From Macrostomum lignano (lineage: Eukaryota): a stretch of 64,000 bases of DNA. The translations under genes were made by a program, and so were the position numbers. The stretch is taken from contig NIVC01000591.1 in the NCBI GenBank assembly GCA_002269645.1, positions 62,001 to 126,000 on the forward strand, given 5' to 3'. Below are positions 1 through 64,000 of the stretch, one piece after another (the stretch's first letter is position 1; each line of letters opens with the position of its first letter). The notes under the pieces are model-generated. The model saw only the letters and a list, made by a program, of their open reading frames with translations, was not told where the DNA came from and did not search any database.

Positions 1-861
1 CTTTCATTTTCGGCATCAGCTATGGCCGCACATCCAAACTGCAGCTCTGATGCGTCTGATGCGAGATGCGTCTCTTGTAGCATTTATTCCCCACTTCGGC
101 TCGGCCATAGTCTACAGAAACGTATCTATTTGGAGTTAAATTGCATCAGGCCAAACAAATACGTCTTATAGTTTATGGCCAGACTCAAGTGAGCACTAAA
201 TACATTATTCCTCGCTTATTTCACTTATCTACGACTGCGAACGGCTTCAGTCGCGCAACTACACCCATAGCAAGGAGTTCTATAAGAGTTTATAGAACTC
301 CTTTTCCATAAGCTACGATTAAATCCGGCTTTGCCTTGACCAAGGAGTTCTATAATTAGCACCTGGAGTGGAAACGAGTTTTTCAGTTTTACCTCATGAG
401 GCCAGACTAGCATTAACAGAGTCAGACAGAGCCATAGACATTCAGTGCTGGCTCCTTATTCTTTGGGCCGTATGCAGAAAGCTCTGTCTAGGGTAGTCCG
501 GTCTTGAAAAGCTAGTCTGGACTTGGATTTGGTATGCAGAAACACAAAGTTAGACCGGTCTACTATAGACAGAACTAGGGTAGCTGGACCATAGACTATA
601 GACTGAACTACCCAAGTCCGGACTAGCTAGTTAGTAATATATTAGTATATAAATAATATAGAAAATTAGTTTGATATCAATTTCAAACTAATTTTCAGTT
701 GAATCGAAAAAAACTTGGAACATTTTAAATATTTCTAATGCATTTTGAGGCGAAATTAATACAATTTGGGAGTTTAGAGGCCTTCTGCTACAGCTGTACA
801 GAGGAAACTGCATGTAAAAAATTCAGAAAAAACTCAGATATTCATGTTGACATGCTCTCAC

Positions 862-3800
862 AGGCGAAAATGTCGATCTCGGTTATGTGGATGTAGCGAA
901 GGTTCGGGTCCATGCCTGAAGCATTCATGTACATCGTAAAGTACCTGCCAACGATGGGCCTCGTGCAGGTGATGTTGATTGGGTTTTCCTCAACAGTTGG
1001 GACGTTGGTGTAGTAGAAACAAATTCCAAAAAGGTTTTTGTTGAATGCGGTCCACACAGAGGGGTTGTTGGTGACGCCTGCAGAGAAAGTGTAGCATAAA
1101 TGGAGGACCAGGTGTTTTGTAGCGCAAAAGTTTATCTTATAATCTGTCGAAACATCAGTTCAAAGAGTTGGCGGGTAGAGAGGAAAGAATGTAAAGCTTT
1201 GCACGAGTATTTGGTGTGTAGAGTTAATTTTGCGCACTGACTGTTAAATAAAAACTCTGAATAGGTTCACGGATGAGGTCCCGGATCCGTGGTTAGTAAG
1301 TACGAGCAGGACAGTGAAGGAGTAGCAGAAACGGTTAGCAAACATTTGGTCGACTTACATCAAAGCAGTGGTCTCTCATTTTTGACTTGTCTCTGCGTAG
1401 AGAAGAAATCGAACGCAGGATTAACTTGTGTATAGTTAGATTTAATTAATAAGCGTATATTTTCAAGACGGAACATTGTCAGGAATAAAAATTGGGACAA
1501 AAAATTACGCACGTGCACAAACAGCTTGAATAAAGGAAAAAAACGAAGCACTTGCTGCTATTGCGAGTTACTACAAGGCAAAATACGCTCGTAATGTATT
1601 TATGATTTAAATCTTCAGAACTAAAACAAGACAAACTAAATGTATCTTCAAGGCATACTACGTTCATCAGATGAAAAAATTGAAGATTAAATGAATTATC
1701 AGTTCATAGCTAAACAACTTAGAAAACTTCGGGCATTTCGCTGCAAAATGTACTTGTTCATTCATGGACTTCGCAGCATTTGTCACATTTGCTTCTATCC
1801 ATTGTCTAAAAATTAGTTGAGCAGCTGGTTGATGACATCGGCGGTCAAGTAGAAGTTGGGCACGGCCAGCATCTTCACGGTGCCGTTGATTTTGGAGTAC
1901 GAGCCAGTCACATCACGCCAACCGATCTTCATGCAGAAGTTCTCGATTTCGGGAATGTTTCCGTAAAAGATAGACACTTGGTTGTCGGGAATGAAGGACC
2001 CATCGACGAACAACCGGGTCCTGTTCACGATGGTCATCGAAATGTCGAATGTGGCGCCGATTCGGACGAACTGGTCGCTTCGGATTGGGAGCACCTGGTT
2101 AGTGGAGATCAAGTTCCGGTTTCCGGTTTGAATGTAGAGCTTGCGAGTCCCCTCGAGTTCGTCCCATTCCCAGAAGTCGGTGAGCTCGATGAAGGCGCTC
2201 GTCTTCGGTTGCCTCTTCAGCTCCATCAGAAACGTGAAGTTGTTATTGAATTCGAATCCGCTGGTGTCGCTTACCCACATCCTGGATGTCAGGCCGTCCA
2301 TCTTGGCACCCTCGTCAGTGTAAGTCACTCCGGTGTGCTCGATGACGTTTTTCTGTCCGCCATCGCTGCACACGAGGTTCTCGAGCTGCTCGCCTCTGCC
2401 ACCGAGCCAAACGGCGGCAAAGTGCCGATTGGCGGTAAACACGTTGACCTCTGAGTCCACAATGAACTTGCACGAGTTTGCCTCGTCTGAGGGCCCGTCA
2501 GCGGGGCTGCTCAGGTTGAGCAGGTGACAGACTCGGCTGAAGAGAAACAGCAAACAGGTGGCAGTTCGCGAGTTCCATTGGACCACGGCTATACCTGGCA
2601 GAGTTTGCAGGCGACTCAAAAATACGCACTGCAGAGTGGAGACGGCCGGGCTGGGGCTGGGGAGGGTCCACTCGGACAGGGACTTGTTGAGGCAGGTGCG
2701 CTGGATGACCGGGTAGCGAGTTCCGGAGTTGGCGGCAGCGGTAGAGGTGCAGAGCAGAACGGACGCAACAAAGGCAAGTAGCCACCGGCGGAGAGCCATG
2801 ATTCTTTTGATTTGAAAGTTCGTTTTCCGTTCGATAAATTATTAGTATCGAATAGGCTTGCGATGAGTTTTGCGATTTTAAAAAGCACACAGCAGCTCAG
2901 GCTAACTCGGTGACGGATAGGGAAAATGCGTATCAGAATATTTATTTGCGATTTAAATGTTTTCACCATTAAAATAATGGCGCCTTTTCCGCACTGCCGT
3001 TGAGCCGATTCTCCTATATGGCATGGAGGCTGTGCCAATGACTGCGACGCGACAGCAAGCCCTGGATGCTCACTACAGGTCGCTGCTCCGCTATGCCCTG
3101 GGCGTGCACTACCCTACTCACTGTGCCGACCAGGGACCTGATGACTCGCGCTGGTGTTCCCGCGCTCAGCTGCACTATCCGTAAACGCCGTCAGATGTTA
3201 CTTGGCCACTGCCTAAGAAGCCACAGCCGCAGCAAGCAAAATACTCTGGCGCTGGCTCTCCTGCATCAGCCCACTGAGCACCTGCGCCGTGGCCAAGGCC
3301 GAACTGTGACGCTAAATGATACGTTTCTGACTGACTTGCAGGCCATCGGGCTTAGCCCCCAGTCCGCCGTGACTTGCCCCTCTCGGTTGTTCTGCGAACG
3401 CGTCCGCGCAAAGTCTAGCTAGGTCTCTTTTTGTCTGTGCTACTCTCTGCGTCGCTAGAACTATATTTAATAATATATATTAAAATAAACTCCGAGGCCC
3501 ATAGAAGTCAAATAGTCTAGAGGAGATGTAGAGAAACCATTGCAGGGTATGACAGCCAACCCCCCAGTCAATCCTTCCATTTTCGTCCTCCGTCGATAAA
3601 AAAATTAACGCATTTACTTTATTTTTTATGCTTTCAAATCACAAAAAATCGATCAAAACATTTCGATTTCAACGATCAGATCAGATCAGTATACGAGCTA
3701 TTCGGCGTTGAAATTGAGACAGTAGAAAGAGATTCTAAAAGAGGTAAATAAACAATTATCACTCGTCAAAAGCACACGAAATTAGCCAGAGGTTTTGCTT

Positions 3801-6800
3801 TTAGCGAAATGCCTATGACCGAGAGAAAAAATCACGATTGACTGGATAATTGAAATCTGTTTGCAAGCACTTGGCACTTCTGTTTTTGAGAGTTCGAGCG
3901 TTAAAGCTGCCATTTTAAAAGGAGCCGCTCGTCCGATGGTGCTATCTTAAACATATTGATCGCAAGCTGACAAAGTGAATCCACGGTAATGCAGAGACAC
4001 TTCAGGTCTTAAACAGCTACGTAGCTGTTGCTGCTGTGAAACCATTTCCTTCCACAATGATATGCCAACCTAAACTGCTGAGACGTCAAAGGTTTAAGGG
4101 AAAATTGCAGAAACTGGGACTCTCAGGAAAGTTAGGGTTACGAGTTCAACAATGCAAGAATCAACCTATTAACCATAAAAAATTCATGGGGGAATTGCTA
4201 AGATGTTATGGTTCAAAGGGGGATAGCTGAGTTGTCAAGGCGTCCTGTACCGCCGTCACCTCCTTAAACCAGTGAGACGAAGTCAAGGCAGTTGGCACGA
4301 GAGGCTCTTGGCAATACGCACTCGATACAAAATCGATACGCACTTGGCGGGCAAGAGGCCGCCCGGCCCTGCGCTAAAAAAGGCACCCAAACAGGGGGCA
4401 CGTAACCTAGGCACGTACACCACCCCGCACCATCGCACAAGAGCCACGCCCCACTGGTTCAACACCCAGCCAAGCTCGCCCGGTCGGACAAGTCAGCGGC
4501 CGCAGTCCGCGTCGATCTGGTGTTGGTTCAGATGGTAAAATCCTCGCTGCGTGTTGATGATCAAGAAGGGCTATTATCCTCAGACAACGGCAGCTGCAGG
4601 AAGACGTTTGACCTGTCCAGCTTGGACCATTTGCAGCCGCCATCCAGCTTTGCGAACACGTCTTCGATGCGCGGCATTGGGTACAGCTCCGGCCTCCAGA
4701 AGCTCCCTCATATGTAGGTCCGCAACACTGTGGATGTCGGCGATATACAGAGACCTATCCTCCTGAAGGCTCTTCCGGATGACGACGGTGAGGGCGGAGC
4801 CAGTTACCTCGAAGAGACATGGCTTGCCTTGGAGCCGCAGCTCGACCGTCAGACCCTTGCTCGACCCGCTCTGACTAATACTGAAGAGAGGCTCCTGTAA
4901 CTCAGCAGGCTCTGGATCCAACTTGTGCAGCTTAGAAGTCCGGCACACCTTCCGGATGTGCCCGACTTTGCCGCAGTTTTGGCACTTAGCCCCAGTAGAC
5001 TTACACTGTCGCCAAATGTGCTCACTACCGCAGCTCGCGCACGCGCCTGTGGCAGTTGCTGTTCGCATAGCGTTGGCTCAAGATTGGCGGCAGGGCTTTC
5101 CGGGGGAGGTGCTTATTGACCCCTTTGCTTTGGGCGCAGTGAAATTCTTGTGAAGACGCGGATAGGCAACTGCTCAGCCCCGTGCGCCATTTCCGACGAC
5201 GATCTCTTCGCTGCCTCCAATTTGTCGACTCTGGCAACGAGCGTCTTGAAGTCAGGCTGTGCGACCTCCAGCAGCTTTGCACGGTGCACGCCGCTGCGGA
5301 GACCGAAGACAAGCTGGTCGCGCAGTCTGTCATCCAGAGTGGCCTCAAATTTTCTATGCTCCGAGGCCAGCAATAAAAGTCAGTGAGACTCTCGCTGGGC
5401 TTCTGTAAGCGGTGTTGAAAGCGGAATCTGGCGGATAGCATTGGCGTCTGTGTAGAATAATGTGCCTTCTGGATAACTGCTAGGTCAGAGTAGGACTTGG
5501 AGGCCACAGTTTCTGTCAAGCACAAATTCTGAAGAACCTTGTTCAAGCATCCTCTCCGATAGCGGCCACAAGCGTTGCGACCTTCGCCACGTCTCAGACA
5601 TCATTGCAGATGAAGTACTGTTCAAGCCTCTGCAACTATATCTCAATGTCTGAGTCTATATTCTACCAGTTGTAGCCATCCTTGTCGCCAATGCGAAATT
5701 ATGAGTTCGGAAACGAGTGATCAAACAGAGAGAACTATCGAGTGGCCAATGTCATTAGTAATCGACCTAATGCGACCAAGCTATCCGACATAAAGTCTCA
5801 TAGAGGACTTCTTAAATTCTGTGGCTCATGGAGAGAATTTTAAGATGTCAGGGCTCATGGGAATATTTCTGAAATTATGTGGCTTATGGGGGTTGCTTAA
5901 ATGCTTTAAGCCAAAGCTTACAAGGGCATGCTGATATATTAGGCTAGTAAATACGCTCGTAGCTGGCTTTCAAAGCTGCTGCTTTTTTATTTACACATCA
6001 TTTTCTTTCATAAATTTATGAAGGAAACTTGCTGCTGCAGACGCCTCAGTCTAGGAATGTTTTAAGATACTCACCTGCTCTTGCTAGGTAGCTACATGTA
6101 GCCATGTAGGCTTGCACTCGCTGAAATAAATAATATTCGCAGGAGGGTTGTGGCCACATTGGCGCAGCGGTTTCGATAAAATCATCCCATAACCAGCGCT
6201 GAGGCAGTACCGCCCATTCCGATGACTGCTTACTGCTTACCAAATTTGATTTTTGAGAATCGCCGCGCCCACTTGTCCCGCCGATTCCAAACTCGAGCAC
6301 CGAAGATGGCGTACGGCAGCTCCAAGTCAAGCAGCATCCAGGGCTGCGGGTCGCCGCCGCGAGTGTGCACCAAGGGCCCGCCGGTCAGGCCGTCATTAAT
6401 GCCGATTGGGCTCCCAGCGCGTGGGTCCACTGAGGAGGACTTGGCTGGCTTGTGTTTTGGCACTTGAATCAGCTCAAATCCTAAAATGGTTTTGAGTTTG
6501 CTTTTAACTGTTGAAGATCCTACAGAATGGATTAGAAGGACAGATAAACAAAAACAGGTCCCATCAGTAGCTGCAAGTGTTCTCGAATGAGAAGTTGCTT
6601 CATAGTTTGTGCATGGTTGCCGCATGCCTGTATATCGAAACTTCAAAAGGTTTCGATCGTTAAAACAGGTAAGTTTTGAATTTTTTTATAAGAACTGTAC
6701 TGCTACGTTTATATGTGACAGGCAACGGCACTTTATTATAGGCAAAGGGGCTGTGTGCACCCTGGCGCACTTGTGGGCAGTACATGCAAATTTTCAAACA

Positions 6801-6882
6801 CTTTCTTCTTACCTGTGACAGCAGCAGAATAAAAATTCAAAGCCCAAGTCACGAGAAATAGTCTTTGCATTTTTAGATGCAT
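862..6882 (-). CDS. Secreted F-type lectin (fucolectin/F5-8 type C) gene, copy A; 3' end not found in window
   Basis: Exons 6882-6813 (signal peptide MHLKMQRLFLVTWALNFYSAAVTG), 6480-6241 (GFELIQVPK...VHT...WMLLDLE...NRRDKWARRF...KF) and 1077-862 (GVTNNPSVW...C...ITCTRPIVGRYFTMY...ITEIDIFA). All have GT-AG boundaries with phase-1 introns, and they match the intact paralog at 22.6-24.3 kb exon for exon. No PAN exon 4 was recognised in 1-860. Confidence 0.75.
1813..2799 (-). CDS. Intronless secreted protein, degenerate PAN/apple-like + LamG/concanavalin A-like domain (328 aa), nested in intron 2 of lectin copy A
   Basis: ATG-initiated 328-aa ORF with hydrophobic signal peptide, a Cys-spaced LQCVF...ATCLLF segment, and a beta-rich C-terminal part (FTFLMELK, FVRIGATFD, RTRLFVDG, MKIGWR, NGTVKMLAV) typical of LamG/pentraxin-like folds. 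Domain calls are by eye. Confidence 0.75.
   Translation of the reverse strand: MALRRWLLAFVASVLLCTSTAAANSGTRYPVIQRTCLNKSLSEWTLPSPSPAVSTLQCVFLSRLQTLPGIAVVQWNSRTATCLLFLFSRVCHLLNLSSPADGPSDEANSCKFIVDSEVNVFTANRHFAAVWLGGRGEQLENLVCSDGGQKNVIEHTGVTYTDEGAKMDGLTSRMWVSDTSGFEFNNNFTFLMELKRQPKTSAFIELTDFWEWDELEGTRKLYIQTGNRNLISTNQVLPIRSDQFVRIGATFDISMTIVNRTRLFVDGSFIPDNQVSIFYGNIPEIENFCMKIGWRDVTGSYSKINGTVKMLAVPNFYLTADVINQLLN
2978..3478 (+). mobile_element. 5'-truncated non-LTR retrotransposon (RTE/L2-like C-terminal fragment) with target-site duplication
   Basis: Frameshifted LINE post-RT text (FRTAVEPILLYGMEAVPMT...LDAHYRSLLRYALG / LMTRAGVPALSCTIRKRRQMLLGHCLR), AT-rich tail, and identical flanking 10-mer ATTAAAATAA at 2968-2977 and 3479-3488. 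Confidence 0.75.
4250..5780 (-). mobile_element. Decayed, internally deleted Gypsy (Mag/K02A2.6-like) LTR retrotransposon
   Basis: LTR end ...TTTCGCA followed by PBS-like TGGCGACAAGG at 5690 and gag ATG at 5679. Gag fragments (YLQRLEQYFICN, LRDQLVFGL), CCHC knuckle CQNCGKVGHIRKVC, damaged protease motif LFEV(D)TGSA and an RT-like remnant INTQRGFYH. Multiple stops and frameshifts; no paired LTR found. Confidence 0.75.
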
Positions 6883-7469
6883 TTTTGATTGCTAGTCTAA
6901 TTGGTGGCACTATGAGTGATTTAATTAACACAAAATGAGGTTCTGTTAGACAAAGTATAGCTACCGCAAGACAAAGCTGTCGAATTTCTTCTTCAGTTAT
7001 TTGGCTTTAATAGCTTGATAAGCTTCAGAAACAGCTGGCTGCCACCCGCTGGCATCCGATAAATAACTCGTCTGTCAATTCACAATTTATCTTTTGTTTT
7101 GCTAGCTAGAAAACATTCCAAATTATTATCGACAGTTGCTATTCATCAGTTGAGACTGGCAGCACTGACAGCTGGTGAAGCGATAGTTTTATCTCTCTAT
7201 TTTTCACTTGTCCAAAAAATTATTCAGCTTCAATTTGGGGAAATCCATGGGAAAAAATGCACATGCTTGCTAGCTTCTCTTGCGATTTGGAAACACGGAA
7301 AACTTCGTATCTTGCTAAATGCAATTGGACATGTTTGCTCGTAGGAGCAGCGAAAACTGACCTTGCTGTGAAATTTGCACGATTTGCGGGTGCAGCGTCC
7401 ATTAATATCGATTTCTATGGGTCATTGAGCACGGAGACAAGAGACGGAGGCGCCGCCCAAAATTAGATA

Positions 7470-8090
7470 CAGGCGTCTACAACTAGATAGGGGCGCCCAT
7501 AATTAGATGGGGGCATCCACCAAGAGACAGGGGCGCCCATAATTAGATAGGGGCACCCGCCAAGAGACAGTGGCGCCCACAAAGAGACAGGGGCGCCCAC
7601 CAAGAGACAGGGGCGCCCTCCAAGAGACGGGGCGCCCACCAAGAGACGAGGGTGCCCACTAAGAGACAGGGGCGCTCACAATTAGATAGGGGCACCCACC
7701 AAGAGACAGGGGCGCCCACAATTAGATAGGGGCACCCACCAAGAAACGGGGCGCCCACCAAGAGACGGGGGCGCCCACCAAGAGACGGGGACGCCCATCA
7801 AGAGACAGGGGCGCCCACAATTAGATAGGGGCACCCACCAAGAGACGGGGCGCCCACCAAGAGACGGGGGCGCCCACCAAGAGACGGGGACGCCCACCAA
7901 GAGACTGGGACGCCCACCAAGAGACAGGGGCGCCCACAATTAGATAGGGGCACCCACCAAGAGACGGGGGCACCCACCATGAGAGACGTGGGCGCCCACC
8001 AAGAGACGGGGCGCCCACCAAGAGACGGGGGCGCCCACCAAGAGACGGGGACGCCCACCAAGAGACGGGAGCGCCCACAAAGAGACACGA
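7470..8090. repeat. GC-rich ~20-nt minisatellite (CCACCAAGAGACGGGGCGC / AATTAGATAGGGGCAC variants)
   Basis: Direct reading of tandem copies; the overlapping WWAP/GGRP ORFs are repeat artefacts. Confidence 0.95.
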
Positions 8091-8399
8091 ACGACCACTA
8101 CTAGAACAAAAATTATTCTATTATAATTGCACTGAAAATTTTACAAAAGCGGAATAGTGGCCGACTATTTGTTTGCGGACAGTGTTGGAACAAGTTTGGT
8201 CAGACAGAATAGTACAAATTAAGGGTATGACGAATATTTTCAGTGCATATTGTTACATTATTGGGGTTACTTCAGTATTACTCAAAAAGATTCTTAACAA
8301 CGTTGTGAGACCACGAAGTTACGAATAAAAAACCTATGGACACCATAAATCACAGCGTTTAACTTTTGCAAAAGGTCGCAAGCAAAATACCGAAATACC

Positions 8400-11300
8400 G
8401 CAGGCACACAACAAACCCTAACACTCCCCCCTAATGATGCTTTATCATTACAACATACTTGATAACGTAACGCACCATCACCAAAGTACTAAGTTATGGA
8501 AAAAGCAGAAACACAAAAGGCGCCAAGGAGCAAAAATGTAAGCATCATCACCAGCGTACTGTACCATAGCGAAAACCAAATGTCGCGTTGAGAAGTTTAC
8601 TCACAGAGCACGAGCACGATAGGATACGAACTTGAAGATTGAAACTAAGGAGGGATAAAGACTGAGAACTCAGACGTCAATAGTCACTGTCAGCTTTAGA
8701 AACGTCAATAACCGTTAATTCAGTCACGGCTTCTAGCAAAATCAGGTTTTCAACCGGCCGGCGAATCAAGCATCTCCTGGGTCCGCGGCCTGGCCTTTGC
8801 GCGACTCGAACTGTTGCCGATCTCACTCGTCTCGTCCCGGATGCACTGCCTCTATAATGCAAGAACACCAAGTGAGCCTCGGTTGGCCAGCTTCGCCTTT
8901 CACCAGGACGATGTCACCGACCGTCGCCTCTCCGATCACGCCGTGCTTAGGATTGAGCCGATGTTCACGCAAGCTGGTCAGATACTGCCGCTCCCAGCAG
9001 TCCCAGAAGGCATGAAGTCTGGCGCGCATTCGCTTCAGCAGTCTTGGCAACGGTAGCAGAAGATCTGGCGCGCAACTAGAAGTAGGCTCCGCCGTTAGCC
9101 GCTGTAACACCAGGAAGTGTGCCGGTGTCAGAACTTCTCCTTCGGGCTCGGCATCCACGTAGAGCAGAGGGCGGCTGTTGAGCACCGCCTCCACCTCCAT
9201 GAGCACTGTCAGCAGTTCGTCCAGTGTTAGACTTGAATTCAGAAGGGTTTTGGGCAGTGCCAGCTTGATGTCCTTCATCAGTCGCTCCCAGAAGCTTCCT
9301 TGCCAGGGTGCGCGTTCCGTGATAAACTGCCAGGTAATCTTCCGAGTGGCGCAGAACTCCTGAACCTTTTGACTCTCCGATGCTTGCAATATCCGCGCGG
9401 CTTTGGCGAATGTCTTAGCGTTATCGCTAATGAGACTAGGGATACCTCTCCTTGCACAGAATCGCCTTAGGGCTCTAAGAAGGTCTCAGTTGTTAGATCT
9501 GTGAGTTTTGGTGTTCGTTGTGTTGGCTGTTTTGGGGGTTGGCCTACTCTGGGGGGTTGGACACGCTTTTATTCACCTGAACCTATATCGATCGGAATGT
9601 ACGCGCGTACATAGTGAGTGACAAATATATATATCGACTAACTTTGCCTTTGAGCCCTCGTGCTGATTTTTCTCGCAATTATGGTCTTACAGATCGTTCA
9701 CCAGTTCTAGATGAAGCGCTCGCATTGCTGCGCAGGTGAACACTAACATGTAGCCCTTTTCGACAGCAGTGTCTTTTCTCAGCTTGACCGGACCACAGTA
9801 GTCGAGCCTGCTCCACTCGAACGCTCTCATTGCTTTCAAGCGAGATTCTGGCAACGCAGGAACTTGCATCACAGCGAACGGGAGTCCCTGAAGACGCCTG
9901 CAGACGACGCATTTTCCAAGAATTGCCTTCACTCGCTGCCTGCCACGGATCAGCCAAAACTTCTCATGCAGTTTGCAAAGGGTGCTGTGCGCGTCTCGGA
10001 TGAGGAGAACTTCTAGATGAGTCTTGTTCGGGATGAGGATGGGGCAGTCAACAGCTGCAACAACGTTTGATTCTCTCAATCGACCCCGACTTTGGAGCAG
10101 ACCTTTGCTGTCGAGGAAGAGATTCAGCTGCTTTGCAAGATCCGTAGATGCTGTCGACCTTTTAAAGTGAGCAATCTCAGCAGAGAAACTCCTTCGTTGT
10201 ACCTCTTTCAGCCAACGCTCCTTTGCTTCGGACACTTCTGCAGCTGTCAAAGTTCCTGCTCGCTCCTCACTATTCCAGCTTCTTTCTGGCTCATCAGAAT
10301 GCGGTGGTACTCCTGCAGCAGTGCGGGTTCACAGCGCAGCCTGCTCAGGTTACTCTAAAGCCTCTCGAATGCCACGTCGTCAACTGTTGTCAAGGCTTTT
10401 GTTGTTCCGTGCGTGCAGCAGAGAAGCACTTGCTCTTTTTTTCTTTCAGTCCTCCTGCCGAAATGGCGTCGGACAAGGAGCCACACAGGAGCCACCCAAG
10501 CTGACTGGCTACCGCAACCAGCTCGGTGCTGATTTCAGAACGATCTATCTGTCCTGTGACAAGGTCATAGAACTGGTCAGCTCCTATGAGGATGTTGATG
10601 TCTGGATGCTGCTCGCTGCCGATGTCTCAGTCTGCCAGATCCAGATGTGGGAAGTGATCGCTGCGCAAGCTGTTGATGAGAGCAGATGTAGGGCACTGTG
10701 TTGGCGCGCAATGTGAAGGGAGTGACGCCGTCGAGCTTACGAAGTTGGAAATCGATCTTCTCCGTTTGCACGACCTTGGGCTTTGTGCCTCCAAATGTCG
10801 TCACTTCCATTGTTTCTTTGCCTATCACACAGAGTCCCATACGCTCAGCTACGCCCGACAGGATGAACGAACGGTTGCTCGCAGAGTCGAAGAGAATTCG
10901 AACCCGTGTTTCACTGCAGCCATCTGGTGAAATCAGTACAGCTCCCGCGGTGGGAAGAACCACTGTCTGGACCTTGGTGACCATCGCCATTGTCTTTACT
11001 TCGTGGCTCTTGACACTCTGCGTGGCCGACTGTTCGAATTTCTTCTTTCCTGAACCCGCCGTATCGAAGTTGCAACTAGGCGTCTTGTCTGCCGGTCTCG
11101 GTGGCTGTTCCACTCGCGCAGCGCAGAGACTGGGATGATGCTTTAACTTGCAGAAGTCACACTACTTCTTTTGATAACAAGTCTTTGTGGCATGACCTTT
11201 AGAGAGGCAACTGAAGCAGCGTCTTTGTTCTTTCAAGAACTGAAGCCTAGCAGGCACATCCACCAGTCGATTGCAACTCTCCGGAGCATGTTCAGCGTCA

Positions 11301-12668
11301 CAATAAGGCTCTGGCTCTGGCGACCTTCGTAGCCTTCGTCTGCAAAGCAGATACCGTGCCTTCCTTGGTTTGCCTGTCAACAGTGGAAGCCTCTGATGAA
11401 CTGGCTGCTTGAACTCCTGCTCCGAAAGCCGCTTCCTCTCTAACCAGGATTTCAAGTCCAAGACATTGAGGAATTCCTTGATCGAATCTAAGCCGTTCTC
11501 ATCCGTCACCTGTAGCTGACTGACACCATAGAAAGGCCGTAAGGCAACCATCCTGGCAGTTCTAAGCATCCCGAGACGGACCACTTCGTATGAAGCAACG
11601 TACACTCACCCCGAGATTCTCCAGGCTGCGGACATTGCCGTTGACTTGATCGTGGAAGTTTCTGAGTTGGTGGACTGAAGCACCTGAACAAGTCAGCGCC
11701 GAGAACTTCGCCAGATGCTCGCGCACGGCTCCACTCCGGGATCCAAACCGTCGTTGCAGGTTATCGATCTTGTCGATCTTATCGATCTTGTAGTTCTCGG
11801 CTGTGATTTTACGGCCGGCGATCGAATTCTTGGCTTCTCCTGAAAGGCACGATTGCAGGTAGCTAAACTTTTCGACGACGCTGAGGCTCGGGTTGTCGTG
11901 GATGCTGGAGCTGAAGCGGTCCCAGAATGCAGTCCATTGCGTCCAATCTCCATTGAATGCTGGCGGCGGCAGCCTAATGGCCGGCGTAGTCGTCAAAGCA
12001 GAATTCTCTCGCGGTGACGTGGATGGAGTTGACTTTTTCGTTTGCTGTTGATCTTTAGCCTGCATGCGGCTTTCTCGCTCGGCCTGAAGACTCTGCAGTC
12101 GCTTGGCAAGACTCGAAATCATCTTCCCAGCCAGTAGCTCTCACTCCATCGTCTTCTCCACTTACTCTTGGAGTATTTTCTCGTCGATCTCAACGGACAG
12201 CTCTTTATCCGCTGCCAGCAGCTGTTGCTTCTTGAGGCGCAGGGCTTCCAGTACGCTGTCGATGTCTTCCTCAGCAGCCCCTGAGTTGAGCAGGTCTTGG
12301 GCTTTCTGGGCTAATCTGGTGACCGTCGCTCTCAAAACTCCACGCTTTTTGGAGCCCATGCTGAACTGATAAGAAATCGGGTGAGTCACTGTAGAACTAT
12401 AGAGCCAATACTTTCACTTTACTTTGATTTTAGTTCGGGCGCCATGTTGTCTGAACAAGAAATTGAACAAGTCTGAGGGCCGTCAATTTAGCTAACAAGA
12501 AAAAATCAACAATTAAGCGCTTACTGAGAGGTCTGCAATACCTTGTAATACTGTATATTTAACTTAAGTCTCTCGCAACAACCACCCCACCATGCGCACT
12601 GAGGAGGGGGACACACAGCGTACACACAAACCAGAGGGTGCTTGGCAGGCACACAACTAACCCTAACA
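8400..12668 (-). mobile_element. Non-autonomous BEL/Pao LTR retrotransposon (RT and RNase H deleted, 3' LTR truncated)
   Basis: 5' LTR 12668-12445 (TGTTAGGG...AACA), PBS TGGCGCCCGAAC at 12444. Gag DUF1759-like (FNGDWTQWTAFWDRF), Cys-His knuckle (CFSCLSKGHATKTC), protease (ILFDSASNRSFI), integrase (LIRDAH, CVVCRR, LDYCGP, WQFITERAPWQG) and a DUF5641-like tail. PPT AGGGGGGAG then a 24-nt copy of the LTR start at 8423-8400. In-frame stops and frameshifts. Confidence 0.9.
9500..9691 (-). mobile_element. Solo LTR (192 bp) inserted in the BEL integrase
   Basis: TGTAAG...CTCACA termini on minus strand, 4-bp TSD GATC at 9496-9499 and 9692-9695, internal TATA-like run and AATAAA. Removing it restores integrase HLELVNDLTTETFL. 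Confidence 0.85.
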
Positions 12669-12676
12669 AAGAGAAT

Positions 12677-13812
12677 CTACACAGCAATGAAGTCGAAGTC
12701 GAACTTGCTGGCGACGAGGCCGCTAGCGGTGCCGGCCGGTCCAAACAGCAGGCAGTCGCCGGATCCGGGAATGACCAGAGAGAAGAGGCAGTTTGGCTGC
12801 AGGTTCGCGCACCAGATCGTAAATGTCGTAAGATCGTAAATCGTAAATTCGTAAATGTGAATAAAAAAGATCGATGTTTGTAACTCATGTGACGTTCCTG
12901 TACATGGTGAGGTACCTGCCGGCAACGGGCTGTGTGCAGGTGATGTTGATTGAGTTTTTCTCAGCAGTCGAAAAATGATTGTAGTATTAGCAAATGTCAA
13001 ATAGGTCCTTGCTGAATGTAGTCCACACGCGGAGGGGTCGTTGGTGATGCCTGTTTTTGTAGATAAATTATTAGTGTAGGACTCTTATGTGTCTTTGAGC
13101 TCATTGAATTTAACATATCAGGATATCTAAGGTATGAATGATAGTGAAAATAATTGATTACTCCTGACTTAATGGGCAGATGTTCAACCGACAGCTCAGC
13201 CGCAGCTATTGCGCGGTGAATCTGAAGGCTGCGTATAGCTGCTCAGTCCAAGGACTGGGGGGTCGCCACCCACACCCTCAATTACCACAGGCTCCTCAGC
13301 TAATGCTGGCACCCATTTTACAACTTGGTGAACTGAAAGCAACGCTGAGCTAAGTGTCTTGCACAAGGACACAAATTGTACTAGTTTGGTCGAGATTCGA
13401 ACCTCGACCTTTCAGTGGTGACTCCGACGCCAGGTTACAATCCGCTAGGATATGAAATTTCTACCTTGTGTACGGTTTTTAGCTTGTGTGGTTCTGGAAG
13501 TGTTCTCTCTACATTTACATGTGGAGAAATTTCTAGCTGCTGACGCACCACTCTGAAAAATGGGATTCGCAAGGTGTCCTCCCCTATCAAATACGATCCT
13601 CCTGAACGATATGCATATCCAGACCAGAGCGCCAAAGATGACGTACGACTATTCCAAGTCCAGCATCAGCCAGGGTTGTCGGTCCAAATTATTGATGTGA
13701 ACCAGCATCCCACCGGTAAGGCCATCGTTGATCATTTTCGGTTGCGCTACTCCTGGGACCACAGGAGACGCCTTCACGGGCTTGTTCTTGAGCACTTTAA
13801 CCAGCTCAAAAC
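12677..13812 (-). pseudogene. F-type lectin-PAN pseudogene, copy B
   Basis: Exon 2 homolog from 13812 (GFELVKVLKNK...WLMLDLE*) has a TAG stop and loses homology at ~13618. Exon 3 homolog from ~13050 has TAA (DIC*). Exon 3 is fused to the last part of exon 4 (WCANLQPNCLFSLVIPGSGDCLLFGP) through a deletion. Confidence 0.85.
13170..13450 (-). mobile_element. tRNA-derived SINE with CORE (MIR-like) domain
   Basis: Minus strand shows an A-box-like TAGCGGATTG, B box GGTTCGAATC (13403-13392), then TGTGTCCTTGTGCAAGACACTTA...TCAGTT...TGTAAAATGGG, which resembles the CORE-SINE consensus (TGTGACCTTGGGCAAGTCACTTAAC...TGTAAAATGGG). Confidence 0.7.
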
Positions 13813-15334
13813 CTGCTGCATAAATTTCAGTAAAAATTAGAAATCGAATGGGAGAGGATAAAAATATGCCTAATATACAAATATTTCAGGAGCATTTAAC
13901 AGTCGTCTACCATGATCTACCATGACCTATCATGATGTGCCATGATCTAATATGATCTTACCAAGATCTAAGCTGCCTACCATTATCAACAATTATCTAC
14001 CCATAATCTATACCATGACCTACATTGTCCACCATTATCAACAAATATCTACCCATGATCTACCATGACCTACTATGATTTAACGAGGAAATTACGAGTA
14101 AACTAAATAGTGAAACGCTAGACGTCCTGTATGCAACCGTTCGGAAGCGGCATAAATTTAAAGTTTATTAAATTTGCAGAATTGCAGTAGAACTGACGAT
14201 CGCTGACTGACCACTGACGATAGCAAGATGACAACACAGTAGAGTCGCGATTCCTATGAACTTGTTAATGCCGTTTAATTTTCTTCGTACCAGCGTACAT
14301 GTACTCGTATCAACGTCAAAGCCAGTTTCGACATGCGCAAAAAAGTTTTAAGAAATTTTTCTTAGTTTTTCAAAGGACTCGAACTGATTCGCGATCGCCC
14401 CTTTCGTAGACGACTCAATTTTATCAGCTTTCAAGCTCTGCAGATAAATTCTCCACCGCTGTTGTTTATTTTTTCCTCTACTTTTGTTCAGTTGCCAAGG
14501 TGACACTTTCAAGACATGAGACAGCTTTTCTTACTGGCTGCAATTGACCAATTAGTAGGGGGAAGGGGGGCTCGGTGAAAGTTTTAAGTATCCGTCTTCG
14601 TGTCAGTTAGCATTTGTATTGGTATTTCAAGATCTGTCTTAGTAAAGCTAATAGATGAATAAAAATGTTGAATTAAAACACTTCCTTAGATACGATTTCA
14701 AGATAATAAAATTGGGCCAAACAAAATTGATTTTAGTTATATTAACTAAAATGGGGACGTATCAATTAATGGAATGTGGTTTGATTCGATGAGGGCATAA
14801 ATCTAATATCATTACATAAAATGTTGTTAAGACATCATTAAGACATCACTTCACTACCCACTCAGACCCTCAGTAGCGTTTTTATTGTATTTAGGATTGC
14901 CCCGTCTTTCTACTCATAATTAAAGTTGTAAAATTAGGCATAAAATAAGCATACGAGCGAAAGTTCAGATTTAGGTTGAGGCAAATTTATGGATATGTGA
15001 GAAATAATCAATATTGTTTCTGAGTTACTTCTTCGACGCAGTTTAACAAAAATAACGAAATATAGGGCCAAACGAATTCGCAAGAGCTACATGCATTATT
15101 TAATCATTCTTTAAAGAGCTATAATGAAATCAGGGCTCACAAATCGAGACAGTTACACCAGCTTCGCATTGATTCCTAAAGGGTAACACCGCTTGCACAT
15201 GTAGATAAAGGTGGATTAGCTTATTGGGCAAAATATTCTAAACATATTATTTTGAGAACATCGGAATAGGAAATGAGTGTGCAAAAATTTGTTTAACCTT
15301 GAATATTAAATTTGCAGTTTTTCTCCTTTTTGCT

Positions 15335-17677
15335 TCACCAGAAGTGACACTTTTTATCGTTAGCCAAGTACATTGGATCTCCCGGCTTGCAGTTGAACAC
15401 CCTGGCGAAGTCCTTCGACTGCATCACCTGGCCGTTCACTCTGGGATGCGGTGGCGAGTGAGAATAATTTTTTTGTCGAGAAATCAGAGCATCCATTTCC
15501 GCCTTGGTGCAGTGCAGCTGGGCCTGCTGGATGAAGAACAGCTGATCAGGTGTCAGGCCTGCCAATTTCTCTCCTGGAAGCATCTGAGGCCGATTCCCAG
15601 ACTTCAGCAATTTTGCTGCTCTGTTTCTGTAGGCTAGGAAAGCGGAATTGGTGCCAACAATATCGGCAAAATTTTCATCAAACTTTTGAACCTCTGCTTC
15701 CGTTTCCTCTTCCGAAATTTCGGATTTCGCGAACTCAGGATCGATGATCTGGCTGTAGAAATTAGCCAGACAGTCAGTTTTATTGCCGTACCGCAGCGCT
15801 GTGACATTGTCAAATATACGTTTCTGTTTGTTTCCAACACTAAATTTACTGACTAATCTATCGCAGCCGTGCCCGACCTCGTGGCCGATTATGTAGCCGA
15901 CGCCACCGTACAACAGGTAGTCAGGGTAGCCCTTCATGTAAATTTTGCTGAGCAGCAGGCCAAAGTAGATAAAAATCGAATTGTCGTATGGTGAATAATG
16001 AGCGTTGACAGTAAACATTCTTGTAAACATATCTTTTGGCATCATGTCCTGTTTGTCAGCTGTCGCAATCCAAAGTCGATTCTGAAGCTGAGTGCTTTTA
16101 AACTGCAAAACAACATCTCCAAATGTTCTGCTTTGATTAACTTGAGCAGCAACTTTTGAGTAGCCTTCGGTGAACTCGGACATGTTGAACTGGGGGTAGC
16201 CGACGGTGCTCCGCATGGCATCGATTCTCTTCTTAATTGCTGCCTTACTCGGCTGCTCAATCCACGCCTCGCTGTCCACATTCTCCCACATGGCCTCCTT
16301 GATGTCGCCGATTACCACTTTCACTGAGTTGAAGTCGTCTGTGACGAAGGCGCTGCTGAACATCTGCAAAGCCACTGGCGGCATGGAGCCCAGCATCATG
16401 TCCATGCACAGTCTCGAGCTGTTCCGGCCTTCTTTCTCATGAATGAGATACTTTTGTTGCCCGAAAAGGTTTTTAAAGAATTTAAACGATTCGTCTGGAA
16501 GAAAATTTGCTGCCGACAGTGCAGAGTCCAGGCGAATAAAGTCATAGTAGGGTCCCTGTCTGTGCTCCAGCTCCGTTGTGAGCTGCTCGAGTACAAAAAA
16601 TAATAGCGGGTACCTAATAATTTCAACTTTCATTGAGGGAGGTAACTTATTGGCTGAATACTTGCTCACAGCGCTGTAAAACTCCGTCCAGTTAAAGTTG
16701 AGATTTTCTGCCTCAACCTGAGTAAAATTCTGCAGCTGTTCCAGATGGTAAGGACCAACTTTCAAATACGATTCGCCTTTGTTTAACATTTGCTGAACTG
16801 CAGGCTTCATCTGATTTATACTAACAGTCAAATTCAGGTCTATGAGATCACTGAAATCTTCTAATGCAGAAATTCCGTCATTGAAAACATGATTCCAGGA
16901 TTTCAGGGTAGATAGGTAGTATGGTGACGAGTGCAATCTCAGACTCCGCTCCACCGAGCCTGGCGACAATCTGAACAGATCCGATGTACCGGTTATTACC
17001 AGTCTCGCTAGGAAGTCTTCAATGCCTGAGTAGCCCTCTAGAAAGTCCAACAAAGGTCTCACTAATGATTTCATGTCGAAAGGTCGTTCTCCAGTCTGCC
17101 AGCTGTTCGGGAGAAATTCCTCTTTCTTAGAATTCAGAACGCTGGAGCCGCGCCAATCCATGCAGGTCCCGTAGATGGATCGCAGAGTCTGGAACAGCTG
17201 CGCTTCGCTTGCGTCTCTGGGCTTGGACAAGTTCTTGAAGTACATCATCTCAAATAGATTTCCTTGAATGGAGTTGTCCTCCTGTAGTACTGAGCCCACA
17301 GTCTCGGCGGTGAAGGGGTGGGTTTTATGGAAACCGCCGCAGGCAAAGCTGTAGAAGTCTTGGCATGGGTCCGCAGATCGGTCGATGTGGCTCTGCAGCA
17401 GTGCGCTTGCACTTATGCAGGCCTCGCTGGTGCACAGGCTGGGCTGCTTGGGAGTGGCTGCTGCAGATAGCAGTTGGCCGGTAGCTGCTCCAGGTGGTAA
17501 CCGAGCTGTGCTGAGAGCGTAGAGCAGAACGAAAACTAGAAGCAGAAACGAAAGTACCGCTATTGCCAGGTACACAGACAGACGTCTAATTCGCTCGTGT
17601 AGAGTTGAACTCTCAACTCTAACGCAGTTCAAAATGCTCTGTTGAAAATTCAGCAATTTAAGGTACGAGTATGTCAT
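15335..17677 (-). CDS. Neprilysin/endothelin-converting enzyme-like M13 metallopeptidase, type II membrane, intronless ORF
   Basis: Uninterrupted ~780-aa frame with N-terminal TM (LAIAVLSFLLLVFVLLYAL), PCQDFYSFACG, VNAHY, HEVGH zinc motif, ENFADIVG third ligand, HSP..RV and terminal C-x-x-W. Start is uncertain (ATG at 17677 or 17704, or a spliced 5' exon at the TTTTCAACAG acceptor near 17641). Confidence 0.92.
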   Translation of the reverse strand: MTYSYLKLLNFQQSILNCVRVESSTLHERIRRLSVYLAIAVLSFLLLVFVLLYALSTARLPPGAATGQLLSAAATPKQPSLCTSEACISASALLQSHIDRSADPCQDFYSFACGGFHKTHPFTAETVGSVLQEDNSIQGNLFEMMYFKNLSKPRDASEAQLFQTLRSIYGTCMDWRGSSVLNSKKEEFLPNSWQTGERPFDMKSLVRPLLDFLEGYSGIEDFLARLVITGTSDLFRLSPGSVERSLRLHSSPYYLSTLKSWNHVFNDGISALEDFSDLIDLNLTVSINQMKPAVQQMLNKGESYLKVGPYHLEQLQNFTQVEAENLNFNWTEFYSAVSKYSANKLPPSMKVEIIRYPLLFFVLEQLTTELEHRQGPYYDFIRLDSALSAANFLPDESFKFFKNLFGQQKYLIHEKEGRNSSRLCMDMMLGSMPPVALQMFSSAFVTDDFNSVKVVIGDIKEAMWENVDSEAWIEQPSKAAIKKRIDAMRSTVGYPQFNMSEFTEGYSKVAAQVNQSRTFGDVVLQFKSTQLQNRLWIATADKQDMMPKDMFTRMFTVNAHYSPYDNSIFIYFGLLLSKIYMKGYPDYLLYGGVGYIIGHEVGHGCDRLVSKFSVGNKQKRIFDNVTALRYGNKTDCLANFYSQIIDPEFAKSEISEEETEAEVQKFDENFADIVGTNSAFLAYRNRAAKLLKSGNRPQMLPGEKLAGLTPDQLFFIQQAQLHCTKAEMDALISRQKNYSHSPPHPRVNGQVMQSKDFARVFNCKPGDPMYLANDKKCHFW

Positions 17678-20374
17678 TCGTAGTGTGTCGCATGTGCCAT
17701 ACATTTTCTTCCTGCATTTCCTTGCCACCTCTCAGACTCTGTGTTTGTGACTACCTGTGCGGTCTCGCTCCCTTGTCCTATCGTAATTCCCTTACAATTT
17801 CCTTCTTTATCCCCCCTGTGACTATGCCTGCCTTCCACATGTCCTTTTCCTGCCTCCATTTAAAGTTCCTTCAACCAGGACGGGTGGTCTGTGGCTGCCA
17901 TTCAATCTTCCAATCTCGAAACCTACTCCTCCAGGTAAGCCTTCGGGAAAGTAAGACCGGATACTATACAAGCTACAATGCAAATCTTACCATCGAACTT
18001 GCTCCAGCACTTGTATCAGTAGCCTTCATGACGAGATGCTTTCATTCGTTTTCTGTGACTGTTAGTAAAAAACGACTTATAGGTGTTTTTAAATCGACGA
18101 GCCAAAGGCAGTTTTATTTAATTGACGCAGCAAGAGAATGTAGCTATTCCAAAGTAGCGAAATAAATAGGATTAAAGCTACATGCATGCATACTTGGTTT
18201 TTATTTACTTATAATAACAGTCACAGTGTTAGTGACATCTAACCTGAGTGTTGGGCGTTGGTCCAAAACTCTTGTACGTCTAAATTTCGTATTTTATTTG
18301 CATTTTCGCCCCCCCCCCCACGGAGTCAGTATAGCACCATAGCTTTCGCGTCCAATGCTTCGATACCATCAGTCCGAAATATGTTGGTTTAATTACGAGC
18401 GTACATATTAGCGATAAGCTGAGATAGCATAATTTCTGCGTGAAACAAAGATGTTACAGCATCCTCATTCCCCCACCCCGCGCTCCAACCAATAAAGCTA
18501 CATCCTACATCGGTTCTTAAAAGCGATGTAACATTCTAACAGGCGAGTTCGAGTCCAGTCGAACTGATTTATACTGAACCCTGGCAAAGTATGCTGTGGC
18601 AGTTAAATTATGATTGTGGATTGTCATTGTGCTTTTTATCTTCCATTGTCTCCTTCTCGCATGTTGACAATGAAAGTTAATTATTATAGTAATTACGCTT
18701 CGTATAAAGCCTTGAGCTCGAAGAGTTATAAAGAAATATATATAATAAACTAATTATGCTGTGCTGATGAAAATTTACGACGCATTAAGCCACTCGAGGG
18801 ATAATTTGTCAAAATTTCGTGGACCCGACGTAATTATGATGTTAGGAAACATTAAGGGATTCTGAGAAAGTCACCAAAGCATTCGCTGTGACACATCGAC
18901 GCTCTCCAGCAGTCTTCTGAACGCAAAATTATGGTTTCGGTCGAGAAGACTTCAGTAAATTAGGGCTTTTCGCGTTGTTCAAAACATTTTGGCATCACAC
19001 TGGACTGCAGTGCTAGGCGTTCTTTTTTGTAATAGACTTTAGGACAAAAATAAAACTTCGCGCTTGACTCAACCTTTCAGTAGAGTTTTACTGCGTTCTG
19101 TGCTGCTACTTTTGAAATGTGTCAACAAGTTAATTGGATAAACATTGATGGGTTTCGGCCTTTTCGGCTCCTTTCGGGAAGCTTTTGGGCCCCAGGTCTC
19201 AGAAATAAATCAATTAGAGTCCTGGCCCCCCACTCCTGTCAGATGGTCAGCCCCATGGTAGCTTGATAGGTGACGAGCAGTCTAGGTCCTATAGCTAAGA
19301 GAGGGACAGCGAGAGACAAGCAGGGAGAATTTTAAAGGTAGAGATCAGCTAATCCGCAGATTAACTAACCCGCTGCCACCAGCCCGTGTGTCCTGGCTCA
19401 CCAAACCGGGACTTTCGAAATCGGGCTTCCGACTAGAGGGGGCTTTGCACTTATCCATGCCAACTAGTGTCTTTTTGCTGTCTATCTCAAAGTCATAGCC
19501 GATGATAAGGTACACTGCTGTGACTTAATCGCATTGGCCATGCAGGTACAGAGGGGACTTTTGCAGGGGATTCTTGCGGTGGCGAGTCTATGGGGTAGCT
19601 ACATGTACTATTACATTGCTAAATACGAAGAATTTTACTTTTGGCCTTCAACGCGCCAACTAGCCTCTCATAGCGCTGATGATAGGCTAACTCGAACATC
19701 AGAGACCGCATGATTCATTACCCGAGCCGCTTGGCGAACCTAGAGTGCACTATTATTTTGCATTATTGGCAATTTTTCTCACTGATTTGACAGATTGATC
19801 GACTGAGAACTGTCTTGCCATTGGTCCACTGTGACCGGCGCCTACTAGCTTAGCTACTCATCTGAGCTATCGGCGAACAAAGAAATAAAACCGATAGAAA
19901 TAACTGTCAGATTTAACCTTCTCACTGATTCACTTCACACCTCAGATTTAATTGGAGTTTCAGACTACTAACAGTATTATTAAGTGATTTCTGCCTCAGT
20001 AACAGCACTACTGAACAAAATGAGCAAAAGTGTGCGCCTAATCCAGCTACTGAAATAGGTGAAAGATAAGGGATCACCCAATCAAGCAAGTCTAGGTAGC
20101 CTCTAACCCAACCAATCAGAAACTCAACAGCCGGAGACCAGGTAATCCACAGTGACCGAATCGGCTTAGTGCTTCGCAGCTGTAGACCCGGGATGATGTT
20201 GATGTCACAACCTTCGCAGATAGCTAGCAGGTGATGTTCTAATCTTGATGTTCGCTGCTGACGACCGGGGGGATTCGTCCTTAATGATGATGGGGGAGTC
20301 GCGATCCGGGGATCAAGAGACGACGGTCGCGTGTAGCAGCCGGGTGTCAGGTGACAAGTGACCGGCCAAGTTGA

Positions 20375-20510
20375 AGTCCGAGCGGGCCAAAAACGCCGGT
20401 TTTTATAGCCGCCAACTGGTCCGCAATTTGTTATAATGAAACACCTCGACGCTGATTGGCTGAGCCGATTTTTTATAACTGATGTCGAATTTTCTGATTG
20501 GCTGAGCTTG
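20375..20510 (-). promoter_or_regulatory. Orphan Pol II promoter-like module (two CCAAT boxes + TATA), possibly an LTR U3 remnant
   Basis: 14-bp direct repeat CTGATTGGCTGAGC at 20452-20465 and 20494-20507 (AGCCAATCAG on minus) and TATAAAA on minus at 20407-20401, all co-oriented. Confidence 0.45.
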
Positions 20511-21134
20511 TTGCCAACCAAACTCACATGACCAGAAGATCCTATCAGTTCCCTTGGGGCCATTAAAATACGCCAGGTGCTGTCATAAATCACTCAAAAT
20601 CGCTACACAATGATTTATGACCTTTCGCGTAGGAGTGACAAAAATTAATGAAAAAATATACATTAGAAAGATCTTATTAAGTAGAAAGTGAAGGTGGTGA
20701 GAGAAATCCCTAATCGCTAATCCCATGGTACTTTTAGGAGTAAAACGCATAGCTGTCAAAGCTGTCAAACGCTTGAGTGAACACGAACAATAGGCCCTGA
20801 CCTCATAAATCTGATGGCCTGTCAAAGATGATGAGAAAAAAGCTACCGCCCGCATCCTCTCAAACCATCTGGCGCCAGCCTCAGCACTGAGTGAGGCGCA
20901 GGTGGCTGTCAGACCAGCTCAAAAGCAATGATTTATGACCCCAAAAGCAGCAAAAACCGCGCCTATGTTATTATGGCTACAAGTATGGGAGATTCATATA
21001 GCTACAAAAGTATGAATTCTAGAAAATTTACATAAAAAGAAGAAAAATGCCCATAGCCTGCTGTTAGTAGGCTAGCAAGTTTGGAACCATGCGCAAGCAT
21101 GAAATTTGGAAAAAAGGTGCGTCCTCATCAACAT

Positions 21135-22025
21135 TTTTAACATTACGGGAAACCAACAGTCATTAAATCTGGTGTACATAGATAATATATGACTTTGGAG
21201 TATTGGAAAAGCAAACTGCGGCGGAATTAGGAATCAGCTTTACTAGGGGTTTTCATTTTCAGCTCAAAAAATTATTATTGCTTTTGATAAAACGCAGATC
21301 CAGTGTTCATCTTTTGATATGTTTTACCATTCCTTTAGCTCTATTGAATATTAAAACCATAATCTTCTAAGCTAAAATCTTTATTATAAGTTAATTAGGT
21401 GTACGTTAAATGAAAGAGATGTAAAATTCTGTGGTTCTAATTGGGTTCACTTTTGTTTTTACAGTTTTCCGTATGGAAAAGTCAGGCTAGAATAAATACA
21501 AGCCGGGTGCTTTTTAATTATAGAAAAGATAAGATAATTTCATAGAAAATTCTAGAACTCGAGAATTTGAGCGCGGGAGTTTAAATGGCCAGCTAATATA
21601 GAACTTTGTTCACGCAGAAATTTCTAGAAAGGTACATACGTACGTACATGCTTACATGTCCTGTGTCCTATCTAATAAGGCTTGGCACAGCTCGACTCAT
21701 TCGCTTTATGAACCTATTTTATCATCTCTGCTACACATAATTGTTACATAATCAGCAAGGAATGATAAAACATATTAATAAAACTACGGCTAATGAGTCC
21801 AGTCGTGCTACTTTTAGGTCAGGACATGTACGATTGTGCTCATGACATAAAAAATTAACATGGAATCCACATTTTTTAATGGAAAGCTTTATGAATATCA
21901 ATAGAACAATATGAAAGGTACAACATATCAAAAGACGAACATGGGGTCTACATGCCTCCTATCAAAAGCAGTAACAATTTTTGTGCTGAAAAACTGAAAA
22001 AACCCTGTTTCCGTAATGTATTTTT
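21135..22025. mobile_element. Diverged foldback/MITE-like element with long imperfect inverted repeats
   Basis: 21135-21380 is the inverted homolog of 21860-22025 (ACATTACGG(G)AAAC; TTTTCAGC..AAAAATT.TTA.TGCTTTTGATA; TCTTTTGATATGTT). Termini and TSD not resolved. Confidence 0.5.
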
Positions 22026-22643
22026 CAGAGAAACCCAGTTTCCCGTACCTATTCTACTTAAGTAGTCACTGATGCTTACTCTTTATAAATTCGTGGCTTC
22101 ATATTTGAAAAAATGTTAAAAATATAAGTGACATTAGTGATAAGGAAAAACTTCAGTTGATTAAAAGCTTTAAAATGTCGGTAAAATCTATTCAAATTTA
22201 GTAAAAATTCTAGGGGATTCGTTAATAACAATTTTTTTAACAAATACCACACGTTCAAATCAAAACATGTGGATAATTTCTTGTAATAGTAAACAAAGTA
22301 TTTGAATAAATTAAAAAACTGTGATTCAAAAACAGAATATGATCATTCATCACAGGGCCGGAAAATCTCTTTATCAGTTAGACAGTGTAGACTCGTAGAT
22401 TTACATGCAAGTACATGCGATTTCAAAAATAGCTCGTTGTTCAGTTTAGGGCTCTAGAATAAAATAACCAAAGAATAACAAAAACCTAGAGCTATCATTT
22501 TTGAAATGATTAACTTGAATTTATATGATAGCATCTATCGATAAGGCTGACTTACAGAACAAACAAACTGTTAGCTTTCTTTTTAATATCTTGTCGTCTA
22601 TATTCAAAAACCGTTCTCGAACTGGTGTGCTCAGTAGCGAATT

Positions 22644-24318
22644 CTACACAGCGGTGATGTTGAAGTACTTGCTGGCTACGAGGCCGCTAGCGGTGCCGGT
22701 CGGTCCGAACAGCAGGCAGTCTCCGGATCCGGAAATGACCAGAGCGAAGAGGCAGTTTGGCTGCAGGTTCATGCACCAGATCAGACATTCCATGTTAGAC
22801 CTGAGCTGCCGCTGAGCCAGCAGGACGCTGGTGCCAGCAGTCAGGCTGAGCTGAGCATTTCTGTTGTAGAGAAGCGTGCCATTCGCCACTGCAGTGGAGT
22901 TTGAGTTTGGTAAGCATCTCTCACATCTTACCGGTAAGTGTAGCTGCAGCGTTTGAATTAAGAAAAAAAATCACTTACGAGCGAAAACGTCGATTTCGTA
23001 TATGTGAATGTATTTAAGGTTATCGTCAGTAATTCCCGTGACATTCATGTACATGGTGAGGTACCTGCCGGCAACAGGCTGCGTGCAGGTGATGTTGATT
23101 GGGTTTTCCTCAGCAGTTGGAACCTGTGTGTAGTAGTAGCAAATGTCGAATAGGTCCTTGTTGAATGTTGTCCACACAGAGGGGTTATTGGTGACGCCTG
23201 CATGTAAGAAGTGTATCAACAGCGATACAAAGTGTGAGCATACTGCTGAATAATGATGCTATAAGACGCATGGTGATTCAACGGTTTCCCGCAACAGGGG
23301 CGTCGCCCTAAATGGGTTTGGCCGTCTTGTTTGTTTGCGGGAAACATCACTAACCGATAAGACAAAATAGACGTCAATCCATTTTACTTTACAAATTCGC
23401 TTTTGCTTCGAATTCTTTGGAACATGCGTACATGTACGAGCGTACATGAATATACAATTAATAAGTTAGCTTCTAAAAGATTGTACTTTACTACGCGTAT
23501 ATGTATATGTAAATATCCGCAGAAAAAAGACGAAAGTGCATACCAAATTTGATTTGCGTAAATCGATGCGCCCACTCGTCGCGCCGGTTGTAAATTCGGG
23601 CGCTAAAGATGACGTAAGACTGCTCCAGGTCCAGCATTAGCCAGGGTTGCGGATCCAAACTATTGGTGTGAACCAGTAGTGTTGCATTGATGATGCCATC
23701 GTTGATAGCAATCGGTTGTGCAGTTCCCGGGCCTATGGAGGAAGCTTTCACAGACTTGTTCTTGGGCACTTGAACCAGCTCGAACCCTGACGCATTGATT
23801 TCAGCAGGAAGAACATGCACCGAAGCATAAATAAGATAAAATTATTTGCAACGTACATGTAGTTCACGAGCTCAAGAGGCTCAGAAAACAAAAAGGGTAC
23901 TGAATCTCTACAAATTGATCTGCCATGATTTTAACATGATCCAACTATGATCTGACGTGAGATTAATGAGGCCAACCCCCAAGGCACAGAGAGTGTACAT
24001 GCCTGACGATTAGAAAGTCGGAGCCGCTGTACACCCTGTGTGAGCTTGTTTGTGCTCAACAGGAGTCAGCGGAATGGTCAAAACTGCCTCAGCTCTGGTT
24101 ATCGGACGAAGTCGCCGAAGGTGAATTTCACTCGTATGTAACTGTGATCTACCGAAATTCAATAATTATACTACTTTCATCCAATTGAAATGTATGAAAT
24201 TTTGTTAAGGCCTGTGTACCTGCAAGGATGTAGCATTTTTCTCACCTCTAGCGGTCACGATAAGACAGCACAGCAGAATCGCGATTTGAAAGAGTTCATT
24301 GGAGATTTTTAAAAGCAT
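22644..24318 (-). CDS. Secreted F-type lectin + C-terminal PAN/apple-like protein, copy C (intact, 259 aa)
   Basis: Exons 24318-24246 (MLLKISNELFQIAILLCCLIVTAR), 23786-23544, 23197-22979 and 22888-22644, all GT-AG and phase 1; total 780 nt, open. F-lectin motif H-x27-R-x-D-x4-R (HTNSLD...NRRDEWAHR); PAN-like C-x3-C-x6-C-x11-C (ECLIWCMNLQPNCLFALVISGSGDCLLF). Confidence 0.88.
23970..24090 (+). mobile_element. Partial copy of the SINE family at 24860-25217
   Basis: Shares GCCAACCCCC.AAGGCACAG..AGTGTACATGCCT, GCCGCTGTACAC.C.TGTGTGAG and GGAGTC.GCGGAATGG with the reverse complement of ~24930-25080. Confidence 0.65.
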
Positions 24319-24859
24319 GTCGCTTGCAGAAATTGGGGCCCAGTATGCTTGAAGGTATCTCCGGGTTCTTAAACTCTGGTGGCTCACTTTTGTCAGCTTT
24401 CACGCAGCTGAATTTCTATATAGCTTAGCTGCTGTTGTTCTGCTATTCTCACCTGGTTGTCAAGGCTACGCATTGTAAATTTCATGCAAGAAGCAATTCA
24501 GCTACTCTTACTGGCTGCCCGCGGCCCTGGCGCCTCCTGCTGCCTAATGGGAGGCTGCTTGCACAGCTGGCTGTACGCAGTCAGTAAGAAGCTGAGGCCT
24601 GTCTGGTTTCACAGAAAAGAAGAGCCGAGAGACGAGCTGCAAATCCTACCGGTAAGCCTAGTGTTTTAATTGTCAATTATTCATGGAGTTTGGAAGCGGG
24701 CGTATTCACACAGACTATAGCGAAGTCACGCGTAGAGAAGTGAAACAACAATTCATTCCATTTTCAAGCCTGAGTTAGAGCTGACAAATGTCAATGCAGT
24801 ATCTTGATTTTCATCATCGATTCTACTAAATATTGCAATTAAGTTATCAGATCTGTTAT

Positions 24860-25217
24860 AGAGGTTGTGTGCACCCTAGTGCACTTTAAGCGACATTAGG
24901 CACACAACCGGCGAGAGGCATTACTGCCCATTCCGCCGACTCCCCTGAGCAGGCGCACAAGCGCGCGGATACGTACGCAGTCATACGCACAGGCACACAC
25001 TCACACAGGAGTGTACAGCGGCCCTAACTTTATTTTATCGTTAGGCATGTACACTTCACTGTGCCTTGGGGGGGTTGGCTCTCAAGGCCGTTAATTGCAC
25101 GAGCAGAGCCAAGGCGAGATTCCAATTCAGCCCCAAATTAATGTGACTGCACTTGGAATCGAGCCTGGGCCGCTGGCACACCAGAGCCTGCGCTAGACCG
25201 CTGGACTACGGCCCCCC
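24860..25217 (-). mobile_element. tRNA-derived SINE
   Basis: Minus-strand head GGGGCCGTAGTCCAGCGGTCTAGCGC (A box) and GGCTCGATTCC (B box-like), with a body repeated at 23970-24090. Confidence 0.65.
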
Positions 25218-26861
25218 GTTACCAGATTTTAACTTTTCGTATCATTTTAAAGCTGCTGAATTACTTAATTCTCTATTGACTATGCATTTCAAAGAAAAAC
25301 ATGCAATTACGAGTACTTATTGAGCTTAGCAAACATGTGAATCAATCTTAGAATCGATTTTTAATGTCCATTATAGCTTGCCCCAGCCTGTGATATAGAA
25401 GAAGTTTACTAGGCCGGTATAATTGGTTAGCTGCAGTAGTGGCTCGCCAGCTGGCTTCATCAATAATTCCCAGGATTCCCTGCCAAGGCTTTCCCGTCAT
25501 TGCACAAAACAGTTTCCCATAATGCATTTTTTAAAGAAAGCTCCTGAAAATGTTGGGCCATAGCGACGCTGCTCAACGCCGCTCTAAAAACTGCAGTTGA
25601 AGAGGCAGAGAAGAGAAGTATGTACAGTACAAAGCACGGAAACTCGGCCGTATATAGAACTTCATCGCCTGCTAATTGGCAGTAGCTCAGTGCAAGTTAA
25701 GACAAAGATGGAACAGAAGCTGGAAGCCGGAGCCTTTAGAGAGAAAGAAATGATGAAGTTTATTATAAATTAATTAAGTGGCTGAAATACTTGCGTCAGG
25801 CGAACAAGGTGCATGGCGAGTCAGAGTCTGTAGAGACTGTAGAGCTAATCTGTAATTACTTGCAAATATGCAGCAGGAGTGATGGCTGCGAGAGGCTGAG
25901 ACTGACAACTATAAGACCGTAATCCGTAATACTGTGAGCAATGCTTCGAAAGACAATTAAGGCCTTTTAAAAACCTACAAAATGAGATGACACAGATTCA
26001 AATTCTCGAGGCAACCTCTTGTTTGCCCAAGGCCTATCTATGAAACTGCGTGGGAGCTTGCAGGGATATGTATATATAGAGGCCGAAGGAGTGACTTGTG
26101 TAAATTAATGCCAATCGATTGACCATACATTGCAATTATTAAGGAAATGTAACCATGCAAACAGCAGCTGCTGCAGTACCATTTTTGATAGACAAAAGGC
26201 AAACACAAAGACCATGGGTGATCGATGAGCCATCCAACCTTGTGGAAAGATTTACAGTAATTACACTGCTTCATATATCGATTCTAAAAAAGCAAACGGA
26301 GTCCCAAAAAATTACATTGTGAATCTTAGCAACAGAAGAGATCGTTGCAGTGGCTAGATTAAGGCGCCCTGCCCTGCTGTCAAGACTCATGGTTTTACAT
26401 ATATAGCATGAAATTCAATCTCTAATTTATACGTACATATGTGATATAGAAAATATCCGTAGAGATACTTAGCCCAAACAAATTACATGCATGCAGTCCG
26501 GGTTTATATGTAAATGCAAATGTACGCACGAATTAACGTACATGCAACATACACTGTGTTACATATATGCATGGACATATGTTGCATGAATACAAATTAG
26601 GACCACTGAGAACTTCTAGTGGTACCGTGCTTGCATGAATATCTGGGCATATGGTACATGTATATATTTTTGTGTGTTCTAGTCCGATCATTTTTTGCAC
26701 TAATTCGATGAGCATCTGGGACAGTTGAGCTGTGATTGAAAGCCGCATGATATCTTCAGCCATTTTCCCTAATCCATGAGTTGATTCTTGAGTTGAGTTG
26801 AGTTGTTCTTGAGTTGTAGGTTCCCAAAAGGATGGTGAACTCAACAATGGCGGAGTAGATT

Positions 26862-27478
26862 TGTAGCGGTAGCACTTGGCAATTCAGCGGCAAGATAAGT
26901 AAGGGCCGCAACTTGTTTATTGTAATTGTCAATATAGGTTAATACAGAGGCTATAGCACGCGGGGCGCTGGCGGCTGCAACAATGGGTTTGAATTTAATA
27001 GATTAAGTAGGATGATGAGCAGATTGATGAAGGTGACGCAAATAGTAGAGCGATGGCGATGAGTAGACAGTGGTGGCAGCCTTCGGTGGCAAACTGGCAG
27101 ACAGGAAAGTAGCGTAGTAGGGCCTAGCGAAGGCGGCTAGCCCGTGGTAGCGTGAGACAGAGAGAGACGAGAAGGCGTAAACAATTCTGGCCCAGACGGA
27201 GCGGGGCCGTGGCGAGAGATAAGAAGAGAAGGAGAGCACGAAGGAGCGTGAAAACCCCCAGCCCGCCACCAGGCGGGGTTAATAAAGGAGCGCAGGAGGG
27301 TTAGCATAATAGCATAATATATGCGCGGAGTTTCCATTTACTGGCGGGGGAAAAGCAAAAACAGAAAGTATCGATCGCGTGAAGACTCTACAGGCGTACG
27401 CAAGGATTACAATGTACGCAATGATTAGCAATTGATACAGATTCGTTGGGCGCTACTACAAGTAAACGTGCGCATACA
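26862..27478 (-). mobile_element. Solo LTR (617 bp) with 5-bp TSD
   Basis: TGTAG...TACA termini; AGATT at 26857-26861 and 27479-27483; AATAAA on minus about 55 bp from the left end. Confidence 0.75.
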
Positions 27479-28405
27479 AGATTGGAGAATGTTAAATGAG
27501 AAATTGTAGTCCAACGGCCCTTTTGCGGGACCACTTTAAACTGACAACGTCAGACATACCATGATATATGTGGTATATACACAATTGGACGAGTTAGGTG
27601 TGCTGCAGTTAACGTGTGCTTTTATGTACATTAAATCGTAAATATGTACACGTACAGGTGTATTACAAAGAATCATGCACGGACCACTATAGGTAACCGT
27701 TGTACAACGGTGTGGTCCTTGCAAAGAACTAGCTCTTACATATATATGTAACTTTTATAATTTGCTCCTGCGTCCATAACTGTTAAAAATACATGCAAAT
27801 TCAAATTCGGTGAATTACGGTCATCCATTTCTCAAAAGAGGATCAAAATAACGAAAAGTTAAATGCAAAATGCATAATGATCTGTATTATGTCATGTACA
27901 CATACATGTAAAGAACTTCGTTTTATAATATCTTTAAAGTATGACTTTACGCAAAGACATCACTGCAGTTCAGATAAGCAATTTTGTTTCTAGTTGGCAC
28001 AAAAATAGACAGCATTGTTTGATACAACTTGCTTTTTTATTGTTTTGTACATTTATGGTATAAAATTTCTTACGGTTTGCAAATAAAATGTAAGTTCGGG
28101 TTTTAATAACGGTTTTAACAACATGTTTTACAACATATAAAAAAAGATTTTAAAACTGTACTATTTAGCCTGTAGACAATAAAGATTTTGTTTTTATTTT
28201 AATTATTATGAATATATTATTTTAATTAAAATTAAAAAAAGTAATATAAAAGCGTCAAACTGGCACGTGTCGCGAAGCCAGCCGCCGCTTCCGACTGTTG
28301 TTGTTAGCCCGCCTGTCGCCCGATAACAATTCTAACAGCAGTCCTGTCTGTTTGTAACCGGCTCAGTCTCACCGTCTGGAAAAAGCTTTATAACTATATT
28401 AAATA

Positions 28406-40574
<12,169 letters not shown>

Positions 40575-41389
40575 GTGAGTAAACTACAAATTTCTACGCT
40601 TCAAACAAAAACCTAACTATACGCTAGTTTTGCTACTGACCATAAAGTAAGTAGTGTAGTTTGGACATTTATTTAAGTAATATAAAAATTATTTTTCGAC
40701 CCAATTTTATTTGCTACTAAAGCATTTTTTGCGCAATTAGTTTTTTTTTGCAAATATATGCTACTGCAAAGTGAGTAGTATGCCGTGTTCAAACCTTTTG
40801 TTATTTTTCTATTTGTCTTTTTCACTTTTTTAATGTTTGCAACAAGTTCGCGTACGTATGTTTCGCGTCTCTCTGCTCACATAATTTTGTCCGCAGGCAG
40901 CTAAATTAGACCTTGAGCATGCGCTATACTGATTTCAGTAGACACTCTGGTAACAGGGGTGTAATGTCTGATCAATACGGCTCACTCTTGGTTGTAATTG
41001 TATATAGCATTTTTATTCATTCTATAAAAATTGTACTAATATCAATGCTATTTTTATTTCCTTTTTTTTACTAACTGGCATTTGAATTCAATGGTGCAAT
41101 TTCGTATTTATTCAATTCTCTCAATTTATGCTTTTTTAAGCTGCCCCCGTAATGTAACTGTGTTGTAAAACTCGACTGTGTCTCGACTTGAATTGATCAA
41201 ATAATTGTTTGTTTTTATTAACAAATTGAAATACATTGTTGGCTTGCAGTTCGCCACCTTGACCTTGTCTAGGCCGCAATTCGAATCGAATGTACCGAAT
41301 AATTTTTGTTTGAGTGTGTTTTGATGCTTGAGTGTGTTGTTTATTTTTAGTGAAACCGAGCTAAGAAATCTGATCTGCGTGTTTTTTAG

Positions 41390-42010
41390 AATCTCAATCA
41401 ACTGTCCTGTTTTCCTAGAAACAGTCCTTCTGGTTTCTTAGAAACTCAATCAACTTTCTTGTTTTCCAAGAAACAATCCTTCTGGTTTCTTAGAAACGCA
41501 ATCAACTTTCTTGTTTTCCTAGAAAAAATCCTTCTGGTTTCTTAGAAACTCAATCAACTTTCTTGTTTTCCTAGAAACAGTCCTTCTGGTTTCTTAGAAA
41601 CTGAATCAACTTTCTTGTTTTCCTAGAAACAATCCTGGTTTCTTAAAAACCCAATCCGCCATTTTCTAGAAACTTAATCGCTCTTTCTTAGAAACCGAAT
41701 CCGCCCTTTCCTAGAAACTCAATCGCCTTTTCGTAGAATCTGAATCTGCCGTTTCCTAGAAACTAATACCACCCCTTTCTACTTGTAGAACTAACCCCAC
41801 CTTTTCTAAAAGCTAATCCCACCATTTCTAGAAACTAATCCCACCCTTTTCCAGAAACTACTTAGCCCCTTTTCTAGAAACTAATCCTACCATTTTCCTA
41901 GACAATATTTCACCCTTTCCTAGAAACTAAGTCTGCTTCTTTCCAAAAACCGAATCCTACTTTTTTCTAGAAACCCATCCCTCCTTTTCCTAGAAACCAA
42001 TCCGCCCCTT
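41390..42010. repeat. Degenerate CTAGAAAC-core minisatellite between MCM7 and the RING gene
   Basis: TTCCTAGAAAC.ATCC/CAATCAAC units; the right half matches the MCM7 intron 3 unit. Confidence 0.9.
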
Positions 42011-42289
42011 TTCTTAAATTATTTCTTATACTTTTCTTAAAGTATATATAAGTAGTATCGGCAGCGCATGAAACGGTGCATAATAATAACAATTGCACCA
42101 TTCTAACGCACTTATTATTCACCGTTAAAGTGCAATGATTCCAGCGTAGACCTTGGGGCTAGTTTGGGCGTGAGACACGAAAAGAATGTGGCGCCACGCT
42201 GTACAGTGTTGCTATTTTTAGACTGGGCTTGACAAGATTTTCCTATGCAGTTTAGGCCGGTGACCTAAGAGAGCTATTTTTAGAATCCA

Positions 42290-44304
42290 ATGGGGTACGT
42301 AGGCAATGCACTTTGACTTGTAATATAAATAGCTTGAATTTTTTCAACTCTCGCATCTTTCTCTCGCTTCTTTTAATTTGAAAATATTCTCTTAGTAAAG
42401 GCACGAAGACATGGCTTTCTGTTGTCCATCTTCTTCTAGTAGCAGCAATAGCGGCGATAGCAGCCGTCCCAGCGATCGGGAGGAAGCTTTGCAATTGCGG
42501 CTGGAACAAATGCGCAGGTAGTTTACCGTTGCGTCCTTTTTAAGTGTTACATTTATGATTATTAAAATGTTTCTGATTTCTTCTGCTTTCAGAGAGCGCG
42601 AGTCGGAGCTGAAGCAGATCAGCCGCCTAGTTGCTGAGGCCAATCCTTCCGCTGCTGCCCCTAGTAGCAGCAGCAATGGTCAGTCAGCTGTGCAGCAGAT
42701 GCTGCAGCAGCGGCTGCCGCCTTCGTCCACTGGGCTGCCGCCGCCTCCCCCTCCGCCGTCGGCAACCGCCACGGAAATTCGAGTGGAAGTTGTTGGTCTG
42801 AACGAGCTGCGACCCGTCAGTCGAATTTTGCAATCGAGCGCCTTTCGAACCGAACTTGAAAGCCTGGTTCGAGCGAGCCTGTCGCCAAGGCAACAGCAGC
42901 AGCAGCCAACCCGAGTTCCTGTTGTTGCTAGGGACCAACAGTCTGAGCCACAGCAGCAGCTGCCGCAGCAACCACCGCAACAGCAGCCGCAGGACCGCTC
43001 CCTGACTGAACTCCGCCGTCAGCGCCACGAAGATCTGGTGCAGGAGATCAACGAGCTGCTGCACTCCCAGCTGGTCTCTGGCGGCTTGGACGGCGCCTTC
43101 CGCGCCAGACTCGACCGCGACCTGCGGGCTCGCGCCGCCGCCCTGCCAGACGGTGGCCGAAGGGCGCAGACCGCCGTGCAGCATCTGCCGCCGAGCGGAG
43201 TGCAGCGGAACGACTTCAGCCACCTGGGCATCTACCGTCAGGAGGGTGAAGGCTTCGGCGGCGACGACCTGCTTGCAGAGGATGCCGCGTCTTCATCAGC
43301 TGAGGAGGTAAAATATTCTGTCCTCTTAGATCCCAAATTTCCTAGACTGCCAGTCTCTTCTAATATCCCATATTCCCAAGAATCCCAATCCACTATGAGA
43401 TCACATATTCCAAGAATCCCAATCCATTCTGCGATCCCATTATCCCAACAATCCCAATCCATTCTGAGACTGCCAGTCTCTTCTAATATCCCATATTTCC
43501 AAGAATCCCAAACAATTCTGAGATCCCAGTATCCCAAGAATCCCAATTTATTCTGAGATCCCATTATCCAAGAATCCCAATTTATTCTGGATCCCATTAT
43601 CCCAACAATCCCAATCCATTATGAGACTGCCAGTCTCTTCTAATATCCCATATTTCCAAGAATCCTAATTTATTCTGAGATCCCATTATCCCAAGAGTCC
43701 CAATCCATTCTGCGATCCCATTATCCCAAGAATCCTAATCCATTCTGAGATCCTATTATCCCAACAATCCCAATCCATTCTGAGATCCCATATTCCCGAG
43801 AATCCCAATCGAATTCCAATAAAATATCCCCACACAATCACTGCTCAGGTGCTCTCCGTCGTATCCACCGCTGCCGCAAACGCCGCAGTGGCTCACAGCA
43901 CCGCGGCCGTCAACCGTCAGCTTCACTCTGTGCAGCGCGAGCTCACCGATCTTCGTCGAACTCTGCGCCTGTTGCTAGGCAACCAGCTGGAGACTCAGCG
44001 AATGATTCGTCAGGAGGTATCGGCCGCCCTGCAGGCTACTGGAATCGCCCAGCCCTCTGTGGCCCTGCCAACTATGAGTCAGCAGCCTCAGCCACCGGCA
44101 GCTTCGGTTGCCGGGGCCTGTCTGATCTGTTTGAGCAGCCAGGCTGACACTGTGATGTACAGGTGCGGCCACCTGTGCCTGTGCTCGATGTGCACCGCCA
44201 GGATGAAGGAGGCTGCACCGGGAGGTCGGATGTCCTGTCCGGTTTGCCGGGCACCCGTGGTTGACACCGTGCGGGTTTTCTCGGCTAGCGCGGAACGCCA
44301 GTAG
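42290..44304 (+). CDS. RING-HC (C3HC4_3-type) E3 ubiquitin ligase, ~417 aa
   Basis: Exons 42290-42294 (ATGGG, inferred), 42440-42517, 42593-43307, 43849-44304; 1254 nt in frame. Coiled-coil segments and C-terminal CLICLSSQADTVMYRCGHLCLCSMC...CPVCRAPVVDTVRVF. The first micro-exon is inferred; the alternative start is ATG 42510. Confidence 0.85.
43330..43810. repeat. AATCCC-core minisatellite, RING gene intron 3
   Basis: AATCCCAATCCATTCTGAGATCCCATTATCCCAAG-type units with longer variants. Confidence 0.92.
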
Positions 44305-44864
44305 AAGTCACGTGACTTTGACTTCTTCAAACTTTGAGTTTTGGATTTTTAGTTCACAGGCCTAATCTGTACCTGTCTGATGTGACAATATGTCTGTAAT
44401 CTACCTGTCTCATCTCTGCTACAAAAATTGTCTCATGTATTTTGTCAGCTTGTATTTGTAAGTAAACCGAAAGAAAAGATATATATATTTTCTTTTATTC
44501 AGATGTTTATACATTTAGAAAAGTAAAGATTTTTTAGCAGAGTCACAATTGTATTACAAATGTTTAATTATAATCAAATTATTATTTATCATTTTATCCC
44601 ACTATGCATCGCAAATATATATATCTCAATTATGTTAGAAAGGCTTTCATTTCGTGAACTTTTCGATTTTATATACAGTGCTAGTAATTAAATTTCTCTT
44701 TTTTATAATAAAAAATTAAGCGTCAAGTCTGAACTACTCTACTAACAGTGGCAGTAAAATAATTTTATGCTCTAATTTTTATATCCAGCTACAAAACGAT
44801 CGAAAAAAACGTCAATTTAATTAATTAGAAATCAAAGAAAGTAATTAAATAAACAGCTCGCAAG

Positions 44865-46036
44865 ATGCAAGTCGCCAGTAAAGAGGCCGCTGTGAGATGC
44901 GCCGAAGAACTGCTCATGTCGCTGCACAATCCGTCAACGAGGGATTCGGCTCTGGCTGAGCTGAGCAAGCATCGCGACGCCATACCGGAATTGGCCTGTC
45001 TGATCTGGCAGTCTTATGGCTGCGTTGCCATTCTGTTAGAAGAGATCGTGTCCGCGTATCAGCATCTCAGCACTGGGGCATTGTCGGTAAGTTTGTGTTG
45101 CCTTGATTCTTGATCTACCGATATGCATCAAAAACTTGTCGGTCAGTGTGTGTTTTTATGTTGCTTTGGTTCATGATCTACCGATATGTATCGAAAAAAA
45201 ATTGGTGAGTGTGTGTTCTTGTGTTGCTTTGGTTTATGATCTACCGATATGTATCGAAAACTTGTCGGTGAGTGTGTGTTTTTATGTTGCTTTGGTTCAT
45301 GATCTACCGATATGTATCGAAAACTTGTCGGGGAGTGTGTTTTTCTGTTGCTTTGGTTCGTGAATTACCGATATGTATCGAAAAATTGTCGATGAGTGTG
45401 TTTTTGTGTTGCTTTGGTTCATGATCTACCGATATGTATCGAAAAAATTGTCGGTGAGTGTGTGTTTTTTGTGTTGCTTTATTTCTTGATATACCGATAT
45501 GTATCGAAAAAACGTAATTAATTTAACAATTTGGTAAATTTGTACTAATGTAGTAGATGCATTTACAGTGTTTGAAACTAGTTTTATTGATACATTCACT
45601 TAGATTAGGTTAGTTTAGTTAAAGTTCGCGAAGAGCAATTAGTCTGCTGCACTCTTGTTTTATAGAAGCAACGCTGCTTAACCGTCTCAAAGCATTTAGT
45701 TTGATGAAGCGTCTTTGCGCCTGTCACTCGATCACTGATAAAAGTGCATTCACAGCTGTGTCTCTTTAACCCCCTCCCTCCCGCATGCCTGAGCGGCCTC
45801 CTTGCCTATGGAGCCGACTAGCGGAGCAGTGAGGCCTTCTCTAATTAAAGCTAAGGGTTTGCTGTTTGGGTTGTGATGCACAAATCCTGCCCAGTTGGAG
45901 ATTGTGCCGGCGTGTGGATGGGACTGGTTATTGGGGACTGAGCTGCTCCACTGCGTCTCATTTCTTCTTGATTAACGCTTGTGTCAGTCCGGCATCTGTG
46001 TGCCTGCTTCTCTGCCTGTCTGCGTCTGTCTGTTCA

Positions 46037-46109
<73 letters not shown>

Positions 46110-46146
46110 GTCTATCTGTCTGTCTGTCTGTCTGTCTGTCTGTTCA

Positions 46147-46197
<51 letters not shown>

Positions 46198-46205
46198 GTC
46201 TGTTC

Positions 46206-46247
<42 letters not shown>

Positions 46248-46284
46248 GTCTATCTGTCTGTCTGTCTGTCTGTCTGTCTGTTCA

Positions 46285-46325
<41 letters not shown>

Positions 46326-46362
46326 GTCTATCTGTCTGTCTGTCTGTCTATCTGTCTGTTCA

Positions 46363-46427
<65 letters not shown>

Positions 46428-46430
46428 TCA

Positions 46431-46515
<85 letters not shown>

Positions 46516-46552
46516 GTCTATCTGTCTGTCTGTCTGTCTATCTGTCTGTTCA

Positions 46553-46593
<41 letters not shown>

Positions 46594-46630
46594 GTCTATC
46601 TGTCTGTCTGTCTGTCTATCTGTCTGTTCA

Positions 46631-46711
<81 letters not shown>

Positions 46712-46766
46712 ATATCTATCTATCTGTCTATCTCTATCTATCTATCTATCTATCTATCTGTCTATC

Positions 46767-46817
<51 letters not shown>

Positions 46818-46984
46818 GTCTATCTCTATCTATCTATCTATCTATCTGTCTATCTATCTATCTGTCTATCTCTATCTATCTATCTGTCTATCTATCTATC
46901 TGTCTATCTCTATCTATCTATCTGTCTATCTATCTATCTATCTATCTGTCTATCTATCTATATATCTATCTGTCTATCTATCTG

Positions 46985-47051
<67 letters not shown>

Positions 47052-50000
47052 GTCTATCTATCTATATATCTATCTGTCTATCTATCTGTCTATCTATCTG
47101 TCTATCTATCTATTTCCCTAATCTAAGTTGTTGTATTTTAGCACACCAAAGTGCTTTAAGTACTTCTATAGTTCGTATGGGCCATCTCTAATTGCCCATG
47201 CACTTTAAGCACTCTTTTCACCTCTTTTTGATCGCTTCTTTGTTAAGTTCGTTTTAGATGTATTAATAAAGGTAACTTCGCTCAGTTAATTGCTTTCCCT
47301 GCTCAGTCCAGGGGCCGAAATTTTTTAGCACGAAATTGCGTGACCGTCATGACTCTGGTCATCTGGTTCAGAGCTTCAAAGGTCTTCGTTTTCCTTGACT
47401 ATCCTCATGCACAGTCATTTTCCTTTGTGAGACTCGTTTTTATCGTCCTTGAGTATCTAAATTTTTTGGATAGTTTCCCAATCATCAGTGTTTTATTATC
47501 CTCGAGTTCTCCCAGTTATGAATTATCACTAGTTATGAATTGAATTATGCCTAGTCATGAATTATCCCTACTTATGAATTATCCCTACTTATGAATTATC
47601 CCTACTTATGAATCATCCCTAGTCATGAATTATCCCTACTTGTGAATTATCCCTACTTATAAATTATCCCTACTATGAATTATCCCACTTATGAATTATC
47701 CCTACTTATGAATTATCCCTACTCATGAATTATCCCTACTATGAATTATCCCACTTATGAATTATCCCTACCTATGAATTATCCCTACTTATGAATTATC
47801 CCTACTTATGAATTATCCCTACTTATGAATTATCCCTACTATGAATTATCCCTAACATGAATTATCCCACTTATGAATTATCCCTACTTATGAATTATCC
47901 CTACTTATGAATTATCCCTACTTATGAATTATCCCTACTATGAATTATCCCTACTATGAATTATCCCTACCTATGAATTATCCCTACTTATGAATTATCC
48001 CTACTTATGAATTATCCCTACTATGAATTATCCCTAACATGAATTATCCCACTTATGAATTATCCCTACTTATGAATTATCCCTACTATGAATTATCCCT
48101 ACTATGAATTATCCCTACCTATGAATTATCCCTACTTATGAATTATCCCTACTTATGAATTATCCCTACTATGAATTATCCCTAATATGAATTATCCCAC
48201 TTATTAATTATCCCTACTATGAATTATCCCACTTATGAATTATCCCTACTTATGAATTATCCCTACTATGAATTATCCCACTTATGAATTATCCCTACTT
48301 ATGAATTATCCCACTTATGAATTATCCCACTTATGAATTATCCCACTTATGAATTATCCCTACTTATGAATTATCCCTACTTATGAATTATCCCTACTAT
48401 GAATTATCTACACTTCTGAACTACCCCATATTTCTTACTGCTTATATTATTCTAATTTTTCCAACACACATGGCAGTGTTGTCTTTAATTTATTTTCCCA
48501 ATCCTGATTCCCGCTCCCCTTCCCACCTGTGACAGGTGCAGCTATCAAATCGGGTATGCAACGCCATGGCCCTGCTGCAGTGTCTGGCTGCACACCCAGC
48601 CACTAGGCGGGCTGTGTTGGACCTGCAGCTGGTGCACTACCTGTTCCCGTTCCTAAGCAACCATCCTCAGCATCAGCCGGCAGATCCTCGCCCAGCTGAG
48701 TTCCTTCGCCTCACAGCTTTGGGTGTTATTGGCGCTTTGGCGAAGTCCGAAGATCCTCAGGCTGTTGAATGCCTTCTACGAACCGAACAGCTGGTGCCGC
48801 TGTGCCTTCGCGTGATGGACTTTGGCAGCGAGCTGAGCCGCACTGTGGCCACTTTTGTAGTGCAGAAGGTGCTGCAGGATCCCGCTGGGCTGGCCTACGT
48901 GTGCAACACCTATCAGAGGTTTGAGCAGGTTGCCGCGGGTCTGGCTGGCGTTCTGGTGTACTTGCGAGTGAACCCGAGCGCCCGACTATTGAAGCACGTT
49001 GTTCGATGCTATGTGCTGCTGACTGATAACTTCAGGTAGGGGTTCACTCGTTTTTATTAGTAGCTTTTATTACTCAGTTAAACCATTGGCTTTTAAATCC
49101 ATGGGACTTAAAATGTATGTGAAAATTGGCCTTCAAATTCTTAAGGAAAATCGGCCTTCAAATTCTTAAGGAAAATCGGCCTTCAAATTCTTAAGGAAAA
49201 TCGGCCTTCAAATTCTTAAGGAAAATCGGCCTTCAAATTCTTAAGGAAAATCGGCCTTCAAATTCTTAAGAAAAATCGGCCTTCAAATTCTTAAGGAAAA
49301 TCGGCCTTCAAATTCTTAAGGAAAATCGGCCTTCAAATTCTTAAGGAAAATCGGCCTTCAAATTCTTAAGGAAAATCGGCCTTCAAATTCTTAAGGAAAA
49401 TCGGCCTTCAAATTCTTAAGGAAAATCGGCCTTCAAATTCTTAAAGAAAATCGGCCTTCAAATTCTTAAGGAAAATCGGCCTTTAAATTCTTAAAGAAAA
49501 TCGGCCTTCAAATTCTTAAAGAAAATCGGCCTTCAAATTCTTAAAGAAAATCGGCCTTCAAATTCTTAAAGAAAATCGGCCTTCAAATTCTTAAGGAAAA
49601 TCGGCCTTCAAATTCTTAAGGAAAATCGGCCTTCAAATTCTTAAGGAAAATCGGCCTTCAAATTCTTAAAGAAAATCGGCCTTCAAATTCTTAAGGAAAA
49701 TCGGCCTTTAAATTCTTAAAGAAAATCGGCCTTCAAATTCTTAAAGAAAATCGGCCTTCAAATTCTTAAAGAAAATCGGCCTTCAAATTCTTAAAGAAAA
49801 TCGGCCTTCAAATTCTTAAGGAAAATCGGCCTTTAAATTCTTAAAGAAAATCGGCCTTCAAATTCTTAAAGAAAATCGGCCTTCAAATTCTTAAAGAAAA
49901 TCGGCCTTCAAATTCTTAAGGAAAATCGGCCTTCAAATTCTTAAGGAAAATCGGCCTTCAAATTCTTAAGGAAAATCGGCCTTCAAATTCTTAAAGAAAA

Positions 50001-50760
50001 TCGGCCTTCAAATTCTTAAAGAAAATCGGCCTTCAAATTCTTAAGGAAAATCGGCCTTCAAATTCTTAAAGAAAATCGGCCTTCAAATTCTTAGGGAAAA
50101 TCGGACTTCAAATTCTTAAGGAAAATCGGCCTTCAAATTCCTAAGGAAAATCAGCCTTCAAATTCCTAAGGAAAATCGGCCTTCAAATTCTTAGGGAAAA
50201 TCGGCCTTCAAATTCTTAAAGAAAATCGGCCTTCAAATTCTTAAGGAAAATCGGCCTTCAAATTCTTAAGGAAAATCGGCCTTCAAATTCTTAAGGAAAA
50301 TCGGCCTTCAAATTCTTAAGGAAAATCGGCCTTCAAATTCTTAAGGAAAATCGGCCTTCAAATTCTTAGGAAAATCGGCCTTCAAATTCTTAAGGAAAAT
50401 CGGCCTTCAAATTCTTAAAGAAAATCGGCCTTTAAATTCTTAAAGAAAATCGGCCTTCAAATTCTTAAGGAAAATCGGCCTTCAATAAAACATCCCTCTC
50501 TGACTCAAATTTCCCAATTAACAAACCCAATCCTCAGAGCTCGCCAAGCCCTGAGTCTCTACCTGCCGCAGGAGCTCAAAGACGACTCCCTGCTCAGCCG
50601 GATGCAGCTGCAGCTGCGCGATCGTAAAACTCTGCTAGGGGTGCTGCACCTTCGCCGATTGGCTGAGCGCGTTGAGCAGCCCTGGCCGCCGGTGCCTCTG
50701 CGACCCGGGGCCGCCGCCGTGGCGCCGCTGCCCGCCTCTGCTGCCCACGGAGCTTGCTGA
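44865..50760 (+). CDS. CNOT9: CCR4-NOT subunit 9 (RCD1/RQCD1/Caf40) homolog, 314 aa, 3 exons
   Basis: Exons 44865-45086, 48536-49035, 50538-50760; 945 nt in frame. TRDSALAELSK, SNRVCNAMALLQCLAAHP, RPAEFLRLTALGVIGALAK, GSELSRTVATFVVQKVL, RLLKHVVRCY..LTDNFRARQAL...LPQELKD. Confidence 0.92.
45081..45515. repeat. ~62-nt tandem repeat containing the exon1/intron1 junction of CNOT9
   Basis: Unit TTGTCG-GTGAGT-GTGTGTTTTTATGTTGCTTTGGTTCATGATCTACCGATATGTATCGAAAAC, 7 copies. Confidence 0.92.
46020..47113. repeat. Compound (CTGT)n-(CTAT)n microsatellite
   Basis: CTGT run changes to CTAT at ~46700; recurring interruptions CTGTTCAT and CTGTGTCTAT. Confidence 0.97.
47515..48410. repeat. 16-17-nt minisatellite, CNOT9 intron 1
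   Basis: TTATGAATTATCCCTAC tandem copies. Confidence 0.95.
49125..50483. repeat. 25-nt minisatellite, CNOT9 intron 2
   Basis: GAAAATCGGCCTTCAAATTCTTAA(G/A), highly homogeneous copies. Confidence 0.97.
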
Positions 50761-50814
50761 CATGGTGGAGGCATTTAGCTTTAGTATGAGCTGACTAGTT
50801 GGTCATTTGCATGA

Positions 50815-52350
50815 AGGATCTCACTCTCCTCTCTGTCTCCTGCCTGAGATCTCACTCTCCTCTCTGTCTCCTGCCTGAGATCTCACTCTCCTCTCTGTCT
50901 CCTGCCTGAGATCTCACTCTCCTCTCTGTCTCCTGCCTGAGATCTCACTCTCCTCTCTGTCTCCTACCTGAGATCTCACTCTCCTATCTGTCTCCTGCCT
51001 GAGATCTCACTCTCTCCTCTCTGTCTCCTGCCTGAGATCTCACTCTCCTCTCTGTCTCCTGCCTGAGATCTCACTCTCCTCTCTGTCTCCTGCCTGAGAT
51101 CTCACTCTCCTCTCTGTCTCCTGCCTGAGATCTCACTCTCTCTTTGTTTCATACCTGAGATCTCTCTCTCCTCTCTGTCTCCTGCCTGAGATCTCACTCT
51201 CTCTTTGTTTCATACCTGAGATCTCACTCTCCTCTCTGTCTCCTGCCTGAGATCTCACTCTCTCTTTGTTTCATACCTGAGATCTCTCTCTCCTCTCTGT
51301 CTCCTGCCTGAGATCTCACTCTCTCTTTGTTTCATACCTGAGATCTCACTCTCCTCTCTGTCTCCTGCCTGAGATCTCACTCTCTCTTTGTTTCATACCT
51401 GAGATCTCTCTCTCCTCTCTGTCTCCTGCCTGAGATCTCACTCTCTCTTTGTTTCATACCTGAGATCTCTCTATCCTCTCTGTCTCCTGCCTGAGATCTC
51501 ACTCTCTCTTTGTTTCATACCTGAGATCTCTCTCTCCTCTCTGTCTCCTGCCTGAGATCTCACTCTCTCTTTGTTTCATACCTGAGATCTCTCTATCCTC
51601 TCTGTCTCCTGCCTGAGATCTCACTCTCTCTTTGTTTCATACCTGAGATCTCTCTCTCCTCTCTGTCTCCTGCCTGAGATCTCACTCTCTCTTTGTTTCA
51701 TACCTGAGATCTCTCTCTCCTCTCTGTCTCCTGCCTGAGATCTCACTCTCTCTTTGTTTCATACCTGAGATCTCTCTCTCCTCTCTGTCTCCTGCCTGAG
51801 ATCTCACTCTCTCCTCTTTGTCTCATACCTGAGATCTCACTCTCCCTCTTTGTCTCCTATATAAGATCTTATTCTCTCCCTCTTTGTCTCCTACACGAGA
51901 TCTCACTCTCTCCCTCTCTGTCTCCTACCTGAGATCTCACTCTCCCCCTCTACCCCCTACCTGAGATCTCACTCTCCCCCTCTACCTCCTACCTGAGATC
52001 TCACTCTCTCCCTCTCTGTCTCCTACCTGAGATCTCACTCTCCCTCTTTGTCTCCTATATGAGATCTCAGTCTCTCCCTCTGTCTCCTACCTGAGATCTC
52101 AGTCTCTCCCTCTTTGTCTCCTACCTGAGATCTCACTCTCCCTCTTTGTCTCCTATATGAGATCTCACTCTCCCTCTTTGTCTCCTATATGAGATCTCAC
52201 TCTCTCCCTCTCTGTCTCCTACCTGAGATCTCACTCTCCCCCTCTACCTCCTACCTGAGATCTCACTCATCTCTCTTTCTCCTACCTGAGATCTCTATCC
52301 CTCTTTGTCTCCCACCTGAGATCTCTATCTCTACCTCTATCTCACCCTCC
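50815..52350. repeat. ~31-nt pyrimidine-rich minisatellite 3' of CNOT9
   Basis: GAGATCTCACTCTCCTCTCTGTCTCCTGCCT with an alternating dimer variant in the middle. Confidence 0.95.
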
Positions 52351-52914
52351 CTCAGTCATTAAAGTCATTTCTAAGTAACAGTTTATAATCACAAAGCTTT
52401 TAATGAGGCTCTTTAGCGCCTTTTGCAATTAGATTCAATTTTTATTATATTTTTAACTAAATTATTGCTCAGAATTTAACTTCAGTTTCAGTCAACTTAT
52501 GCTCTTATAATTAATTGTAGTGACATCTTTTCGGACCAAATATTTGCAGTTGCTTTCAATTGAGCTTTTCAACCAGTTTTATAAAACTTTTAGTATCTTT
52601 ATAATGTATTTATAATTGTACTCTGAAATTTGCATTTTTTGTTTACATTGACGTGATTTATGGAATTGCTTGACTAATGCGTTACTAGCTGAAGTGCAAT
52701 TTATAAGTTTATGTTCAAAGTGCTCACTTCTTAGACCATGGAACATCTTCTTGATTTGCGATTGATAATCTAATTAATTACAGGTGGATTAGGAGCAACG
52801 CATTTATTTACTGGATGAAAAAAATTACTAAAACTTTTCTTAAGAGTTCAAATGTTTTTTTTCTAATTTTAAATAATCACAGTGAGAAAATATAAACTAA
52901 CAGGATATTTCTAG

Positions 52915-53530
52915 TCTGCAACCAAACTGGTGGCACGATTGCCCCGAAAATTGCGTCCCTGGCAACCAAACTGGAGCCATTTTCACCCTAAAAATAGCGT
53001 CCCATTGCAGTAGACTCTAGCAACCAACTGTCACCCCAAGAATGGCGTCCCGTGCAGTTTTGCAGAAATTTACGTCCCTAGCAACCAACTGCCGTCCAGA
53101 AATTTGCGTCCCTAGCAACCAAACTGGAGACATTGTCACCCCACAAATAGCGTCCCTAGCAACCAACTGTCAAGCAGAAATTGGCGTCCTTAGCAACCAA
53201 ACTGGAGCCATTGTTACCCAGAACTTAGCATCCTTGACAACCAAAAGGGGTCACAGAAATTGTGGGTCCCTAGCAACCAAACTGGAGCCATTGTCACCCC
53301 GAAAATAGCGTCCCTAGCAACCAACTGTCAAGCAGAAATTGGCGTCCCTAGCAAACAAACTGGAGCCATTGTCACCCCGAAAATAGCGTCCCTAGCAACC
53401 AACTGTCAAGCAGAAATTGGCGTCCCTAGCAACCAAACTGGAACCATTGTTACCCAGAACTTGGCATCCTTGACAACCAAAGGGGCATTACTAACGCCTC
53501 AAGTTACCTTGGTTAGCAACCAAAACTTGA
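52915..53530. repeat. 44+34-nt dimeric minisatellite 3' of USP gene
   Basis: CCTAGCAACCAAACTGGAGCCATTGTCACCCC... alternating with CCTAGCAACCAACTGTCAAGCAGAAATTGGCGTC. Confidence 0.9.
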
Positions 53531-53605
53531 AATTTCTTGCAACAAAACTTGCTGTGGACAATGGGAGCTCAAGTTCATCAGTTGTTCATCTCCCCGAAGA
53601 GCAAA

Positions 53606-54037
53606 TCAGCCGGGGCTGACGAGCTGCACTGGCACGCTGACGTGCTTCAGCAGGAACTCGGCTACCCGCCCCACTCCAGCCGGTTTCTGGCTCTGCCTCT
53701 CGTAGGTCCTGCCTCTGGCGCTCATCACCACTTCGTCCACCTGATGGTTGTTGACGTAGTTCACCAGGCACACTTTCACGTCGCTGCCGACCAGCTCGGT
53801 GAATCTGTAGTTGCTCAGGCCGGCCTCGCGGGCTCGATCAAACGCCGCGTCCCGGATCTTCTTAGCCCGCCGCTCCTCATCCGGGATGCTGCAGCCGGAG
53901 CTGTGCTGCAGGACGTGGACAAACATGATGGAGTCGTTGGGGTGGCGAACGTTCTCCAGGTACCAGCTGAATACCCGGGCATCGTAAGGCCCGCCGTCCA
54001 TTGGGATGAGGACAGATCTGATGATTGCTTGCGACAT
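53606..54037 (-). CDS. Universal stress protein (UspA domain), 143 aa
   Basis: RSVLIPMDG...SWYLEN...DSIMFVHV...LVNYVNNHQVDEVVMSARG...GRVAEFLLKHVSVPVQLV. The ATG sits 3 nt after an acceptor (54041); the upstream non-coding exon ends at 55445 (GTAAGT donor). Confidence 0.85.
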   Translation of the reverse strand: MSQAIIRSVLIPMDGGPYDARVFSWYLENVRHPNDSIMFVHVLQHSSGCSIPDEERRAKKIRDAAFDRAREAGLSNYRFTELVGSDVKVCLVNYVNNHQVDEVVMSARGRTYERQSQKPAGVGRVAEFLLKHVSVPVQLVSPG

Positions 54038-54084
54038 GGCCTGCGGATGGGGCGGTTTTGGATTCAACTTCTCTTTTCACCTGT

Positions 54085-55065
54085 TCAGTCACCCTTAAAT
54101 CTCACTAAGATTAAAGAATCTCCTTTAGATCTCACTAAGAGTCACCTTTAGATTTCACTAGGATCTCCCTTAGATCTCACTAAGGTTCTCCCTTAGATCT
54201 CTCTAAGAATCTCCCTTAGATCTCACTAAGGTTCTCCCTTAGATCTCACTAAGGTTCTCCCTTAGATCTCTCTAAGAATCTCCCTTAGATCTCACTAAGG
54301 TTCTCCCTTAGATCTCTCTAAGAATCTCCCTTAGATCTCTCTAAGAATCTCCCTTAGATCTCTCTAAGAATCTCCCTTAGATCTCACTAAGGTTCTCCCT
54401 TAGATCTCACTAAGGTTCTCCCTTAGATCTCTCTAAGAATCTCCCTTAGATCTCACTAAGGTTCTCCCTTAGATCTCTCTAAGAATCTCCCTTAGATCTC
54501 ACTAAGGTTCTCCCTTAGATCTCTCTAAGAATCTCCCTTAGATCTCACTAAGGTTCTCCCTTAGATCTCTCTAAGAATCTCCCTTAGATCTCACTAAGGT
54601 TCTCCCTTAGATCTCTCTTAGAATCTCCCTTAGATCTCACTAAGGTTCTCCCTTAGATCTCTCTAAGAATCTCCCTTAGATCTCACTAAGGTTCTCCCTT
54701 AGATCTCTATAAGAATCTCCCTTAGATCTCACTAAGGTTCTCCCTTAGATCTCTCTAAGAATCTCCCTTAGATCTCACTAAGGTTCTCCCTTAGATCTCC
54801 CTTAGATCTCACTAAGGTTCTCCCTTAGATCTTTCTAAGAATCTCCCTTAGATCTCACTAAGGTTCTCCCTTAGATCTTTCTAAGAATCTCCCTTAGATC
54901 TCATTAGGAGTCTCCTTTAAATCTCACTAGGATCTCTCTTAGATCTTACTGAGAATCTCCTTAGATCTCACTGAGAAGCTCCCATAGATCTCACTAAGGC
55001 TCTCCCTTAGATCTCACTAAAAATATCCTTTAGATCTCAATAGGAATCTCCTTTAGATTTCAATG
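54085..55065. repeat. 23-nt minisatellite in USP 5'-UTR intron
   Basis: TTAGATCTCACTAAGGTTCTCCC alternating with TTAGATCTCTCTAAGAATCTCCC. Confidence 0.95.
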
Positions 55066-55360
55066 AGAATCGCCCTTGAATCTCACTGAGAATCGCCTTT
55101 GGATCTCACTGAGAATCGTTCTAGAATCTCCTAAAGAACCGCCCTTGAATCTCACTGAGAATCGCCTTTGGATCTCACTGAGAATCGTTCTAGAATCTCC
55201 TAAAGAACCGCCCTTGAATCTCACTGAGAATCGCCTTTGGATCTCACTGAGAATCGTTCTAGAATCTCCTAAAGAACCGCCCTTGAATCTCACTGAGAAT
55301 CGCCTTTGGATCTCACTGAGAATCGTTCTAGAATCTCCTAAAGAACCGCCCTTGAATCTG
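55066..55360. repeat. 69-nt x4 higher-order repeat in USP 5'-UTR intron
   Basis: Exact 69-nt period built from three ~23-nt submonomers. Confidence 0.92.
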
Positions 55361-55914
55361 ACGATTAGAATCGGTAGACAACTAGTAAACTGAGTATTTA
55401 AAAGTACTTTTTGCACTGAATAGAATGCAAAAGTTGTCACTTACGAGGCTTCAGTGTGCGATGATTTTCAAAAACTTTGAGGACAAACAAAGGCTGCCTT
55501 GAAGTGTGCTGCGATCTCTACTGTACTCGAGATACAGTCCTTAGGAATCTCCCAAGCTCGAGCCTTCTCAAATATATTAGCTTACTGTTCAGTCGGCGTC
55601 TTGTGAGTTCATCCGCGAATAGGAAGAAGTCCAACTGTAAGCGGAGAGGGAGTGAAGGGAAGGAGAGCCTGGAATCCCGAGCCTTTATCCCTCCGTTTCC
55701 TCGCCACTGCCGGTTCGTGAAAGATTTTTTCGTTGATAGGGAAACTTGCACAAAAATAGGAAATTGAGTTGCGTGTCAAGGATTTATCGGCATTATTATC
55801 CTATTATACTGGCTGGGGGATGCAGAGCGTTTCTAGGGAGATAAATGAGTATTTAATGCATATCTAAAGTACATTCTGAAAGAAAAAACTTGTCATAACG
55901 AGTGGAATCCAGTT

Positions 55915-56780
55915 TTAGCATCACTAATCCCGTTTAGGTGTCACTAATCCCATTGTGGTGTTACTAATCACGTTTCGGCGTCACTAATCCTATTGTGGTG
56001 TCACTAATCCCATTTTGGTATCACTAATCCCATTGTGGTGTCACTAATCACGTTTCGGCGTCACTAATCCTATTGTGGTGTCACTAATCCCATTTTGGTA
56101 TCACTAATCCCATTGTGGTGTCACTAATCACGTTTCGGCGTCACTAATCCTATTGTGGTGTCACTAATCCCATTTTGGTATCACTAATCCCATTGTGGTG
56201 TCACTAATCACGTTTCGGCGTCACTAATCCTATTGTGGTGTCACTAATCCCATTTTGGTATCACTAATCCCATTGTGGTGTCACTAATCACGTTTCGGCG
56301 TCACTAATCCTATTGTGGTGTCACTAATCCCATTTTGGTATCACTAATCCCATTGTGGTGTCTCTAATCACGTTTCGGCGTCACTAATCCTATTGTGGTG
56401 TCACTAATCCCATTTTGGTATCACTAATCCCATTGTGGTGTCACTAATCACGTTTCGGCGTCACTAATCCTATTGTGGTGTCACTAATCCCATTTTGGTA
56501 TCACTAATCCCATTGTGGTGTCACTAATCACGTTTCGGCGTCACTAATCCTATTGTGGTGTCACTAATCCCATTTTGGTATCACTAATCCCATTGTGGTG
56601 TCACTAACCACGTTTCGGCGTCACTAATCCTATTGTGGTGTCACTAATCCCATTTTGGTATCACTAATCCCATTGTGGTGTCACTAATCCAATTGTGGTG
56701 TCACTAATCCCATTGTGGTGTCACTAATCCAATTGTGGTGTAACTTATCCCATTTGGCGTCACTAATTCAGTTTTAGTAT
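55915..56780. repeat. 20-nt minisatellite with 80-nt higher-order period
   Basis: TCACTAATC + four variant tails in fixed order (ACGTTTCGGCG, CTATTGTGGTG, CCATTTTGGTA, CCATTGTGGTG). Confidence 0.95.
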
Positions 56781-57394
56781 CACTTTCGAATTCTGTTGTC
56801 ATTAATTAATTTATTATACCACTAATCCCTTTCAGCACAAACAAATCTAGTTTTTGTTCCAATAATCAACCTTTTACGTCATTAATGTGCGTTATTAAGA
56901 GTTTCATTGTGCCAAAACATTACTTAAGAGTTTCGCATTATTTCATAATATGCAACACCTGTTGCGCAAAAGTACAACTGCAGAGATCCATTGGACCATG
57001 TTAACCTTTGCAATAACAATCGGACCACTTCTGCATTGTACAAAAGCTATTAAAAACTTAGACGATTTGGTCCAATGGAATTTTACCCTGGGAACTTGAC
57101 AGCGGCAAGTTCAAAGGCAAACTATTGAGATAATTGGCTCTCACCAGAGTGAATTGCACTTTAGCTGAACGCGGCTCGTTGCAATCATAATTTGATAGTT
57201 GACATGGCCCCACATTTTCATTTTAAAAATAGGACCGTTATGAATTTTTACTGTATTTTTTAGGACAGATTGTACTCAGGCAGTTGCTGATGGACTGGGC
57301 GCTTTCGTTGTGTCAAACTCTTAGTCAGGATGGCAGAATTCTTACCACATAACTCAGTCACTCACCCAGCCTTTCACTCATTCACAACTCACTC

Positions 57395-57915
57395 GTGACC
57401 TCATTCATAAACTCAACTCACTTATCAATTCACTCATCAATTCCCTCGCCAATTCACTCATCAATTCACTCACCAACTCACTCACCAATTCACTTACTAG
57501 TTCACTCATTAATTCCCTTATCAATTCACTCATCAATTCCCTCGCCAATTCACTCACCAATTCACTCATCAATTCACTCATCAATTCAGTCATCAATTCA
57601 CTCATTAATTCACTCATTAATTCACTCATTAATTCACTCATCAATTCACTTACCAATTCACTCATCGATTCGCTCACCAATTCACTCATCAATTCACTCA
57701 TCAATTCACTCATCGATTCGCTCACCAATTCACTCATTAGTTCACTCATTAATTCACTCATCAATTCAGTCATTCATTCACTCATCGATTCGCTCACCAA
57801 TTCACTCCTCAGTTCACTCATCAACTCACTCACCAATTCACTCATCAACTCACTCACCAATTCACTCACAGATTTACTCACTGATTTACTCATCAATTCA
57901 CTCATCAATTCACTT
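57395..57915. repeat. 12-nt minisatellite
   Basis: AATTCACTCATC / AATTCACTCACC copies. Confidence 0.92.
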
Positions 57916-58213
57916 ATTTTCGTTCATAAACTCATTATTCATACTTGTGAAAATTAATAACCTAAAATTTGATTCTTCTACGCAAATTTTTCATCTGTGA
58001 TACTAGTAAGCTACTGACCAAGAATTTGATGCATCATAAGAATATTGCCGTCTAAAAATGAAAAAAGCAGACAACAGTAAGTAAAATCTCTTTTTATTTT
58101 TCTTTTCTGCTATTAGTAGTATATTTCCACAACAATTTCGTTAAGTGTCCTTAAAAGCTCAGCACCGAAAATCTTGAACTCGGAATCAAGTTGTGAGTAA
58201 CAGATCCAGCTTC

Positions 58214-58513
58214 TCAAACTGGAATCTTGTTCTCAGACCACGGGTGCATCTCGATGTGTCCGTCCTCTGCCTCGACCAGACTCATCGGGTTTGTGTCCGG
58301 CATCATCTCGATGTGTCCGTCAATTTGCAGCAGCTTATCCAGGGTGTCCGGATCGATGTCCCAGTCTTCGTCAATCTCGTCCAGCTGGTAGTGCACTTTC
58401 TCGCCGTCAACCACGGACTCGACGAAGTCTCCGGGATGGACACCCTGGCGGGGGTTGGCGGCTGCGGCAACAGCCACCAGCAGAGCGAATAGCAGAGCAC
58501 AGAATTTGGCCAT
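58214..58513 (-). CDS. Orphan small acidic secreted protein (99 aa)
   Basis: MAKFCALLFALLVAVAAAA signal peptide, Asp/Glu-rich body, internal repeat DGHIEM x2, gene-like codon usage. Acceptor at 58528 and donor at 59125 flank a minisatellite-filled 5'-UTR intron. Confidence 0.75.
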   Translation of the reverse strand: MAKFCALLFALLVAVAAAANPRQGVHPGDFVESVVDGEKVHYQLDEIDEDWDIDPDTLDKLLQIDGHIEMMPDTNPMSLVEAEDGHIEMHPWSENKIPV

Positions 58514-58564
58514 TTTCTTGCTGTCTTCTGGAAGCAGGAATTGGAAATATTGTTTCCATTGTAA

Positions 58565-59065
58565 GGTCACACTATGGGACTGAGTGAGGTCACTCTATCA
58601 GACTGAGTGAGGTCACCCAGCTCTATCAGACTAAGTGAGGTCACTCTATGAGACTGAATGAGGTCACTCTATGAGACTAAATAAGGTCACTCTATGAGAC
58701 CGAGTGAGGTCAATCTATGGGACTGAGTGAGGTCACTCAATGAGACTGAGTGAGGTCACTCTATGAGACTGAATGAGGCCACTCTATGAGACTAAATGAG
58801 GTCACTCTATGAGAATAAGTATGGACACTCTATGAGACTTAGTGAGATCAATCTATGGAACTTAATGAGGTCACTCTATGAGACTGAGTGAGGTCACTCT
58901 TTAAGACTAAGTGAGGTCACTCTATCAGACTGAATGAGGTCACTATCAGACTGAATGAGGTCACTATCAGACTGAGTGAGGTCACCCAGCTCTATCAGAC
59001 TAAGTGAGTTCACTCTATGAGACTAAGTGAGGTCACTCTATCAGACTGAGTGAGGTCACTCCAAT
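58565..59065. repeat. 23-nt minisatellite in 5'-UTR intron of the orphan peptide gene
   Basis: GAGACTGAGTGAGGTCACTCTAT copies. Confidence 0.93.
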
Positions 59066-59657
59066 TAAGAAAATTACCCAAATACTATCAAACAGGGGCA
59101 ATAGTTGCAGAAGTTAATGACTTACCAATCAGTTTTTTTCTATCGTGTTAACCTTCCAGTCAGGCAATGAATTTCAAAGCTTGGTTTTTAAGTCTCTCTT
59201 TAATAGCCAGTCGAAATTATGTGACCCATTATATCTGAGTTATTGGAACTGCCGCAGCAGTTTTGGACCCTTGAGTCCCTTATCAGCTTCGGAGCTACTG
59301 GAGTTCTTAGGACCTGCCCGAGACAATAAAAAAACAATTACCCACTGCTAGTGAGCAAGAGGCCTTTGATTCAGCCGTGTGAATTTCAACATCATGCGAA
59401 ATTCACAATAATTGCATTTTCCTCTCTATTGGATATTTTGTCTTCGGGTTCCTGGGGGAATGCGACACCTGGCATTGGAAAGAATGGCGCCATTCTTCTG
59501 ATGGTGTCAAATGCCGCCTGATAATGCCGGGTCATAAACGCTTAATTGAGGATAAATTGAGCAGCTTTTCCGGCTCCTCAAACTTGGCTTCAAGCGAGAA
59601 CTTTCAGGGGCAATCGGATCCATACTGTTTCAAGTCCAGTCGATATTCAAGTTTGAG

Positions 59658-61876
59658 ATGAAATTTCTGAGCATTCTGGCGCTCCTGGTGCTGGCGACCG
59701 CCGTTCTCGGCGCCCGCCTTCCCGAGACCTCGGCCGTGGCGCGGACGTTCTCCGACGATGAGAACGAGTCGCTGAACCAGTACATCAAGGCTCTGCTGGA
59801 GAACCTCAAGGAGGAGATGCCGAACGGCATTCCAGACCTCAACATCCCGCCGCTGGAGCCGCTGCACCTGCCGGAGATCTACGCCGACATTGAGGAGGGC
59901 ATGGCCAAGGTGCGCCTGCACATGCTGGACCTGCTGATCGAGGGCCTGTCCGGATTTGTTGTCCGCGAGGTCAAAGGCGACCTGAACACCATGAGCTTCT
60001 CCTTGGACCTGTTCCTGCCCGAGATCACCGGCCAGAGCTACTACGATATGGATGTGAGTTGGCTAGCGCGCTCTGCAGCTACTGCTAGTAGCTTAGTGGC
60101 GAATGTTGGAACTGTTTTTTAAACGCGACCGCGATTCCACCCAGCTGTGAGCTTGTAGTTTCCTGACTCATTGCTCTGAGGCATATAATGAGTTTATAAG
60201 GTCCGTAATAACCTGAGGGTGTTCGTTAGTTACTTACTGACTCAGCTCCTGACTCAGCTCCTGACTCAACTCCTGACTCAGCTCCTGACTCAGCTCCTGA
60301 CTCAGCTCCTGACTCAACTCCTGACTCAGCTCCTGACTCAGCTCCTGACTCAGCTCCTGACTCAACTCCTGACTCAGCTCCTGACTCAGCTCCTGACTCA
60401 GCTCCTGACTCAACTCCTGACTCAGCTCCTGACTCAGCTCCTGACTCAGCTCCTGACTCAACTCCTGACTCAGCTCCTGACTCAGCTCCTGACTCAGCTC
60501 CTGAGTAAGTTAATGAGTAAGTTCCTGAGAAAGTTAATGAGTAAGTTCCTGAGTAAGTTAATGAGTAAGTTCCTGAGTAAGTTTAATGAGTAAGTTCCTG
60601 AGTAAGTTAATGAGTAAGTTCCTGAGTAAGTTAATGAGTAAGTTCCTGAGTAAGTTAATGAGTAAGTTCCTGAGAAAGTTAATGAGTAAGTTTCTGAGAA
60701 AGTTAATGAGTAAGTTCCTGAGTAAGTTTATTAGTAAGTTAATGAGTAAGGTAATGAGTAAGGTAATGAGTAAGGTAATGAGTAAGGTAATGAGTAAGCT
60801 CCTGAGGGACTTCATGAGTGAGTTTATGCGCAGCTCTAAACGCTCCCTATTTAAAAGCATTTTCTGAATCTCAACGCATCGCGGATTTCCAGGGCAAGGT
60901 GCTCATTTTCCCGCTGTACGGCCGCGGTATGGCCGGCCTGAAGGTGAACGATCTGCACTTCAAAGGCACCGCCCGCATCGTCATCAAGGATATGGAGAGC
61001 ATCCAGCTGGATCACTTCAACATCCACGTCGAGTTCTCGCAGATCCAAATCTACCTGGAGAACATCGTCGGCGGCGGTAACCTTGGCAACGTGGTGAACA
61101 CCCTGCTGAACATGCTGGGCAAGCTGCTATACGACAAGTTCCGGGACCAGATCCTGCCTCCGCTGAACAACATCATCAAGAACGCGCTGAACGAGCAGCT
61201 GGCCAAGATCAAGCTGTCCGACCTCATCGGAGGCATCGGCCGGGCGCCCCGCAGCCGCTTCAGCGTGTCCCCGGTCCAGGACTCCGTCAACACTTACGTC
61301 GACATGCTGATGGAGAACCTGCGCCCCTTCATGCGCGACAACGGCATGGACCCGCTGAGCCTGCCGAACCTGTCCACCAGCTTCTCCAAGAAGATCTGGT
61401 TCGTCACCTGGCGCGGAGGTGCCAGCATTAGCCAGGGCCAGCTGCGCAGCCTCTCCAGCATCCACCGCACCGGCAACTTCGGCTTGGACCAGTCGGGCAA
61501 CCGCCTCACCATTGACGGCTCCGTGGGAGTGAACCAGCTGTGGGGCAGCTTCAGGGCCCTTGCCTGGTTCATGTCCATCCGCATCTCTGCCGGCATCCAG
61601 CTGACCGTCCAGCGGATTCGAGTTCGCGCCCGCCTGCACGCCGACGTCAGCGACCTGAAGGCGGTGCTGGACCTCTTCAAAATCTCCGAGATCTCCAACA
61701 TCGGCGTGAAGGTCAGCGGCCTGGGCCCTCTGAACTGGATTCTGGGCCCCATCGCCACTCTGGTTGTCAACGGAGTTCGCGGCAAAATTGCCCAGGCCAT
61801 TGAGAGCCCGGTGAAGGCGAAGGTTAACGAGTTGCTACAGAACCTGCAGATGCCCAACTTCAGCCAGATGCACTGA
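59658..61876 (+). CDS. Secreted two-domain TULIP lipid-binding protein: JHBP/takeout domain + group 7 allergen (Der p 7-like) domain, 459 aa
   Basis: Exons 59658-60053 and 60893-61876 (phase 0, GT-AG). Signal peptide; JHBP-type GIPDLNIPPLEPL, YDMDGKVLIFPLYGRG, LENIVGGGNLGNVVNTLLN; second domain VNTYVDMLMENLRP...DPLSLP, SFSKKIW...GQLRSLSSIHRTG, VSGLGPLNWIL. AATAAA at 61956. Family call is from recalled motifs, not a search. Confidence 0.82.
60232..60815. repeat. Two adjoining 12-nt minisatellites in the JHBP-like gene intron
   Basis: GACTCAGCTCCT copies to ~60505, then GAGTAAGTT(CCT/AAT) and GAGTAAGGTAAT copies. Confidence 0.95.
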
Positions 61877-62289
61877 GCCAGTTCGAGTTGAGAGAGACAC
61901 AAGCAGGATATTAACTAACTGTGTGCTTCTGTGCACTTTTGAGTTTGAATTATGAAATAAACAAATTATAAGCTATGCTCATGTTGTTACATTATTGATT
62001 GTTTATCAAGGGCAAAGTAAAGCTAAGAAGTTTTGTTGTGGCGTTAGCCGCAAAGCAAAATTACTCCCAATACTCAGGCAGTGACTCCAGACGCAGCAGG
62101 GGTGGGTCGAAATCCTGGGATTGTAGGAAAGTTCCGTTTTAAATTAAACTGAATATCGTACTTAGCATCCTCACAGATATTTGTTAGATTTCACTTGCAC
62201 TGTCTAGACTTGATATCACATTGCCAACATAATTCCACAACCTATATCTCCCAATGGGAGTTCAGCTCCCAATTCCCATACCCTTCGCA

Positions 62290-62520
62290 TTCCATGCATC
62301 TCCCTGCATCCCCCTGCATCTCCTTGCATCCCATGCATCCCCATGCATCCCCCTGCATCTCCCTGCATCCCATGCTTCTCCGTGCATCTCCATGCATCCC
62401 CCTGCATCTCCCTGCATCCCATGCTTCTCCTTGCATCTCCATGCATCCCCCTGCATCTCCCTGCATCCCATGCTTCTCCGTGCATCTCCTTGCATCTCCA
62501 TGCATCTCCCTGCATTTCCC
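62290..62520. repeat. CCCTGCATC/CCATGCATC minisatellite
   Basis: Direct reading of tandem copies. Confidence 0.9.
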
Positions 62521-63124
62521 TACATCTTCTTCAACTAATTCCCCCAAGAATCTCCCTGATCCCTCTTCGTCCACGCATCTTCATACATCCATGCCTATCC
62601 CCATCCCTCTTTGAGTGAGAGATTCGAATACCTGTCTCTGAGAAGTCAAACCAATTCATGCCATTTTGCAGCCCTGACCCCCGATAACGTTGCTGACCCA
62701 AAGGCTGCTTAAGCCAATTGTCACGCAAGCCCAGTTACTGAGGTCAAGTTTGACTTTCATCTCAGGTTGTGAAGCTGTCTGCTTAACAGCCTGAGTACCG
62801 ATTGCTGCCCAGTAATTAGCAGTTAATTTCTGTAGCGCAGTCTTGGCAACCGGAGAACCGCAATGTTTAACTTTCTAACTACTGACAAATTGGAGTAGTA
62901 TGCGATAACCGGCCACTGATTTGTTTATTTTTACACACACGTCCGAACTTCTGAAATATAATAATAGAACTAATTAGGCGACAATGCCTGAGGTGAACTG
63001 GTCTCGTATTCACTGCAGACTGAACCCGTTGTGAGGCCTTCCGGTTAGCTTGTTGGTGTTGGTTACATGTGACTGCGGCTGGCTGCTTGTGGAGTTCAAT
63101 GGTTTACAGATTTGAAGGGCCTGG

Positions 63125-63385
63125 TGGGGAGATGCGTGAGATAGAGGGTGGGAGATGTGGGATAGAGGGTGGGAGATGTGGGATAGAGGGTGGGAGATGT
63201 GGGATAGAGGGTGGGAGATGTGGGATAGAGGGTGGGAAATGTGGGATCGAGGGTGGGAGATGTGGGATAGAGGGTAGGAGATGTGGGATCGAGGGGCGAG
63301 ATGTGGGATCGAGGGTGGGAGATGTGGGATCGAGGGTGGGAGATGTGGGATCGAGGGGCGAGATGTGGGATCGAGGGTTGGAGAT
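63125..63385. repeat. 21-nt G-rich minisatellite
   Basis: GGGAT(A/C)GAGGGTGGGAGATGT copies. Confidence 0.93.
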
Positions 63386-63640
63386 CTGAGTTAGAGGGTG
63401 TAAAATTATTATAGAATACAACACAGTACAATTTAATACAAGTCGTATAAGAAACGTTTTAATGTATTTTAATGCGGTTATCAGAATTAAACCAAATGTA
63501 AAATGTAAAAACATTGCTCACTTTTAACCACCAATCTGCGAGATCGACTCTCTGTACCTTTCCCTCCTGTTAATTCCCTTCTGCAAGCAGCAACTGCTGC
63601 TAATTCCCTCAGACCCCAACTGCTATTCCATCCGGTACAG

Positions 63641-63949
63641 AGTTGGCACCATTCAGCGGGGGTCCGGGGGTCACCCGGCCGTCGCGCCGACCCCCGCAGC
63701 GCTCGCAGCCGCCGCAGCCGCGCCCGCCTCGTGCCGCTGCCGCCCCCCGCTGTGCCGCAGAGTCCCAGGCTGAAAACCCGAGCGTCACTGCAGCTGGGGG
63801 ATTTGCGGCTCTCCGCAGCTCAACTGTCTATGGCCGGCCTCCCGCTGCGGCTGGGGACTCTCATTGGCTCTGAGCTGCCAGCCAATAGGAGCGAAGCTGC
63901 CCCCACTCAGCCTGAGGCGGCTGGGTTGGCGACCTGGGAGACACCATAA
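63641..63949 (+). other. GC-rich possible terminal exon of unknown product
   Basis: Follows a pyrimidine tract and CAG at 63638-63640; one frame is open to TAA at 63949. No recognisable domain and no upstream exon identified. Confidence 0.25.
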
Positions 63950-64000
63950 AACTGTGGCTCACCAGAAATGTTGGTTCTTCATTGTTGCTGAGCACTGAGT

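What the first reader, a model, noticed from the sequence alone, without database searches (positions are those of the whole stretch)
59658..61876. Arthropod-type JHBP/takeout + Der p 7 double-domain gene in an apparently non-arthropod genome
Seen: intact secreted two-domain protein, 6 kb from a USP gene, with a host-style minisatellite intron, so it is integrated rather than a loose contaminant. GC3 is about 90% in the first ~100 codons of exon 2 versus about 60% in MCM7 exon 2 (hand count). An RAPR/RSR basic linker lies between the domains. Known: JHBP/takeout and group 7 allergen families are characteristic of arthropods, whereas USPs are reported largely absent there. Inference: horizontal transfer from an arthropod, or an unrecognised ancient lineage of these lipid carriers; the linker may be convertase-cleaved. 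High GC3 could equally reflect high expression.
Basis: partly seen in the sequence, partly recalled or inferred. Interest (0 to 1): 0.7.

Follow-up and report, generated by a model that had tools for sequence, protein, structure and literature searches.

The report
Flatworm two-domain takeout/Der p 7 lipid carrier
A flatworm (Macrostomum lignano) carries a real, intact gene for a secreted two-barrel lipid-carrier protein of a type that the literature calls arthropod-only, and because its closest relatives include arrow-worm (chaetognath) proteins, it is more likely an old, patchily kept animal gene than one transferred from an arthropod.

Summary
Window 59658-61876 (+) encodes an intact 459-aa secreted protein in two exons. 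They are split by an 839-bp GT-AG intron filled with 12/24-bp minisatellites. Pfam finds a JHBP/takeout domain (E 9e-47) followed by a group-7-allergen domain (E 4e-27).

The host is the flatworm Macrostomum lignano. The locus, including the USP neighbour, is collinear with two other long-read contigs. A 46% paralogue and transcripts from related species exist, so the gene is integrated and old.

The two-domain architecture is not unusual. It occurs in chelicerates, crustaceans and insects.

The nearest relatives are not arthropods. They are environmental transcripts at 39-41% identity, against 30% or less for arthropods. One of these transcripts begins with the chaetognath spliced leader (21/21 nt). 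Neighbour-joining bootstraps separate the flatworm-plus-chaetognath group from all named arthropods at 61-74%.

Best reading: an old protostome two-TULIP extracellular lipid carrier that has been retained patchily, not a recent arthropod transfer. Ancient transfer is not excluded.

GC3 of 0.89 is high but continuous with the neighbours (0.56-0.81), and it is 0.94 in the orthologue, so it reflects host codon bias. The RAPR linker motif is not conserved.

The parts
59658..60053 (+). Exon 1: start codon, signal peptide (about residues 1-18, 59658-59711) and the first half of the N-terminal TULIP (JHBP/takeout-like) domain
   Evidence: The NCBI model of the 99% identical copy splices at the same codon.
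60054..60892 (+). Single phase-0 GT-AG intron, mostly two minisatellites (12-mer CTGACTCAGCTC at 60237-60504; 24-mer at 60499-60798)
   Evidence: The intron is 677 bp in the L001 copy, so its length varies with the repeats.
60893..61876 (+). Exon 2: rest of the N-domain (to residue 244, nt 61228), linker, C-terminal TULIP (Grp7/Der p 7-like) domain and stop codon
   Evidence: The orthologous cDNA L003 reads through the junction without a gap.
61229..61285 (+). Inter-domain linker (residues 245-263) with RAPRSR at 61241-61258. The model is low-confidence here and the motif is not conserved.
61286..61831 (+). C-terminal TULIP domain (Grp7_allergen, residues 264-445)
61956..61961 (+). AATAAA polyadenylation signal 80 nt after the stop codon
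58214..58516 (-). Divergently oriented small acidic secreted ORF. It is the conserved upstream neighbour of the gene in all three M. lignano copies. Listed as context, not as part of the protein.
   Evidence: no Pfam hit

Best explanation
This is a genuine, resident gene of the flatworm Macrostomum lignano. It encodes a secreted, cysteine-free protein made of two homologous tubular lipid-binding (TULIP) barrels: a takeout/JHBP-like barrel, a roughly 15-residue flexible linker, and a Der p 7-like barrel. This is the same 'pseudodimer' layout as BPI/LBP and as the JHBP+Grp7 proteins of arthropods. Shown: the gene model, both domains, the fold, homology between the two halves, integration in the genome, paralogues, and the taxonomic spread. 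Inferred: each barrel shields a hydrophobic ligand (lipid, sterol, isoprenoid, carotenoid or microbial lipid) and carries it through extracellular fluid, as takeout, JHBP, crustacean MF-binding protein, Der p 7 and BPI/LBP do; and the strong GC3 codon bias suggests high expression. On origin, the gene most likely descends from an old protostome two-TULIP gene that survives in arthropods, chaetognaths and macrostomid flatworms and was lost, or diverged beyond recognition, elsewhere. The 'arthropod-specific' label would then be a sampling artefact.
For: Domains: and all 36 two-domain relatives hit both Pfam models. PDB sequence hits are Der p 7 (2e-12) and Takeout 1 (2.4e-12). The AF2 model has pLDDT 85.5 and shows two helix-plus-superroll barrels. 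Foldseek gives Der f 7 at 2.7e-12 (TMt 0.78) and Takeout 1 at 3.7e-12, plus BPI and LBP aligned over about 500 columns at prob 1.0. The N and C halves are homologous (hhalign 98.9%, E 3.6e-17).

Residency: the protein is 99% identical to an M. lignano protein on a 190-kb contig. Window 51.2-64 kb, including the USP gene, is collinear with two contigs at 88-96%. There are 7 synonymous and 3 non-synonymous differences from L001 (dN/dS 0.13). A paralogue group sits at 46%, and there are cDNAs from other species at 77%.

Spread: 3062 HMMER hits. Every named two-domain hit is an arthropod: ostracods, Limulus, pseudoscorpion, mite, spider, sea spider, crab, crayfish, barnacle, mantis shrimp and cockroach. 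The closest hits are unnamed environmental transcripts (39-41% identity against 30% or less). The transcript for P0009 starts with the last 21 nt of chaetognath spliced leader SL2.0, whereas the longest chance match in the window is 11 nt.

Bootstraps: Macrostomum clade 99-100%; Macrostomum plus P0007/8 87-93%; flatworm+chaetognath group against all named arthropods 61-74%.

Literature: Drosophila CG3246 is a two-TULIP protein and is essential (10.64898/2026.06.25.734463). Shrimp has three JHBP+Grp7 genes and an MF-binding JHBP homologue (PMC12256323).
Against: No ligand, tissue or expression level was measured, so the function rests on family analogy. The inter-domain packing is uncertain (pTM 0.52; TM to BPI only 0.24). 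The bipartition separating arthropods from the flatworm+chaetognath group has only moderate support. It comes mainly from the N-domain: the C-domain alone does not recover it. The deeper branching is a star (13-19%). The trees are neighbour-joining on corrected p-distances, not likelihood. Only one member of the environmental clade is tied to a taxon. The P0007/8 sister group and clade Y remain unidentified and could be arthropods. Vertical descent requires many losses: oyster and leech lack the domain according to PMC12256323, and no named spiralian other than M. lignano appeared among about 30 labelled hits.
Confidence: 0.65

Rival explanations
1. Ancient horizontal transfer: an ancestor of Macrostomum acquired a two-domain JHBP+Grp7 gene from an aquatic arthropod (or exchanged it with chaetognaths). 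The gene then gained an intron and host codon usage, and duplicated.
For: All named homologues other than M. lignano are arthropods. A published 22-genome survey found the JHBP domain only in arthropods (PMC12256323). The distribution in Spiralia looks very patchy. The intron position is not shared with the mite orthologue, which is compatible with later intron gain. The deep branches are unresolved, so nesting within arthropods cannot be excluded.
Against: No donor-like sequence exists: identity to any arthropod is 30% or less, while a chaetognath-containing clade is at 39-41%. The flatworm group falls outside all named arthropods in 61-74% of bootstraps. A second non-arthropod phylum carries the gene as its own trans-spliced mRNA, so a single transfer into flatworms no longer explains the distribution. 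There is no compositional anomaly beyond host codon bias. From general knowledge, animal-to-animal transfer of nuclear coding genes is rare.
Confidence: 0.15
2. The protein is a precursor. A furin-type convertase cuts the RAPR|S linker and releases a free takeout-like carrier and a free Der p 7-like carrier.
For: A minimal R-X-X-R motif (RAPR, residues 249-252) lies in an exposed, low-pLDDT linker between the barrels. Single-domain takeout and group-7 proteins work on their own in arthropods.
Against: The motif is missing from the 77% orthologue (ISHPPATPFS) and from all paralogues and sister sequences (LPYSS, LPFGH, LPKNS, LPTFS). P2 is Pro, not Lys/Arg. The two-domain layout is conserved full-length across about 60 relatives, as expected for a working pseudodimer such as BPI.
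Confidence: 0.08
3. Its main job is innate immune recognition, as for BPI/LBP and as proposed for Der p 7: it binds bacterial lipids (LPS, lipopeptides) at epithelial surfaces rather than carrying endogenous or dietary lipids.
For: The two-barrel layout is collinear with BPI and LBP. 8 of 36 relatives give weak LBP_BPI_CETP N-domain hits (best E 1.3e-5). UniRef labels the paralogue 'BPI2 domain-containing'. Der p 7 binds a bacterial lipopeptide, as reported in PMC5507252.
Against: This protein itself has no BPI-family Pfam hit at E<=1. The TM-score to BPI is 0.24. The closest characterised relatives (takeout, JHBP, MF-binding protein, beta-carotene-binding protein 9ink) carry small isoprenoids (PMC12256323). 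There are no induction or binding data.
Confidence: 0.2
4. Contaminant or assembly artefact: arthropod DNA was mis-joined to flatworm sequence.
For: None beyond the unexpected taxonomy of the Pfam families.
Against: The same gene with the same neighbours (small secreted ORF, USP) occurs in the window and in two independent long-read contigs of GCA_002269645.1. The intron carries the same kind of minisatellite as the rest of the window. Paralogues and orthologous cDNAs exist. No arthropod sequence exceeds 30% identity.
Confidence: 0.01

Closest known systems
Arthropod two-domain JHBP+Grp7 proteins (e.g. Scylla paramamosain 'juvenile hormone binding protein 4', three Litopenaeus vannamei genes; uncharacterised proteins of Limulus, spider, mite, cockroach). 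Drosophila CG3246 and Bombyx JHBPd4/a1 are described only as two-TULIP pseudodimers.
   Same: Same length (about 430-480 aa), signal peptide, and domain order (JHBP then Grp7_allergen). The alignment is full-length and collinear, and both Pfam models are hit in all 36 proteins tested.
   Different: Only 22-30% identity. The host phylum differs. The protein has no cysteine. The intron position differs from the mite gene.
Single-domain takeout / haemolymph JHBP / crustacean methyl-farnesoate-binding protein
   Same: The N-domain matches Pfam JHBP over the whole profile, PDB Takeout 1 at 2.4e-12 and the Takeout 1 fold. These are secreted hydrophobic-ligand carriers.
   Different: This protein has a second barrel. 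It lacks the N-terminal disulphide pair that is described as typical of takeout proteins (PMC5496735). JH itself is not known in flatworms (general knowledge).
Group 7 mite allergens Der p 7 / Der f 7
   Same: The C-domain matches Pfam Grp7_allergen (E 4e-27) and Der p 7 / Der f 7 by sequence (2e-12, 2e-10) and by fold (TMt 0.76-0.78).
   Different: The allergens are free single barrels. Here the barrel is the C-terminal half of a fusion. Identity is 12-14% in the structural alignment.
Vertebrate BPI / LBP / CETP / PLTP (double-TULIP pseudodimers)
   Same: Secreted; two homologous TULIP barrels in tandem; collinear Foldseek alignment over about 500 columns at prob 1.0; internal homology of the two halves.
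   Different: There is no Pfam LBP_BPI_CETP hit for this protein. The whole-chain TM is 0.24 and the modelled inter-domain geometry is uncertain (pTM 0.52). It has no conserved disulphide.
Chaetognath transcripts of clade X (P0009 and relatives, environmental metatranscriptomes)
   Same: Closest non-Macrostomum sequences (39-41% identity) with the same two-domain layout. They group with the flatworm proteins.
   Different: These are unannotated transcripts. The taxon is proven for one contig only, through its spliced leader. No genomic structure is known.

Membership tests
Pfam JHBP (PF06585; takeout/JHBP family) | Score above the curated gathering threshold over most of the profile | tested here: met
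   159.7 bits against 29.2, profile positions 3-238 of 239
Pfam JHBP (PF06585; takeout/JHBP family) | TULIP fold (long helix wrapped by a super-rolled beta sheet) like Takeout 1 / JHBP | tested here: met
   AF2 pLDDT 85.5. Foldseek: 3e8t E 3.7e-12, TMt 0.65; 9ink, 2rck and 3aos also hit
Pfam JHBP (PF06585; takeout/JHBP family) | N-terminal pair of cysteines (disulphide) described for takeout proteins | tested here: not met
   The protein has 0 cysteines, and most two-domain relatives also lack a conserved N-terminal pair. The feature is as stated in PMC5496735.
Pfam JHBP (PF06585; takeout/JHBP family) | Restriction to Arthropoda (as stated in the literature) | tested here: not met
   The host is Macrostomum lignano, and a chaetognath mRNA also encodes a member. 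The literature claim is in PMC12256323 and PMC5507252.
Pfam JHBP (PF06585; takeout/JHBP family) | Binds JH, MF or another isoprenoid | not testable with these tools
   Needs recombinant protein and ligand assays
Pfam Grp7_allergen (PF16984; Der p 7 family) | Score above the gathering threshold and a Der p 7-like fold | tested here: met
   95.9 bits against 21, profile positions 2-178 of 180. PDB 3h4z 2e-12. Foldseek 9hae_C 2.7e-12, TMt 0.78
Two-domain JHBP+Grp7 'pseudodimer' subfamily | Signal peptide, then JHBP domain, short linker and Grp7 domain in one chain of about 430-480 aa, alignable end to end | tested here: met
   About 60 full-length relatives.
Two-domain JHBP+Grp7 'pseudodimer' subfamily | Head-to-head packing of the two barrels | tested here: inconclusive
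   pTM 0.52, low-confidence linker, whole-chain TM to BPI 0.24
BPI/LBP/CETP family (PF01273 + PF02886) | Significant match to the LBP_BPI_CETP N- and C-domain models | tested here: not met
   No hit at E<=1 for this protein. Only weak N-domain hits in 8 of 36 relatives (best 1.3e-5). It works like the family but is not filed as a member.
Proprotein-convertase substrate | Conserved R-X-[K/R]-R or R-X-X-R site in an exposed linker | tested here: not met
   RAPR is present only in the M. lignano g1-type copies. It is absent in the orthologue and paralogues.

The most novel reading that the evidence does not exclude
The gene entered the macrostomid lineage by ancient animal-to-animal horizontal transfer of a two-TULIP lipid carrier (from an aquatic arthropod, or between chaetognaths and flatworms). 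It was then domesticated, gaining an intron and host codon bias, and duplicated.
Probability: 0.15. Interest if true: 0.8.

Novelty: new member of a known kind. Interest (0 to 1): 0.45.

Why it matters
Reviews and a 2025 cross-genome survey describe takeout/JHBP and group-7-allergen domains as arthropod inventions. An intact, duplicated, constrained two-domain member in a flatworm, together with a trans-spliced chaetognath mRNA for a close relative, pushes the family back to at least early protostomes. It also suggests that the double-barrel form is the ancestral state, and that free takeout/JHBP and Der p 7 proteins were derived from it. The double-barrel form is the arthropod counterpart of BPI/LBP and is essential in Drosophila as CG3246. 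Macrostomum lignano is transgenic- and RNAi-tractable, so it offers a non-arthropod setting with no juvenile hormone in which to ask what these carriers originally bound. The finding also gives a concrete case for checking 'lineage-specific' domain claims against unannotated transcriptomes.

Tried and rejected
- **Profile search with 36 relatives.** The word-indexed search returned only 7 hits and no new taxa, so one search was wasted.
- **Metagenome contig scan.** It returned only the contig already held.
- **Calanoid copepod spliced leader (PMC4664967).** None of the five environmental 5' ends matched it, so 'clade A = calanoid copepods' gained no support.
- **SRA accession numbers.** SRR13614415 was not found in any paper. 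SRA numbers alone did not identify organisms; they only showed that X- and Y-clade contigs come from neighbouring runs (SRR17229686 and SRR17229378).
- **Literature links.** Searches pairing Macrostomum with JHBP or takeout found nothing. The pairing with HGT found only unrelated papers.
- **Intron position as a shared character.** The only arthropod genomic copy available (mite) has its single intron elsewhere. This is uninformative rather than decisive.
- **P0003 (g2 copy) as evidence on linker conservation.** Rejected, because its differences come from a 1-bp deletion in a C4 run that shifts the frame.
- **C-domain-only tree.** It does not recover the flatworm+chaetognath bipartition, so I do not claim strong phylogenetic resolution.
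- **GC3 as a foreign signature.** Rejected.
Full report
**What is at the coordinates**

The + strand between 59658 and 61876 holds a two-exon gene.
- Exon 1 is 59658-60053 (132 codons, donor GAT|GTGAGT).
- Exon 2 is 60893-61876 (acceptor TTCCAG|GGC, 327 codons plus stop).
- They join in phase 0 to give an uninterrupted 459-residue protein.
- An AATAAA lies 80 nt after the stop codon.
- The 839-bp intron is mostly two minisatellites: a 12-mer array at 60237-60504 and a 24-mer array at 60499-60798. Arrays of the same kind flank the gene (56501-56767, 57413-57914, 58564-59061, 62287-62527, 63127-63400).

Pfam places a JHBP/takeout domain at residues 9-244 (E 9.1e-47, 159.7 bits against a cut-off of 29.2, nearly the whole profile). 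It places a Grp7_allergen domain at 264-445 (E 4e-27, 95.9 bits against 21). The N-terminus (MK, a 15-residue hydrophobic run, then G-A) reads as a signal peptide. That is from the sequence; no predictor was available. The protein contains no cysteine.

**Host and integration**

- The protein is 99% identical to BOX15_Mlig021288g1 of the free-living flatworm Macrostomum lignano, on a 190-kb contig. It differs at three residues, all in the signal peptide.
- Window 51.2-64 kb is collinear at 88-96% identity with two separate long-read contigs, NIVC01002236.1 and NIVC01003036.1. This stretch includes the USP gene, a small acidic secreted ORF at 58214-58516 (minus strand) and the TULIP gene. The differences lie mainly in repeat lengths.
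- Against the first contig the coding sequence shows 7 synonymous and 3 non-synonymous changes (dN/dS about 0.13, few sites).
- The second contig has a 1-bp deletion in a C4 run in the linker. This is either a pseudogenised homeologue or a consensus error.
- Contamination or mis-assembly is excluded.

**The family within Macrostomum**

A second M. lignano group (UniRef A0A1I8J6J4, 'BPI2 domain-containing') is 46% identical. Transcript contigs from other sequencing runs encode a 77% orthologue (SRR13614415) and 46%-level relatives of the paralogue (SRR30276804/815, SRR14039612). That these come from congeners is my inference from the tree: the clade has 99-100% bootstrap. The orthologous cDNA reads straight through the exon junction, which supports the splice model.

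**Fold**

- An AlphaFold2 model built on 36 relatives has mean pLDDT 85.5. It shows two units, each an N-terminal helix, a long super-rolled antiparallel sheet and a long C-terminal helix. They are joined by a low-confidence linker at 252-257.
- Foldseek against the PDB returns Der f 7 (2.7e-12, TMt 0.78), Takeout 1 (3.7e-12), Der p 7, the locust beta-carotene-binding takeout protein and JHBPs as single-barrel matches.
- It also returns BPI (1ewf) and LBP (4m4d) as collinear matches of about 500 columns at probability 1.0, but with whole-chain TM of only 0.24.
- pTM is 0.52, so the barrels are well modelled and their mutual packing is not.
- Sequence search of the PDB agrees: Der p 7 at 2e-12 for the C half and Takeout 1 at 2.4e-12 for the N half.
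- The two halves are homologous to each other (hhalign 98.9%, E 3.6e-17).

**How common the architecture is**

A filter-only HMMER search of 1.84 billion cluster representatives gave 3062 hits, 131 of them below 1e-30. About 60 are full-length N+C proteins of 430-480 aa. Every one that carries a name is an arthropod:
- ostracods Notodromas and Darwinula
- Limulus
- a pseudoscorpion
- the mite Dinothrombium
- the spider Larinioides
- a sea spider
- Scylla ('JHBP 4')
- Procambarus
- Pollicipes
- Oratosquilla
- Periplaneta

All 36 two-domain proteins tested hit both Pfam models, and 8 also give weak LBP_BPI_CETP N-domain hits. The literature agrees that the layout exists in arthropods:
- Three Litopenaeus vannamei genes combine JHBP and Grp7 (PMC12256323).
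- Drosophila CG3246 is the fly's only double-TULIP protein and is lethal when deleted. Bombyx has two double-TULIP proteins (bioRxiv 10.64898/2026.06.25.734463).

So the double domain is a known arthropod protein type. What is unusual is the host.

**Is it arthropod-derived?**

The published view is that the domain is arthropod-only. A 22-genome survey found it 'only in Arthropoda', not in oyster, leech, nematode or deuterostomes (PMC12256323). A TULIP review calls JHBP, takeout and Der p 7 'the arthropod family' (PMC5507252). No paper in the library links Macrostomum with JHBP or takeout.

Against a recent transfer:
- The best identity to any named arthropod is 30% or less.
- The family had already duplicated to 46% identity within the flatworm lineage.
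- The mite orthologue's single intron sits elsewhere: phase 1 after codon 20, against phase 0 after codon 132 here.
- GC3 of 0.88-0.89 is at the top of a continuous host range. Neighbours are 0.56-0.81, with USP at 0.81 and one MCM7 exon at 0.80. It is 0.94 in the 77% orthologue, so it is a lineage-conserved codon bias and not a foreign signature.

**The nearest relatives**

The sequences closest to the Macrostomum proteins (39-41% identity, in both domains) are unnamed transcripts from environmental metatranscriptomes, Logan assemblies and the Tara catalogue. They fall into three groups: P0007/8, X (P0009 and a dozen relatives) and Y (P0015 and relatives).

I tried to identify them.
- None carries the calanoid copepod spliced leader (PMC4664967).
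- The JGI contig encoding P0009 (Ga0307385_10030567) begins with AGTAGTTTCAATTTGTTTAAA. This is the exact last 21 nt of the chaetognath spliced leader SL2.0, GGAAGCTTATAATTGAGTAGTTTCAATTTGTTTAAA (PMC2481426, Table 3).
- The independent Logan contig shows 17 nt of it directly after an adapter remnant.
- The longest chance suffix match in the whole 64-kb window, both strands, is 11 nt.
- A spliced leader at the exact 5' end marks the mRNA as the chaetognath's own.

Group X therefore contains at least one chaetognath gene. Arrow worms are non-arthropod protostomes that recent phylogenomics places with gnathiferan spiralians. That placement is my knowledge (Marletaz et al. 2019) and was not checked here.

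**Phylogeny**

The trees are neighbour-joining on gamma-corrected distances from 397 trimmed columns, with 200-500 bootstraps. No likelihood software was available.
- The Macrostomum clade has 99-100% support.
- Macrostomum plus P0007/8 has 65-77% with 71 taxa and 87-93% with 27 taxa.
- The group of Macrostomum, P0007/8, X and Y is set apart from all ten named arthropods in 61-74% of replicates.
- Its sister among arthropods is unresolved (13-19%).
- The N-domain alone supports Macrostomum+P0007/8+X at 84%. The C-domain alone does not recover the bipartition, although by identity its nearest neighbours are the same groups.

The flatworm genes therefore do not nest in crustaceans or chelicerates. 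They sit with a chaetognath-containing clade, which is what a species-tree-like history would give. Support is moderate, and the identity of P0007/8 and Y is open.

**Best explanation and how it works**

I read this as a resident, expressed M. lignano gene for a secreted double-TULIP carrier.

Shown: the gene model, both domains, the fold, homology between the two halves, integration, paralogy and the taxonomic spread.

Inferred from the characterised relatives:
- Each barrel encloses a hydrophobic ligand and ferries it through extracellular fluid or presents it to cells. The characterised relatives are takeout-ubiquinone, JHBP-JH, shrimp MF-binding protein, locust beta-carotene-binding protein, Der p 7-lipopeptide and BPI/LBP-phospholipid/LPS.
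- The strong codon bias suggests high expression.

On origin I favour vertical descent from an early protostome double-TULIP gene with widespread loss or divergence. I cannot exclude an ancient inter-phylum transfer (about 0.15).

The convertase idea is weak. RAPR|S is a minimal R-X-X-R site with Pro at P2. It is replaced by HPPATP in the orthologue and by unrelated residues in all paralogues and sister sequences.

**Comparison with the known, and novelty**

The protein passes the Pfam membership tests for JHBP and Grp7_allergen. It has the layout of the arthropod JHBP+Grp7 subfamily. It fails the takeout N-terminal disulphide feature and the supposed arthropod restriction. It works like BPI/LBP but is not a sequence member of that family (no Pfam hit at E<=1).

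The protein is already in public databases as an automatically named hypothetical protein, so the sequence itself is not new. What is new relative to the literature I could search is the reading: the family is not arthropod-specific, it occurs in a flatworm and in chaetognaths as the double-barrel form, and the flatworm copies are old. I rate it a new member of a known kind, of moderate interest.

Noticed in passing
window 58214-58516 (-); L001 8633-8932; L004 3461-3760: A small secreted ORF rich in Asp/Glu (MAKFCALLFALLVAVAAAANP...) lies head-to-head with the TULIP gene, about 1.1 kb away, in all three M. lignano copies. It has no Pfam hit. It may share a divergent promoter with the TULIP gene.
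   Followed up: partly
L004 about 6317 (NIVC01003036.1), equivalent to window 61246-61249: The g2 copy has a 1-bp deletion in a CCCC run inside the linker codons. This shifts the frame, and NCBI annotates a 295-aa partial protein. It is either a pseudogenised homeologue or a long-read consensus error.
   Followed up: partly
L008 1-21 and L007 8-24: An environmental metatranscriptome contig starts with the exact 3' 21 nt of the chaetognath spliced leader SL2.0. Spliced-leader tags can assign unlabelled metatranscriptome contigs to a phylum.
   Followed up: yes
L002 9-23 and L006 9-20: The 5' UTRs of two environmental relatives that share only 46% protein identity carry the same ACTG(C)AGATAAGT motif, which contains a GATA-factor-like AGATAAG, just upstream of the ATG. 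The window has TGATAA at about 59521 upstream of the flatworm gene. Its significance was not tested.
   Followed up: no
window 37537-38742, 45866-47191, 55060-55440, 56501-59061, 62287-63400: Minisatellite arrays of 10-24-bp units are very dense, including inside MCM7 and CNOT9 introns. They create long spurious ORFs in several frames.
   Followed up: partly
window about 4580-12122 (-): Retrotransposon remnants: gag-like zinc knuckle, protease/RT-like ORFs and an integrase C-terminal DUF5641 (E 3.4e-7). This looks like a BEL/Pao-type LTR element.
   Followed up: partly
window 15335-17728 (-): An intronless 797-aa neprilysin-like M13 peptidase ORF (Peptidase_M13_N plus Peptidase_M13) with low GC3 (0.56) compared with its neighbours.
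   Followed up: partly
window 28001-34000: A 6-kb AT-rich block (GC 0.26-0.32) lies immediately upstream of MCM7, against 0.40-0.55 elsewhere.
   Followed up: no
P0010 (Notodromas, 907 aa), P0019 (935 aa), P0017 (Darwinula, 833 aa): Some relatives have more than two barrels: N+C+C+C in an ostracod and four N-type barrels in P0019. Tandem TULIP arrays therefore exist beyond the pseudodimer, unless these are fused gene models.
   Followed up: no
window 1813-2799 (-): A 328-aa ORF with a signal-peptide-like start and no Pfam match.
   Followed up: no
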